Of a stretch of DNA of 56,191 nt, positions 1-56,191 are shown in pieces (within the stretch, counting starts at the first letter, position 1; each line of letters opens with the position of its first letter). This DNA is from a virus (taxonomy: Duplodnaviria > Caudoviricetes): positions 1 through 56,191 of IMG/VR virus record IMGVR_UViG_3300027987_000011. One strand, written 5' to 3'. The position numbers and the translations under genes are program-made. The notes under the pieces were generated by a model. That model worked only from the letters and a program-made list of their open reading frames with translations, ran no database searches and was not told the origin of the DNA.

Positions 1-40
1 AGCGGACCCCCTGACAGACCCGAAACGCGCCCGAATAGAC

Positions 41-69
41 TGTAACAATTTCGCCCGGATTGTAACAAT
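41..69 (+). repeat. Direct repeat TGTAACAAT x2, 20 bp apart
   Basis: Identical AT-rich 9-mers at 41-49 and 61-69 in a GC-rich background, about two helical turns apart, near the window end. Confidence 0.6.
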
Positions 70-101
70 GCGACGCACCCGCAGACAGGCACAGACAGCC
101 C

Positions 102-279
102 CCAGGGGGCTCCCAGGGCGCGCCCTGGGGGCTCGCAGGGGTGCGCCCAGGGGTGTCCTGGGGGGGTGCGCCTGGGGGCTGTCCTGGGGCACCCTGGGGC
201 GCTGTAGCTGGCGCAAGCTGGGGCACCCTGGGGCGCTCCCAGGGGCGCACCCTGGGGGGTGCCCTGGGGGGTGCCCAGG
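102..279. repeat. Helically phased CCWGG/G-tract array
   Basis: CCWGG starts at 102,113,124,147,157,171,183,193,227,239,251,263,275, plus GCWGG variants at 135,207,217. Spacing is 10-14 bp and most copies run into G tracts. Confidence 0.85.
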
Positions 280-320
280 CGCGGGGGCACCTAGCGGAAG
301 ACGTTGGGGCACTTGCAGAT

Positions 321-540
321 ACAGTACTAGATTCGTCGCGGGTAGTACTACTTTCGTCGCGGGTACCTCGCACCACAGTACTAGGATGGGCGCGGGTAGC
401 GGGGGGTCGGATCGCCCCTCGCGAGACAGTACTAGATCCGTCGCGGGTAGCAGGCTCGAAGCCCGCAGACACAGTACTAGATCCGTCGCGGGTAGCGGGC
501 TCCAGCCCTGCGCGGACAGTACTAGAATCGCCTCGGGTAC
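321..540 (+). repeat. Array of 25-bp direct repeats, consensus ACAGTACTAGATCCGTCGCGGGTAG, with hairpin spacers
   Basis: Copies at 321-345, 375-399, 426-450, 471-495, 516-540, plus an overlapping core copy at 345-366. The 426 and 471 copies are identical. Spacers are 20-29 bp, three with short stem-loops. Confidence 0.9.
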
Positions 541-565
541 ACACCCTGGGAGCGGTTCTGCTGTG

Positions 566-594
566 TTGACCCGTGGGGCATATGCCCCCATCAT
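566..594 (+). promoter_or_regulatory. Sigma70-like promoter with palindromic operator in the spacer
   Basis: TTGACC (566-571), 17 bp, CATCAT (589-594). The spacer holds the perfect palindrome GGGGCATATGCCCC (575-588). Lies 65 bp upstream of the ATPase ATG. Confidence 0.55.
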
Positions 595-659
595 TCAGAG
601 CGGCAGGGCAACCGTGCCCGCCGCCTCACTCCACCTGGGCTTTGCCCGGAGGATGCGCC

Positions 660-1721
660 ATGTCGGCCATGAGTTCCGTAGTACCCGACCTCACACCCTC
701 AGAGTTGGACATCCTGCTTACCGCAGCGATGCCAGCCCGGAAGCCCGTGATCGTCACGGGCGCACCGGGGGTCGGTAAGACCCAGATCATCCGGCAGGTG
801 ACGGCAAGGCTGGGCTTCAATCTCGTTCTCTCTCACCCTGCGGTCGAAGACCCGACCGTACCCGCAGGCTTCCCGTTCCCGTCGCCTGACGGGACGCACG
901 CGACGTTCCTCCCGTTCGGTAACACCTTCAAGGTGCTCCAGGCTGACGGGGGACCCATCACGGTGTGGTTCCTCGACGACTTCGGGCAGGCGACGAACGC
1001 GACCCAGGCAGGGTACATGCAGTTCCTCCTGGGCGGTCAGCTTGGCGAGCACAAGCTGCCCGACAACGTGGTGATGATCCTCGCGACGAACCGGCGCATT
1101 GACCGCGCCAACGTCGGCGGGATTCTGGAGACAGTGAAGTCGCGGGCCGTCACCATCGTGAATCTCGTGCCGGATCTGAACGACTGGTGCATCTGGGCGT
1201 TCGCGAACGGCATCGACCCCATCCTCATCGCGTTCCTGCGGTTCCGGCCCGACTTGCTGTGCGCGTTCGAGCCGACCGCCGACCTCACCAACAGCCCGCT
1301 CCCTCGCACCTGGGAGAACTTCAACGAGATCCTGTCCTGGGGTCTGCCGAAGGGGCTCCGCTCGAAGGCGCTGGGCGGCTCGACGGGTGTGCCCGCGACG
1401 ACGGAGTACGAAGCGTTCGAGTCGATGTTCAAGCAGCTTCCGAACATCGACGGCATCCTGTTGGACCCGGACAACGCGAAGATCCCCGACAGCCCCGGCG
1501 CGCTGTACGCAGTGACGACCGCGCTCGCGAGCAAGGTCAACGTCTCCAACTTCGGGCGCATCATCCGGTACGGCGAGCGGCTGATGGATGCGATGCACGG
1601 CGAGTTCGCTGCGCTCCTGATGAGGGACTGCACGCGCAGGGACCCCGACGTTGAGAACACCACCGACTTCACCCGGATGATCTCCGGGGACCTCGGTGGG
1701 CTGATCGGGGGGGCACTCTGA
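660..1721 (+). CDS. MoxR/AAA_5-like ATPase
   Basis: Walker A GAPGVGKT, Walker B WFLDD, sensor ATNR and a PRTW motif. Start moved to ATG 660 after GGAGG (648-652). Confidence 0.85.
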   Translation: MSAMSSVVPDLTPSELDILLTAAMPARKPVIVTGAPGVGKTQIIRQVTARLGFNLVLSHPAVEDPTVPAGFPFPSPDGTHATFLPFGNTFKVLQADGGPITVWFLDDFGQATNATQAGYMQFLLGGQLGEHKLPDNVVMILATNRRIDRANVGGILETVKSRAVTIVNLVPDLNDWCIWAFANGIDPILIAFLRFRPDLLCAFEPTADLTNSPLPRTWENFNEILSWGLPKGLRSKALGGSTGVPATTEYEAFESMFKQLPNIDGILLDPDNAKIPDSPGALYAVTTALASKVNVSNFGRIIRYGERLMDAMHGEFAALLMRDCTRRDPDVENTTDFTRMISGDLGGLIGGAL

Positions 1722-2611
1722 TGACTGACACCACGATTCACTCCAGGGCGGTTCTCGTGAGCCTGTCCATCTCGTCGTGGGCGGCTCGCAAGTTCGACAG
1801 GGTGGTCAGCGAGGAGACGACCCGCGCACACGGTGCGAAGGCAGATGCGGGCCGGTTCAACAAGGTGCTGATGCCCGCGAAGGAAGTGGCGGGCGCTGAC
1901 GCCTACTACGACCTCATCGCGCTCGTTCAGGACACGCGGAAGTGGCACTACGCGAACACGCTTCCTTGGACTGACGGCACGTCGGGATGGCGGCTGCTGC
2001 CTTCCGCCAACTTCATGCAGTACAGCGATCACACCCGCAGGGTAGCGGCTGACTTCGAGCGGATGGCAGACACGTTCGAGGTTGCGTACCCGTACCTGCG
2101 GGAGAAGGCACGCGAGCGGCTGTCGGATCTGTGGCGCGAGCAGGACTACCCGTCCATCGCGGAGATCCGCAGGAAGTTCGCGTTCAGGTTGGAGTACGCG
2201 CCCCTCCCGGCGCACGGCGACTTCCGCCTGGACCTCCCCAGCGCCACGCTGAACGATCTGGAGTCGCAGGTGCAGGACCGGATCACGCGGGCCACGCAGG
2301 CTGCGGCTGCGGACTGCTGGGAGCGTCTGCACACGGTCGTGTCGAACATGCACGAGCGGCTGACCGACGAGCGCACGGGGATCTTCCGCGACACGCTCGT
2401 GACCAACGTGCGCGATCTGGTGGACGTGCTCGCACGTCTCAACGTGACCGACGATCCGCAGTTGGAGCAGATGAGGGTGCGCGTGATGACGCAGCTTGCC
2501 GTACACGAGCCGCAGACGCTTCGGGACGACCCGGAGGTACGGCAGGACACCGCAGCGAAGGCAGCGGCGATTCTGGACGCCATGTCGGCGGTCTACGGGG
2601 GTGCGCGATGA
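1721..2611 (+). CDS. DUF3150-like helical protein
   Basis: AVLVSLSISSWAARKFD start, TLPW...GWRLLP and DYPS..EIRRKFAF motifs. Translationally coupled between the ATPase and VWA genes. Confidence 0.6.
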   Translation: MTDTTIHSRAVLVSLSISSWAARKFDRVVSEETTRAHGAKADAGRFNKVLMPAKEVAGADAYYDLIALVQDTRKWHYANTLPWTDGTSGWRLLPSANFMQYSDHTRRVAADFERMADTFEVAYPYLREKARERLSDLWREQDYPSIAEIRRKFAFRLEYAPLPAHGDFRLDLPSATLNDLESQVQDRITRATQAAAADCWERLHTVVSNMHERLTDERTGIFRDTLVTNVRDLVDVLARLNVTDDPQLEQMRVRVMTQLAVHEPQTLRDDPEVRQDTAAKAAAILDAMSAVYGGAR

Positions 2612-3963
2612 GAACCGCAGCGGAGAAGATGCAGGCTGCGCGCACCTCGCTGGTGCTCGACAGCCGCACGGCTTTCTTCGGGGTCCTGGCCCTGAAGCTG
2701 AAGATCGTCCCCGACCCGACGTGCGAGCGTGCGTGGGTCGATGGGGTGAGCCTGGGCTACAACCCCACCTACATCGACAGCCTCACGCTCGACAGGGTGA
2801 AGGGTGTGGTCATGCACGAAGTGCTGCACCCCGCGATGGGTCACAACTGGCGCAGGGACGGGCGCAGCCCCAAGCGGTACAACCGTGCCTGCGACTACGC
2901 GATCAACCCCATCATCGTCGAGTCGGGCTTCACGCTTCCTGACAACGTGTGCCTGGACGATGCGTACAAGGGCAAGTCGGCTGAGTGGATCTACGCTCGC
3001 CTGGACGACGAGCCCGAAGACCCCCAGGCGGGGGACGAAGGGGACAGCGGGGACGATGGCGACGAAGGGGGCCAGGAAGCCGCTGGGGGCTCCCAGGGCG
3101 ACGACGACGACGGGGACGGGCAGCAGAGCCCCGGAGACGGCGACGACGGCTCCCAGGGCGATTCTGGGGACGACGACGGGGACGGGGACGGCACGGGCGA
3201 CGGGCAGGGTGACGACGGGCAGGGGTCAGGTACCGCTCCGGGGTCGGGTACCCCCGACCTCACCTCGAACACCTGGGACGGTGTGAGGGACGCACCTGCC
3301 GACGCAGCGGAGCAGGATGCGGGTGAGGCCGACTGGAAGCGGTTCGTCCAAGAGGCCGCGAACGCTGCCGCAGCGCAGGGCAATCTCCCTGGCAACCTGA
3401 AGCGGTTCGTCGAGGAGATCACGCGGCAGCGCATGGACTGGCGGTCACTGCTGCGGCGGTTCATGCAGGAAGCGTCGAAGCTGGACTACACGTTCACCCG
3501 CCCGAACCGCGCCTACGTTCCTCACGGGCTGTACGTCCCCTCGCTGCACGCGGAGGGGATGGGTCCTGTGGTGGTCGGCTTCGATACGAGCATGAGCATC
3601 GACGACATCACGGTGTCGGTGTTCGGTGGTGAGACGCGGGACGTGATCGACGAAGCGCAGCCGATCCGCACTCACGTCGTGTACTGCGACACGCGGGTAG
3701 CGCATGTGGACACGTTCGAGCAGGGCGACCCTGTGGAGATCGTGCCGCATGGCGGGGGGGGAACGGACTTCCGCCCCGTGTTCGAGTACGCGGACAGCCT
3801 GGACGAGCCGCCTGCGGCTCTGATCTACCTCACCGACTTGATGGGGGACTTCCCAGAGCACGCACCCGACTACCCGGTGTTCTGGGCCACGGTGAAGCCC
3901 CTGAGAGAGCTTCCTGAGTACTACCACCCCCCGTTCGGGGAGGTAGTGGAGATCGACTGCTGA
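2608..3963 (+). CDS. DUF2201-type HExxH metallopeptidase-like + VWA-like protein
   Basis: HEVLH and NRACDYAIN motifs, a D/G-rich linker, MIDAS-like DTSMS, GGGGTDF and IYLTD. ATGA overlap with the upstream gene fixes the start at 2608. Confidence 0.85.
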   Translation: MRTAAEKMQAARTSLVLDSRTAFFGVLALKLKIVPDPTCERAWVDGVSLGYNPTYIDSLTLDRVKGVVMHEVLHPAMGHNWRRDGRSPKRYNRACDYAINPIIVESGFTLPDNVCLDDAYKGKSAEWIYARLDDEPEDPQAGDEGDSGDDGDEGGQEAAGGSQGDDDDGDGQQSPGDGDDGSQGDSGDDDGDGDGTGDGQGDDGQGSGTAPGSGTPDLTSNTWDGVRDAPADAAEQDAGEADWKRFVQEAANAAAAQGNLPGNLKRFVEEITRQRMDWRSLLRRFMQEASKLDYTFTRPNRAYVPHGLYVPSLHAEGMGPVVVGFDTSMSIDDITVSVFGGETRDVIDEAQPIRTHVVYCDTRVAHVDTFEQGDPVEIVPHGGGGTDFRPVFEYADSLDEPPAALIYLTDLMGDFPEHAPDYPVFWATVKPLRELPEYYHPPFGEVVEIDC

Positions 3964-4586
3964 TGGCACGCAGACGGTGGTACTGCCCGCAGTGCGGGGG
4001 GGGCATCCTCGCCCCCTCCCGCATGGCGGCAGACGACACACGGCGCTTCTGTCTGGAGTGCTCCGCGAAGTCACCGAAGCTGGTGGCCCGGACGTGCCCC
4101 AGCATGGAGCGGGTACGCGAGCGCAAGCAGGAGACGCGCAACCGACGCGAGCGCAACAGGCGGCAGCGCGAACGCGACAAGCTGTACCGTCTCACCGATG
4201 GGTCTGATCTGCGCGTGCTGATCCGTCGCGTGAAGGCGCTCACGACGTGGCGGAAGGAAGGCGAGCGGGTACGTCCCGCCCTGTCGAAGCTCACGGTCGA
4301 GGTGACAGACTCGCATCGCAGCATGGACGCTGACGGGTTTGTGATGGACATGATCGGCAGGTGCGCGTCGCGGACGCTGGAGGTTGTGCGGAAGACCCGC
4401 TCGGAGTCGAACCTGCGTAGCTTGATTCTCGCTGCGGGGTGCGAGTACTTCGGGCTGGATCAGGCAGACGTGATCCGACGCCACAGGGTGACGCACGCGC
4501 TGCGCGGCAGGGCAGACGACAAGCTGTACTACCCACCCACAATCATCGCAGCCGCCAGGGCTGCTAGGAGCGAACACGATGGGTAA
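3963..4586 (+). CDS. Hypothetical basic protein with N-terminal Zn ribbon
   Basis: CPQC and CLEC motifs. Start overlaps the previous stop. Confidence 0.6.
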   Translation: MARRRWYCPQCGGGILAPSRMAADDTRRFCLECSAKSPKLVARTCPSMERVRERKQETRNRRERNRRQRERDKLYRLTDGSDLRVLIRRVKALTTWRKEGERVRPALSKLTVEVTDSHRSMDADGFVMDMIGRCASRTLEVVRKTRSESNLRSLILAAGCEYFGLDQADVIRRHRVTHALRGRADDKLYYPPTIIAAARAARSEHDG

Positions 4587-4833
4587 GGTGCGCATCGACA
4601 AAACCATCTTGCGGGGGGATCGCGTCGGCCACGCCGACCGCTTCCTCGAAGACACGGGGCAGTTCACAAAGACCGACCGGGGACCCGACGCGCCGTGCCA
4701 CTGGGGCCACAACGCACGGGGCACGGTGAAGCACCGCGCCAACGGGTCAGCGTGGGTCACGGTCGAGTGGGACGACGGGGTGATCCGCAAGCACCTCGCG
4801 GGCAACCTGAAGCGGGTCAGCGACGACGGCTGA
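4579..4833 (+). CDS. Small hypothetical protein (SH3-like beta barrel?)
   Basis: Preceded by AGGAG. GDRV...GTV...VTVEWDDG pattern. Confidence 0.65.
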   Translation: MGKVRIDKTILRGDRVGHADRFLEDTGQFTKTDRGPDAPCHWGHNARGTVKHRANGSAWVTVEWDDGVIRKHLAGNLKRVSDDG

Positions 4834-4839
4834 TCCGTA

Positions 4840-4879
4840 GTACCATCATCTCCACGGGTACTTCGCTTCGGCGGGTACC
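4840..4879 (+). promoter_or_regulatory. Intergenic GTAC-N11-CGGGTA motif plus an overlapping N10 variant
   Basis: GTAC CATCATCTCCA CGGGTA at 4840-4860, overlapped by GTAC TTCGCTTCGG CGGGTAC. Same core as the 321-540 array. Confidence 0.65.
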
Positions 4880-4910
4880 CTCCACACCTGGGCGATGCCC
4901 GGAGGAACAC

Positions 4911-5375
4911 ATGAGAACCGATACCTGCTTCTTCTGCCGCCAGGACATCACGGACGGCGCGAAGGAATCTGGCTGGACCGGCCTTGGCCCCGACTGGATG
5001 GTCGATGGCGACTTCGGCTGCGACAAGAACCCGATCACGGGCGAGGAAGGCTGCGGTGGGCACATGACCCGCGAGGAAGCGATGGAGATTCTGACCCTCG
5101 CGCAGTTGGACGGACCCCTCGGGATGTTCGAGTTGATGCGCGAGCGGCTGTACGGCTCCCCTGCGTCGATGCGTGCAGAGGCCGATAGGCTGCTCGCGAA
5201 CGTCTGCGCGGATCTGATCCTCGTCGCGAAGGCCAGGGACGAGCGCCCGGACTTCGAGCGCAAGATGCGCGAGACGGTCGCGAAGAACCTCACCGACCTC
5301 GGCGCGGCGATCACGGGGGGCGGCTGGCCCGATCCGTTCCCCTACATCCGCCACGGGGGAGACGAGCGCATATGA
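4911..5375 (+). CDS. Hypothetical protein with Cys/His-rich N-terminus
   Basis: ATG 4911 after GGAGG. CFFC...C...C..H pattern. Confidence 0.65.
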   Translation: MRTDTCFFCRQDITDGAKESGWTGLGPDWMVDGDFGCDKNPITGEEGCGGHMTREEAMEILTLAQLDGPLGMFELMRERLYGSPASMRAEADRLLANVCADLILVAKARDERPDFERKMRETVAKNLTDLGAAITGGGWPDPFPYIRHGGDERI

Positions 5376-5923
5376 GCGCCCGTGTCCGCAACATCCAGAA
5401 TTGGAAGCCGACCCCGCTGGGCAGGAAGTGCGGCGGCTGCGACCTATGCTGCGTGAACCTGCCCATCGTCGCCCTGGAGAAGCTGGCGGGTGAGCGATGC
5501 CAGCACGCACAGGGGGACGGCTGCGCGATCTACGCAGACCGCCCCAAAGAGTGTGCCGACTACGGGTGCCTGTGGATCTTCGGGCAGGGCACCTGGGATC
5601 AGCGACCGGACAGGATGGGCGCGTGCCCGACGCGCACCGACAACGGGCGGTACGATGCGCTGTACCTCGTGCCGCCGATGACACCTGTGAACCTCTCGTC
5701 AGGCGTTAGGGCGTGGGTCCGCAGCCAGCAGCGCAGGAGCAAGCCTGTCGTGCTACTGTGGGGCGAAGGGTACAGCATCTCCACGATCCTCCACCCGGAC
5801 GGGAGACGCGAAGACCGGAAGACAGAGTGGGTGGGACCCCTGACACAGATCATCGACAACCGCAAAAGGACCCTGACCGATGACGCGCCCGACGACCGTA
5901 CCCGAACCGATCACACTGGATGA
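5372..5923 (+). CDS. YkgJ-like CxxCxxCC cysteine-cluster protein
   Basis: CGGCDLCC...RCQH...CAIYADRPKEC..YGCLW pattern. Confidence 0.75.
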   Translation: MSARVRNIQNWKPTPLGRKCGGCDLCCVNLPIVALEKLAGERCQHAQGDGCAIYADRPKECADYGCLWIFGQGTWDQRPDRMGACPTRTDNGRYDALYLVPPMTPVNLSSGVRAWVRSQQRRSKPVVLLWGEGYSISTILHPDGRREDRKTEWVGPLTQIIDNRKRTLTDDAPDDRTRTDHTG

Positions 5924-6122
5924 TGAGATCGCAGTGCTGAAGCTGCGCATCGGTGAGTCGGGTCTGTCCGCTCGCCGTTTCGCGGTCGAGGTACTGCACC
6001 GTGACGAGCGCACGGTTCGCAGATGGATCTCTGGGGACGTTGACATCCCCAACTGCGTGCTCGACTGGCTGATCGAACCATCCCCTCACCCCTGGCCCCC
6101 GAAGAAGAGAGGCGCACGATGA
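5880..6122 (+). CDS. Small HTH DNA-binding protein (XRE/Cro-like)
   Basis: GLSARRFAVEVLHRDERTVRRWISGDVDIP pattern. Confidence 0.7.
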   Translation: MTRPTTVPEPITLDDEIAVLKLRIGESGLSARRFAVEVLHRDERTVRRWISGDVDIPNCVLDWLIEPSPHPWPPKKRGAR

Positions 6123-6322
6123 TTCTCACGTTCCTGATGGTCACGTTCCGGCTCGTCGGTGCCGTCGCTGTGCTGCTCATCGGGATTGCCTGGACGGCTT
6201 CACACCTCGACAGGTTCTTCGAGCACCCCACCTGGGATGGCGCGATGGCGCTCCTGGCCTTCGGCACGTTCGTCGGTACGATGACGCTGGTGGGGGCCTA
6301 CATGATCTTGACCATCCAGTAA
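6119..6322 (+). CDS. Small two-TM membrane protein
   Basis: Two hydrophobic stretches. ATGA overlap with the HTH gene. Confidence 0.65.
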   Translation: MILTFLMVTFRLVGAVAVLLIGIAWTASHLDRFFEHPTWDGAMALLAFGTFVGTMTLVGAYMILTIQ

Positions 6323-6340
6323 GCCCCGGAGGTAGGGTAG

Positions 6341-6377
6341 AGCCCCCGTGGTCCGCTCAGGGCCACGGGGGCTTTCT
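6341..6377. terminator. Hairpin terminator between convergent operons
   Basis: AGCCCCCGTGG (6341-6351) pairs with CCACGGGGGCT (6363-6373), followed by TTCT. Lies between the plus-strand stop at 6322 and the minus-strand stop at 6379. Confidence 0.75.
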
Positions 6378-6378
6378 G

Positions 6379-7023
6379 CTACCCCCTGGCGGGTGCGGGC
6401 ACGGGGTGATCGCTCCAGGCATACCCGAAGCGGGCCATCTCCCGGTGGTACCGCTCTTCGATCCACTCCCTGCACAGCGGGTCGAGCTTCGCGCTGTAGT
6501 GCTCGCCCCTGGGCTTCGGCATCGTGTGGTGCTGAGACTCCGACCGGATCAGTTCGTCGGGCCGTAGGGGAGGGAGCCCGTGCCGCTCCAGCAACGCAGC
6601 AACGTCTTCCCGCGTGTGGTCGAACCGGATCTCCTGGCAGTCCCGCACCTCCCAGAAGCTCGGGAACAGGATATGCGCTCCTCGCCGGTACAGCATCGGG
6701 TGACGCCACAGGTAGTACTCGAACCGCTCAGGCGTCGGCGGATTCCCGCCGATGCCCGCGTAGGCGATGGAGTGGAAGACCTCGAAGTGGTTCCTGTGGC
6801 TGGCGTACCACGTCCAGTCCTGCTCGTCTTCTAGGTACCAGTCCCACGAATCACCCGCCATTTCATAGTGCGACGGGCGCGGGTTCTCCGGTCCCCAGGG
6901 CACGCCGTGATGCCCGTACAGTTGGGAGAACCCCCTGCGCTTCAGAACCTCTTGCCCGATCTCCCTAGATGCCGTCCGGGGGTTCGCGATGAACGCGACC
7001 TTGCACTGCCTGGAGATCCACAC
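6379..7023 (-). CDS. Sulfotransferase family 2-like protein
   Basis: WISRQCKVAFIANPRTAS (5'-PSB loop-like), HRNHFEVFHS (3'-PB-like), IRFD, and C-terminal HY...ERYHREMARFGYAW typical of the family. GTG start at 7023. Confidence 0.7.
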   Translation of the reverse strand: MWISRQCKVAFIANPRTASREIGQEVLKRRGFSQLYGHHGVPWGPENPRPSHYEMAGDSWDWYLEDEQDWTWYASHRNHFEVFHSIAYAGIGGNPPTPERFEYYLWRHPMLYRRGAHILFPSFWEVRDCQEIRFDHTREDVAALLERHGLPPLRPDELIRSESQHHTMPKPRGEHYSAKLDPLCREWIEERYHREMARFGYAWSDHPVPAPARG

Positions 7024-7024
7024 G

Positions 7025-7246
7025 TCAGGGCTTCCCCTGTCCCTTCGCTGCGTCGAGGCGACGCTGGTACTCCGCATCTTCCTCGGCCTGCTTGATCGCA
7101 GCCTCACGCTTCGCACGCTCGATCATCATGTCAGGCGTGCCGTGCTCGCTGACGATGGTCTTCGGCTTGCCCCTCGCCCAGATCGTCAGGGCGACGAGCG
7201 CGATGATGCCGACGAAGATCAGGAGCACGATGAAATTCTGGCCCAT
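7025..7246 (-). CDS. Small N-terminally anchored membrane protein
   Basis: Hydrophobic N-terminus and charged tail. GAGGTG RBS. Confidence 0.7.
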   Translation of the reverse strand: MGQNFIVLLIFVGIIALVALTIWARGKPKTIVSEHGTPDMMIERAKREAAIKQAEEDAEYQRRLDAAKGQGKP

Positions 7247-7262
7247 TGAGTCACCTCGCTTG

Positions 7263-7316
7263 GTACTGTGTGGGGGTCGGGTACCTAGTACTGCTCGGGC
7301 AGCGGGTACCTGTCAA
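7263..7316. promoter_or_regulatory. Tandem GTAC-N11-CGGGTAC motifs next to a minus-strand TTGACA
   Basis: Motifs at 7263-7284 and 7288-7309. TGTCAA at 7311-7316 reads TTGACA on the minus strand toward ORF 7025-7246. The -10 element is weak. Confidence 0.6.
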
Positions 7317-8014
7317 CGGCTCCCGATGCGAGCCGTGCGGAACGCCCTGACCAACTCCTCATTGAAGTAGCGGTTCCACTTCGAGTCGTAGGTCTTCTTC
7401 GCGTTGCCGAAGAACTCGTAGACGGGTTCGATCTCCGCGCTCTCGTGGAGAATCCACATAAGCTGCACGTTCGGGTCATCCTTCAGTCCGAACCGCTGCC
7501 CCGGAGCCGTCTTCGTGAAGCCCTTCTGCCTGCGGCCCAGGCGTTGGAACACGCCGAACTTCCCATCCTTAAACGGGACGAGAAACGTGCGCTTCAGCTT
7601 GCTCGGCCTCATGCGTGCCGGGATGAGCCCGGAGGCTAGGCGCTGAAGGCCGACAGGAGAGAACTGCGACTCTTCCTGCGGTGGGATCGCGAGCCGCTTC
7701 CTGCCGAACGTGGGCTCGCGTCTCCCGCCGTACTCCTGCCTGCGCCAGATGTCGAACTTGGGGACCTTGCCCTTCGGGTCGATGCCCATGACGCCAGTCA
7801 GGTCACTCACCTTCGCGAACTGGAGGATCTTCACCGACTGATCCCAGTACTGCTTCTTCCTGATCTCGAAGACCCTGCGCTGGTGGTACCGCTGGTACCT
7901 CTGCATCTCCAGAATCGTTCGGTTGATCGCCTTGTAGGTCGCGAACGGGAACTGGCGGGAGATGGTGTTGAACATGGCCCGAACCCTCCGGGCATCGACC
8001 TTGACTTGGAACAC
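7313..8014 (-). CDS. Basic phage protein, possibly gpZ-like tail completion protein
   Basis: FATYKAINRT N-terminal motif and very basic composition. GTG 8014 after GGAGGGAG. Confidence 0.5.
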   Translation of the reverse strand: MFQVKVDARRVRAMFNTISRQFPFATYKAINRTILEMQRYQRYHQRRVFEIRKKQYWDQSVKILQFAKVSDLTGVMGIDPKGKVPKFDIWRRQEYGGRREPTFGRKRLAIPPQEESQFSPVGLQRLASGLIPARMRPSKLKRTFLVPFKDGKFGVFQRLGRRQKGFTKTAPGQRFGLKDDPNVQLMWILHESAEIEPVYEFFGNAKKTYDSKWNRYFNEELVRAFRTARIGSR

Positions 8015-8247
8015 TACTGCTCCCTCCAGTGCCTCAGTCGGATCTCCACCAACGTGTTGCAGAGTGATCCGTCCCTGAGCAGGCGGGCGCACTGGTAGGT
8101 CTGGATCACGTCGTCGGGTCCAATCTCGGGATCGGTCAGCGCGTGCGCCAGCATCCTCATCGCAGCGTCGGTGTTCCGAAGTCGCACCGGAGCGTGGCAT
8201 GACGGGCAGCGAGCGGTGAGTCTCCACACCTTGGGTCTAACCAACAC
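8014..8247 (-). CDS. Small Zn-finger-like hypothetical protein
   Basis: CPSC plus two further Cys. Coupled to both neighbours. Confidence 0.5.
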   Translation of the reverse strand: MLVRPKVWRLTARCPSCHAPVRLRNTDAAMRMLAHALTDPEIGPDDVIQTYQCARLLRDGSLCNTLVEIRLRHWREQ

Positions 8248-10165
8248 CGACCCCCGTCGAACGTACTCGCCTGCTCACGGGCTTCACGCCCCCCGCCTTG
8301 ATCGCCGCAGCGATGGTGTCGAGCCGCACGCCGCTCAGGAACGCACCCTCGAACGCACCCAGGGCGTACACGCGGCAGTCCAGAGTCTCAGCGCGGCGAC
8401 CGGGGCGACGAATCCACACCCTCTTCAGGTACCCGTTCGGGGACCTCCGCACGACGACAAGCTCCGATGTCATCTGACGGAAGTACTCCTCGTCGTAGGG
8501 CTCGCGAGCGGGGAAGTGGGCGTAGCCTGGGATCGCCTCACCCTCCCATCCTTCGGGCTGCTGGATGCGGAGGTGGCTCATCACGACCGTCTTCGCCGTG
8601 TCCACGCCCATCGGGTAGAGTGGGACCTTGAACTTGTTCTTGATCGTGGGGCGGTCCCAGATCGGACGGCCCTCGCCCGCGATGCCCTTGATCGGCCAGA
8701 TGTTCGCAGCGCGTCGCGTGTGGCAGTACTTGTATACCTGCTGCGTCAGGTACCCGGAGTCGATGGCGGCGGCGAACACCTTCAGCTTCATGCCGCTCGG
8801 GTGCTGGAACTGACGTGAGAGTACGTGGTCGAGTGTCTGCCAGACCCCACCCTCCAGCGTCGGGTCGCCTGGGATGCGCAGGTAGTTCAGCGACCACGAC
8901 TCGTACCCCAGGCCCCAGCCTACAAGCTCGACCTCCAGGCGGTCGGCCTGGATGTCCACGCCAGCCGTGACCAGCAGTACTCCGGGCGGCACGGGCTCTT
9001 CGGGGTAGACCTCGCAACGTGCCAGCAGCGGGTGCGCGTCGAGGCGGAACCCCGCCTCTTTGAAGACCTCGCCCAGCACGGTGTTCACCCAGACCTGCAA
9101 CCGGAGGCGGTCGCCCTTCGAGTTCAGGAAGCCCGACACGATCTCCTGCCACTTCATCCACGGCGAGTAGAGCGCGTTCAGGTGGAACCCGATGGACTTG
9201 GGGCGCTTCACCGGAGCCTCGGAGCGGTGCCACGACCCATCCTCCGGGTCCAGATGTCCGTCGAGCCAGCGCCCGTTGAGCAGCATCCACATCTTCTTCC
9301 GCTCTGGGATCAGCGCACCGCAGGACTCGCAGGTGTACTCAGCCGTCTCGGGTAGGTGGACGCCTGAGTCGTCATCCTTGTCCCACACGATCTGGCTGAA
9401 CTCCAACGTCTGCTCGTGGGTGCAGTGAGGGCAGGGGACGTGGTACTTGCGCACCACATCAGCTTCCTTCATCGCGGCTTCGATGCGGCTCAGGTTCTCC
9501 AGCGTTGGGGTGCTCGCGTAGAACAACAGCCGGTTCCAGAACGTCCGCGTCCTGGCCTCCACGAGATCCATCGGATCGCCCTCGGCACCCGCGCTGGGTG
9601 CCCAGCCGTCGATCTCGTCGCCCAGGATGATCCGGCGCGCACGCGACCGAAGGCCAGCGGGAGCGTTCGACCCAGCGATGGCGAGGTGCCCACCTGGGAA
9701 CTCCTTCTGGAGTGTCGTGTTGGTGGCGTCGCGTGCCTTACTCGCGGCGACGCGGCTGGCGAGCACTGGCGTCGCGAGGATCATGGGCGTGATCCGTTCC
9801 TTCGAGTACGCCTTCGCCTCTTTCTCACCGATCTGCACCATCAGGATCGGGGAGGGGTCCTGATGGATGTAGTAGCCCAGCACGTTGTTCAGCGCCTCGG
9901 AGCCGCCGATCTGCGCTGCCTTCTGGAAGATTACCCGCTCGACCCCCGGCTCAATGCAGGCGTCCATGATGCCGACGAGGTAGGGCGTGCGCTCGTTTCG
10001 CCAACGTCCCGGCTCGGCGCTCGTGTCGGGCAGGTAGCGATACTGGTCTGCCCACTCCGACACGAGTAGCTGCTTCGGGGGAGTCAGTCGCTCGACAACC
10101 GTCTCCCACGCTGCTCGCTGGGCGCGCTGACGTGACTGGGTGGGGCTCAGGACGGCGGTTGTCAC
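8237..10165 (-). CDS. terL: Terminase large subunit, lambda GpA family
   Basis: VSEWAD, TPYL, KAAQIGGSE (Walker A), GDEID (Walker B), STPT, PCPHC, AGVDIQ and ETLDCRVYA motifs. Confidence 0.95.
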   Translation of the reverse strand: MTTAVLSPTQSRQRAQRAAWETVVERLTPPKQLLVSEWADQYRYLPDTSAEPGRWRNERTPYLVGIMDACIEPGVERVIFQKAAQIGGSEALNNVLGYYIHQDPSPILMVQIGEKEAKAYSKERITPMILATPVLASRVAASKARDATNTTLQKEFPGGHLAIAGSNAPAGLRSRARRIILGDEIDGWAPSAGAEGDPMDLVEARTRTFWNRLLFYASTPTLENLSRIEAAMKEADVVRKYHVPCPHCTHEQTLEFSQIVWDKDDDSGVHLPETAEYTCESCGALIPERKKMWMLLNGRWLDGHLDPEDGSWHRSEAPVKRPKSIGFHLNALYSPWMKWQEIVSGFLNSKGDRLRLQVWVNTVLGEVFKEAGFRLDAHPLLARCEVYPEEPVPPGVLLVTAGVDIQADRLEVELVGWGLGYESWSLNYLRIPGDPTLEGGVWQTLDHVLSRQFQHPSGMKLKVFAAAIDSGYLTQQVYKYCHTRRAANIWPIKGIAGEGRPIWDRPTIKNKFKVPLYPMGVDTAKTVVMSHLRIQQPEGWEGEAIPGYAHFPAREPYDEEYFRQMTSELVVVRRSPNGYLKRVWIRRPGRRAETLDCRVYALGAFEGAFLSGVRLDTIAAAIKAGGVKPVSRRVRSTGVGVG

Positions 10166-10791
10166 ATGTCCCCCATCCAGAGGCGGATCTTCTTCGCGGT
10201 CGCGCTACCGATCCCAGGCAGGTCTGTCAGTTGATCGACTTCGATAAGGTCCACCAAGGTACGGACCCCTGCGGCGATGAGCTTACCACGTCCCGGTATA
10301 TCCTTGGGCAACCCCTCGGAGTCTTCGATCCGGCGCTCGGCTTTTCCGACGATGGAGCGGAGCGCGTCGTCGATTTCTCGGACGAGGACTTGCTGGATGT
10401 CTCGCGCATCGTCGAGTCCGACCAGTCGTGGAGCGAGAGCGCCAGGGAGGTTGCGGACGTTCGACCGCACGAGGTCGAACGCCTCGGCCATAGCTGCCTT
10501 GTGCGCTTCGATGGTGATGAGACTGCCTTCATGTTGGGCATACTCCAGTTCCCTCCGTCTGCGTTCGATGCGTGCCGTCAACAGCTTCTCTTGATTCAAC
10601 TCCGACGTGCGTGTGGTCCCCTCGCTCATCCGCCGCAGATACGCGATGTACTGTGCGACGCACTCCTGAAGGCGGTACTTCCCCCTCCCTTCTTTCGGAA
10701 GAACCCCCTCATCGGTTAGCTGGATCACCCGACGCTGGGTCACGTCCAGCCATGAGGAAAGTTCCTTCAGACCCACTACATCGCTCGGCAC
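10162..10791 (-). CDS. terS: Terminase small subunit (Nu1-like) with C-terminal HhH domain
   Basis: N-terminal wHTH (ELSSWLDVTQRRVIQL..EGVL...GKYRLQECV), coiled coil and LPGIGSATA HhH. Directly upstream of terL. GTG start at 10791 is inferred. Confidence 0.85.
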   Translation of the reverse strand: MPSDVVGLKELSSWLDVTQRRVIQLTDEGVLPKEGRGKYRLQECVAQYIAYLRRMSEGTTRTSELNQEKLLTARIERRRRELEYAQHEGSLITIEAHKAAMAEAFDLVRSNVRNLPGALAPRLVGLDDARDIQQVLVREIDDALRSIVGKAERRIEDSEGLPKDIPGRGKLIAAGVRTLVDLIEVDQLTDLPGIGSATAKKIRLWMGDM

Positions 10792-10793
10792 AC

Positions 10794-11606
10794 CTAGCGC
10801 CTGTCGGAGCCGACCATCGCGAGGCTCCGGTATGCCCGCAGGCGTGAGAGGAACCTTCCCACCACATCCATCTGCGCCCACTTCTCCGCGAGCGCCTGCC
10901 TACTCAGGTTCGAGGTGACGATGGTCGGGTGGCCCTCGCGTGCATCGAAGATCGTCTCGACCACCCGGAACGCATCCGGGGTCAGCTTCTCCGTGCCCGC
11001 GTCTTCGTAGACCCACAACCGCGCCTTCTGCCTACGCTCGCTGAACTCGTCCACGCCCCCAGTCGAGTAGCGGTCCTGAAGCTGCGTGACCATCCGACGA
11101 GCGGAGTCGTAGACGATCTCGTGGTGACGCAGCACACCCATGCGTAGAAGCTCGTGGACGACCGCGACCGCGAACTGGGACTTCCCCGTCCCCGTGCCCC
11201 CCCAGACGAAGAGCCCCTGCACCTCGCCATACTTGCCAGCGGACAGCACGTCTCCGATGAACGACCTACCTGCCGTCTCAGCTTCCCCACCTACATCAGC
11301 CAGGAGCAGCTTCCCGTGCCTTCTCACGTTCACGCCCACCTTCTCCAAGCCCTGAAGCCCTTCGATCTCGGGGGAGGTGGACCGGAACTCCGGGGTGGGG
11401 ATCGTGACCTGCCTGAACGCGCCGTAGCACTCGCGGCACATGGGTTGTACTTCGACGCCTGCTGGTAGGCGGATGTTGCCGCCCTTCGGCTTCTCGAACT
11501 CTTTCCCGCACTCGGAGCAGACCTGCATCTCCGGTTCTGGCTTCGGCGGCAGTGCCGCCCTCTTCTCGTCCAGGCGCGCCTGGATCGCCTCCGGTGTGTC
11601 ACCCAT
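10794..11606 (-). CDS. DnaC/IstB-like helicase loader ATPase
   Basis: Two CxxC, GGTGTGKS, YEDAGTE, TIVTSNL and RFLSRL motifs. Confidence 0.85.
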   Translation of the reverse strand: MGDTPEAIQARLDEKRAALPPKPEPEMQVCSECGKEFEKPKGGNIRLPAGVEVQPMCRECYGAFRQVTIPTPEFRSTSPEIEGLQGLEKVGVNVRRHGKLLLADVGGEAETAGRSFIGDVLSAGKYGEVQGLFVWGGTGTGKSQFAVAVVHELLRMGVLRHHEIVYDSARRMVTQLQDRYSTGGVDEFSERRQKARLWVYEDAGTEKLTPDAFRVVETIFDAREGHPTIVTSNLSRQALAEKWAQMDVVGRFLSRLRAYRSLAMVGSDRR

Positions 11607-12559
11607 CAGTCGTCCATCCGCTTGTAGAGTCGGCCAGCGGGGTCACGGGCGAACCCCTCGGGTATGTCATCGTCCTGCTGCTTGGCTGGGGCACCCAGGG
11701 GAAGTTCCGCCTGCTGGTGTGGGGCCGACCGCTTGACGGCCACCTCCAGCTTCGTCTGGAGTGTCCGAATCTGCCCCAGGTGCCCACGAGAGGATGCGTA
11801 CATGCGTTCGGTTCTCTCCGACTCACTCAGAAGCTCGTTCAGGGATGTGGCGATCAGCTTCTTCCTGTCGCCCGGAGCGAGTGGACCGAACCCTCTGGGT
11901 CCCGTGCCGTGCTCCACCCAGGTCTGCACGGTGCGAAGGTACCCGTGCTGACGACTCGTCTCGACGCGCTCCCTGAAGTAGTCCTGCATCGCTGATCGAC
12001 AGCCTGCCCAGATCGGATCATCCAACGCCTGACTCACTCGCTTGTCCAAGGCATGTGCTGGGGGGACTACAGGGGGGCTACCTCTACGTACTCCTTCTTC
12101 TTCTTCTACTACTGAGGGGTCGCCACGCGACCCCCTAGGTGCCCCTGTGGGGTCGTTGAACGACCTCACTGGGTTTTCTTCGGGTGCCTGAAGGTACTCT
12201 GAAGGCCCTGTGGGTGCGCTAGGCGACCCCATAGGGTCGTCTCCTGTGGGGTCGCTGGGCGACCCCCTAGGTGCCTCCACTGTGAGGTCGCCCGGAGAAC
12301 CCCTATCTGGTGGGACGAACTCGTAGAAGTCCGACCTCCCCCATCCCCCAGGGGTGCGTTGCAGCCATCCGTGCTTCACGGCGGAAGCCAAGGCACGGCG
12401 CACTCTTACGCGACCTCCGTGGTCTAGGATCTCGCTGAACGTATCGAAGGGAATCTCGTGCTTTCCCTTCCCCCTCGTCGCCACAAAAATCACGACGGAT
12501 CGGGCGTCAGAAATTATGCGGAGGTCCGTCGCTAGTTTTTCGAGATCCGCGTTCAGCAT
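11606..12559 (-). CDS. Putative replication initiator (lambda O-like architecture)
   Basis: N-terminal wHTH-like segment and a low-complexity linker encoded by DNA repeats. Directly upstream of the DnaC-like gene. Confidence 0.65.
   Translation of the reverse strand: MLNADLEKLATDLRIISDARSVVIFVATRGKGKHEIPFDTFSEILDHGGRVRVRRALASAVKHGWLQRTPGGWGRSDFYEFVPPDRGSPGDLTVEAPRGSPSDPTGDDPMGSPSAPTGPSEYLQAPEENPVRSFNDPTGAPRGSRGDPSVVEEEEGVRRGSPPVVPPAHALDKRVSQALDDPIWAGCRSAMQDYFRERVETSRQHGYLRTVQTWVEHGTGPRGFGPLAPGDRKKLIATSLNELLSESERTERMYASSRGHLGQIRTLQTKLEVAVKRSAPHQQAELPLGAPAKQQDDDIPEGFARDPAGRLYKRMDD
12116..12275. repeat. Iteron-like repeats inside the initiator gene (putative origin)
   Basis: GCGACCCCCTAGGTGCC at 12127 and 12259, CCTGTGGGGTCG at 12144 and 12243, and alternating GGGGTCG/CGACCCC heptamers. 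A CTT/ACT tract lies just to the left. Confidence 0.6.
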
Positions 12560-13110
12560 CAGCCGGGAATCCCCCCCGGCTGGAGGGATGCCAGTTGCTC
12601 GTCACGCTTCTCGGGGGGGACGCACTCCAGACCGGCGATGGAGAAGAACTGCTCCTCCGTCTCCGTGGGGACGAGTTCACCCGTGTGGATGTGTCGGGCA
12701 CGACCGTCCGCGTGCATGATGTCGAAGTCCCGGCAGCGGGTCACGACGTACTTCCCCAGGTCCGCAGGACCCGTCCTGATCGCCAGGATGGAGCCCCACG
12801 CTGCCGGGGGCCAGACGAGGAAGATGTCCACGTACTGATCCGCTTTCGTGAGGTGGAGGCGGATGTAGCGGTCCCCGTTCTTCACGAGCGTCCCGATGTC
12901 TGCGAGCGACGCCCGAAGGTCGTCGAGCAGGGGGGTCGCTTCCTTCGCGAACAGGTCCCGATTGAGATGGGGTCGTGCTACGAGTTCGATGTCCCCAACC
13001 GTCTCCCTTTGACGCCGCACAGAGCCCGCGATCTCGACCCGCTCCACCATCGGGGCGATCCGCTCGACAAGGTGCCCTGCGAGCCACGCAGCGTACTTCA
13101 GGTCCATCAT
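12559..13110 (-). CDS. Minimal DNA polymerase X / pol beta-like nucleotidyltransferase
   Basis: IAGSVRR, GDIEL, VDIF, IRTGP and TEEQFF...PPEKR motifs in 183 aa. Confidence 0.85.
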   Translation of the reverse strand: MMDLKYAAWLAGHLVERIAPMVERVEIAGSVRRQRETVGDIELVARPHLNRDLFAKEATPLLDDLRASLADIGTLVKNGDRYIRLHLTKADQYVDIFLVWPPAAWGSILAIRTGPADLGKYVVTRCRDFDIMHADGRARHIHTGELVPTETEEQFFSIAGLECVPPEKRDEQLASLQPGGIPG

Positions 13111-13114
13111 CGGT

Positions 13115-13390
13115 TCATCTCCTAGCGTTGGGAGTCTGGATCGACTCTGGGCAGATCAGTGTGACGTGAACGGAGTCGTCCACCTCGCCCGCCTGACCGA
13201 CCCATCGGTACACCTTCCCCGCCGTCCTGCAAGCTGCCCAGGGGGCGGGTACCACGATAGGGTCTATCTCCACCTCGGGGACGGCCCGGACCTCATCACT
13301 CCATCCGTGGAAGTACCAGCCCACGAACGCGCCCATCAGGTAGACGGACAGTGAGTAGGAGAGGAATCTTCCGGGCGTCATCCGCAGCAC
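13115..13390 (-). CDS. Hypothetical membrane-anchored protein
   Basis: N-terminal hydrophobic helix. Packed into the operon. Confidence 0.5.
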   Translation of the reverse strand: MLRMTPGRFLSYSLSVYLMGAFVGWYFHGWSDEVRAVPEVEIDPIVVPAPWAACRTAGKVYRWVGQAGEVDDSVHVTLICPESIQTPNARR

Positions 13391-13653
13391 CCTCCGTCGT
13401 CGGGGTCGCGCAGGCGCTTCATGTCGTTCCGGGTCGAGTGCAGTCGCTTCTTCAGGGGAGCCAGCACGTCGGCTGTCACCTCGACCGATTCAGCCTGCTC
13501 CATCGAACCGACCCACCCATGCACGAACGAAGCGAACCCCATCATCAACTCCAACTGCTCTTCTTGCCGAAGGATCAGCGTGAGCGCGTCTGCTGCTACG
13601 CCACCCCCTTCCTCCCTGAGCCGTTCCTTCAGCCGGTTAGTCTTCTTCCCCAT
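13378..13653 (-). CDS. Hypothetical protein
   Basis: ATG 13653 after GGAGGAG. Confidence 0.6.
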   Translation of the reverse strand: MGKKTNRLKERLREEGGGVAADALTLILRQEEQLELMMGFASFVHGWVGSMEQAESVEVTADVLAPLKKRLHSTRNDMKRLRDPDDGGCCG

Positions 13654-13788
13654 CAAGCTCCTCCATGACGCGCTCTCCCAGCGCGAGAATGTCGTCGAAG
13701 GCACTCAGACGTTCGTAATGGATCTTGGCTTCTCTGATCCCCCAGCGCAGCGACGACCAGACCCTCTTCAGCCACCGCCGAAAGTTCT

Positions 13789-14100
13789 TCATGCCCGCTT
13801 ACCGCCGTGTCGGTACCCGCGCCCCCGGTTGACTTCCATCTTCGCGAGGATCGCGCCTTCGAGGTCGATGTCGAGCCCGCCGCACAGGTCGAAGACGCGG
13901 ATCACGGTGTCTGCCAACTCCTCCGCGAAGTTGTCTCGGTCGTTCTTCCTCACGGCCTCCAGCGCCTCACTCACCTCGGAATGGATGAGGCACAGGCAGC
14001 GAATGATCGGGTCCACCTGATCGAAGCCGGTGGGCGTCTCGAATCCGTTCTGCTTCGCGATGGCGTGGCACTCCATGAGTGTCGAGTCGATGCCCGCCAT
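13789..14100 (-). CDS. MazG-like nucleotide pyrophosphohydrolase
   Basis: LIHSEVSEALEA and EELADTVIRVFD motifs. Confidence 0.85.
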   Translation of the reverse strand: MAGIDSTLMECHAIAKQNGFETPTGFDQVDPIIRCLCLIHSEVSEALEAVRKNDRDNFAEELADTVIRVFDLCGGLDIDLEGAILAKMEVNRGRGYRHGGKRA

Positions 14101-14249
14101 CAGCAGTCCACCCCGTCATCACGTAGCGCGTCGAGACAGGTGTCGATGTGATCGCGGATTTCCTTCAGCCGCTCGGCGGTCGTCTCTGGGTCCACGGTCG
14201 TGTCCCCGAAGATGTCGTCGATCCCGGCCTTCACCTCGTCTACGTCCAT
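14100..14249 (-). CDS. Small acidic hypothetical protein (49 aa, below the ORF track cutoff)
   Basis: MDVDEVKAGIDDIFGD...; fills the gap, and its stop overlaps the MazG start. Confidence 0.55.
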   Translation of the reverse strand: MDVDEVKAGIDDIFGDTTVDPETTAERLKEIRDHIDTCLDALRDDGVDC

Positions 14250-14251
14250 GC

Positions 14252-14788
14252 TCAGAACTCCAAGTGTTCGACGACCGGCCAGGAGATCCCCTGGAGCGCC
14301 GTCATGTGTAGCTGGGGAAGGTCAACGCGACCGTCCCACCCGTAGTGGTGCAGCGCCATCTGGAGCAGCCACAGCGCGTCCGACTCGTCGTGGCTACTGC
14401 CCTGGTAGTCGAGGCGACGGATCGCCTCACCGAAGGGGGCCTCTTTCTTACCGGAGCCCTTGCCCGTCGCGAACTTCTTCAGCTTGTTGGGTGCGATCTC
14501 CACGTATGGGATCGCCCTCTGATGAAGTCCCAGCCGGATTACTCCACCTAGCTCACCGATCTGGTGCCCACCCTGCTTCGCCATGTAGGCGTAGCCTTCG
14601 ATGACCACCACGTCGCAGTTGGTGACGACCTTCATCACCTGATGCAGTGCGTCCCAGAGCCTCGGGGCTCCGCGCCCCTTCGGATGGATCACGCCCGACT
14701 CCCACGCCGGTCCCAGGGCGGGCACGGTCTTCTTCGACCGCGCCCACCCGATGGACGTGAGAGACAGGTCCAACCCTGCCGCCCGCAC
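14252..14788 (-). CDS. RuvC-like Holliday junction resolvase
   Basis: GLDLSLTSIG, VVIEGY, LKKFATGKG and DESDA motifs. Confidence 0.85.
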   Translation of the reverse strand: MRAAGLDLSLTSIGWARSKKTVPALGPAWESGVIHPKGRGAPRLWDALHQVMKVVTNCDVVVIEGYAYMAKQGGHQIGELGGVIRLGLHQRAIPYVEIAPNKLKKFATGKGSGKKEAPFGEAIRRLDYQGSSHDESDALWLLQMALHHYGWDGRVDLPQLHMTALQGISWPVVEHLEF

Positions 14789-15543
14789 TACTCCTCGGGG
14801 AAGAGCGGCAGTTGATGCAGATGCTCCACGCGAGCGCCGATCTCGACGACCCGCTGAAGCTCCATCATCTCACGGAAGACGCGGGGTCCGAAGACCTCCA
14901 TCTCGTCGTAGAATCCCGTGAAGTCGGGACCCAGCAGCGAACCCGCCTGATCCAACTGGCGAAGCTCATGGTAGAGCGCGAACGTCCGCTGAAGCGGGTT
15001 CAGCGTCTTCCAGTGGTGGAAGTTGATCTCCAACGACGCGACGCTGCCATCGGTCAGGAAGCGCGTCCGCGTGTTGTGCTTCGCGACGTTGCCCCTGACC
15101 GTCTTACCTCCGCTCACCCACTTCTCTTTGTTCCGCCACAGGAACCGGACGGAGTTCGGGTTGACCGTGAGCTTTGGGCACCCACGGATCAGCACCGATG
15201 CCATCAGGGCAAGCTGGCTCGACTCGCAGTACTCGTCTTCCTCTTCGGCGGGCCACTGTTCGGGTGGCGTGAAGAGCGGATGCACGTCGATCAACTGGAG
15301 CAGCGAGGAGACTGCGCTGTCTGCTCCGATGATGTCGGCACCCTTGATGGACTCCCACACCTTCTCGGCGGTCTTCACATCCTTCTTCGAGGGTGTGGGT
15401 GCGACGTAGGGGGGGGACTCCGACTCCTGATCCTCGTCGCCTGGGGGGGCTTCGAGATTCAGGCCGTCCGTCGTCTCCTCTTCGATGCCCTCGTCTTCCG
15501 GCTCATCTGGTGGGGACTGCCTCTGCTGTGTCACGCTGACCAT
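14788..15543 (-). CDS. Putative phage metallopeptidase-like protein with acidic N-terminus
   Basis: FLW...GGKTVRG...W..L...LYHEL...PDFTGF pattern. The HExxH is degenerate (HELRQ). Confidence 0.6.
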   Translation of the reverse strand: MVSVTQQRQSPPDEPEDEGIEEETTDGLNLEAPPGDEDQESESPPYVAPTPSKKDVKTAEKVWESIKGADIIGADSAVSSLLQLIDVHPLFTPPEQWPAEEEDEYCESSQLALMASVLIRGCPKLTVNPNSVRFLWRNKEKWVSGGKTVRGNVAKHNTRTRFLTDGSVASLEINFHHWKTLNPLQRTFALYHELRQLDQAGSLLGPDFTGFYDEMEVFGPRVFREMMELQRVVEIGARVEHLHQLPLFPEE

Positions 15544-15949
15544 CTCTCCTCCGGTGGTGAATGATTCGGTCGATCAGTTGGTGATCGACCCACGAGCGAA
15601 CGACATAGCCACGCACGTACAGAGGGGACTGCTCGGAGCGAGTGGAGGGGGAAGGGCCGGGTGGCTCAGACCCAGCGGTGATGTCGGGCACCGTCCCTTT
15701 CGGGCCACCTTCCGCCCTCCACAGTCTGCGAAGCCATCGACTGGCACGGGAACTGCGTCTCGGCTCAGTCATGCGCTTGCTGCCCCTGATGGTATTGCTG
15801 GGCTGCGTCGATGCGCCTACGCGCCCAACGGATCGTCCCGAAGAGCCGGTCTGCCGCATCCGCCTCACCGCGACCGACACGGAGACAGGCGACACGATCT
15901 ACGACTCTGGGTGGCTCGACATGGACGACCCTCGCTGCGGTGCCCATCG

Positions 15950-16963
15950 TCAGGTCAGGGACTCCGCGACTTCGATCAGCGCGCTCGCCTTGGCGGTCCA
16001 CGGCTCACCGAACGCTCCCGGCAGGCGCTTCCCCATCCCGGCCAGCAAGTCGGCTGCTTCGAGGATCTTCTTCGTCGCCTCTTCGAGCACGGCGACCGGA
16101 CCCTCGACGGGCGTCTCCACCTCAGTCGATGCAGACACGACCTCCGTTTCGGGCTCCTCCGGGGCCTGGGCCGTCTCCTCCGGGGGCTCGGGGGCCTTCG
16201 GCGGCTCCGGGGCTGGCGTGGGTGGAATCGCGCTCCCAGCGGCTCCTGTGCCGTCTCCGTTCTGAACGGATCGCAGGACGTGCAGGGCGCGGTCGAGTAC
16301 CGACCGGCTCCCACCCTTGCCCTTCGTGATGATCTTGCTCACCTGACCATCGCCCATCCCGATAGCGGACCCGATCAGTTCGTGGGTCCAGCCGTACTTC
16401 TCGCGGAGTGTGTATAGGGTCTTCGCGAGCTTGCCCACGTCTGCGTCCGTCAGGCGCTCGTTCATCGGGAGCCGACCGGCCCGCCCCTTCGTCGGCACCT
16501 CGGCCAGCCGTTCCAGCCGCTTGATGTCGCGCTCTGCGACCATGCCGTTGTACTTCAGCGCCTCGGAGCCCCACGCTTCCTGCCCCTTCACCTCGCGACC
16601 GATCTCAGCCACGCTCATCCCGCTCTCCTGAAGCTGACGGATGAGTGACTTCGCGTAGCACCACCGCGAGTACTTCACCTTCTCGTTGTCACCTGTTCTC
16701 TCGTGACTCTTCAGCTTGCTCATCTTTCCTAGCCTCCGTAGTTCGATCTGCCACGCAACAGGTAGTTCCTGCGGTGGCTCTGGGGGGGGTGGACTTGCGC
16801 GCTCCAGCACTGCCTTCGCGATGCGCTCGCGCTCGTCTGCGGGGATCTTGAAGATGCGGTTGACGAACCCTCGCACAGCGTCGGGCTCCACCTTGACCCG
16901 ACAGAGATCGAAGTCGATGAGGACTGTCCGCACGCGAGCCTCGAACAGTCCATCGTCACTCAC
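15950..16963 (-). CDS. Multi-HTH transcription regulator-like protein
   Basis: Two XRE-like segments (GMSVAEIGREV and GWTHELIGSAIGMGDGQVSKII) followed by a Pro/Glu linker. Confidence 0.6.
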   Translation of the reverse strand: MSDDGLFEARVRTVLIDFDLCRVKVEPDAVRGFVNRIFKIPADERERIAKAVLERASPPPPEPPQELPVAWQIELRRLGKMSKLKSHERTGDNEKVKYSRWCYAKSLIRQLQESGMSVAEIGREVKGQEAWGSEALKYNGMVAERDIKRLERLAEVPTKGRAGRLPMNERLTDADVGKLAKTLYTLREKYGWTHELIGSAIGMGDGQVSKIITKGKGGSRSVLDRALHVLRSVQNGDGTGAAGSAIPPTPAPEPPKAPEPPEETAQAPEEPETEVVSASTEVETPVEGPVAVLEEATKKILEAADLLAGMGKRLPGAFGEPWTAKASALIEVAESLT

Positions 16964-17283
16964 CCTACCAGTTCCTCGACCAACTCGCGGTCGGTCTTCC
17001 CGATGAAGCGGTATGCGTTCGTCAGGGAGGCCACAAGCTCTTCCTTCGTGACCGCCACCATGCGCGAGTACTCCAGGCGGTCAACGCGATTCGGATAGAC
17101 CACCGTGCTCGTTCTGCGGCCCATGATGAACGGGCCTCGGTCGGTGACCCCGTAGGTGTCCATAAAGGGGTTGGTCAGCACCTCGTACACGTCGTGCGGC
17201 CCGACTGGGGTGGGTTCCTGATCGTGCCGCCAGTCACGCCGCCGCACGAACGAGCCGACAGGGAACCGCAGTTCATCCGCCAT
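16960..17283 (-). CDS. Hypothetical protein
   Basis: ATG 17283 after AGGAGG. Confidence 0.6.
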   Translation of the reverse strand: MADELRFPVGSFVRRRDWRHDQEPTPVGPHDVYEVLTNPFMDTYGVTDRGPFIMGRRTSTVVYPNRVDRLEYSRMVAVTKEELVASLTNAYRFIGKTDRELVEELVG

Positions 17284-17680
17284 CAGCATCCTCCTGTGGT
17301 ATGCCGTGCTCCAACAGAACATGGATCGTCTTCTCGTAATCCCTCACCGTGGGTGCCTTGCCGACCCTCCCTTTCAGTGCGAGGCGGGCCTTGGTCATAC
17401 GGACAACGAGCCCGTCGTGCAACCCGAAGTACTCGGTCGTCGCGATCTCGTAGACCCGCGTCGATCCGGGCCATTTCCCGCCCTGCGCCACGACGTGTTC
17501 CTTTGCCTTGCGGAGCACGTACCGGATCACTTCCTGGGCGTAGACGTGCTCGGGGACCCACATCGCGACTTGGTACTCTCCCACCTTCGGGTCGTAGTCC
17601 AGCACATCCCAGATGCGGAGCCCGCGCACCTTCCCGATGATGACATCGGTGTCGTATTCTACCCGCCAATTCGGGCTCAC
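17273..17680 (-). CDS. Hypothetical protein
   Basis: Overlaps both neighbours. Protein-like composition. Confidence 0.6.
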   Translation of the reverse strand: MSPNWRVEYDTDVIIGKVRGLRIWDVLDYDPKVGEYQVAMWVPEHVYAQEVIRYVLRKAKEHVVAQGGKWPGSTRVYEIATTEYFGLHDGLVVRMTKARLALKGRVGKAPTVRDYEKTIHVLLEHGIPQEDADGG

Positions 17681-17940
17681 TGGACACGACCACCAGCCAG
17701 CACGTAGATCGTCCGAAGCTCTTCGTCGGTGATCTCGTCGTGCGTCGGGGTGACTGGCCCGTCCACAGCCATGCAGCGGATCTCCACACCGTCGATCACG
17801 GCGACGATGCCGTGGAACCGCTGCTCGTAAGCGTGCAGCGCGCCCCGGATCTGCCGTGCTATCTCGGCGCGTGCCTCGTCGCCTTCCTCGCGCTGCTCCA
17901 ACTCGACCTCATTCAGCAGCGTGACCCACTCGGTTATCAC
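17677..17940 (-). CDS. Hypothetical protein
   Basis: GTGA-type overlaps on both sides. Confidence 0.6.
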   Translation of the reverse strand: MITEWVTLLNEVELEQREEGDEARAEIARQIRGALHAYEQRFHGIVAVIDGVEIRCMAVDGPVTPTHDEITDEELRTIYVLAGGRVQ

Positions 17941-18149
17941 TTGGCACGCTCCCTTGCGATGCGCTCGCGGTTCGCTGCTGCGCTGTTGCCTTCGGGCTGA
18001 TGCCTGTGGAGTTCGAGGCTTGTGCCCTGGTACGCGACGAGGTGTCCGTCACAGGTCCCGAACGTCACCAACTCCAGGCACACTTCACACTGATCTGCGG
18101 TGGTCGCCCTGTCCTGCACGTTCCGCTTGGGAGTCGGCATCTTGGTCAT
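17937..18149 (-). CDS. Small Cys/His-containing hypothetical protein
   Basis: ATG 18149 in ATGA overlap. CEVC...HRH pattern. Confidence 0.5.
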   Translation of the reverse strand: MTKMPTPKRNVQDRATTADQCEVCLELVTFGTCDGHLVAYQGTSLELHRHQPEGNSAAANRERIARERAK

Positions 18150-18445
18150 CCCAGCTTCTCCTTCGTGGCAACGTGTAGTAGGGCGGCGGCGAACGTGCCC
18201 CAGAAGCCCTCGACCTGGGCACCCTGCTCCGTCAACTGATTGTGCATGTCCCTGTAGCCCACGCCCTCCATCGTCGCGAGGGTGGCCGTCTTCAGGATGC
18301 GCGCAAGCTCCGGGTACTCGGGTCGGCCACGCTCGTCGAGCCCGATGATGACGACGGGGCCGTCCTGCTTCATCAGCCCCACCCACTCGGCACTGTTGTC
18401 CCACCAGATTGCGCCTCCCCTGCGCATCCCGATGGCGGTCTTCAT
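18146..18445 (-). CDS. Hypothetical protein
   Basis: ATG 18445 in ATGA overlap. Confidence 0.55.
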   Translation of the reverse strand: MKTAIGMRRGGAIWWDNSAEWVGLMKQDGPVVIIGLDERGRPEYPELARILKTATLATMEGVGYRDMHNQLTEQGAQVEGFWGTFAAALLHVATKEKLG

Positions 18446-18759
18446 TGCGTGAGCAGGCGAATGAAGTCGAAGATCGCCAGCAGCGCCCCTTCGATGGCGA
18501 GCGCCAACAGAAAGCGCGTCGCCCACATGACGTGCTGGTGAACTTCGATCTTGCCCATCGTGATCGGCACCGTCACCTGCACCGACCCTTCCTTCATCTC
18601 GACCGTCGTCGGGACCGTCACCTGCACGGGGATCGTGTCGCGGTGTTCGATGATGGTCATGTGTTCGCCAGCGTGCGGGTCTTCCGGGTTCTCTCCGGTG
18701 CCCACCACGTCTGTCGTCTCGTCCGGGTTGGCCCCGGTCCCGTCCACGGTGTCACTCAC
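18442..18759 (-). CDS. Hypothetical protein with C-terminal TM helix
   Basis: VQVTVP occurs twice. Hydrophobic C-terminus. Confidence 0.55.
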   Translation of the reverse strand: MSDTVDGTGANPDETTDVVGTGENPEDPHAGEHMTIIEHRDTIPVQVTVPTTVEMKEGSVQVTVPITMGKIEVHQHVMWATRFLLALAIEGALLAIFDFIRLLTQ

Positions 18760-19003
18760 TTAGAAGCCCCCTTCTCAGAATGTTGGCGGCGGCTCGGTAG
18801 TCGCCCTGCTCCACGCAGTCCATACAGAACTTCGCCTGCTGCTCGCTGGCGTAGCCCCTGGTTTCCATCAGTCGCAGGAACTCATCCTGAGCCCTGGACT
18901 GCGCCCTGCGTTCGCTGACTGCGTGGGCGAACATCAGCCCCACGAAGAGCGTCAGCATAAACGCCAGCCAGAGCATGACGACGATCTTCACCAGATCCAG
19001 CAT
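18752..19003 (-). CDS. Membrane-anchored hypothetical protein
   Basis: MLDLVKIVVMLWLAFML... hydrophobic N-terminus. Confidence 0.55.
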   Translation of the reverse strand: MLDLVKIVVMLWLAFMLTLFVGLMFAHAVSERRAQSRAQDEFLRLMETRGYASEQQAKFCMDCVEQGDYRAAANILRRGLLSE

Positions 19004-19161
19004 CACAGGATCTCGTCCATACGGGCACGCACCTGCTTCCGGTAGTGGTGCCTCTGGAAGAGGCGAAGCGTGTTCCTCGCGGCCATCCAGAACGAGACGG
19101 CGGCGAGCGTAGCGAGCAGGATGTTGTTCGACATGACAGCCTCCAGCGGTGGTGGTGGTAC

Positions 19162-19692
19162 TCAGTTCGGGTCCCCGGTCGGGTGCCCTCCCAGTGTGAT
19201 GTGTTCGAGCGTCGCGTTGATGACCTTCGTCCACGTCGGCTCGTGGTGGGGGTTCGGGAAGGGCGGCTCTGCGGGAACCAGCCCGTGGGCCACGCCCTTC
19301 GCGAGCAGTGTCAGAAGCTCCTGCGCCTGCTCGTCCGTCGCGTTGATGTGGATGCAGACGTTGATCGGGTGCAGGTGCGTGAACGTCTTCCCCTTCACCA
19401 GCATGTCGGGCTCCCACTCAGGGTGCTCGTCCGGTGCGAGCGCGACCATCAGGATCTCGTGGGTCGCCTCGGGGAACTGCTTCTTCGGCGGCTTGGTCTG
19501 GCCTGGGAGATCGCGGAGCGCGACCCCAGTCAGGACGTAGTACCTCCACGCGGGGGACTGCCCAGGGCAGTCGCAGAGCCATGCGTCCATCGTGCCTGCG
19601 GCCCGCCAGTCGCCCGTGTACTCAGGCTGCGGCATCCACTCGACGGTGCCCGCTGGACCGACGAACGACTTCACGTCAGGGTTCGTTCTCAT
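19162..19692 (-). CDS. Hypothetical protein
   Basis: ATGA overlap with the upstream gene. Globular composition. Confidence 0.65.
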   Translation of the reverse strand: MRTNPDVKSFVGPAGTVEWMPQPEYTGDWRAAGTMDAWLCDCPGQSPAWRYYVLTGVALRDLPGQTKPPKKQFPEATHEILMVALAPDEHPEWEPDMLVKGKTFTHLHPINVCIHINATDEQAQELLTLLAKGVAHGLVPAEPPFPNPHHEPTWTKVINATLEHITLGGHPTGDPN

Positions 19693-20921
19693 GTCTGGTT
19701 CCTCAGTCCCTCGTGGACGATCTCGTACAGCCGCCTCAGTGCCTTCTCCGGGTTCTTCCTCCCGCTCGACTGGTTCAGCGCCGATTCGATGTACGCCTCG
19801 GCCTCCAAGTCGAGCAGTTCCATCTCCCGTGCGGAGTCACGGTAGAGCCGCAGCGTGTTCTTCAGTTCGATGGGGTCCATGTCGGCGGGGTCTTTCGCCT
19901 CGCCGTAGCGACCCGGAGCCGGTGGGTCCTGCGAGGGAGGGTCGAAGAGGCCACCCTGGGGCTCCGGGCCTGCCTGCTGCTCCGGGGGGTCTTCGGCCTC
20001 TCCGACTTCCTCGCTGGTGGGTCCCTGGGGCTCCTGGGGCTCCTGTGCGGGCTCGACGGGCTCCAGCCCCTCTACCACCTCGTCCAGACGCTTCTGCGTC
20101 CCTATGGACGCCTCCATGCCCCGTGGCGGGCCGAACTCGTCCACGATCTCCTCGGCCTCTTCCTCATCCATCGCGTCGAGGTCTGCCTTCACCTCGCCAG
20201 CGGTGAGCAAGAGGCGCGAGCGAGTCGCTTCGAGTCGCTGCTTCGCGCCGACCATCAACTGGGCGGCGGTGTCGTAGTCCACGTTCAGGACGAGCGCCAC
20301 CTTGAACGACCGGCCCGTCCGATCCTTCCCGTCCTGCGTGTACGAATCCTCCGACTCGTAGCACATCAGCTTGACCGGAGCTTGGAAGAGCGTGCCGAAC
20401 CTCGCGTGGATCTCCTCCAGCGCGGTCTGGATGTTGTTGATCGACTCCCAGGAGCGCGTGCGGAAGACGTAGTAGCCCCCGGTGTAAGGGCTCGCTCGCA
20501 GTTGAAGCTGGAGCCGACCGTAGGGGCGACATGGGCAGGTGCCGCCGCCGATGCGCGAGCACGGTCCCTTCTTCCCCGTCTTCATGTCGGTCTGCTCTTC
20601 GCCGTCACAGGTGATCGACGGCTTCTTCCCTGCGTAGTGCGCCATCACGGTGTGGAGGTTCTGATCGACCTCGGGGAACATCAGGAAGCCCTCCAACTCG
20701 CGGGGGCTGTTGCCGATCTGCTCATGCACAGCTTCGTCCCGCTGGAAGGCTCCCTCGCCTCCCTTGCGCGTCCGGGTCACGACCTCGAAGTGGTCGTACT
20801 TCTCGGGGACGTACATCTGGTTTCCACCCGACGTGCCCGCCTTACGACCGCGCCCGCCCAGCTTGATCTTCCCGATCTCCTGGGGTCGCACCTCCAGCAA
20901 CCTACGGCTGATGAGGGTCAT
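19689..20921 (-). CDS. Gp3-like (recombination directionality factor-like) protein
   Basis: IGKIKLG, PEKYDHF, CDGE..C..CPCRPYGRLQ and GGYYVFRTRSWESI motifs. Acidic Pro-rich tail. Confidence 0.7.
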   Translation of the reverse strand: MTLISRRLLEVRPQEIGKIKLGGRGRKAGTSGGNQMYVPEKYDHFEVVTRTRKGGEGAFQRDEAVHEQIGNSPRELEGFLMFPEVDQNLHTVMAHYAGKKPSITCDGEEQTDMKTGKKGPCSRIGGGTCPCRPYGRLQLQLRASPYTGGYYVFRTRSWESINNIQTALEEIHARFGTLFQAPVKLMCYESEDSYTQDGKDRTGRSFKVALVLNVDYDTAAQLMVGAKQRLEATRSRLLLTAGEVKADLDAMDEEEAEEIVDEFGPPRGMEASIGTQKRLDEVVEGLEPVEPAQEPQEPQGPTSEEVGEAEDPPEQQAGPEPQGGLFDPPSQDPPAPGRYGEAKDPADMDPIELKNTLRLYRDSAREMELLDLEAEAYIESALNQSSGRKNPEKALRRLYEIVHEGLRNQT

Positions 20922-21259
20922 CAGTTCTCTCCCTCGAAGTCGTCGCGCATCGTCTCCCATAGCTCCTGCCACATGAGCAGCTTGCGGTCCTGTGAGTCAC
21001 GCATCTCCTCGTACCGCTTCGTGTGCGTCGCGAGGATGGCGGATGCCGCCACGAGGTTCCGTCCCGACTGCTGTAGGTTCTTCATCAGCAGCAGGGCGGA
21101 GCGCAGGTGGTTCAGGAACGCCAGCGCCTCGTTGTCGCCCAGGAAACGGTCGATGGTGACTTGCACGTCCGCGAGCCACTGATCCAGCGACCCCTCCGGG
21201 GGTATGGTGGTGAAGGCCGACGTGACCGCCAACATCATCTGCATCTCTCTCTGGCTCAC
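20921..21259 (-). CDS. Hypothetical helical protein
   Basis: Coupled to both neighbours. Confidence 0.6.
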   Translation of the reverse strand: MSQREMQMMLAVTSAFTTIPPEGSLDQWLADVQVTIDRFLGDNEALAFLNHLRSALLLMKNLQQSGRNLVAASAILATHTKRYEEMRDSQDRKLLMWQELWETMRDDFEGEN

Positions 21260-22602
21260 TGGATCATCTCCGCTGGGTTGGGGCCGACGACCTTCACGTC
21301 GATCTTCTTCTTCGGTTCGGTTTTGAAGTAGAACCTATCCTCAGTCGCGTCCAGCGCGAGCAGCGCGTCCGCGTCACCTTCCTTCTGGGCAAGCTCGACG
21401 GCAGCAACGAACGCGCCCGCGTTGAATCTCCGCTGACTGGCGCTCTGCGTCCGCTTCACCACAACGCCATTCCCGACGACGTGATTGCTCTCATCACCGT
21501 CGCCCAGCAGCGCCACCAGATTCGCTTCAGTCTGCTCATACGCCCGCTGCGCCTCCACGAGTTCGTACCAACGTCTCGCCACGAGGTCTGCCTGCTCGAA
21601 CCACTCGCCGTCGTTCCGCACCGTCGCCTCCCCCTTGATCCTTGCGGGCCAGACGGGCGGGTCGGGCATCGGCTTCATCGGACGCACGCGACCGTCGATG
21701 TGCTTCGTGTACCACACCGGGATCTGCTCACGCATCCACTTCCCGATCCGCTTCTCGCGGACCACGGGGAAGGCGTAACAGGTGTCGTACTCGGGGTTGT
21801 AGAAGACCATGATGCCCCACTCCAGATCAGCGACCTCCATGTGGTGCTGCATCTGGATCGCGTGGCCCGTCAGCATCCCCTCATCCCGGTACTCGAAGAA
21901 CTTCGCCGTGCGGGGGACCTTCACCTCCACGGCTCCGGGTCCCTTACAGTTCTCGCGGACGTGATCCCACAGTGTGTTGTCGATGATCTCCTGCGGCCAC
22001 TGTGCGGGGCGCAGAACTACGGCGTCGAGATCGGAGACGATCAGGTCCACCTCGCGATGGCGGATCATCCCCACGGGGTCAGTCTCCAGCCCGTACATCT
22101 CCGTGAATCGCTTCAGCGCGTTCTGCTCCTGCCGATTGCCGCGCCGGATGTCACCGGAGGGCTCCCCAGGCTGCTCGTCCCACTTGCCCAACAGGATGCG
22201 ATCCCAGACCTGCCACGGCCCCTGGTACTGATCCCTGCCCAGCAGTGCCGCCAGATCGGACGAGCCGATGAGCGGGCCACGGACCTTCTTCCACTCTTCG
22301 CGGTTGTGCTGCGGGGAGACGGGCTGGCCGTCCGCGCCCAGCATGAGCGTCGCGTGGACAGCCTTGTGGATCTTCCTGACAGGCTGTTGCACGGTGGGGC
22401 GCGACGGGTCAAAGATCCGCCAGACCTGCGCGGGCCGTCCGGTGGACTGCGCCCGCTTCTCCCCGGTGCGCTCCACGTCGGGCAGCTTCGGCAGGATGCG
22501 CTGAACCTTCGAGCGGGGGATGCCCGACTGCGCGGCGATCTCCTCCGGGGTGCCGGTGCCGATGATCTCCAGCGTGCGGATGATCGTGTCGTGATTCGTC
22601 AT
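21256..22602 (-). CDS. YqaJ / lambda-exonuclease-like protein with N-terminal HTH
   Basis: EEW...IGSSD, RGNRQE, SDLDA, VEVKV and IQMQHHM motifs. N-terminal wHTH-like segment. Start ATG 22602. Confidence 0.85.
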   Translation of the reverse strand: MTNHDTIIRTLEIIGTGTPEEIAAQSGIPRSKVQRILPKLPDVERTGEKRAQSTGRPAQVWRIFDPSRPTVQQPVRKIHKAVHATLMLGADGQPVSPQHNREEWKKVRGPLIGSSDLAALLGRDQYQGPWQVWDRILLGKWDEQPGEPSGDIRRGNRQEQNALKRFTEMYGLETDPVGMIRHREVDLIVSDLDAVVLRPAQWPQEIIDNTLWDHVRENCKGPGAVEVKVPRTAKFFEYRDEGMLTGHAIQMQHHMEVADLEWGIMVFYNPEYDTCYAFPVVREKRIGKWMREQIPVWYTKHIDGRVRPMKPMPDPPVWPARIKGEATVRNDGEWFEQADLVARRWYELVEAQRAYEQTEANLVALLGDGDESNHVVGNGVVVKRTQSASQRRFNAGAFVAAVELAQKEGDADALLALDATEDRFYFKTEPKKKIDVKVVGPNPAEMIQ

Positions 22603-22970
22603 CGGACAATCTGCCCACACGTCGGGCACCGTTCTTTGGTCGGCTTGTAGTCGGACCACGGTGTGTCGGTCGCGTGCCAGACCATCTCGTTGTTGCCCCT
22701 CGTGTTCATGCGCTTCCCTTCCTTCCGCAGCAGCCCCAGGTCGCTCAACTCCGTGAGTCGCGTGCGCACGCTCGACTCCGTGCGGTCTGGGTACAGCGCG
22801 CAGACCTCGAAGCCAGCGAGCCCTATGGGGCTGGCCTTCACCGCTTGGTAGACCTCCCGCCTCCACGTCGCCACGGTGGACTCGACCTTGGCGGCTGCTT
22901 CGACTTCGGTCGTATCTGGGTTCCGGTGGATCTGCGGCGGTCCATCGAACAGCGGTCCCAGGTCGTTCAC
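22599..22970 (-). CDS. Winged-HTH protein with terminal CxxC
   Basis: SSVRTRLTELSDLGLL...VW motif. GTG start after GAGGTG. Confidence 0.65.
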   Translation of the reverse strand: MNDLGPLFDGPPQIHRNPDTTEVEAAAKVESTVATWRREVYQAVKASPIGLAGFEVCALYPDRTESSVRTRLTELSDLGLLRKEGKRMNTRGNNEMVWHATDTPWSDYKPTKERCPTCGQIVR

Positions 22971-23230
22971 GGGAACACCTCGTCGGGCGGATCGCCGGGA
23001 CGCTCGACGTAGACGAACTCCAGCTTCCCATCCTTGTACCTGAGATGCGTGTCCCAGCCCAGCGTGTCGGCGGCAGCAGCGCGCTCTGCGATGCCTCGCA
23101 GGTCCCAGCCCTCCGATAGTCGCTTCCCGTCGAAGACGAACATTATCCGGCGACGCGGGCGTGCCACCTTCCAGACCCACGCCACCATGACGCGCTGGAG
23201 CCTGCGGTACGGCCCCTCTCTGTTGCCCAT
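22967..23230 (-). CDS. Hypothetical protein
   Basis: ATG 23230 overlaps the upstream stop. Confidence 0.55.
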   Translation of the reverse strand: MGNREGPYRRLQRVMVAWVWKVARPRRRIMFVFDGKRLSEGWDLRGIAERAAAADTLGWDTHLRYKDGKLEFVYVERPGDPPDEVFP

Positions 23231-24147
23231 CAGTCCCCCTTGCCGTCTAGGTACGCCGTCACTTCGTCGTAGCGGTCTGAGATCGCCTGGAGGTGCCGCA
23301 TGGCTTCCTCTTCCTCTTCGACGCTCTCGTCCCACAAGTCCTGATCGCGCACGCTGTCCACCTCTGCCTGCACGAGCGCGCTCAGGGTCGCTGGGTCGAG
23401 CGCGTCAAGCTCCCAGGACTGGCGACCGTACTTCGCCACGTAGTCGTCGGCTCGGGAGTCCGTGAGCTTGGCGGGGTTCGGCGGCGGGCTGTACTGCTGG
23501 ACCTGGGGCATGTTGAGCGCGATGCGCCAGACTTCCACGGCTGCGTCGTATCCTGCGAACGTCTCCACTCGGTCGTTGATGTCGCGAGTCATGTCGATCC
23601 CGCTGGGGTCGTGGTCCCCGAAGTGGAGAATGATCGTCTGCTTGCCTTCCTCGCTCCGCTCGCGGAGCCGTTGGCTCGCGCTCCACATCTCGCTCAGGGA
23701 CACGTACCCACGGCACGCGAAGAAGGGGACCTCCAGCGTATTACAGATGCGCTCGAACACACCCGCCAGGGCTTCCTTCTCAACCCAGACCTCCACGTAA
23801 GCGGGCTGGCGCTCCCACTTCTCCAGCGTGAAGTGTCGGCGCAGGCGAGCGATAGCAGCCTGGGGACTGTCGTCGGTCTGCCACTTCACGAGGTTCCGGG
23901 TGCGGTCTTCGATGGCTTCCCAGTCGATCCATCCGGCCATCCTCGCCTTCGCGATCACGCCCCCCAGGTTGTTGTACGACTTCTGGGTGTTGGGGATCAG
24001 GGCACGGGCGACGAACTGGTAGTACAACTGCCGCAGCGTGAGCAGGTACCCCTGGGCTTGGTACTGACGGATGATGGAGTTGGCCTGCTGGATGAGCGCG
24101 ACCGTCTCGGGACGCGGACTCCATTCCTCGTAGGCGATACGGGGCAT
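23230..24147 (-). CDS. TOPRIM-domain protein (Topo VI-A/Spo11/JetD-like)
   Basis: TLRQLYY helix, VWVEK, FGDHDPSG and WELDAL motifs. Confidence 0.8.
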   Translation of the reverse strand: MPRIAYEEWSPRPETVALIQQANSIIRQYQAQGYLLTLRQLYYQFVARALIPNTQKSYNNLGGVIAKARMAGWIDWEAIEDRTRNLVKWQTDDSPQAAIARLRRHFTLEKWERQPAYVEVWVEKEALAGVFERICNTLEVPFFACRGYVSLSEMWSASQRLRERSEEGKQTIILHFGDHDPSGIDMTRDINDRVETFAGYDAAVEVWRIALNMPQVQQYSPPPNPAKLTDSRADDYVAKYGRQSWELDALDPATLSALVQAEVDSVRDQDLWDESVEEEEEAMRHLQAISDRYDEVTAYLDGKGD

Positions 24148-24422
24148 CAGTCTCTCCGCTCGAAGCTGGTAAGGAAGCGTTCCATCTCGGCGTTCTGCTC
24201 CGGGGTGAGTGGCTGGTTCAGCATCTCGTCCCTGACGAACGACAGAAGTCCGTCGCGGACCTGCCGGATCGTCTGGAGGCCAGTCCACCGCTCACCCGTC
24301 ACAGTGTCTTCCAGGGTGTAGTCCCCGGTGTCGCCGGTCAGGATGAAGCGACCGTCCGGGGAGTCTTCGCGGCCACCCTGCGGGTTCCGTACCCAGGCGA
24401 CCGGCTCGTACTTGCTGGTCAT
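24147..24422 (-). CDS. Hypothetical protein
   Basis: ATG 24422 in ATGA overlap. Confidence 0.6.
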   Translation of the reverse strand: MTSKYEPVAWVRNPQGGREDSPDGRFILTGDTGDYTLEDTVTGERWTGLQTIRQVRDGLLSFVRDEMLNQPLTPEQNAEMERFLTSFERRD

Positions 24423-24838
24423 GGACGCCACCCCCGGTACTCCTCGGTGAGTGGCGGCGTGGGGTCGGACTCCAGCACCTCCATCAACTCGTCCACGGTC
24501 CAGAGATGGACCGGCTCGTAGAAGACGAACGCGGCTGCTGCCCTGGCATGGGGAGACGGCGAGTCGGCACCGCTACAGGTGTCGATGATCGTCCCGTCAG
24601 GCAGGACGGTCCAGCCGTGAGGGTACCGACGCTTGGAGGCGAACGGGTTACGGTTGTGCAGCCACCCCTCGACGTAGCGTGCTCCGCTGTTGCCGCAGCA
24701 GCACGTCACCATGATGGCGCTGTTCCAGCACCAACCGGGACGACCAAGGTCGGGGTCGATACGCTGGATCACCCTGCCCATCTCGCAGGACTGGATCACG
24801 TCCCAGCGGGCCGCTGCGTGGATGAGTTCACTCGACAT
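24419..24838 (-). CDS. Hypothetical protein (Cys-His-Asp, transglutaminase-like pattern?)
   Basis: CWNSA...YVEGW...PHGW...IID pattern. Confidence 0.5.
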   Translation of the reverse strand: MSSELIHAAARWDVIQSCEMGRVIQRIDPDLGRPGWCWNSAIMVTCCCGNSGARYVEGWLHNRNPFASKRRYPHGWTVLPDGTIIDTCSGADSPSPHARAAAAFVFYEPVHLWTVDELMEVLESDPTPPLTEEYRGWRP

Positions 24839-25133
24839 CGCCAGCCCCCTTGCAGCAGCCACCGTTCCGGTCGAGCCAGTCTGCCGCTGCGACCATCGCA
24901 TCGTAGAGGCTCCTGGCGCGGACACCACCACGGTAGGCGCGGACGAGGTGGCCGTGACGCTTCTCCAGCATCCCCTTGGGATTGATCCCATCGGGCCACT
25001 GGGTGAGCCAGCAATCAGAGAGACGGTCGAGCCGCAGGACGATCTCGTCGAACATCGACTGAGGGATGTCCGGGTTCTCTGCGGGACCCTTCTTCTGAGC
25101 GGCGGTGAGCTTCGCCTGCTTGCGCTTCGACAT
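24828..25133 (-). CDS. Hypothetical protein
   Basis: GAGGAG upstream. Second gene of the operon. Confidence 0.6.
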   Translation of the reverse strand: MSKRKQAKLTAAQKKGPAENPDIPQSMFDEIVLRLDRLSDCWLTQWPDGINPKGMLEKRHGHLVRAYRGGVRARSLYDAMVAAADWLDRNGGCCKGAGDVE

Positions 25134-25154
25134 GAGCCAGGGATCTCCTCTAGG

Positions 25155-25349
25155 TCACTGGGAGAACCCCCACTCTTTCACTTCGACGGAGCAGAATCGC
25201 GGCGAGCCGCCACCGGGTCGGTAGTGGGGCAACGGGTTCTGTTCTTTCGCCATCCAGCGACGCACCGTCATGGTGGTCACTCCGAACCAGTCAGCTACGT
25301 CTTTCAGCTTCCAGTCGAGCTTCCTGTCGGTGTCGGATGGTCCTAGCAT
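25155..25349 (-). CDS. Excisionase/AlpA-like HTH protein
   Basis: LKDVADWFGVTTMTVRRW...LPHYRPGGGSPRF..EVKEW pattern. Confidence 0.75.
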   Translation of the reverse strand: MLGPSDTDRKLDWKLKDVADWFGVTTMTVRRWMAKEQNPLPHYRPGGGSPRFCSVEVKEWGFSQ

Positions 25350-25391
25350 CGGAAAGATCCAGAGTGGGGGGCGAGAACCTGATCGCACCCC

Positions 25392-25421
25392 ATTCTATCA
25401 CGCGGAGTAACATTCGCGCAA
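25392..25421 (-). promoter_or_regulatory. Sigma70-like promoter of the recombination/replication operon
   Basis: Minus strand TTGCGC, 18 bp, TAGAAT, with a TGn extended -10. Confidence 0.6.
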
Positions 25422-25429
25422 GCCTGGGA

Positions 25430-25846
25430 CTACGGCATCACCCGGACCCATACGCGGGTCGCGACCTCCAGGGTGGGGTCGTCGGCACGGTCAGCGACGA
25501 CGAGGAACGAGTAGATGTCCCCCGCGTTTGGGGCGGTCGCGCCCTTCGCGACGCGGAACTGCACCGCCCCGTCTACCATGACCACCGCGCCATCTTCGTC
25601 CACGTCGTCCACGACCGTGATCTGGCTGATCGTCGGCGGGTCGCCCGTGGTCTGAGCACCCCACGTCTCGGGGCGCTCCACCAGAAGCTCTTGGAACGTG
25701 ACGGTCGGCGCGGCCCCATCTTCGTCGAGGTGGGTCGCCGCCTTGATGAGTTCGTCGGACTCACCGAAGCCGACGTGGAATAGCTGCGTCGCGCTCGGAT
25801 ACCATTCGAGGTACGTCTTGCGGACGTAGGCACTGGGCTCAGGCAT
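25430..25846 (-). CDS. Hypothetical beta-rich virion accessory protein
   Basis: AGGAG RBS. Last gene of the late operon. Confidence 0.6.
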   Translation of the reverse strand: MPEPSAYVRKTYLEWYPSATQLFHVGFGESDELIKAATHLDEDGAAPTVTFQELLVERPETWGAQTTGDPPTISQITVVDDVDEDGAVVMVDGAVQFRVAKGATAPNAGDIYSFLVVADRADDPTLEVATRVWVRVMP

Positions 25847-26150
25847 CGTGGCTCCTGTCGGCTGATTCAGTCCACGACCTCACCCTGGTGACGATCCACG
25901 AGCGTGAGTTCGAGTAGAGGGTGTGCGTTCGGGTCAGTGCTGAACCGACCCACTGCCTAGATCCAGCCAGTCCTGCCCAGAACCGTTCGACAGACGCAAG
26001 CCACTGTCGGTCGGAGTGGGCGACCCACACGCGAGAACCGGCTGAGATGTACTGCGTGAGAAGTTCGACGATGAAGATGACCCTGCGGCCCAGCCCCGCA
26101 GTGACCAGCATCCCGCTCCGTTTCCCCAGACCTCTTGTGACATGGTTCAC
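25839..26150 (-). CDS. Hypothetical protein with repeated RxW motifs
   Basis: VTRGLG/VTAGLG, then RVW, RQW, RFW, RQW, RSW, RSW. Coupled to neighbours. Confidence 0.5.
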   Translation of the reverse strand: MNHVTRGLGKRSGMLVTAGLGRRVIFIVELLTQYISAGSRVWVAHSDRQWLASVERFWAGLAGSRQWVGSALTRTHTLYSNSRSWIVTRVRSWTESADRSHDA

Positions 26151-26710
26151 TCCAGTCGCTCGCGGCGTTCGATCCCGTCACCCTTGTAGGGGATCGTGCC
26201 ATCCTCATCCTCGAAGATGTCCCCGCTCAGGAACGGGGTCACGCCGTCGTCGTCGAAAATGGTCATCTTGCCCGTCGCCTTCGAGGTGACGGCCTTGTTC
26301 TGGAGGATCTTCCGCATCTCCTCCGCGTTGAGCAGCGTACCCGAAATCGACTGCCTGATCTGGACCTGCGTGTAGTCGGTTGGGTTGACTGGGTTGTTGT
26401 TGTAGATGTTCGACGCCACGATGGTCCCACCCCGAATCACGCAGGACTCGAAGGTGGGACCGGCCCTGGCCTCGAACTCCACACGCCAGTCGTCGGAGAG
26501 GATCAGGATGACCTCGCTGAACACCTCCGGGGTGCCGCCCAACGACACCTTCCCTCCGAACTCCGCGAACCATGTGATGTCTAGGTTCTCGGGCTCTTCG
26601 AGAAAGTCCGCGATCTGATCCACCAACTCCTGTACGGTGATCTCCGTGTCAGGACTGGGGACCCTGATGATCTTCGTTGCCGGATGGAAAGTCACTGTTG
26701 GCACGGTCAC
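26147..26710 (-). CDS. Hypothetical virion-associated protein
   Basis: Protein-like composition. N-terminus resembles that of 26969-29368. Confidence 0.65.
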   Translation of the reverse strand: MTVPTVTFHPATKIIRVPSPDTEITVQELVDQIADFLEEPENLDITWFAEFGGKVSLGGTPEVFSEVILILSDDWRVEFEARAGPTFESCVIRGGTIVASNIYNNNPVNPTDYTQVQIRQSISGTLLNAEEMRKILQNKAVTSKATGKMTIFDDDGVTPFLSGDIFEDEDGTIPYKGDGIERRERLE

Positions 26711-26972
26711 GCTCCCAGCGTTCGATCTCTCTGTCTCTCTCCTGGCACAGCTTGATCTGCTCTCGTCGTTCTTCGATCACGGTCGCCTGCTCGTTGATCG
26801 CCTGCTGGAACCCGTCGATCCGGGCCTGCGCGTTCCGAATGTCGGCCTCCAGCGCGTCGATCCGCCAGAGCGGGTACCTCTTCCTGGGGTCGGGGGGCAG
26901 GTCATAGACCTGCACCCCCTCGCCCTGGCCGATCAGCTTCGCTCCGCTAGGAAGCCTAGGTTGCTTCATCAC
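26649..26972 (-). CDS. Small coiled-coil protein
   Basis: Heptad-like IDALEADIRNAQARIDGFQQAI segment. Confidence 0.55.
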   Translation of the reverse strand: MMKQPRLPSGAKLIGQGEGVQVYDLPPDPRKRYPLWRIDALEADIRNAQARIDGFQQAINEQATVIEERREQIKLCQERDREIERWERDRANSDFPSGNEDHQGPQS

Positions 26973-29368
26973 GTCACCACGGCGTCGGTGATTCGCACCG
27001 CCGCGACCTCACGGCCCGTGTTCGGCACCGTCTGGTCGGAGGTGAACGGCTTGAAGCCCTTCAGCCGGAAGACGAATCTCGCCTCCACGTCCGCGCTGTA
27101 GATGTACGTGTTGCTCACGCTCGCCGCTGTCGCGACCTGCGCGAAGAAGGGCACGTACACCTCGTCCGACGTGGTGGTCGCGAACGGGAGCACGTTGATG
27201 TCGTACCCGTTCGTGCTCGTCCAAGTGAGCGCCTGACCGGGAGCCGACACCGTGGTCAACTGGGTGGTCGAGTCGATGCTGACCACGAAGCCCCACTGAC
27301 CCGTCGTCGAGTTCCTGATCGTGTCCCCGACCCTCACGTCATCTGCCCCACCGAAGTCCGCAGCGGAGTCGATCAGCGTGTCGCCGGTCGATCCCGCCGT
27401 GGCGGTCCCGGTTCCTGCTCCGCTCGCCAGCGTGAACGTCACGCTCGCCCACGAGGCGTACCGCAGCAGGGCCTCGGGAAGCTCCGGGTCGCTGATGTCC
27501 ACCACTTTCACGACGCCCGCAGCAGGCTCGTCGGAGGTGATGCCCGTGCCCACCACCACGGTCGCCGCGCCCGCCGACTGCACCGTGCCCAGGTACCGAT
27601 CCTTTTCGATGGGACCGGCAGCACCCGTGCGGCGGAAGCAGCCCGCTCGGTCGCCAGCCGTCAGACCGGACATCGACACCGCAATCTGGTTCGGTGGGTT
27701 CTGAACCACACCCAGGTCGTCGGTCAACTGGTACGCCTTGATGTCCCCGGCGTCGAGGTCGAAGACGTACACTCCGGGTGCTCCGAAGAACGTGCCACCA
27801 GCGAAGCTACCGAACGGTGCCTGCTTGTTCGGCGTGATGGTCTGCACGCCACTCGCGTCGATGGTCGCGCTGTTCGTACCGTCGCTGACGTTCGTCGCAT
27901 CGTCCGTGAACGTGCCCTTCACGTTCGACAGGATCACGATGTCTTCCGGGCTGGAGTGGTAGGCCACGATCACGCCCGTGGCTCCCGCCCCCGCTCCCCC
28001 GGTCTGGGTGAGCGTGTTGCCCTCCGTGAATCCACCGGGGGCGGGCGTGGCCGTCTTCAGCCGCACCACGTTCCCGATGTACTGCTCGCCGTCTTCGGTC
28101 GCGCCTGCCGGTCCCAGCGCCGTCGTGGAACCCCTGCGCGTCCGGTACTTCAGCGCCTCGTAGACCGCCGCCAGCGTCTCCGCGTTGCAGTCGATCTCAA
28201 TGCTGTACGGACGGGACCCGCTTCCGTTGTTCAGGTCGCGGGCGATGGCACCGAACGCGATGGTCGCGGTGCTGGTCGCGGGACCGACGTTCGTCGGCGC
28301 AGCCGCGAGCTTGTTCGCAGAGGCACTGGAGTCTTCCCCGGTGATCGTCTCGGTGCCCGTGAACTCCGTCAGATCCTTCCCGACGAGGTAGTAGTCCAGG
28401 CTCGTGTCCGCGACCTGTGCGGTCACGATAGCCTTCGCACCGGAGGTGCCGCCCGTGATGACCTCGCCCACTGTGAACGGGCCACCTGAGAACGCGCCGG
28501 TCGTCACACGACGATAGCCTGTCGTGTTGTTCAGGTCGGCGCTCGTCGCGAGCGGGGCAGGCTGACGGGACCCCGCCGACAGGTCGGCGGTGAAGTGGTC
28601 GTACAGCGTGTTGGCCTGCCTCGCGAAGACAGTCACCAGACCGGAGTCGATGAACGCTCCCATCTCGCGAACGAGCACCAGCAGGTCGAGGTGGGCCGTC
28701 ACGGCGTCGAGCCACCACGACGTGAGCTTCACGTCGTCCTGCACGAGATAGATGTCCGTGTCGTTCTTGATCTGGGCGATGGAGTAGAGGTTCGTCCATC
28801 GCTGCTCGCCGCTCACGGTCCCGGTCGTCGCATCGGTGTCGATGTTCCAGCCCGTGCCGGTGATCGCCTCGCCGCCTGCGGTGAACTGCGTGGCCGACGT
28901 GTTGCGGACGTAGATGGTGTCGTTCGCGTTGTCGGCCCAGAGGATCGTGCCGGTCGCACCGGAGGTGCCGCCCGTGAGCACGACGCCAAGGTCAGTGTAC
29001 CCGTCGCCGCCCTGCGTCGGCGCACCGTCTCCGGTATACCGCAGGAGCGTGATGCCGAAGCCTCCGACGCTCGACGTGTGGACCGTCCCGAACTTCGTCC
29101 AACCGTTCGAGTCGAGCCCACCACCGTAGAACGCCTTCGCGCTCGTCGGGTCGATGAACCAGGGGTACAGGATCTCGTACTGCGTGGGAGTCAGGCCGTC
29201 CATCGGAGAGGGATCGTCAAGCTGTGCTGGCTCGTCGAACACGTCCATGAGGTAGCTGTAGACGGCGTTCATATCGTAGGTGGCGTCGGGGACTCCGTTG
29301 GTGAACCCCCCGACATAGGAGATCACGCCGTTCGCGTAATCAATGTCCAAGTCTGTGCTGAGTGGCAT
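26969..29368 (-). CDS. Large T/G-rich virion structural protein (799 aa)
   Basis: Three GxxxTGGTSGAxxxI-like internal repeats, beta-rich. GGAGG RBS. Confidence 0.75.
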   Translation of the reverse strand: MPLSTDLDIDYANGVISYVGGFTNGVPDATYDMNAVYSYLMDVFDEPAQLDDPSPMDGLTPTQYEILYPWFIDPTSAKAFYGGGLDSNGWTKFGTVHTSSVGGFGITLLRYTGDGAPTQGGDGYTDLGVVLTGGTSGATGTILWADNANDTIYVRNTSATQFTAGGEAITGTGWNIDTDATTGTVSGEQRWTNLYSIAQIKNDTDIYLVQDDVKLTSWWLDAVTAHLDLLVLVREMGAFIDSGLVTVFARQANTLYDHFTADLSAGSRQPAPLATSADLNNTTGYRRVTTGAFSGGPFTVGEVITGGTSGAKAIVTAQVADTSLDYYLVGKDLTEFTGTETITGEDSSASANKLAAAPTNVGPATSTATIAFGAIARDLNNGSGSRPYSIEIDCNAETLAAVYEALKYRTRRGSTTALGPAGATEDGEQYIGNVVRLKTATPAPGGFTEGNTLTQTGGAGAGATGVIVAYHSSPEDIVILSNVKGTFTDDATNVSDGTNSATIDASGVQTITPNKQAPFGSFAGGTFFGAPGVYVFDLDAGDIKAYQLTDDLGVVQNPPNQIAVSMSGLTAGDRAGCFRRTGAAGPIEKDRYLGTVQSAGAATVVVGTGITSDEPAAGVVKVVDISDPELPEALLRYASWASVTFTLASGAGTGTATAGSTGDTLIDSAADFGGADDVRVGDTIRNSTTGQWGFVVSIDSTTQLTTVSAPGQALTWTSTNGYDINVLPFATTTSDEVYVPFFAQVATAASVSNTYIYSADVEARFVFRLKGFKPFTSDQTVPNTGREVAAVRITDAVVT

Positions 29369-29395
29369 GGTCGCTTCCCTCCAGAGTCCGACCCG

Positions 29396-31609
29396 TTAGT
29401 TGTTCTGGGGATCTTCGAGCAGCGTGACGGTTACGTTGAGCCCCGATGCGCCAATGACCTGCGGACTTTTCAGATGCTTGTATCGCGGACTATCCGCAGC
29501 ACTGCTCTTCCGCGAGCGAACTTCGACGTTGACTGCTCCTCCGTAGTTGTAATTGGCGTTCTCCACGATGCCGCTGGCGTTCGTGTCGGCCCCCCCTGAG
29601 CCACTGATAAGCTCGTCGCCCTTCGAGACGCCACCACCTGTGGCCGTAACATAGATCCCGGTCTGGGCGTTCTGCACTGGCGAACCCGCCTCGTCCAGCA
29701 CCGTGACCTTCAGGCTCACGGTGTTGATGATGGAGATGGCCGAAGCGGGCGATCCTGACCGCGACTTCGTGGTGGGGTTGGAACCGCTGCTGGCGTTTGC
29801 CTGCACTTCGCCGTCCCGCCAGACGGCGTGGATAAGGTCGTAGCTCTGAGCGGTCCAACCTCCACCTGACGCGAGGGTCGCAGCGTTACCTGCCGAAGAC
29901 GGGGCAGACGAGTCGTAGCCGACCACGACGTAGTTCGATCCGTCGCCACCCGTGTATTCGATAGCGATGGTGTAGTTCGTCGAGCCCAGCATGTCGTAGA
30001 ACTCTGCTGCCTCGAAGTAGAAGTCCACGTCCGCGAGCGAACCCGTCAGGGTGCTCACGTCGAGGACCGTCGCTGCCACGAGCGTCGCGCCCGTGGGCAC
30101 GGACGACGTGCCGAACGTACCGCTGTGGGCGTAGAGCTTCACCGTCGCGTTGCCGGTCGGTGAGCCCACCTTCCGCAGATAGAACTGAGCGCGAACAAGC
30201 TGCCCCGCCGTGGCGTTCGCGAACGACTGGGCCACCCCGTCGAGGGTGCCGTTTCCGATGTTGACCTCGGCATCCTGATTCGTGTTCGCGTAAGCCTGGA
30301 CGGAGGTCGCGTTGTTGGCGTTCCTGATGTCCACGTCGTTCCCGCTGAAGAGCAGGCCGACGTAACTGAAGTCGCCCTCGGTCTGGTGGTAGATGCCAGC
30401 CGGATCGTTGGTCGCGTCGGTGTTGGCAAGGAACGACGAGTTCCTGACGTTCGCGTTCGCCTCCCAGTTGAGTGCGCCCTGCGTGCCGGTGTACCCGGAG
30501 AACACGCAGTTGCGGAGCACCACCCGACCGGAGTCGATCATCTCGCAGTTCGTGAACGTCACGCCCGCGTAGACGTGATTCGGTCCATCCGTCGCGTCGT
30601 TCGAGAGCGTCGTTGTCGTGCCGTCGAACCCGTCGAACACGGTGCCGTGCATATCCACGGCGGTGATCGTGCCGCTGAAGTTGAGGTCGAGGGTGTTCGT
30701 GTTGGCTGCGCCCGTGATGCCCAGGCCAGCCTTCTTGAACACCGACCCGCCCGTACCAGTGCGGTCGTCACCTGAGCCCACGAGGATGCCATCCTCGACA
30801 TCCGTCGTCCCGGTGCCCTCTTGGATCACGAGTGCGTTGAAGCCCGACGCGAGCGCGGTGACGATGCTCGTGCCGTTCTCGTACTCCTTCGGCTCCCACA
30901 CGAGAACCTGACCACCGTCGTCGAGGTAACAGTCGCCCGCCCCGCTCGGGGCACCCAGCGCGATCCGACCGGCGCAGAAGTACACACCCGACCGCTCCTG
31001 AATCAGACCGTAGGCGCTACCTGCGTCAGCCGACGCGATGTCCGACCATAGGAGCCGGTCCCCGGATGTTCCCCCTGTGACGTAGGGTCCGGTGGTGTAC
31101 CGGATGATGTCCATGAGGATGTTGTCGCTGGTGCCACCGACCGCGCCCGCGAGCGTGAGTTCGACGCCGATGTACGTCACGGACGCCATGTTGGGCGAGC
31201 CCGTGTCGGTCACGCTCCCCGTTTTGGTCGGGTCGATCACATACATCTGCCAACCCGCCTTCACGGTGTCGCTGCCGCCGATGTAAAAGCTCCGGTAGTT
31301 GGCGCTGCTGGAGCCGACCCGGAGGATCATCCCGCCGTTCGCGATGGTGTCGAGAGCGCCGATGCTCTTGCAGTTGATCCAGGCGTAGATGTGCGTCACG
31401 CTGGAGGACATGTTCACGCCCGTCCCAGCGGTGTAGACGATGCCGCGACCCGATGCCGTCTTCCGCCCCCCGAAGCTGTTCGTGCCTTCGATGAAGTCGT
31501 CGGTATTGGCCGCCCCTCCCGGCCCCGCACCGATATTTCCCCAGCCTGCGTCCGCTCCGTTCCCACTGGAGCCGAACTGGGTCATCCCGTTGATGGTCGC
31601 GGTCGCCAT
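29396..31609 (-). CDS. Large virion structural / appendage protein (737 aa)
   Basis: G/S/T-rich beta composition with a beta-helix-like middle and Ig-like C-terminus. GGAG RBS. Confidence 0.7.
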   Translation of the reverse strand: MATATINGMTQFGSSGNGADAGWGNIGAGPGGAANTDDFIEGTNSFGGRKTASGRGIVYTAGTGVNMSSSVTHIYAWINCKSIGALDTIANGGMILRVGSSSANYRSFYIGGSDTVKAGWQMYVIDPTKTGSVTDTGSPNMASVTYIGVELTLAGAVGGTSDNILMDIIRYTTGPYVTGGTSGDRLLWSDIASADAGSAYGLIQERSGVYFCAGRIALGAPSGAGDCYLDDGGQVLVWEPKEYENGTSIVTALASGFNALVIQEGTGTTDVEDGILVGSGDDRTGTGGSVFKKAGLGITGAANTNTLDLNFSGTITAVDMHGTVFDGFDGTTTTLSNDATDGPNHVYAGVTFTNCEMIDSGRVVLRNCVFSGYTGTQGALNWEANANVRNSSFLANTDATNDPAGIYHQTEGDFSYVGLLFSGNDVDIRNANNATSVQAYANTNQDAEVNIGNGTLDGVAQSFANATAGQLVRAQFYLRKVGSPTGNATVKLYAHSGTFGTSSVPTGATLVAATVLDVSTLTGSLADVDFYFEAAEFYDMLGSTNYTIAIEYTGGDGSNYVVVGYDSSAPSSAGNAATLASGGGWTAQSYDLIHAVWRDGEVQANASSGSNPTTKSRSGSPASAISIINTVSLKVTVLDEAGSPVQNAQTGIYVTATGGGVSKGDELISGSGGADTNASGIVENANYNYGGAVNVEVRSRKSSAADSPRYKHLKSPQVIGASGLNVTVTLLEDPQNN

Positions 31610-31621
31610 GCTCTAGCTCCC

Positions 31622-32377
31622 TCAGTACGACCAGTCGTAGCTGTATGGGTGGCTGGGCGATGAGTCGCCGCCCAGCACCGAATCGAATAGCCAGTAGAGC
31701 CCCGCGCCCAGGATGCCGCCGCCGACAGCCCAGACGGCCTTACCGACCGTGAACGAGAAGATCGGCACCGGCTGGATCGGGTTGCACACGTCGGGAGAGA
31801 TCACACCACGTTCCGGGGTGGCGCGCACCCACGGCGGCGTCGTGATGTTCACCAGTGCGTTGCTGCCTTCGCAGCCTACACTGTAGGTCTGTGTGAACGG
31901 ACTCACTGTGAGGTTCGTGCGGAGCCTCCACGGCGACTCCGGTCGGTACGTGACGAAGAGGTCGCCCTGGATCGGTGGCCCCTCGACTTGGAACGTCGCT
32001 TCCTGGGTTCCCTCTGGTTCGTTATCCGGCACCTCTACCACCACGGATGATTCGACCGATGTCCGGTAGGCGTCGAACTCCACACGCACGCTGTTGAGCG
32101 CCCGGAGCGCCTGCGCTCGCCCGTTCACGGCAAGGTCCAGGGACGTGAGCAGTCCGGTGATCGAATCCTCGTCCACCTGACCCTGGGTCTGCATGATGGA
32201 GACGGTCGTCGAGAGAGAGTCCCCGTACATCGTCAGGGTGTCCCGCAGGGCGGCAGCGTTCGCCGCAGCTACGTCGAGGTCCCGGCGCATCTCCACGCTC
32301 TGGGCGTATAGGACGGCAGCAGCCAGCCCGGACGCTACGGTACCTGCCAGCAGCAGGATGATGAGCAGCTTCTTCAC
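31622..32377 (-). CDS. Spanin-like / membrane lysis accessory protein
   Basis: N-terminal signal/TM, coiled coil and hydrophobic C-terminus, in the lysis cluster. GTG 32377 after GGAGG. Confidence 0.5.
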   Translation of the reverse strand: MKKLLIILLLAGTVASGLAAAVLYAQSVEMRRDLDVAAANAAALRDTLTMYGDSLSTTVSIMQTQGQVDEDSITGLLTSLDLAVNGRAQALRALNSVRVEFDAYRTSVESSVVVEVPDNEPEGTQEATFQVEGPPIQGDLFVTYRPESPWRLRTNLTVSPFTQTYSVGCEGSNALVNITTPPWVRATPERGVISPDVCNPIQPVPIFSFTVGKAVWAVGGGILGAGLYWLFDSVLGGDSSPSHPYSYDWSY

Positions 32378-32604
32378 GGTGCCCTCCAGGCGCGAATCCA
32401 ACGCTCCACGCCGTCGATGATGTCCGGTCCCGCGATGCTGCCCGCGAGCACGCAGACCATGATGAGGAACGCCAGCGCCACCCTCCAGTCGTTGAAGATG
32501 TCGCGGAGCGCCCGGATCAGTTCCCGAACCACATCCCAGGCGTTCGAGCCCTGGATCTTGTCGTCTGGCACGTCGTTGTCAGGTGGCATCTCCTCCTCCG
32601 TCAT
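32374..32604 (-). CDS. Small membrane protein (holin-like)
   Basis: One TM helix, in the lysis cluster. Confidence 0.5.
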   Translation of the reverse strand: MTEEEMPPDNDVPDDKIQGSNAWDVVRELIRALRDIFNDWRVALAFLIMVCVLAGSIAGPDIIDGVERWIRAWRAP

Positions 32605-32953
32605 AGCCAAGTCCGACCCAGGCAACCGTGCCCAGGCTCAACATGAGCAGCCCCAGAGTATGAGCCACCCAGAAGTCCGCAAGATATGCGAACACTGCGG
32701 TCGCCGGTCCCACCACGTCACCGATGCCGTCGATGAGCCAGACCCAGGCGGGATGAGACTTCAGTCGGTGTTCTTGGTACTGCCGGTACTCGAACCACCC
32801 GTAGATCCCCAGAGCAGCGAGAAGACCCAGTGCAGCAATCGCGAAAGGGATGAAGTCCACGACCGCGACGAAGAGGTCTGCGACGACGAGGTGAACGACC
32901 CAGGTGGTGGGTTGGAAGGCGTCGATCCTTCCCCAGTATCCTTTCAGGCCCAC
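32579..32953 (-). CDS. Multi-TM membrane protein (holin candidate)
   Basis: 3-4 hydrophobic segments directly after the lysin-like gene. GTG 32953. Confidence 0.5.
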   Translation of the reverse strand: MGLKGYWGRIDAFQPTTWVVHLVVADLFVAVVDFIPFAIAALGLLAALGIYGWFEYRQYQEHRLKSHPAWVWLIDGIGDVVGPATAVFAYLADFWVAHTLGLLMLSLGTVAWVGLGYDGGGDAT

Positions 32954-33438
32954 GGCTGCATCTCCGTCACATGGAGGACACACTTCTCCCCTGCGATCAG
33001 GGCAGTAGCAATCTCCTCGTACACCTTCTTGTAGGCGGCTTCTGACCGCCCGATGAAGAACTCCCCGTCCGGGTAGATGCCGGGGACCTCGCCCACGCCC
33101 ACACATCCCTTCGTCTGCGTCTCGTAATTCAGGATGTGGATGTAGACGCTCGTGAACTCGGGCACGTTCTGGAGTTCGATCATGCCCTTGTGCCACTCGC
33201 CGTACTTGCGGCGGTAGTCGTGGTTCATCATCTCGGGGTTGTCCATGCCGTCCGTCCGCAGCTTCAACTCGTAAGTGCCGACCGGGATGCACGTCTCCCC
33301 GTAGACCTTCGTGTGGCGACGCTCGTCTTCGAGCGTGAAGGCCATGTCCACCGTGTCACCGCCGTCGATCAACCTGCGAAAGAGGCCCAGGGTCGAGTTG
33401 CGGCCCAGGCCGTACCTCACCACGGCGTACTGCTTCAT
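32944..33438 (-). CDS. DUF5675-family protein, probable endolysin
   Basis: TLG...FTLED...ETCIPVGTY...NVPEFTSVYIH..N...TKGCVGVG motifs. Confidence 0.75.
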   Translation of the reverse strand: MKQYAVVRYGLGRNSTLGLFRRLIDGGDTVDMAFTLEDERRHTKVYGETCIPVGTYELKLRTDGMDNPEMMNHDYRRKYGEWHKGMIELQNVPEFTSVYIHILNYETQTKGCVGVGEVPGIYPDGEFFIGRSEAAYKKVYEEIATALIAGEKCVLHVTEMQPWA

Positions 33439-33719
33439 CGGTTGTCGTCCCTGCGGGACACGTAGGAGTCGAACTTGGACTCCAGTGATCGCATCCGGTC
33501 GTTCATCCGCTGTTCGAGAGCCTGAACCTGATCGTACTGGCGGCTCTCCTGACTAGCCACCTCGGCACGTAGCAGCGTGACGTTCGTGTCCAGCCTGCCC
33601 ACCTGCGAATAGGTGGCGATGGCTCCTATGACTCCAGCGGACAGCAGGAGCGAGATCACTCCCATCACCCACCAGAAGGCTTTGAAGCCGCTGCCTTCAT
33701 TGTTCGGTGTGTCTGTCAT
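33435..33719 (-). CDS. TM + coiled-coil protein (holin/antiholin-like)
   Basis: ATG 33719 after AGAGGA. TM followed by heptad repeats. Confidence 0.55.
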   Translation of the reverse strand: MTDTPNNEGSGFKAFWWVMGVISLLLSAGVIGAIATYSQVGRLDTNVTLLRAEVASQESRQYDQVQALEQRMNDRMRSLESKFDSYVSRRDDNR

Positions 33720-33723
33720 TCCT

Positions 33724-36285
33724 CTAAGCGCCCATGACGAAGGAAGGTGTACGCCGAACGGTGCCGACCTCGGAACTGGCACCGATGGGAGTGATGCGGA
33801 ACTCCACCCTCTTAGATAGGTCAGCATCGTCGCTACTCCTCTGCGCGAAAGTGTACGTCTGCGACGTGCCCGTCACGCCGGTCCATGAACGGACGGAAAC
33901 TCCGTCGATCAGGACTTCGATGGTGAGCGTACCGACCAGGGTGAAGCCGATGGAGTCGTCCTGGGCGACCATCTGAGACTGCCCAGTACGGGACCGATGT
34001 GACCACGAGAGGACCACATCACCGGACGTTGTAGCGGGCCAAGTCTCGTAGCCTGCTCCGTCCAGTTGCACATTGCCGGGGGGGTAAGGCGCACTGGCAC
34101 GCTGCCCAACTAGGGCGGTGTGCATCTCGGCCCTATCCACCTCTTCCGACGTTCCGTCGATGTCCACGATCACCGGCCACATCTGGACGTTCGTGAAATC
34201 GTCCAGATCGTCGGGGTCCGTTAGGTCGAGCGCGCTGTTCGCGCCCGTCGCGTTGTAGTAGAAGAAGACGGGGCTGCTCGGGACGTGATAGTCGGGCACT
34301 GTGTCCAACTGGCCGCGCCACACGCCACCAATCAGGTATCGGTTCCCACCCAGGTTCGCGATGTACTGCCAGCACAGGATCTCGTTATCGACGATGCACA
34401 GGCGCTCGCCCGCCAACATCCCCGCGAACGTCACGTTGGTCAGGTCTTCGAGGTTGCCCGCACTCTCCACGACGAAGGTGATGCTCTTCATCGGGACGCC
34501 CTTCTGGGGTAGCTCGTCTTCGAGCAAGCCGACCGCGACGAAATCCTTCGCGCCGACCATCTTCTCGCGCTCCGCGCCGTGGATCGCCCGCCAGCACTCC
34601 CAGTAGTTGTCGTGGTTCGTCGTCCGACTCACGCAGGCCCACGCACGACCACCTGTCGTGTTGTGCCAGTACGGTGCCTCGAAGAGCTTCACGTAGGGGT
34701 GGGTGGAGTAGACCGCACCCGGATCGTCTGCGGGATCGTACCCTGCCACGATCAGGGCGAGTGGCCCACATGGCTCCAGATCCACGAGGTCGTCCGGGGA
34801 AGCGTAGGCGCGGGTCGAGAGATCCCACGCATCCTGAACCGCTTCGATGCGCACCTCGCCCTCGACCAGTGAGCCGTAGTCGATGCTCGCGACGCGGCAG
34901 ACCATCGCGGTCACGCCGTACTCGCTGCTCGTGATCTTGAACGGCTTGCCGGGGTGGAAGCCGTAGGTGACTCGGTTCGTCCGCAGGCGGAAGCGGTTCA
35001 GCGGAACGGAGGTCGTCCGGTTCAGGCGCTCCGCTGCCGTCTGGGCCTGCTGGTGCGTGCCCAAGCCCTTCAGCGTCACCTCGCGGCTGATGATCTCTCC
35101 GTCCATCGCCTGGATCGCTGCGAGGTTCTGCGCCTGCGCTGCGGCGTCCGTGAAGCGACGGTGGATGTCGATGAACTTCACCTTCGTCTCGTTGACGGCC
35201 TCGCCCCACGAGCCCCGCGTGAACGAGTCGATCACGCTGTTCGTCTCGTCCAGGGAGACGAGGTTGCCCACGGTGTAGTCGTTCCTGATGAGCTTGATCG
35301 TGATGAGCCCGGAGGTCGGGTCCTGATAGATCAGCCCCTCGACGTGCCGCAGGATCTCACCGATGGCGGTGTACGCTTCGCCCGTCGAGGCAAGCTGCCC
35401 GGAGTAGCCAAGGCCCTCGCTGTAGAGCGTCGCACCCACAGCCTGGAAGCTGGCGAGGTCGATGTCGTTGGGGTTCCGGCCCAGGCCCCACACAGTGTCC
35501 GTCAGGATCTCGTAGATGCACTCGGCTGCGTTGGCGACCTCGTTCCCATCCTCGTCTGTGATGACCGACAGTGCGGTCTGCCCCAGCACGTCCGGGCAGC
35601 GACGCATCACGAAGCGCCAAGGCGGCGGGGAGGGGGACTTCCCCATGTTCATCCGACGCAGCACGGCGTAGGTGAGGAGTCTGTACTGCGGCAGGATGTC
35701 CGCGCCCCAGAACGCCGCGAGGTAGTCGTTCGGACCCTGGACGTTCGAGCCCCAGTGCATATCGAACTGGCCGACGACCCCGCCGCTTTGTTCGATACCG
35801 CCCATCAGGTCGGGTGCGTTCACGGAGACGCGGGTGACGTTCCCGTCCGCTGGATAGTCGATGGGCAGCACGGGCTTCGTGAGGTCAGGCCACTTCTTCG
35901 GCTCCTCTTCTTGCTCCTCCGAAATGAACTGCTCCGTTCTGCTGAGTCGCTTTTCACCGATGAAGATGTCGATGAGTTGATCGACGGGTCCGTGGCAGAG
36001 CGTGAGCATCATCCCGCAGTAGTAGTCGTGGCCTGCCGGGACATCCTGTCTGATGATCCCCCACAACTGCGTGACTTCCTTCGAGACTTCCTTCGCGCTC
36101 ACGTCACCGAACCATGTGATGCTCGGCCCGACGACCGTGGTCCCGAAGATCACGGGTATGGCTTCGCCCTCACGAGGCTTCGGCGGGCGGAAGATGCCGG
36201 GATCAGGATGCTCTGGCTTCGGACGCAGCCACAGGTACAGCAGCGTCGTGCCGACCCACAGGGCGATGTAGATGAGCCAGTCCAT
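33724..36285 (-). CDS. Tail tip / host-specificity protein (GTA-like phage tail protein)
   Basis: EGEAIPVIFGT, LCHGPVD, IYEILTDTVWGLG, RGQLDT and APYPPGNV...LSWSHRSR motifs. Confidence 0.85.
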   Translation of the reverse strand: MDWLIYIALWVGTTLLYLWLRPKPEHPDPGIFRPPKPREGEAIPVIFGTTVVGPSITWFGDVSAKEVSKEVTQLWGIIRQDVPAGHDYYCGMMLTLCHGPVDQLIDIFIGEKRLSRTEQFISEEQEEEPKKWPDLTKPVLPIDYPADGNVTRVSVNAPDLMGGIEQSGGVVGQFDMHWGSNVQGPNDYLAAFWGADILPQYRLLTYAVLRRMNMGKSPSPPPWRFVMRRCPDVLGQTALSVITDEDGNEVANAAECIYEILTDTVWGLGRNPNDIDLASFQAVGATLYSEGLGYSGQLASTGEAYTAIGEILRHVEGLIYQDPTSGLITIKLIRNDYTVGNLVSLDETNSVIDSFTRGSWGEAVNETKVKFIDIHRRFTDAAAQAQNLAAIQAMDGEIISREVTLKGLGTHQQAQTAAERLNRTTSVPLNRFRLRTNRVTYGFHPGKPFKITSSEYGVTAMVCRVASIDYGSLVEGEVRIEAVQDAWDLSTRAYASPDDLVDLEPCGPLALIVAGYDPADDPGAVYSTHPYVKLFEAPYWHNTTGGRAWACVSRTTNHDNYWECWRAIHGAEREKMVGAKDFVAVGLLEDELPQKGVPMKSITFVVESAGNLEDLTNVTFAGMLAGERLCIVDNEILCWQYIANLGGNRYLIGGVWRGQLDTVPDYHVPSSPVFFYYNATGANSALDLTDPDDLDDFTNVQMWPVIVDIDGTSEEVDRAEMHTALVGQRASAPYPPGNVQLDGAGYETWPATTSGDVVLSWSHRSRTGQSQMVAQDDSIGFTLVGTLTIEVLIDGVSVRSWTGVTGTSQTYTFAQRSSDDADLSKRVEFRITPIGASSEVGTVRRTPSFVMGA

Positions 36286-37100
36286 CAGTTCCCCGTCAGG
36301 TCTACGAAGGGATCGCGTTCGGGGTGCAGCGGGAAGCCCCCGAAGTTCGGAATGTTGTCGAACTTGTCACGACACGTTGTGTGCTTCCGGTCGCAGCCGA
36401 CGTAGGCGGTCATCGCGTCGCTGACGGTCCAGTACGACGGGGGCGTCTGAAGAAGAGTGAACTCCTGCCCGCCGACCCAGTTGCGGTGGTCCTGAATGAA
36501 CGCCTTGAAGCCCGTGCCGTTGTGGACGAGAACGCCCGCATTGAAGTAGTCGGCCCCCAGGTTGGGGATCGTGTCCACGGTGACGATGTTGTTCACGATG
36601 GAGTAGATCGAACCCGTGTAGGCGTAGTTCGCCGGGTCGAGCGCGCAGCGTGGCCCATACAGGACGTGAGGGCACGTCCGCATGATGATGTGGCGAGGGA
36701 TCGACTTCTCCGCGCTGCCCAGGGGGCTCTGGCAGTCGAGCGTGATTTCCTCGCTCTCCAGTTCCGCGTTCGAGACACGACCCTTGAAGAGCACGATGAA
36801 GTCCGGGTCGTTCCGGTGCATCCGATAGATCGTCAGCGTCACCGGACTCGGGGTGGACCCGTTGATGAACTGGGCGCAGACCTTCAGGGTCCGGTCGAGC
36901 CGCACCTTCAGCTTCGAGGAAGCCGTATCCTCGTCTCGCTCGAACGCACCACGGCTGATCGTCTGGGGAGAGTACGTGATGCCCTGGAAGACGTGGGACA
37001 TGTCCCCTGACGTGTACGGCCAGCAGATCCCCTTCCGCTCGAAGAGGTAGAGTTCGATGGGCCGTCCCTCTGCCCCACTCTCGTATCCGCTGAAGCTCAT
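36285..37100 (-). CDS. Baseplate hub protein (DUF2163/BR0599-like)
   Basis: PIELYLF, CPHVLYGPRC and GCDRKHTTCRDKFDNIPNFGGFP motifs. Start ATG 37100. Confidence 0.9.
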   Translation of the reverse strand: MSFSGYESGAEGRPIELYLFERKGICWPYTSGDMSHVFQGITYSPQTISRGAFERDEDTASSKLKVRLDRTLKVCAQFINGSTPSPVTLTIYRMHRNDPDFIVLFKGRVSNAELESEEITLDCQSPLGSAEKSIPRHIIMRTCPHVLYGPRCALDPANYAYTGSIYSIVNNIVTVDTIPNLGADYFNAGVLVHNGTGFKAFIQDHRNWVGGQEFTLLQTPPSYWTVSDAMTAYVGCDRKHTTCRDKFDNIPNFGGFPLHPERDPFVDLTGN

Positions 37101-37789
37101 GGTACCGGGGCCTCCCTCGGGACTTCCATCCAGCCGATCCGCGCCTCGGCCAGCGAGTGCCCGAACCAGTCCAACTTCACGCTGTCTGTCTGGAGGCGAG
37201 CGAGCACGAGGAAGCTCACCATGAATTGTCCCAGTGTGTGCGTGCCGATGTTCGAGAAGAGCGTCAGGCTCTCCGTCGTGCCGTTGTCGCTCGGCGTCGG
37301 GGAGATGCCTACGGGGGTGATCGTGCCGTCGTAGTCGATGACCGCGATGTGCCGTCTCGCGTAGTGCGGCCACAGGTACCCAGAGTACCCTATGGATTCG
37401 ATGGTGAGGGCCGTGCCCGTGATGCTCGCCGTGGGCTCCAGATCGCGGTGCCACGTCGGCACCCAGACCGGGATCTGCCGCCCCCGGAACGAGCGCAGCC
37501 AGGACCGGAACTCGTTGATCGCATCCCTGCCCTCCAGCGTGACCGTCACGTCGAAGCGGGGGACGGGGGTGGCGGTGTGCGAGCGCGTCTTCTGGAGCCC
37601 TGTGACGTTCTCCAGGGTGGTCATCCCACGGATGATTCTCTCCCTGGGGTTGTCGGCCCAGTTCAGCGGCAGGTCGAACACGTTGTACCCCTTGTAGGGC
37701 GCGAGCGAGCGTTCACCGATGAGAGGATCGTTCACCTCGGTGATGAGCCGGTCGCTGGCTTCCGTGTTGAGGTACTGTGGCAGTGCCAT
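37097..37789 (-). CDS. Distal tail (Dit-like) protein, second half
   Basis: LNWAD...LRSFRGRQIPVWVPTW...LARLQTDSV pattern. Directly before the hub gene. Confidence 0.65.
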   Translation of the reverse strand: MALPQYLNTEASDRLITEVNDPLIGERSLAPYKGYNVFDLPLNWADNPRERIIRGMTTLENVTGLQKTRSHTATPVPRFDVTVTLEGRDAINEFRSWLRSFRGRQIPVWVPTWHRDLEPTASITGTALTIESIGYSGYLWPHYARRHIAVIDYDGTITPVGISPTPSDNGTTESLTLFSNIGTHTLGQFMVSFLVLARLQTDSVKLDWFGHSLAEARIGWMEVPREAPVP

Positions 37790-37790
37790 C

Positions 37791-38003
37791 CTACTTCTCG
37801 CCCTCCCTCTTCCTGACCTCGTAGTGTAGCATCATCGCCGTCTGGCCCTCCGGGTCGATGACGGGAGCGTTGTTCAGAGCGCCCATGAGAGCCATGAGAT
37901 CCTGGGACGGCCCAGACAGCAGCCCCGCGATGTTCGTGTGAATCGGTGCCTCCCCGATCAGGTCGATCACCTTCTGCTTCTGCTCCTGCGAGTCAAAGAT
38001 CAC
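37791..38003 (-). CDS. Small protein, possible fibre chaperone
   Basis: Directly follows the fibre gene. Confidence 0.5.
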   Translation of the reverse strand: MIFDSQEQKQKVIDLIGEAPIHTNIAGLLSGPSQDLMALMGALNNAPVIDPEGQTAMMLHYEVRKREGEK

Positions 38004-38015
38004 TACGCCCCCTAG

Positions 38016-38981
38016 CTAGGCGGAAAGGATGCCCTTCGTCTTCAGGTCTTCGATGAGCGTGCCCACGATGTCGGCAAGCTCGGCCACCACCACCGTGTCC
38101 GCGTCACAGGTGCGGTCGGTGCTCAGATTCGTGAACGTCGTGTAGCCAGTCTGCGGGGCACTCGGTGCCGCACCAGCGAAGCCGAAGTTCGTGCCGTCGT
38201 GATTCAGGGTCCCGGCGATCTGTATTTCACCACCGAAGTAGCTCGCGTTGTTCGCCACATAGATCGCCCAGTTGGTCGCGCCCTGGGTCTGCGCGGCGAC
38301 GTAGACGCCGTACAGTGTCGTGATCGTCGAGCCCGCACCCTTCGAGGCGTCGAGGACGTTCAGGCCGTACCCAGCAGCCATCGTGAACGCTGCTGCCGCC
38401 GTCGCCACCTGCGCCCGGAGCGCGGCACCTGCTACGGTCGCAGCGGACCCGAACGTCGCTGCGATGTCAGCACCCAACTGCGTCGTTCCAGTGAGCGCAG
38501 CCGTCCCGATGTAGAGCCCCTTGCCCGCGTCGGGAGCAGCACCGACGCCCAACAACGTGCTCCTGACAGATGCACCGAAGACAGCCGCCATGCTGGCGCG
38601 GGTGATCTTCAGGGCGGTGCCGACCGCAGCGCCCGCGTCCGTGTAAGCGACGACCTCGAAGTCGGAACCGGCGTCAGATCCCGCCTCGGCGGTGCTTTCG
38701 GCGCGCACCGACCAGCGTGCCACCCCGCCTGTCTGATAGATGACTGAGCGAAGCTGTCCAGCAGCGGTGTTCAGGTAGACGCTCAGGGGTGATGCGAGCG
38801 CATCGCCACCGAAGTCGCCGTCGCCAGCAGACGCGACGCTGGAGAACGATCCAGCACCAACGGAAGCGAGGATCTGCGAGAGCGTCATCTTCTTCGTGGT
38901 GCCACCCTGGTTCACCGCGAACTCGTCGGTGCCCGCAGGGGTCACGACTGCCGGAAGGGCACTGATTTTCACGTCAGCCAT
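38016..38981 (-). CDS. Tail fibre-like protein
   Basis: MADVKISALP...NQGGTTKK N-terminus typical of fibres. A/G-rich beta repeats. Confidence 0.7.
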   Translation of the reverse strand: MADVKISALPAVVTPAGTDEFAVNQGGTTKKMTLSQILASVGAGSFSSVASAGDGDFGGDALASPLSVYLNTAAGQLRSVIYQTGGVARWSVRAESTAEAGSDAGSDFEVVAYTDAGAAVGTALKITRASMAAVFGASVRSTLLGVGAAPDAGKGLYIGTAALTGTTQLGADIAATFGSAATVAGAALRAQVATAAAAFTMAAGYGLNVLDASKGAGSTITTLYGVYVAAQTQGATNWAIYVANNASYFGGEIQIAGTLNHDGTNFGFAGAAPSAPQTGYTTFTNLSTDRTCDADTVVVAELADIVGTLIEDLKTKGILSA

Positions 38982-41493
38982 TGTCTACGGCCTCCAGTAC
39001 AAAGGTGACTCGGAAGTCACCGATCTCGGGTGCGTCACGGTCGAAGTCCGCGCTGGGCATCATGCGTCCGATCCGGCAGGGGATGATCTGTGTTGCGTGC
39101 GCCACGAACGCCTGGGACGTGGTGCCTGTGAGTGTGATCGAGCCGTCTGAGTTGAGCGTGGCGGGGAGGAAGTCCCATGTGAACTGGTCGGTCCAGATCG
39201 CCACGTAGTCCATCTCCTCGAAGCGTCGCCCACTCGCATCGAAGTAGCCTGTTGGGATCGTGCCCGACGACGCAGCCAGATCCGTCGTGAGCGTCGCCGC
39301 GTCCATCCAGAGGGGCACGCCCCACCGGGACGGCTGTTCCTCCCAGATGAGCGCCTTCGCGGCTCCCAGTTCGCGGGAGGTCGGGAGGGTCGTGAGCCAC
39401 GAGATACGTTCGGCTGGGATGTCTCGCAGGGAGATCCGCTGCTCCGTCTCGTCGCGGGAAGTGATGACATCGGACGGATGGACCCATTCCTCTTCCACGT
39501 TGCCGTTCGGCGGGCACGGGAAGAAGACGGGGGCGGGCAGCGCATCCTCCGCGACCGGGGTGCAGGTATCGACAGTCGGCTCGACGTAGGGCGTCAGTGC
39601 GTCGCGGTTGTACGCCACCTCCAGACCGTCGTCGCGGAGTGCCTTCCACCGCAGTCCGAAGTACTGGATGAACGACGACTCCCAGGCATAGGCGAACTGC
39701 CGCCGCCAGAAGCCAGGGAAGCCACATACGGTCAGGCAAGGGAAGGTGTAGTCGATGTCCCACTGATCGCCCGCAGCCGCCTTGCGATCCAAGTAGGCTT
39801 CGGGGAGCCCCGTGTCGTACCAGCCCGCGTAGTTGATCCGCCCACGGATGCGGCTCGTCAGCAGAGACACGTCCCTCTGAATCCACAGTTCGACCTTGTA
39901 GACCGGGAAGTGCGTGTACTCCGTCAGCCAGGGACCGATGGGCTGGCCGTAGAGCGGAGTCACCCCGGCGATCACCTGCGAGTAGGCGATGAACTGATCG
40001 CCACGCACGGTCTTCGCTGGCGGGCTTCCGCTGTAGGCGTTGCAATCCTCGGAGAACTGGGCGTAGGAGTACGGCTTCGCGTAGTGCCCCCCGGAGATCC
40101 CAGTGAACGCCGCCTTCGTGCCGTAGTCGAGCCCGAACATCACCCCCGTCTCGCCACCACGAACGGAGTCGCCGTAGAACAGTCCGATGCCCCCGACCTG
40201 AAGCTCCGTGTCCGTTCCGATCCATCCGCAGTAGCAGCCGCCCGCCATCATGTAGCCTTCGATGAACGCGGAGCCGATCCGCTCTGCGTCGGGATCGACG
40301 AGCGCACCCACGGGCTGCTCGTGGTACCCAGGCCCCAGGTCAGACCAGTCACCTGCCCGCATTTCGAGGCCCAATCCATCAGCCGTGTAGGTCGCGTTGC
40401 GCTCCCACTTCTTGTACCAGCCCGTCCTGTTCTCGGGGATCTGGAAGAACGCCTCCGTGCAGTAGCCACCCCAGGTGCTCGCGTTGTCCTGAAAGCGCGC
40501 CCGGATCATGCCCATGAACCCAGGCGGCAGGTTGGAGAACGTGTAGAGAAGCTGTTCTGTGGAGTCGGTCGTCTCGACGTTCACGACGGGGTTCGACCAG
40601 TCGCCACCGAAGGGGATCATCTCCCAGTCGGTCGCCTGCCACGGACGTGAGAACGGGTGGCTGTAAGCGTCGAGTTCGGCTGTCACGTAGCTCTTGCCGA
40701 CCTCGACGATGCGGATGCGCGGGATCGCTGGCTGATCCGCGATGAAGATGCTGAAGAACGACTGATCCGCTGGGCCGTCCCCATCTCCGTCGTTCGCCCA
40801 GACCTCCACCACGTAGTCCCCGACCGCGAGCGAAGTGGTGTCCCACGAGTAGGTGAGGCCAGCCTGCGGCCCGAATAGGCTCGTCCACGAGGTGGCACCG
40901 ACAGCCTGATAGCGACCGTAGTAGACGAGCGAGTCCATGTCCGGGTCGGTCGCCGCGTTCCACTCCAGTGAGTTCGTGGTCTTCTGCCACTTCTCTCCCT
41001 CGTAGGGCGACGTGATCTCGGGCTCGGTCGGGATGCCGTTGTGGATCGTGAACGTCAGCGTGTTCTTCGACGACGAAGCTCCACCCACCGGGGTCTGCGC
41101 CCACAACTCGAAGTTGTAGGTCCCGTCCGTGAGGCCGCTGATGTCGTAGTTGTACTGGTCGGTGCCAGAGCGGGCCGTGAAGATGTCCGTCCACACGGTG
41201 TCTGTGGTCAGCTTCAGGCGTGCGTAGTAGACCGGCGTCTCGCCCAGCGGGTCGGTGGACTCGCCATACAGGATCGCGAGGTTCGAGGAGTACGTGCCGC
41301 TCTGGACGGGGTTGTAGAGCGGTGGCCTCGACGGGATCGGCTCGGTGACGAGCACGTTCCGGCCCAGCAGCGTGACGCGAAGCGCGGCATCGGCGTTGAG
41401 CGCAACGTCACGACCGGCCTGGGTGACGCGAAGCTCTTCGGTGTCCTGTACCGCAGCCTGACGACCGGCCTGGGTGACGCGGAGATTCGCCAT
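38974..41493 (-). CDS. Large Dit-like tail protein with N-terminal LRVTQ repeats and Ig/FN3-like domains
   Basis: Three 17-aa-period LRVTxxGR repeats, FN3-like segments (LEWNAATDPD...LTYSWDT) and C-terminal SDVITS...EQRISLR. Confidence 0.7.
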   Translation of the reverse strand: MANLRVTQAGRQAAVQDTEELRVTQAGRDVALNADAALRVTLLGRNVLVTEPIPSRPPLYNPVQSGTYSSNLAILYGESTDPLGETPVYYARLKLTTDTVWTDIFTARSGTDQYNYDISGLTDGTYNFELWAQTPVGGASSSKNTLTFTIHNGIPTEPEITSPYEGEKWQKTTNSLEWNAATDPDMDSLVYYGRYQAVGATSWTSLFGPQAGLTYSWDTTSLAVGDYVVEVWANDGDGDGPADQSFFSIFIADQPAIPRIRIVEVGKSYVTAELDAYSHPFSRPWQATDWEMIPFGGDWSNPVVNVETTDSTEQLLYTFSNLPPGFMGMIRARFQDNASTWGGYCTEAFFQIPENRTGWYKKWERNATYTADGLGLEMRAGDWSDLGPGYHEQPVGALVDPDAERIGSAFIEGYMMAGGCYCGWIGTDTELQVGGIGLFYGDSVRGGETGVMFGLDYGTKAAFTGISGGHYAKPYSYAQFSEDCNAYSGSPPAKTVRGDQFIAYSQVIAGVTPLYGQPIGPWLTEYTHFPVYKVELWIQRDVSLLTSRIRGRINYAGWYDTGLPEAYLDRKAAAGDQWDIDYTFPCLTVCGFPGFWRRQFAYAWESSFIQYFGLRWKALRDDGLEVAYNRDALTPYVEPTVDTCTPVAEDALPAPVFFPCPPNGNVEEEWVHPSDVITSRDETEQRISLRDIPAERISWLTTLPTSRELGAAKALIWEEQPSRWGVPLWMDAATLTTDLAASSGTIPTGYFDASGRRFEEMDYVAIWTDQFTWDFLPATLNSDGSITLTGTTSQAFVAHATQIIPCRIGRMMPSADFDRDAPEIGDFRVTFVLEAVDNG

Positions 41494-42581
41494 TACAGCT
41501 TCTCCACCACCGTCAGGGCGGCGTTCGCGTCAGTCGGGTCCCACGCAGCGGCAGTGTCCGGGTCCGTCTCGTAGATGTCGCTTCTCACGCCCTCGTAGGA
41601 AGACGAGAGCACGCCGAACGACTTCAGGTCCACCGTGGTGCCCGACTTGACGCCGATTTTGCCGGTCGCCGGGAGCCCGTCCGTCGCGGAGCCCACGATG
41701 CCCAATGCCTGGATCGCGGACGGGGGGTTCGCGGTCGAGAGCCCCTGGTCGGAGTGCGCGAACGAGTCGCGGTCGGTCGAGGTCGATGACGAGTTGTACG
41801 TGCTCCCGCCGTCGTTGCCCACGTCGTCCACGTTCTGGTGGTTCGATCCGGTCGAGGGGGTGAAGTCCGCGTCGTCGCCAGCCGTGTCACAGGGTTGGTA
41901 GTAGCACCCGGAGATGCCCATGAGCGTCGCGTCGTCACGGATGTAGATGTCCGTGATCCGGGCGAGCGGGTCCCAGTCGCTCGTGGCGTGTGCGAAGTTC
42001 GGGAGGAACCACACGCTGTCCATGTCGTCGGTGACGGTCGCGTACTTCGTGTCGATGCCCGTGGTCGAGCCATCGGACCCGCCATCCACGTAGAAGTGGA
42101 CCTCGCCGCCCGTGCCGTCAGCGAAGACGATGGTGACTTCGCAATAGAACCACTGCTGCTCGGGGACAGCGTTGTTGCTCGCGGCCACAACGCTCGACGT
42201 GGTGGACCCTGACGAGTCGATGGAGTAGACCAGCTTCCCGTCCGACGCCCTGATGCCCAGGATGCCCTGGTACCCGTAGCGCGTCTCACCGAACGCGACG
42301 AGGCCCTGGCCCTGATTGATGTCGTCGATCCAGAGCCGCATCCCGATGGTGAGCGTGCAGGTGCCGCCGCCGCCGAACGGCTTCGCGCTGCCGGGGATGC
42401 GTGGGATGATGTTCTGCTGCGCCCCGGTGATGTAGCACTTCCGCCCCTTCGTGCCGTTCTCCAACTCGGTCACGGTCAGGGAGGCGTACTGCTGCCAGTT
42501 CACGTCGAGATCGTCGCCCACGCCGTGGCTGTGAGACGCCGCGCTGGCGTATCCGAACCCGTCCATGAAGATGAGTGCCAT
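41493..42581 (-). CDS. LamG/ConA-like minor tail protein, paralog 3
   Basis: MALIFMDGF start, WFYCEV and ETDPDTAAAW motifs. ATG 42581. Confidence 0.75.
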   Translation of the reverse strand: MALIFMDGFGYASAASHSHGVGDDLDVNWQQYASLTVTELENGTKGRKCYITGAQQNIIPRIPGSAKPFGGGGTCTLTIGMRLWIDDINQGQGLVAFGETRYGYQGILGIRASDGKLVYSIDSSGSTTSSVVAASNNAVPEQQWFYCEVTIVFADGTGGEVHFYVDGGSDGSTTGIDTKYATVTDDMDSVWFLPNFAHATSDWDPLARITDIYIRDDATLMGISGCYYQPCDTAGDDADFTPSTGSNHQNVDDVGNDGGSTYNSSSTSTDRDSFAHSDQGLSTANPPSAIQALGIVGSATDGLPATGKIGVKSGTTVDLKSFGVLSSSYEGVRSDIYETDPDTAAAWDPTDANAALTVVEKL

Positions 42582-42583
42582 GA

Positions 42584-43654
42584 CTACGCCGAGTGGTTGT
42601 AGACCGTCTCGGCGGCGTCGGCAGCAGCCGCGCTCGCCCAGGCAGATCCGGTGTCGGGGTCGAGTTCGTACAGCTTCCCCTGCACGCCCACGTAGGACGT
42701 GGAGGAGACGGAGACGGCGGTGTCCAGATCCTCGGTGGGGGTCCCGGCAGGGTCGCTCAGGATGCCCACTTGGAAGTTCTCTGCGGTCGATTCCGCACGG
42801 ACCATGCACATCGGCTGGATGCAGAGCGGAGCGGCTGGTAGCGCGTCGCTGTGCGCGATCTGATCCTTCGTGCCTGTCGCGGTCGAGTAGTTGTAGCTGG
42901 TGTCCCCATCCGACCCGATCTCATCGACCTCGCCCTCGTTCGTCGTGCCGACTCCGGGTGTCCACGCGGACGACGAACCCGCCGTGTCCGCAGCCTGATA
43001 CCAGACCTCCATCGGCCCGTGGACGGTCGCGTCGTCCACGTACAGGTCCGCGAATCTCCAGTTGTCGGGGATCTCGCCCAGGGAGCCCTGATGGAAGCGC
43101 AGATAGTCCACGTCGGCGGTGCCACCGATCAGTGTGTCCACGCTCGAACCTGAGCCCGCATCATCTCCATCGACGTAGAAGTTGTAGCTCCCCGTCGTGT
43201 CGTTCAGCGTGATCTTCAGTTCGAGGTAGTTCCACCGCCCGAAGATGATCCGCTTCGTGCCCCGGAAGAGGACGTTGCCCTCATCGTAGAAGCCGCTGTT
43301 GTCGAGCAGGCAGGGGTACCCATACCCGTCGATGCCGAAGTTGAACAGCAGGTTGTCGGACGAGTCACGCCCCCCGATGAGTCCCTTCGTGTCGAAGTTG
43401 TTCGACCCCGGCGCGTAGAACCGGAACCCGATGACGATGGTCGCGCCCGCACCTCCGAAGCTCGGGGTGCGGAGGTTGGGCGTCGAAGAGAACTCCACGT
43501 ACCCGCGTCGCCCGATGGTGCCGCTCGTGATCTGCGTGACCGTGAAGTTGCCCGACCACGAGTTCCAGCCGTTCAGGTAGGGGTCCGCTCCGCTCGCGTT
43601 GGTGTGCGAACCGGCTGCGTAGCCACCGAACCCTTCGAGGAATAGGAGACTCAT
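42584..43654 (-). CDS. LamG/ConA-like minor tail protein, paralog 2
   Basis: MSLLFLEGF start, WNYLELK and ELDPDTGSAW motifs. Confidence 0.75.
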   Translation of the reverse strand: MSLLFLEGFGGYAAGSHTNASGADPYLNGWNSWSGNFTVTQITSGTIGRRGYVEFSSTPNLRTPSFGGAGATIVIGFRFYAPGSNNFDTKGLIGGRDSSDNLLFNFGIDGYGYPCLLDNSGFYDEGNVLFRGTKRIIFGRWNYLELKITLNDTTGSYNFYVDGDDAGSGSSVDTLIGGTADVDYLRFHQGSLGEIPDNWRFADLYVDDATVHGPMEVWYQAADTAGSSSAWTPGVGTTNEGEVDEIGSDGDTSYNYSTATGTKDQIAHSDALPAAPLCIQPMCMVRAESTAENFQVGILSDPAGTPTEDLDTAVSVSSTSYVGVQGKLYELDPDTGSAWASAAAADAAETVYNHSA

Positions 43655-44706
43655 CAGGCAGAGTGGTTATAGACGATCTCGGCGGCATCGGCGTTCGCTG
43701 CCGTCCACGCCGCTGCGGTGTCGGGGTCCGTCTCTTCGATGGGACCCAAGAACGGGTGGTACTGGCCTGAGACGACGCCCTGTGTCCCGCTCAGGCTTTC
43801 GGTCGGGGTGCCGCTCGGATCTGACCGGATGCCGACCTTCAGCTTCTCCGTGCCCTGCGTGCTCGTCTTTGCGGTCGCCATCGCCTGGATCGCGAGAGGC
43901 GCTTCGGAGCCCACGGACTTCGAGGTCGTGAGACGGTCGAAGTTGCCGGTCGAGGTCGAGTAGTTGTACGACGTGTCGCCGTCGTGCCCGATCTCGTCCA
44001 CCTGCGACTGGTTCGTGCTCGCGAGCGGCGTGAAGTTCGCCGTACCGCCCGCAGAGTCGGCCTGCTGGTAGACGATCCGCATGGGACCGTGGAAGGTGGC
44101 CGTATCGACGTAGATGTCCGCGAGAAGCTGGTCGGTGTTCCAGTCGTACTCCAGCGTGTTCTGCATGAAGTAGAGGCCCGTGCAGGGACCCGCGTTCAAC
44201 TGGGTATCCACGTTCGTCGCGGAGGCCACAGTGACCCCGTTGTGCCTGATCTCGACGGAGCCGGTCGTGTCGTGGAACACGACCTTGATTTCGATGTAGT
44301 GCCACCGATCTTCGGTCAGCCCGTCCGTCCACGCGAGGTCGTAGGTTGCGGGCTCGTATCCGTCGCCTCGGGTGACTGCGATGCGGTTGTCGCGACGCCT
44401 GACGACGCCGAGGATCAGGTCGCCCGCTCCGTTGAAGAAGCTGAAGAGGTGTCCGTTCTGCGTGCCCGTGAACTGGACCCTGAACCCGACCACGAGCGTC
44501 GAGTGCGAGCCCCCCAGGTCCAGCATCGCGTTGTCGCCTGTGCTTCCAGACCAGTAGTTCCGGGTACCCACGGAATCGGACTGGAGCGAGGTGAGCGTGG
44601 TGGACGCACCGGGGCTCACCCAACGGGCGTACATCATGTCGCCACCCGTGGAGGAGTGAGCACCCGTGCCGTACCCGCCGAACCCTTCGATGACCAGTAG
44701 ACTCAT
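43654..44706 (-). CDS. LamG/ConA-like minor tail protein, paralog 1
   Basis: MSLLVIEGF start, WHYIEIK and ETDPDTAAAW motifs. Confidence 0.75.
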   Translation of the reverse strand: MSLLVIEGFGGYGTGAHSSTGGDMMYARWVSPGASTTLTSLQSDSVGTRNYWSGSTGDNAMLDLGGSHSTLVVGFRVQFTGTQNGHLFSFFNGAGDLILGVVRRRDNRIAVTRGDGYEPATYDLAWTDGLTEDRWHYIEIKVVFHDTTGSVEIRHNGVTVASATNVDTQLNAGPCTGLYFMQNTLEYDWNTDQLLADIYVDTATFHGPMRIVYQQADSAGGTANFTPLASTNQSQVDEIGHDGDTSYNYSTSTGNFDRLTTSKSVGSEAPLAIQAMATAKTSTQGTEKLKVGIRSDPSGTPTESLSGTQGVVSGQYHPFLGPIEETDPDTAAAWTAANADAAEIVYNHSA

Positions 44707-47700
44707 CGTCCCAGCAGTGCCCTCCGATTCTTCGAGACGACCTTCAGGATCAGGCGCTCGCCAGCCGGTGTGTCCAGTTGGTCGAGCACCAGACCATCTT
44801 GCAGTCCGACAGTCAACTCGCCACGGAAGTCTTTCCCGCTCTCGGGCTGCTCGGTGCCGATGAGGCCACCGGAGGCGAACCGGCGCAGGTTGGCGATCTC
44901 TCTCGGGAGCGCCCCGGAGTTCAGGGCGTGGAGGAAGTTCGCGCCGTACTTGTCCACGGCAGCGGCACGCACGATGTACTCGCCCGTCGAGACACGGGCC
45001 AACATGCTGTCAGAGGTTCCGCTGCCGGGACCCGACAGGAGCCCGCCCCCTGCCGCCCGGACGATGCCCCTTCCCGTGATGAGCCCGCCCTGCGCACCGA
45101 AGCCGACGAGGCCCGGAGGCGGGGGCAGGCTCAGGGCGCGGAAGCTCGAAATGATAATCTGGGCTGCGATCATCTGAGAGATCAGCCTGATGATGTCCGC
45201 GAGGAGCGCGCCCGCGAGGTTGCGGAGCGAGTCCATGTCACCGCCCAGCAGCTTCAGCGTGTCCCCGAAGTTCTCCGCTTCGATGGCTGCGTTCGCGAAG
45301 AACTCGCCCAGGTTGTTCGCCGCGATCTGTCCCACCTGCTGGCCGAACTCGACCCACTGATTCCCGATGGAGCGGATCTGGTTTTCAAGCTCGGCAAGCT
45401 GGGCCTCCATCTGCTGCACGGCAGCGACCAGCCGGGGGTCCCCGACCAGTTCGGCGTAGGTCCGCAGCAGCGGGATGATGCTCCGCAGGATACGGGCCTG
45501 CTCCTCATACGCAGCCTTCAACTCCTGGCGAGCCTGGGCCTTCGAGATGTTACCGAACTCCAGCCGCGATTCGATGTCCCGCACGCGAGCCCGGAGCCGC
45601 TGTTCGCCCTGGGAGATGACTTCCTCCAACTCCGCGAACGTGCCGCGCCACTCTGTGAGGTCGATGATCTTCTCGGCGTTCGCGATCTCCTCTCGGCCAA
45701 GCTCGCCCAGCGCCAGTAGGGAGTCGCGGATGGCGTCGAGGTCGCGCTGCATCCGCAGCCTCGTCGCCTCCACGCTGTCGCCCTGTAGTTCGAGCACCTG
45801 GGCCTGACGGTTCACCTGATCCTTCAGCAGATCGTCGGACGCCTGGGCTCGCTGCACTTCGATCTGCCACAGCTTGATCCGTCGCTGCGACTCGGCCTCC
45901 AGCGCCTTCGTCCTGAACCCTTCAGCCTTTTCGATGTCGAATGAGTCGTACAGGGCCGCGATCTCGCGGAAGATGCGGGCCTGCTCGGTCAGGTTGGTGA
46001 CATGGAGGTCGGTGATCTCGTCGTAGTACTGGACGATGTTGATGACGTTCGTGTCGAGGCGGTGCTTGATCTCGGCCTCGGCTTCCTTCAGGTCGTTCTT
46101 CATCCGGGCGATCTGCTCTTCCAGCACCTTCGCCTGGGCCTTCAGCTTCTCCTCTTCGTCACCCGTGTCCACAGGTTCCACGTTGATGACGCCCTGGGCC
46201 AGAGCCGCCCGGATCAACTCCAGCGACTCCTCGAAGCGCGCACGCTGCGCCGGGATCGCCTCCAGCGCACGTTCGAGTTCGATGATCTCGTCGGTGAGCT
46301 TCGAGGGCGTGCCCCGCACGAATGGCTCTGCGGGAAGATTCTCGCCACGGAACGCACGGTTCGACTCGCGCTCCCGCACCTGTCGAGCGAGGTCGGCTTC
46401 CACTTCGGCCCTCGCCGCCGTGAGCCGCGCTTCCGTCTGCTGCTTGTAGAGGTCGAGTAGGGTGATCTGACCCTGGATGTCCTGCGCCCGTGTCCGCAGG
46501 AGAGCCTTCACGGACTCCTCCAGATCGCCGTTCGCTTCCGTCGCCTCTTCGATGGCGCGGGTGTACTGCGGGCTGATCCGCGTCAGCCGTTGCAGCAGTG
46601 CCTCCATCTGGGCGTTTGCGTCAGCCAGATCCTCCGAAGCGACCTGCCCGTCCGCGATAGCCTGCTTCAGTTCGATGTACTCGCGGGTGAGACGCAGGAC
46701 TTCCTGGGCCTCGTCTGCGGTCGCCTCGCGAAGCTCTACCTCCGTCTCCCAGAGCCGCGTCATGTTCACCACGGCTTCCGCTGTGGACGTGCTCATCCGG
46801 TCAATCAGGGAGGTGATCGTCACGATGCCAGCCGCCGCCGTCGCGATGCCCGCTGCGACCGGCCCTACGACCGCACCGATGATGGCGAGCACGCCCGCAG
46901 CACCAGCGATGGTGGCGAGTGCGCTCAGTCCGGGGCTTCGGGCGATCCTGCGGAAGATGTCCCCGATGGTTTCGGCGTGCTGCTGGATCACGCCCATTTC
47001 GATGCTCCACTTCACCACGCCGCCGACAAGTTGGTTCGAGGCGCGGATCATCTCCCCGAACCCGCTAATCATGCTGCCGATGCCCTCGACCGTCGCGTTG
47101 ATCGTGGCCTCGTTGTCGATCAGCCAGCGGTTCAGGTCGGCAGCGTTGTCCACGGCACGTTCGATCAGCCCAGCCAGCGAGTTGCCGATGCCTCCGAACA
47201 CGTTCTGGAGTTGTCGGATGATCTGGGCGAACTCGTCGCTGATCTCGGCGGTGTCGAAGTCGAAGATCCGGCTCAGTTGGATCAGCCCCCGACCACGCAG
47301 TTCCTCGAAGAGCGGCAGCGTCGCCTCGCCCGCCAGAAGCTCGAACGCTTCCTTCACGTTCGACCGCAGCGCGGCCCAGGTGTTCACGATCCGCTCGCCC
47401 GCGACACCGAACGCCTCGAAGCGGTCCAAGAGGAACTGGGCAAGTTGGCCCTGCTCCTTCATCAGCTTGACCTCTTCGTTCCTGATGCCCAGCGCCTTCG
47501 CGATCCGGGTGTTCTGGTCGATGGTGCCCGACAGCAGCGACCGGATCTCCTCGTTCAACTGCCGGTACGGGACACCCAGCGCACCCGCAGCCTGAGCGAT
47601 GCGGATGGTGACTTGCCGGATCTCGTCGAGGGTCAGCCCGGACGCGATCCCCGCGCCGGTCGCCTGCTGGAACGCATCAACGAGTTCCTGGGTGGTCGCC

Positions 47701-48134
47701 GCCGTCTGGATGCCCGCGATGCGGAGCTTACGGATCTGGTCTGTGGCAAGCTGGTACGCACCGTCCAGCTTCTCGACGCCCTGGAGGTGACGCCCGTTCG
47801 CGTCGGTGAGTTCGGCCTGAGCGGAGATGAGCGACGCAATGCCCAGTCGCGCCGTTTCGATTGTCTCGTTGTACTCAATGCCGGTGTCCACGGCGGTGCG
47901 CATGGCACCCGTGATCGCACGGAAGCTGCGGACGATCCCGATGTAGGCGGCGGTGCGGAGCGCGATGTTCCTGAACGACGTGCCAAGTTCGGTGCCAGCG
48001 CGGGAGGTGCGCTTCGCCTGCTGCTCGACGCCACCCAGGCTACGACCCAGGAGACGCAGGGAATCAGCGATGGCTTGGATGCCCGTCTGGGTGACGGCAA
48101 CCTCGAACTCGCTGCGCCCGCCGACTGGACTCAT
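44703..48134 (-). CDS. Tail tape measure protein (1143 aa)
   Basis: Long helical A/E/L-rich ORF after the tail chaperone. C-terminal GPGSGTSDSMLARVSTGEYIV motif. Confidence 0.9.
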   Translation of the reverse strand: MSPVGGRSEFEVAVTQTGIQAIADSLRLLGRSLGGVEQQAKRTSRAGTELGTSFRNIALRTAAYIGIVRSFRAITGAMRTAVDTGIEYNETIETARLGIASLISAQAELTDANGRHLQGVEKLDGAYQLATDQIRKLRIAGIQTAATTQELVDAFQQATGAGIASGLTLDEIRQVTIRIAQAAGALGVPYRQLNEEIRSLLSGTIDQNTRIAKALGIRNEEVKLMKEQGQLAQFLLDRFEAFGVAGERIVNTWAALRSNVKEAFELLAGEATLPLFEELRGRGLIQLSRIFDFDTAEISDEFAQIIRQLQNVFGGIGNSLAGLIERAVDNAADLNRWLIDNEATINATVEGIGSMISGFGEMIRASNQLVGGVVKWSIEMGVIQQHAETIGDIFRRIARSPGLSALATIAGAAGVLAIIGAVVGPVAAGIATAAAGIVTITSLIDRMSTSTAEAVVNMTRLWETEVELREATADEAQEVLRLTREYIELKQAIADGQVASEDLADANAQMEALLQRLTRISPQYTRAIEEATEANGDLEESVKALLRTRAQDIQGQITLLDLYKQQTEARLTAARAEVEADLARQVRERESNRAFRGENLPAEPFVRGTPSKLTDEIIELERALEAIPAQRARFEESLELIRAALAQGVINVEPVDTGDEEEKLKAQAKVLEEQIARMKNDLKEAEAEIKHRLDTNVINIVQYYDEITDLHVTNLTEQARIFREIAALYDSFDIEKAEGFRTKALEAESQRRIKLWQIEVQRAQASDDLLKDQVNRQAQVLELQGDSVEATRLRMQRDLDAIRDSLLALGELGREEIANAEKIIDLTEWRGTFAELEEVISQGEQRLRARVRDIESRLEFGNISKAQARQELKAAYEEQARILRSIIPLLRTYAELVGDPRLVAAVQQMEAQLAELENQIRSIGNQWVEFGQQVGQIAANNLGEFFANAAIEAENFGDTLKLLGGDMDSLRNLAGALLADIIRLISQMIAAQIIISSFRALSLPPPPGLVGFGAQGGLITGRGIVRAAGGGLLSGPGSGTSDSMLARVSTGEYIVRAAAVDKYGANFLHALNSGALPREIANLRRFASGGLIGTEQPESGKDFRGELTVGLQDGLVLDQLDTPAGERLILKVVSKNRRALLGR

Positions 48135-48461
48135 CTAGTGTCTCCTCAGTATCGACGGGAGCTTCGGTGCCTTCTTCAGACCTCCCGCCACGTACATCTG
48201 CTGCTCATGCCTGAACTGCTCCAGCGCACGTTCTCGCGCTCGTTGTACGAAGGCGTCCAGCCCATCCCTGACTCGAACCTTCCTGGCGACCTCATCGTAG
48301 AGAGTCGGGTCCCACCCAGCGAGTTCCTGAATGACTACTCGGAAGTCGCCAAGGCGCTGTCCTGATCGGACCCGATCCCGTCGCGGATCTGTGCGGCGAC
48401 CATCACCAGATCCGAAGACTTCAGGGAAGTCAGCATAGATTCGAGCCCGTTCAGAAAAAAA
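48135..48461 (-). CDS. Tail assembly chaperone, -1 frameshift extension (gpT-like)
   Basis: Open -1 frame from the T7 run (48455-48461) to the stop at 48135, abutting the tape measure start. Confidence 0.75.
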   Translation of the reverse strand, partial: FFSERARIYADFPEVFGSGDGRRTDPRRDRVRSGQRLGDFRVVIQELAGWDPTLYDEVARKVRVRDGLDAFVQRARERALEQFRHEQQMYVAGGLKKAPKLPSILRRH

Positions 48462-48859
48462 GCGACGACCGTCTGCCCCAGTAGCACGTTCGCGGTTTCG
48501 ATGTCGGGGCGACCCTTCATCTTGCCCAGGAACGCCTTCGTCTCCTCCGCTACCTCGTAGCTCCACTCCTCGCCCCTCGGGGTGAGCACACCTGCCAGCA
48601 CGTCGAGGTGTGCGCGCTCCCGATAGGCCCTGCTGATGATGGCTTCGGTGAGGCTCTTGGCCTGATCCTCGGTGAGCGGCTGTTCCTTCTCCAACGCCTG
48701 CTGCACGACGGGACTCATCCGTTCGATGAGTTCGTGCCCCAGGCCAGCCTTGTCCGCTGCCTGCTGAATCCACGCAAACTGATCGAACGTCATGTCGTCG
48801 GTTTCTGCTGCGACGAACACCCGTCCCCCTAGCGTGACCGTCTTCTGCGTGTCGCTCAT
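48335..48859 (-). CDS. Tail assembly chaperone (gpG-like)
   Basis: Between major tail and tape measure genes. GCT TTT TTT CTG slippery site. Confidence 0.8.
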   Translation of the reverse strand: MSDTQKTVTLGGRVFVAAETDDMTFDQFAWIQQAADKAGLGHELIERMSPVVQQALEKEQPLTEDQAKSLTEAIISRAYRERAHLDVLAGVLTPRGEEWSYEVAEETKAFLGKMKGRPDIETANVLLGQTVVAFFLNGLESMLTSLKSSDLVMVAAQIRDGIGSDQDSALATSE

Positions 48860-48877
48860 GCTGCTGTGTCTCCCCTA

Positions 48878-48920
48878 GAAGAAGAAAGTGCCCCGGTAAG
48901 GAGGGTCCTCACCGGGGCAC
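48878..48920 (-). terminator. Intrinsic terminator after the major tail gene
   Basis: GTGCCCCGGT/ACCGGGGCAC stem followed by TTTCTTCTT on the minus strand. Confidence 0.75.
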
Positions 48921-48957
48921 CGGCTCATGGTTCCCTCAGTCCGTCAGACCACCGTCA

Positions 48958-49737
48958 TCAGCGGTAGTCGGCCCGGTCCACCGCGAGGAAGTACGGCTCG
49001 TTCGGGTGGTTCACGGTGTCGTCGAGGATTTCGCAGTTGAGGGTCCATTCGAGGAAGTCGTCCCCGATCAGGTCCAGCCCTCCCTGCGGTTCGATGGACA
49101 CACGCCACACCTGCACGTCCATCGCGGGACCCGCTGCGGGGTCCCCGATGAAGACGATGGTGCCGTAGATGTCCCCCGTGTCTCCACCACGGATCGTCGT
49201 CTTCGTGTCGGCAGAGTAGGTGTAGTCGATGTCCACCTGCACCCCGTCCGTCCAGATCGCCCCGCCTTCGAGGATGTGGATGAGGCCCAGTTCGGTGTCG
49301 ATGACCTCGTAGTCATCGGCCAGCACCAGCGTCTTCGTGCCCTGCGTGATCGTGATGGCGCTGATGTTCCTGAACGCCGTCTGGTAGTACGCGCCCGCGA
49401 CTGCCTGAGCGCCGGTTGCCAGTATCTCTCCGGTCACGGACGAGGCACCCTGCGCGAGTGCGCTGAGAGAGCCCATCGTGACCATCGCGGCGTTCTGCGG
49501 GTTGAACTCCTGGCCGATGATGTTCAGGCGACCCGTCCGCTTCGACGTGACCTTCCGGTACGTGCCCTGCGAGGATGTCATGCGGTTGATGACCTCCCGC
49601 TTCTCATCCTCGAACTCGATGCGGAACTGGGTGCAGTTGCCCAGATGCACGAGGCCCTTGTCCACGTCTTCGCGATTGAAGTAGACGGCCCCGGCTCCAA
49701 GCAGGAGATTGGTGTTGTCCGGTGCAAGTGGTGACAT
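48958..49737 (-). CDS. Major tail (tube) protein
   Basis: LGAGAVYF...HLGNC, DYEV...GLIHIL and LIGDDF motifs, plus synteny. Confidence 0.85.
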   Translation of the reverse strand: MSPLAPDNTNLLLGAGAVYFNREDVDKGLVHLGNCTQFRIEFEDEKREVINRMTSSQGTYRKVTSKRTGRLNIIGQEFNPQNAAMVTMGSLSALAQGASSVTGEILATGAQAVAGAYYQTAFRNISAITITQGTKTLVLADDYEVIDTELGLIHILEGGAIWTDGVQVDIDYTYSADTKTTIRGGDTGDIYGTIVFIGDPAAGPAMDVQVWRVSIEPQGGLDLIGDDFLEWTLNCEILDDTVNHPNEPYFLAVDRADYR

Positions 49738-49765
49738 GAATCAGTCCCTCGTGTCGGTTGGGGTG

Positions 49766-50032
49766 TTACTGGTCGGGCGTCTCGTCCGCGCCCTCGTTGG
49801 GTGACTCGCTGGCGCTCTCCTCGACGGGAGCCGCGACCTCTTCCTCGCCCTGCTTGCGGGAGCGGCGTGACGACTTCCGCTCCTCGCTGTACGGCTCTGC
49901 GATGCCCCTCTGGAGCAGGAAAGCCGCCTGTCGGGGCCAGACCTCCAGAATGTCGCCCTCTTCCACCAGTCGATCTCGGTGGGTGTGACCCTGGGGATTC
50001 GTGACCCGCACCTTCACCATGTCCATGCTCAA
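49766..50032 (-). CDS. Small virion-associated hypothetical protein
   Basis: HTH...EGDILEV....AAFL motif with an acidic tail. Confidence 0.6.
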   Translation of the reverse strand: MSMDMVKVRVTNPQGHTHRDRLVEEGDILEVWPRQAAFLLQRGIAEPYSEERKSSRRSRKQGEEEVAAPVEESASESPNEGADETPDQ

Positions 50033-50520
50033 CTCCTCACCTCGGGGTTGTCCGTGCGCGTGTGGAAGGCGACATCCAGAATCATCTCCCGCACCGCGAT
50101 GACCTCACTCGACTCGTCGAAGCTCGTGTAGAAGTCTTCCTGGCCTTCCTCGCTGATCCAGTGAGCCAGCCCACCCAACGTCGGCTCACTCTGTAACGCC
50201 TGGACGAGCCAGACATAGGGCGGATCGACAGCCTCGGAGTTGGGCACGTCGTTCGCGTTCGCCGTGATCGTCACCAACACCTGCATGGTGCGGTTCAGCA
50301 TCGGTGACTTGTAGTGGTCCCGCTGGGTTTCCTTCTGACCGCCCATGTGGACGACAATCAGGGGACCCTGGTAGACCTGACGAGGCGTGATCTTCCCGAT
50401 GCGCTCCCGATCCACCGTGAGGTTCGCTGGCGGGAAGACTTCGACCCCGTTCACGAACACACTGGATGCCTCCAGCCGCGCCTTCACGGCTGCGAGGATC
50501 TGGAGTGCGATGGAAGCCAT
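50029..50520 (-). CDS. Tail terminator-like protein
   Basis: QILAAVKARL and PTLGGLA motifs, plus position before the major tail gene. Confidence 0.65.
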   Translation of the reverse strand: MASIALQILAAVKARLEASSVFVNGVEVFPPANLTVDRERIGKITPRQVYQGPLIVVHMGGQKETQRDHYKSPMLNRTMQVLVTITANANDVPNSEAVDPPYVWLVQALQSEPTLGGLAHWISEEGQEDFYTSFDESSEVIAVREMILDVAFHTRTDNPEVRS

Positions 50521-50825
50521 CAGGTTCTCACGCTCGTCTTCAGTGCTATGTAAATGGTGCCCGCATCCCCCGGAGTCATCCACTCACCCACGAGGTAGTC
50601 GTCACCGTCAACCGTGATGAGGGTGCCTTCCTCCAAGTTCGGGAACACCCTCGGGTCCCCGACTAGGATCTTCGCGATCCCCTGCACGCTCCCCTGGATC
50701 GCGAAGATGTCTTCGTTCGTCGGGTTCTCGACGTGGAAGTAACCTTGCTGCCCACGGTACTCGACCAGACAGCCTCCGGTACCCTGGAGGATCTGCTGGA
50801 CGGTCGTTGCAGGGAACCACTCCAC
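50520..50825 (-). CDS. Head-tail joining protein (gpFII-like)
   Basis: GTLITVDGDDYLV...DAG motif, plus synteny. Confidence 0.65.
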   Translation of the reverse strand: MEWFPATTVQQILQGTGGCLVEYRGQQGYFHVENPTNEDIFAIQGSVQGIAKILVGDPRVFPNLEEGTLITVDGDDYLVGEWMTPGDAGTIYIALKTSVRT

Positions 50826-50826
50826 G

Positions 50827-51123
50827 TCAGCCTCCCAGGTACTTCAGGATGGCGTCTGCGGACTTCGGCCCGATGCCCTTCAGGGACGTGAGGTCTTCGA
50901 CTGCGCGGATCGCGTCCAGCGAATCGAAGCCCAGCCCATCGAACACAGACCTGTATGGCAGGTCGTCGGGGAGCCCAGCCATCTCGACTGGAACCGGATG
51001 CACCAACTCGACCGCCCCACCCCTCACGCGCATCTCGGCCACCTCGGGGGGAAGCTCGAACTCCTCCCCGATCATGTACCACCGACTCCCATGCTTCACC
51101 GTTTGCTTCGCTCGAACTCTCAT
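50827..51123 (-). CDS. Post-capsid small protein with C-terminal HhH (gpFI position)
   Basis: VKHG..Y..GEEFEL N-domain and LKGIGPKSA HhH. Confidence 0.75.
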   Translation of the reverse strand: MRVRAKQTVKHGSRWYMIGEEFELPPEVAEMRVRGGAVELVHPVPVEMAGLPDDLPYRSVFDGLGFDSLDAIRAVEDLTSLKGIGPKSADAILKYLGG

Positions 51124-51146
51124 CGCTCTCTCCGTGTTGAAGATCA

Positions 51147-51192
51147 GGCTGGGTACTGGGGGCCTCCATCCGAAGTACCCCCAGCACCAGCC
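51147..51192 (-). terminator. Stem-loop downstream of the major capsid gene
   Basis: GGCTGG GTA CTGGGGG ... CCCCCAG CAC CAGCC imperfect inverted repeat with a weak U tract. Confidence 0.4.
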
Positions 51193-51247
51193 CCCAGAGC
51201 AGCGGGCTAGGAACCGCTACCTGGGCACGCCCCCCCAGGGCGAGAGA

Positions 51248-52279
51248 TCAGCCGTTCAGCACGTCGATGCTGAGAGACGAGTTCGGGCGGTAGGGCACCA
51301 CCAGCGGGGCGCTCTGCATGAGCAGGAGACGCCTCGAAGGATCTTCCTCCGTCCACGACTTGGCGAAGAGGCGCTGCGCCCTGTGCTGGGCAGCGTAATC
51401 CTTCACCATGCCGTAGTGACGGACGCCCTCCAGATCGGCCCCGTTCACCATCACGACGGTACCGGACGGCATCATGTTGCCCGCCGCACCCGCGTCGTCG
51501 ATGTAGGTGTCGGAGTAGACGTAGATGTTGAAGTCTCCGATCTGACCGGGGTTGCGAACTCGCCGCGAAGCGAGCGGCCCCGTCTCGGCACGCGACTCCG
51601 AACCACGTCGCGTTTCGAGGATCGCGGCCACGTCGGCGTGGGCACGGAAGTTCTGCCACACGTCGGTCGCCATGATGACATCTGTGGCGACGCCGCCCCC
51701 GTTGCTCTGGATCAGCCCCGCCCACGTCTCCAGATCCGTCAGCGGAGTCGAGGTGGTGGCCGACCAGAGTGCGGTGCCCGTGAGGTCCGCAGGCGTCAGC
51801 GCGGCGGCACGACCGAAGTCCACCACGATGTCGTCGAAGCCCTCACCGGAGATCGTGACCTTCCCCGTCCGCAGCACCTCGGACGCCATGACCTCTTCGC
51901 GTCGGGTGAGCATCCGGTTCTGGTTCCGCAGCGCGTTCGCGAGGAGACGCTGCGTGCGCTCTGCCGCCGACAGGGAACCCATCGGCTGCTCGCCGGGAAC
52001 CCGCTTCACCGGAGCGTCCGGGTCGAACAGACGCTTGTCCTTGATGTAGGCGGGCTTCAGCGTGTTGGTCGTGTACCCTTCGTGCTCGACGATGCGTCCA
52101 GCCTTCAGGGGCGACACGAAGGGACTGATGCGGGGCTGCTCGTCCGTCACGTCGAAGTGGATCTCTTCCGATTCCTCGGTGATCTCCGCTCCGAAATAGC
52201 GGGTGAGAAAGAAGGCGGCTGGGTCGACCTCCAAGGCCCCGACGACCCTTGTCAGCACGCCAGTGGTGTAGATGTCCAC
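51248..52279 (-). CDS. Major capsid protein, lambda gpE family
   Basis: ISPFVSP, KPAYIKDK, RREEVMA, VDFGR and EDPS..LLMQSAPL motifs. Confidence 0.95.
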   Translation of the reverse strand: MDIYTTGVLTRVVGALEVDPAAFFLTRYFGAEITEESEEIHFDVTDEQPRISPFVSPLKAGRIVEHEGYTTNTLKPAYIKDKRLFDPDAPVKRVPGEQPMGSLSAAERTQRLLANALRNQNRMLTRREEVMASEVLRTGKVTISGEGFDDIVVDFGRAAALTPADLTGTALWSATTSTPLTDLETWAGLIQSNGGGVATDVIMATDVWQNFRAHADVAAILETRRGSESRAETGPLASRRVRNPGQIGDFNIYVYSDTYIDDAGAAGNMMPSGTVVMVNGADLEGVRHYGMVKDYAAQHRAQRLFAKSWTEEDPSRRLLLMQSAPLVVPYRPNSSLSIDVLNG

Positions 52280-52333
52280 GATTCAGGTTCTCCAGTGGCT
52301 CAGGTTCACGCTTTCGCGATCAGGTGAGCCCGC

Positions 52334-52714
52334 TTAGGCGGGCGTCGCCGTGACCGGATCGACGAGGTAGATGTTGAAGTCCCAGAGGCCCTGCTTGATG
52401 CTCGCGACCGTGTGGCCTGCGCCCAGGGTGATCTGGTCTTGGTTGAACTCGCCCTCGACGTAGGCGTGCATCGCCTTGTCGCCCGCCGTGGCGTCTTTGT
52501 CTTCCGCTGCGATGGCACGGACGACCTGCGACCCGTCCGTCGCGGCTGCGAGGCTCGCGCTGAACTTGCCGCTCGCCGTGATCTCGCCCAGAGCCTCCCC
52601 CCGAACGACGTTCTCGCCGCTCAGAAGGATGATGGGGACGGCCTTCGCAGGCGGCTTTCCGCCCGCGATCAGGTTGTCCGGGGTCTGGGAGGTGCTGCTG
52701 AAGCTCGCATCCAT
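52334..52714 (-). CDS. Head decoration protein (gpD-like)
   Basis: PDNLIAG, RGEALG, DGSQ..AI and GEFN motifs. Between protease and capsid. Confidence 0.9.
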   Translation of the reverse strand: MDASFSSTSQTPDNLIAGGKPPAKAVPIILLSGENVVRGEALGEITASGKFSASLAAATDGSQVVRAIAAEDKDATAGDKAMHAYVEGEFNQDQITLGAGHTVASIKQGLWDFNIYLVDPVTATPA

Positions 52715-52773
52715 GTCCCGTTCTCCTCAGTGAATGGGCTCGTGTCGAAGTGTGATGCTCGCGTGGTGTGGGC

Positions 52774-53202
52774 TCAGACTTCGAGCGCCACCACCTCGCT
52801 GTCCTGCGCGGTCGGCATCCACTTCAGGATGGATGCGGCCAACTGATCCTCCGTCCCGATCTCCTCGGTCGGGAGGGTCGCACCGGGGAGGGCCGCAAGC
52901 TCGCCCTCGTCGGCGGCGAGCGAATCCTTCACGGCCTGCTTGCGACGCGACTCCTGCTCGCCCTTCGCGGACAGGATCGCCTGAGCGGCGGTTCCTGCGG
53001 TCGCGGAGGGATCGCCCATCTTCTCACGCTTCAGGTCGTCGAACCCGTGAGCGTCGAGGTCGTGGATCGCCAAGATCCGCGTGCGCTCGGACTCCGCACC
53101 CTCGGCTCTGATCGCCTTGACCAGATCCGGGTGGTTCGACGCCAGGAAGTCGCGGTCGATGACGGGGGCCTGAGCCTCGACCTTCTGCTCGCCTTCCTTC
53201 AT
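52774..53202 (-). CDS. Embedded in-frame scaffolding protein (Nu3-like)
   Basis: Internal AGGAG-N7-ATG at 53202, in frame, preceding ...AESERTRILAI. Confidence 0.6.
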   Translation of the reverse strand: MKEGEQKVEAQAPVIDRDFLASNHPDLVKAIRAEGAESERTRILAIHDLDAHGFDDLKREKMGDPSATAGTAAQAILSAKGEQESRRKQAVKDSLAADEGELAALPGATLPTEEIGTEDQLAASILKWMPTAQDSEVVALEV

Positions 53203-54096
53203 CTGGACATCTCCTGTCGTGGTTTCGAGCCCCGCAGCGAGGCTCACGGATTCGGAGGCCCCTCGTGGGCCACCCGATAGGGCTGCGACCAACTTCTCCA
53301 GCGTACCGATCTCGTCAGCCAGCCCGATCCTGACGGCATCGGTCCCTACGTACATCGCGCCACTCGTCTCCATGACGCTCTCGACACTCGCGCCACGGTA
53401 CTCCGCGACCCGCTCCGCGAAGACGGCACCCACCTTGTCCACGATGCCCTGGAGCTTGGCGTGCGCCCGCTCCCGCTCGCTCTTCTTCTCGCTGAACGGG
53501 TCGAGCCGCTTGTCGGGGGAGAAGCTGGACACGAACTCCAGCCGCTCGACCCCTTCGCCCTCGGGATGGTTCGTCACGGCGATCACCGCACCGATGCTTC
53601 CGGCCATTGCCGTCTCGGCCATCACGATCCTGTCCGCAGCCGACGCGATCCAGTAGGCGGCAGACGCCCCCAGGTGGGAGATGTAGGCGGTCTGAGGCTT
53701 GTGTGATCTGAAGGACGCGATGAGTTCTGCAAGCTCGCCTGCCCCATCCACCTCACCACCTGGGGAGTTGATGTCGTACACGACGTGCCGCACGTCGGGG
53801 TCGTGCATGACGAGCCCGATGTCGGACGCCAGCCGCTCGTAGGAGACGGCACCGCTGATCTGCGTGAAGAGGTTCGCGTACCGGAACATCGGACCTGCGA
53901 CCGGCACGATGGCGACCCCGTTCCTGATGGTCGTGTTGCGCGTCCCATAGACCGGCTCGCCCAGGTACATCTGGATGAGCCTCATGCTCTCCTTCGTCGC
54001 TTCCGCGTCACGCTCTGCGACCGCGATCAGGAGCGACAGGTACTCGTCGGACATCGCCCACTGACGCGATTCGATGTACTGCCGCACTAGCCTCAT
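52774..54096 (-). CDS. S49 prohead protease (gpC-like)
   Basis: DINSPGG, ASAAYWIAS, GSIG and GLADEIG motifs. Confidence 0.92.
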   Translation of the reverse strand: MRLVRQYIESRQWAMSDEYLSLLIAVAERDAEATKESMRLIQMYLGEPVYGTRNTTIRNGVAIVPVAGPMFRYANLFTQISGAVSYERLASDIGLVMHDPDVRHVVYDINSPGGEVDGAGELAELIASFRSHKPQTAYISHLGASAAYWIASAADRIVMAETAMAGSIGAVIAVTNHPEGEGVERLEFVSSFSPDKRLDPFSEKKSERERAHAKLQGIVDKVGAVFAERVAEYRGASVESVMETSGAMYVGTDAVRIGLADEIGTLEKLVAALSGGPRGASESVSLAAGLETTTGDVQMKEGEQKVEAQAPVIDRDFLASNHPDLVKAIRAEGAESERTRILAIHDLDAHGFDDLKREKMGDPSATAGTAAQAILSAKGEQESRRKQAVKDSLAADEGELAALPGATLPTEEIGTEDQLAASILKWMPTAQDSEVVALEV

Positions 54097-55787
54097 GCCG
54101 CGTTCTCCCCGGACGGGCGTTGCCCGCCCTTCTGTGGATCGTTCAGGCCCGATTCCATCTGCTCGGCCATCCGCTCGGCATTGCTCTCCTGCACCGCCGC
54201 CGATGCGTCCGCTGCGAATGGCATCTCCGCATCGTCGAGGCGCTTCTTCTCTGCCTCACGCTGCGGCTGGACCTCGCTGTCCCAGTCCCGACCCGTCATC
54301 GCCGCAGTCTCCTCGGCACGAGTCGAGAGGCCCGCGTCGATTCGGATGACCGCAGCCTTCGCGGAATCCTGCTCGTTGATCGCTCCCGGTGCGTCACCGA
54401 CCCAGGACGACCCCAGCCAAGCCATGCGAGACATGTCGTCCGTCAGGAAGCCGGGGAGTTCGATCAGGCCCTCGGCCACTGCGTCGATCATCACCCACTC
54501 GTAGACCATCTGGAGGAAGTTCTGAGCGAGCCAGACCCGACGCCCACGGAAGAAGCGCCACGCATCCAGCAGGGCGGCACGCGACGCGGAGTAGCTGGAG
54601 TTGTAGAGGTGCATCAACACCTCGTAGGGGATCTCCAGCGCCATGCCGATCTGCTGTACGATGGCACGGAAGAACGGATCGAAGGCGTTGTTCGGACGGT
54701 TCGGATTCGCCGTCACGATGTCTTCACCGGGGAGCAGGTCGATGACCGCCCCTGGGTTCAGGAACACGTCGCCCGTCTTCGTCGGAAGCTCCGTCGAGTC
54801 CGTCCCCTCCGGTGCGCTCGGGAGCCCCCCGCTCTGCGGCTGCTCCGTCTTCACGAAGACCGTGAAGAGAGACGACACGACCGATGCCGTGAGTTCGTAG
54901 TCGGTCAACCGGCTGATCTGCTTCAGGGGTTCGATCACCGGAGCGAGCGCCGGGACTCCTCTCCTCTGCCCCGGACGCCGCTTGTCGAAGAGGAGACGCG
55001 AGAGCGGGATGCCGCCCCGGCCATCCTTCACGATCCTGAACCACCGCTGCGACTGGATGCCCAGCGTGAACTCGCCAGGGTGCCGGTCGCTGACGTGGTA
55101 CGCCTTCGTCACACCACGCCGATCAGCCTCGACGCCACCACTGATCTTGTCGGTGTCGGAGTTGCCGTCCGGGTTCGAGATCCGGTCGGCTTCGATCATC
55201 TGCACCTTCAGCGGGATCAGGTTGCCGGGGCGCAGATCCCTACGTCGTACCGCGAGGATGTCGCCCGACTCGAAGACGCCCCGGTACGTCATCGCCTGGA
55301 GCCCCATCATGTCCAAGTCCCCCTCGAAGTCGAGGGAGTTCTGAACCATCCGCCACACGCGCTCCATCTCGCGCTGCTTCTGCTGGGTCTGCTCTTCACT
55401 CAGGCCCAGGTACTCACCGTCGATGCGTGAGTGGAGGCGCAGCCCCGTGCCGACGATAGCGGTGGTGGCGGTGTTCACCGCTCCCGCTGCGACCGACGAG
55501 TTCTTCGTCAGGTCACGGGACCGGCCTCGGATCGTCTCCGACTGGTAGTTGAACTCGGAGTTCGCTTCGGCGGCGACCGGATTCCATTCCTGAAGGGACT
55601 TCCGGTCAGAGCGTCCAGCGACGTACCCCATGCTCGCCATGAGCCTCGTCGCGTTCGCCTCTTGGATGCGGGCGGCGAGCCTCCGAAGTCCCCGCTCGGG
55701 ACTCACGACGCTGACCATCCTGTCGATGAGGTTGCGCTTCACCTCGAAGCGACCCTCGACGCTCCCGCTGATCTCGACCTTACCCAC
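54093..55787 (-). CDS. Portal protein, lambda gpB family
   Basis: RSRDL, IVGTG, QMIEAD, RPGQRRGVP, YSASRAALL and GLSTR motifs. Confidence 0.95.
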   Translation of the reverse strand: MGKVEISGSVEGRFEVKRNLIDRMVSVVSPERGLRRLAARIQEANATRLMASMGYVAGRSDRKSLQEWNPVAAEANSEFNYQSETIRGRSRDLTKNSSVAAGAVNTATTAIVGTGLRLHSRIDGEYLGLSEEQTQQKQREMERVWRMVQNSLDFEGDLDMMGLQAMTYRGVFESGDILAVRRRDLRPGNLIPLKVQMIEADRISNPDGNSDTDKISGGVEADRRGVTKAYHVSDRHPGEFTLGIQSQRWFRIVKDGRGGIPLSRLLFDKRRPGQRRGVPALAPVIEPLKQISRLTDYELTASVVSSLFTVFVKTEQPQSGGLPSAPEGTDSTELPTKTGDVFLNPGAVIDLLPGEDIVTANPNRPNNAFDPFFRAIVQQIGMALEIPYEVLMHLYNSSYSASRAALLDAWRFFRGRRVWLAQNFLQMVYEWVMIDAVAEGLIELPGFLTDDMSRMAWLGSSWVGDAPGAINEQDSAKAAVIRIDAGLSTRAEETAAMTGRDWDSEVQPQREAEKKRLDDAEMPFAADASAAVQESNAERMAEQMESGLNDPQKGGQRPSGENAA

Positions 55788-55992
55788 GCGGCACCAGCGT
55801 TCTCACTCGGATACCTCCGGTGGACTCACGAGCGACCTCCGCTTCCAGTTGCCCTCGAAGGCGACGGAGCTTGTCGAGGTCGTGTTCGCGGTAGCGACGC
55901 CCGTTCCATTCCGCCTCGGAGTAGCCGCCAAGCAGGCGCATGATCGTCTCGTTCAGAGCGTCCAGAAGCTCCTGCGAAGTCGGTGCCGCCAT
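55780..55992 (-). CDS. Head completion protein (gpW-like)
   Basis: Short helix-hairpin protein (NGRRY...LDKLRRLR..LE) immediately before the portal gene. Confidence 0.75.
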   Translation of the reverse strand: MAAPTSQELLDALNETIMRLLGGYSEAEWNGRRYREHDLDKLRRLRGQLEAEVARESTGGIRVRTLVPRG

Positions 55993-56012
55993 GTGGCTCA
56001 TCCGGGTGGCAA

Positions 56013-56053
56013 GGAAAAAGGCCCCAACCCCCGATCCGGGGGCGTGGGGCCTC
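56013..56053 (-). terminator. Intrinsic terminator in the leader of the late operon
   Basis: Minus strand AGGCCCCACGCCCCCGGATCGGGGGTTGGGGCCTTTTTCC: a GC stem plus U tract. Confidence 0.7.
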
Positions 56054-56092
56054 GTCTGGGCCATCAAAACCGCTGATCTGAACGACGCTGCG

Positions 56093-56122
56093 AGGATAAT
56101 CCGCCAGAAAGTGTCCCGTCAA
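56093..56122 (-). promoter_or_regulatory. Sigma70-like late promoter
   Basis: Minus strand TTGACG, 18 bp, TATCCT. Confidence 0.55.
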
Positions 56123-56161
56123 GGGGACAGAAGTGAAACGATCCGGCTTGGGGACCCCAAC

Positions 56162-56188
56162 TAGCGAACACGAGCGCAGTCGTGCGTC
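56162..56188 (-). other. Putative cos-like packaging site
   Basis: Minus strand GACGCACGACTGCGCTCGTGTTCGCTA matches the lambda left end GGGCGGCGACCTCGCGGGTTTTCGCTA (recalled from memory) at 17/27 ungapped positions. The genome encodes a GpA-type terminase. Confidence 0.45.
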
Positions 56189-56191
56189 ACC

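Follow-up and report, generated by a model that had tools for sequence, protein, structure and literature searches.

Positions 321–540 of the phage contig analysed here contain a genuine cis-element under selection, made up of 12 same-strand half-sites of a lineage-specific motif. The motif occurs in many copies in two related phages, keeps its strand polarity and has promoter-like neighbours in both, and its cores have been selectively conserved. We infer that a protein binds the array and that binding affects transcription. Our tentative interpretation is that the array is a double-stranded DNA platform for a putative lineage-specific protein that controls the adjacent early promoter.

The window, by which we mean the whole stretch of DNA analysed, is an entire IMG/VR record of 56,191 bp (class 'linear', about 80% complete according to CheckV, 64% G+C). 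The phage is a lambda-like siphovirus. Read on the minus strand from 56 kb downwards, its genes run from the portal through the head protease, tape-measure and tail genes, a RecE-like exonuclease, a RuvC-like resolvase, a DnaC-like loader and a small terminase to a GpA-type large terminase. The left 6.3 kb form an island on the plus strand, in the opposite orientation to the rest, which also includes six small ORFs, among them one for an 80-aa HTH-like protein (5880–6122). Genes referred to below are as follows.

54093–55787, minus strand: portal, at the start of the gene order read from 56 kb downwards
10162–10881, minus strand: small terminase (terS)
8237–10165, minus strand: GpA-type large terminase
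660–1721, plus strand: MoxR-type AAA ATPase, with its ATG at 660
Plus-strand island, listed between the ATPase and DUF2201 genes: 296-aa protein
2611–3963, plus-strand island: DUF2201 metallopeptidase/VWA protein

No tRNAs were found in the window, megablast of positions 1–3000 against a phage collection gave no match, and a PADLOC run on 10 island proteins was likewise negative. Elsewhere, a 352-aa protein (23230–24288) matches the PHROG family 'DNA topoisomerase' (E = 5.6e-107) and has no Pfam match, and a Gp3-like domain resembling recombination directionality factors lies at 19689–20972.

A search for AGTACTA-N9-CGGGTA allowing up to 2 mismatches gave 9 matches in the window against 0.25 expected, a number reached in 0 of 100 shuffles, and 6 of the 9 fall within 323–539. 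The repeats reported at 321–540 in a sequence-only reading of this DNA therefore exist, far beyond chance. That reading counted five of them; there are six (starts at 321, 342, 375, 426, 471 and 516), because a copy at 342–366 that overlaps the first by 4 nt had been missed.

321–345, plus strand: copy 1, cores GTAC at 324 and GTAG at 342, PWM score 42.9 bits
342–366, plus strand: copy 1b, cores at 345 and 363, PWM score 35.1 bits
375–399, plus strand: copy 2, cores at 378 and 396, centre the most divergent of the copies
426–450, plus strand: copy 3, cores at 429 and 447
471–495, plus strand: copy 4, cores at 474 and 492, identical to copy 3 at 25 of 25 positions
516–540, plus strand: copy 5, cores at 519 and 537, nearest to the promoter and ending 25 bp before its −35 hexamer

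The period of 45–54 bp given earlier applies only if the overlapping copy is disregarded. Actual start-to-start distances are 21, 33, 51, 45 and 45 bp, which leaves gaps of −4, 8, 26, 20 and 20 nt between blocks, and the copies are 83–96% identical to the reference copy. Each 25-mer consists of two half-sites, one of a 'CA' type (CAGTACT) and one of a 'CGG' type (CGGGTA[C/G]), with the GTAC/GTAG cores of each pair 18 bp apart, so that the array comprises 12 cores, all on the plus strand. The earlier reading overlooked this half-site unit and the strand-polar, lineage-wide nature of the motif. Its statement that variation is concentrated in the repeat centre is correct in outline, but the centre is not free: the copies at 426 and 471 are identical over the whole 25-bp block and match at 13 of 20 positions outside it (84% over 45 nt). 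Selection or gene conversion therefore maintains the whole block, and its centre with it.

An ORF that stays open across the array (141–569) is not a gene; by our frame assignment its third codon positions have the lowest G+C (0.45–0.57), whereas GC3 exceeds 0.8 in real genes of this genome. GTAC as a restriction-avoidance signal was also rejected, with 251 occurrences observed and 261 expected.

The array is flanked by a block of CCWGG(G) sites on one side and a promoter-like site on the other.

101–279: 13 CCWGG(G) sites with an 11–12 bp period, directly upstream of the array
566–594, plus strand: predicted sigma-70-like promoter, TTGACC-17-CATCAT, for the ATPase operon (MoxR-ATPase/DUF2201)
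575–588: 14-bp perfect palindrome in the spacer of this promoter, occurring once in the window

The CCWGG(G) block carries runs of at least 4 G on the plus strand. The promoter-like site is the sole sigma-70-like site in positions 1–800 (1 found, 0.1 expected). The palindrome within it probably serves, independently of the array, as a conventional operator for a dimeric repressor; an imperfect dyad lies, on our reading, at the corresponding place in a promoter-like site of the relative G001 described below (locus L175, 1356–1372). Closer to the left end, in the least G+C-rich stretch there, two copies of TGTAACAA(T) are found at 39–70, 20 bp apart, and this 8-mer has no other occurrence in the window. 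The translation starts at 632–655 and 4886–4910 share a near-identical leader, in which a short GGGC-N3-GCCC hairpin is followed by GGAGGA. The gap at 4830–4913 can be aligned with the promoter at 566 and its leader (P = 0.007).

The spacers between repeats had been described as carrying small stem-loops, and stems are indeed present in 3 of the 5 intervals.

399–422, spacer: G+C-rich inverted repeat, −17.9 kcal/mol, P = 0.008 (shuffles) and 0.001 (genomic segments)
450–466, spacer: weak inverted repeat, −7.3 kcal/mol, P = 0.064 (shuffles) and 0.14 (genomic segments)
495–511, spacer: weak inverted repeat, −8.8 kcal/mol, P = 0.27 (shuffles) and 0.063 (genomic segments)

Only the stem at 399–422 is individually significant, and the 8-nt interval 367–374 and the stretch beyond the last copy have no notable stem. 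The alternation of sites and hairpins described in that reading did not hold up as a defining feature: there is one significant hairpin, and since the arrays of G001 consist of contiguous 17-bp units with no hairpin spacers, the alternation is not a feature of the family. The spacer hairpins look incidental.

With the pattern GTAC-N10-13-GGGT[AT], 13 matches were obtained on the plus strand of the window and 2 on the minus strand, where 0.86 were expected on both strands together; the reversed-pattern control gave 0 and 1. Matches outside the array include two groups.

4838–4881, plus strand: possible small cluster of three GTAC cores spaced by 18 and 17 bp, in the gap that precedes the gene starting at 4911
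7262–7310, plus strand: site pair with cores at 7263, 7281, 7288 and 7306, occupying most of the gap between the minus-strand ORFs 7313–8227 and 7025–7246

Neither is individually significant (PWM scores of 12.4 and 10.0 bits against null maxima of 6.6–16.3). The first is weak taken alone, its 12.4 bits lying within the null range, and alignment of the 7240–7330 region by itself did not reach significance (P = 0.06). Both sites gained weight because G001 has counterparts of them. Minus-strand genes of the window are not enriched for the motif (1 copy, 1.0 expected), which here is essentially intergenic and promoter-adjacent.

A portal-based scan identified two close relatives, G001 (52,168 bp, portal 76% identical, CheckV completeness 100%) and G002 (11,571 bp); a TerL-based scan for relatives returned only sequences of at most 45% identity. 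G001 keeps synteny with the window, starting at the DUF2201 gene. Its contig begins inside that gene and is without the ATPase gene and the region upstream of it, despite the CheckV value of 100%. By our translation, its first 300 positions (L175 1–300) are a highly repetitive Gly/Gln/Glu-coding stretch of the DUF2201 gene. Across all 52,168 bp of G001 the GTAC-N10-13-GGGT[AT] pattern occurs 26 times in the forward and 0 times in the reverse orientation, always between 1.2 and 20.0 kb. The chance expectation is about 0.9 (first 36 kb), and the reversed-pattern control gave 0 and 3. Copies are grouped as follows.

G001 1199–1321: array of eight cores with a strict 17-bp period, preceded by a CCWGG-rich block (L175 960–1120)
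G001 3000–3036: cluster of three cores with 17-bp spacing just ahead of an internal gene, in the place matching window 4838–4881
G001 4685–4728: pair at an intergenic position homologous to window 7262–7310
G001 9182–9222: two overlapping copies whose junction, CGGGTAGTACT, is that of the window copies at 321 and 342

The eight-core array is followed by a 28-bp gap, the hexamers TTGACT-17-TATCGT (our reading) and a start codon. The order of elements is shared by both phages: a CCWGG-rich block, the array, a gap of 25 bp (window) or 28 bp (G001), and a promoter-like site. In the homologous pair, cores are identical between window and G001 at 24 of 26 positions and centres at 5 of 19, as counted by us on the alignment. 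Eleven copies in G001 lie inside minus-strand ORFs, compared with 0.58 expected, and 0 of 300 codon shuffles reached 11. These intragenic copies are spread through the genes and not gathered near gene ends. The motif keeps one strand in regions of plus-strand and minus-strand genes alike.

Beyond these two phages, an exact-pattern scan of IMG/VR gave 14 matches, all of them single chance ones, with no second array. The same scan of metagenomes returned at least 119 stretches; each of the 80 listed had a single match, and no second array was present among the matches listed. Public sequencing runs yielded no RNA run with the sequence, and their assembled contigs were low-depth fragments, none spanning positions 1–1000. 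Distant relatives of the ATPase cassette (43–45% identity; L009, L010, L011–L013 and L016) are also repeat-rich upstream of the ATPase gene, with other motifs, namely GAGAATC(C/T)-type arrays and 11–12-bp iterons. L009, L010, L011 and L016 also encode a homologue of the small HTH protein, divergently oriented with respect to the repeat-rich region.

In the platform interpretation, the recognition element would be an asymmetric GTAC/GTAG core with a CGG or CA prefix, present in the array as six pairs with cores 18 bp apart. A sequence-specific protein of the phage lineage would bind head-to-tail along the array, and the array would set the activity of the ATPase-operon promoter, as an upstream operator or activator platform; control of this promoter is proposed because the array ends 25 bp before the −35 hexamer. 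The smaller clusters at 4838–4881 and 7262–7310 may extend this control to other points of the left-arm gene island. We rate this reading as the most likely because the array-to-promoter layout recurs in G001 at a different gene. Overlapping copies 21 bp apart and a strict 17-bp period are too tight for promoters or RNA units and are typical of packed protein sites. That distant ATPase-cassette relatives (43–45%) have arrays of another motif upstream of the ATPase gene was also counted in its favour, as were the excess of copies over chance, the stronger conservation of block than spacer in copies 3 and 4, and the kept cores of the pair homologous to 7262–7310. On the other side, the palindrome at the 566–594 promoter would serve a dimeric repressor without the array, the distal window sites are individually non-significant, and the obvious HTH candidate is unsupported. 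Nor are the fixed strand, whatever the gene direction, and the 11 intragenic copies in G001 predicted by a plain operator model.

The HTH candidate is the small Xre-like protein encoded at 5880–6122, which gave no sequence match in Pfam, NCBIfam or the PDB. Its AlphaFold model (mean pLDDT 72.9) produced weak Xre-type matches in Foldseek to HigA2, HipB and Aca2, the best with E = 0.36 and a TM-score of about 0.53. The putative recognition helix reads RTVRRW in the window and G001 and STIYRW in four relatives with a different array motif, a split that looked like covariation before a wider test. We found 50 IMG/VR loci with a relative of the HTH protein and examined 27, one of which is G001. Of 25 other loci with a translated HTH segment, 21 have RTVRRW or RTIRRW, each with only 0–2 motif matches, and L226–L228 have another helix type. 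The apparent link did not survive this wider test, and the protein is not supported as the binder.

Known operator networks resemble the array in some respects and differ in others. The orientation of stoperators follows the direction of transcription, and here site orientation was not tied to it. Stoperators are single 13–14-bp sites, whereas the sites described here form tandem arrays at 17–45 bp and keep their strand whatever the gene direction. The stoperators of Cluster A mycobacteriophages are reported to be, as here (13 plus and 2 minus in the window, 26 and 0 in G001), asymmetric sites with many copies per genome whose orientation matters, and to be bound by a phage protein that is not necessarily a symmetric dimer (PMC9283540). 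The Apl arrays of phage 186 (RDF/Cox/Apl type) offer a second parallel, with several same-orientation sites between or beside early promoters that are reported to be bound cooperatively (PMC7498355). Apl sites are one helical turn apart, in contrast to 17–18 bp within pairs and 21–51 bp between copies in the array.

Strand polarity keeps a different reading alive, which we consider unlikely: the motif may be a strand-polar signal for a directional DNA transaction, such as the recognition site of a phage nicking system. Less concrete versions would have it arrest or attenuate a replication fork, an end-entering nuclease or a DNA-entry motor. The window array would then be a dense cluster of sites 320 bp from the probable left genome end. 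In favour of such a signal are the 26 forward and 0 reverse copies in G001, all confined to 1.2–20.0 kb, and the 11 copies inside minus-strand ORFs, where 0.58 were expected, spread through the genes.

The position of the array relative to the genome ends also speaks for a polar signal. Upstream of the portal gene, the contigs of the window, G001 and G002 all stop at one and the same homologous nucleotide, with 16 invariant columns among the first 17 of their terminal alignment (window 56175–56191). Because three related contigs share the exact end nucleotide, the right end of the window is a physical genome terminus. Position 1 is probably the other genome end, in which case the array lies about 320 bp inside it. 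The left-end 20-mer of the window is absent from IMG/VR, and other matches to the right-end 17-mer are unrelated coding DNA. About 70 bp inside the right end, the minus strand has a promoter-like site (56122–56093) and a terminator-like hairpin (56041–56022), followed by a small ORF starting near 55990 (our reading) and then the portal gene; the 54-aa segment at 55826–55990 has no Pfam match. This layout, in the 56015–56122 region, resembles a late promoter with a leader terminator.

Nick-associated motifs provide the closest precedent for a polar signal. According to the sections of the two sources drawn on here, phage tf has 14 nicks at TACT/RTGMC, on a single strand only; WACTRTGAC occurs at 13 sites in Rembedalsseter, all on the same strand, where chance would give about 0.7; in the group related to Rembedalsseter, copies of the motif cluster in one portion of the genome and 88% of them fall in coding sequence; and phiKMV-like phages have the bipartite consensus CGAC-N5-CCTA/CTCCGG (PMC3517423, PMC11780129). 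To the extent covered by those sections, the tf, Rembedalsseter and phiKMV-like motifs show the same signature as the motif studied here, being strictly one-stranded, enriched, regional and located within coding sequence, and the phiKMV-like consensus is bipartite as well. The nick consensus sequences and the array motif also have an ACT element in common, a weak resemblance. In contrast, known nick motifs are dispersed singly, and the same sections do not describe tandem arrays at 17–45 bp for them; here arrays stand beside promoters, in an unrelated lambda-like siphovirus. Minus-strand genes of the window are not enriched (1 copy against 1.0 expected), and no nickase was identified.

A more specific form of the polar signal, which we regard as distinctly unlikely, would make the motif a genome-axis signal read on one strand, a bipartite, array-forming relative of nick-associated motifs and not a transcriptional operator. 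In that case the 12 cores would mark programmed strand breaks clustered near the genome end, or alternatively form a trap for a DNA-tracking machine coming from that end (nuclease, replication fork or DNA-entry motor).

The same terminal position bears on a further reading, which we judge improbable: a role in packaging (cosB-like) or replication (iteron), with the small terminase or an initiator protein binding the array. Short same-strand repeat arrays lie just inside the ends of T7 DNA, and the R sites of lambda cosB are about 45–50 bp apart. Like the array, whose genome end is probable, they are found within a few hundred bp of an end; unlike them, the G001 arrays are internal and terS is not adjacent. 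A cosB role is weakened because G001 has arrays at several internal places, not at one terminal place, and because terS (10162–10881) is about 10 kb from the array. Plasmid and phage iterons are tandem direct repeats of 17–25 bp, and the sopC units of the F plasmid measure about 43–45 bp and contain an inverted repeat. The array has similar repeat and unit sizes, and its tandem same-orientation repeats of about 17–22 bp are iteron-like. However, the motif occurs at several loci and not at a single one in or beside an initiator gene or origin, no ParA, ParB or Rep protein was detected among the 49 ORFs scanned with Pfam and/or PHROGs, and inverted repeats are the least conserved part of the unit here.

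A better origin candidate is found at 12109–12311, where a 36-bp repeat occurs in about 3–4 tandem copies with an inverted repeat in each. These repeats lie within a minus-strand ORF of 317 aa that matches no family (11606–12559), just upstream of the gene for the DnaC-like loader, and look like a lambda-style origin inside an initiator gene. A point in favour of a packaging or origin role comes from L191, a 74-kb IMG/VR contig that has no protein in common with the window. About 3 kb of it (3300–6400) are without codon-position G+C bias and carry GGGTA[CG] 89 times on one strand and 3 times on the other, with terS and terL directly downstream. The hexamer is that of the array motif, and the field of one-strand repeats that it builds is very large.

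All array copies are oriented towards the ATPase operon, and clusters lie just upstream of internal plus-strand genes in the window (4838–4881) and G001 (3000–3036). This arrangement would suit a set of tandem early promoters, in which each copy is a promoter or polymerase-recruiting element for a non-canonical sigma factor or phage-modified polymerase, and the −10 element of Gram-positive SigB/SigF-type promoters is similar to GGGTA[C/T]. We nonetheless find this quite improbable. Copies that overlap at 21 bp, or cores that recur every 17 bp as in G001, cannot each be a promoter. There is no sigma-70-like hexamer pair within the array, scans of 49 ORFs turned up neither a sigma factor nor an RNA polymerase, and copies inside or facing minus-strand genes would yield antisense RNA only.

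Very little probability attaches to an array that acts as RNA. Such an array would be processed into unit-length ncRNAs, soak up a protein as a sponge, or present a NusG paralogue with an ops-like signal on the non-template strand. The strong spacer hairpin at 399–422, a z-score of −2.5 for plus-strand folding of 300–660 and a loose resemblance of the right half-site to the ops element count towards an RNA role. Yet the array is upstream of the only promoter-like site in 1–800, its overlapping copies fit unit-length RNAs poorly, the G001 arrays have no hairpins, and the motif is on the wrong strand for the minus-strand genes that hold copies. Rfam gave no match at E up to 10, and no NusG-like protein was detected among the scanned ORFs. 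A neutral minisatellite is given a similarly slim chance.

A mini-CRISPR or set of solitary repeat units is effectively refuted, for although repeats of about 25 bp alternate with unique stretches of 20–26 nt in three units, the copy at 342 overlaps the one at 321, one spacer measures just 8 nt, the repeat centre varies and the same core forms contiguous 17-bp units in G001. The sequence-only reading had favoured a bipartite protein-binding site over a CRISPR repeat, and the overlapping copies, together with the kept cores and replaced centres in the homologous pair of the relative, bear this out. It had also noted the absence of cas genes, and no Cas family was found among the 49 window ORFs scanned with Pfam and/or PHROGs. 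Rfam searches of positions 1–1200, CRISPR repeat families included, had no match at E up to 10. Blastn of the 361-nt region 300–660 returned nothing at E up to 1 from 50,697 phage and 72,556 plasmid records, a search in which spacers this short are hard to detect.

Taken alone, the array is unremarkable, as protein-binding repeat arrays next to phage early promoters are common. What is unusual is a half-site unit that occurs on one strand only across two phages, that forms tight tandem arrays beside promoter-like sites, and that in G001 also runs through coding sequence, on the antisense strand of the genes that contain it. In combining these traits, the motif stands between orientation-dependent operator networks and nick-associated motifs, both of them poorly understood. 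If the motif marks nicks or another polar process, it would be an instance from a lambda-like siphovirus lineage that is bipartite and forms arrays; if it belongs to an operator network, it would represent a new specificity with an unexplained strand rule.
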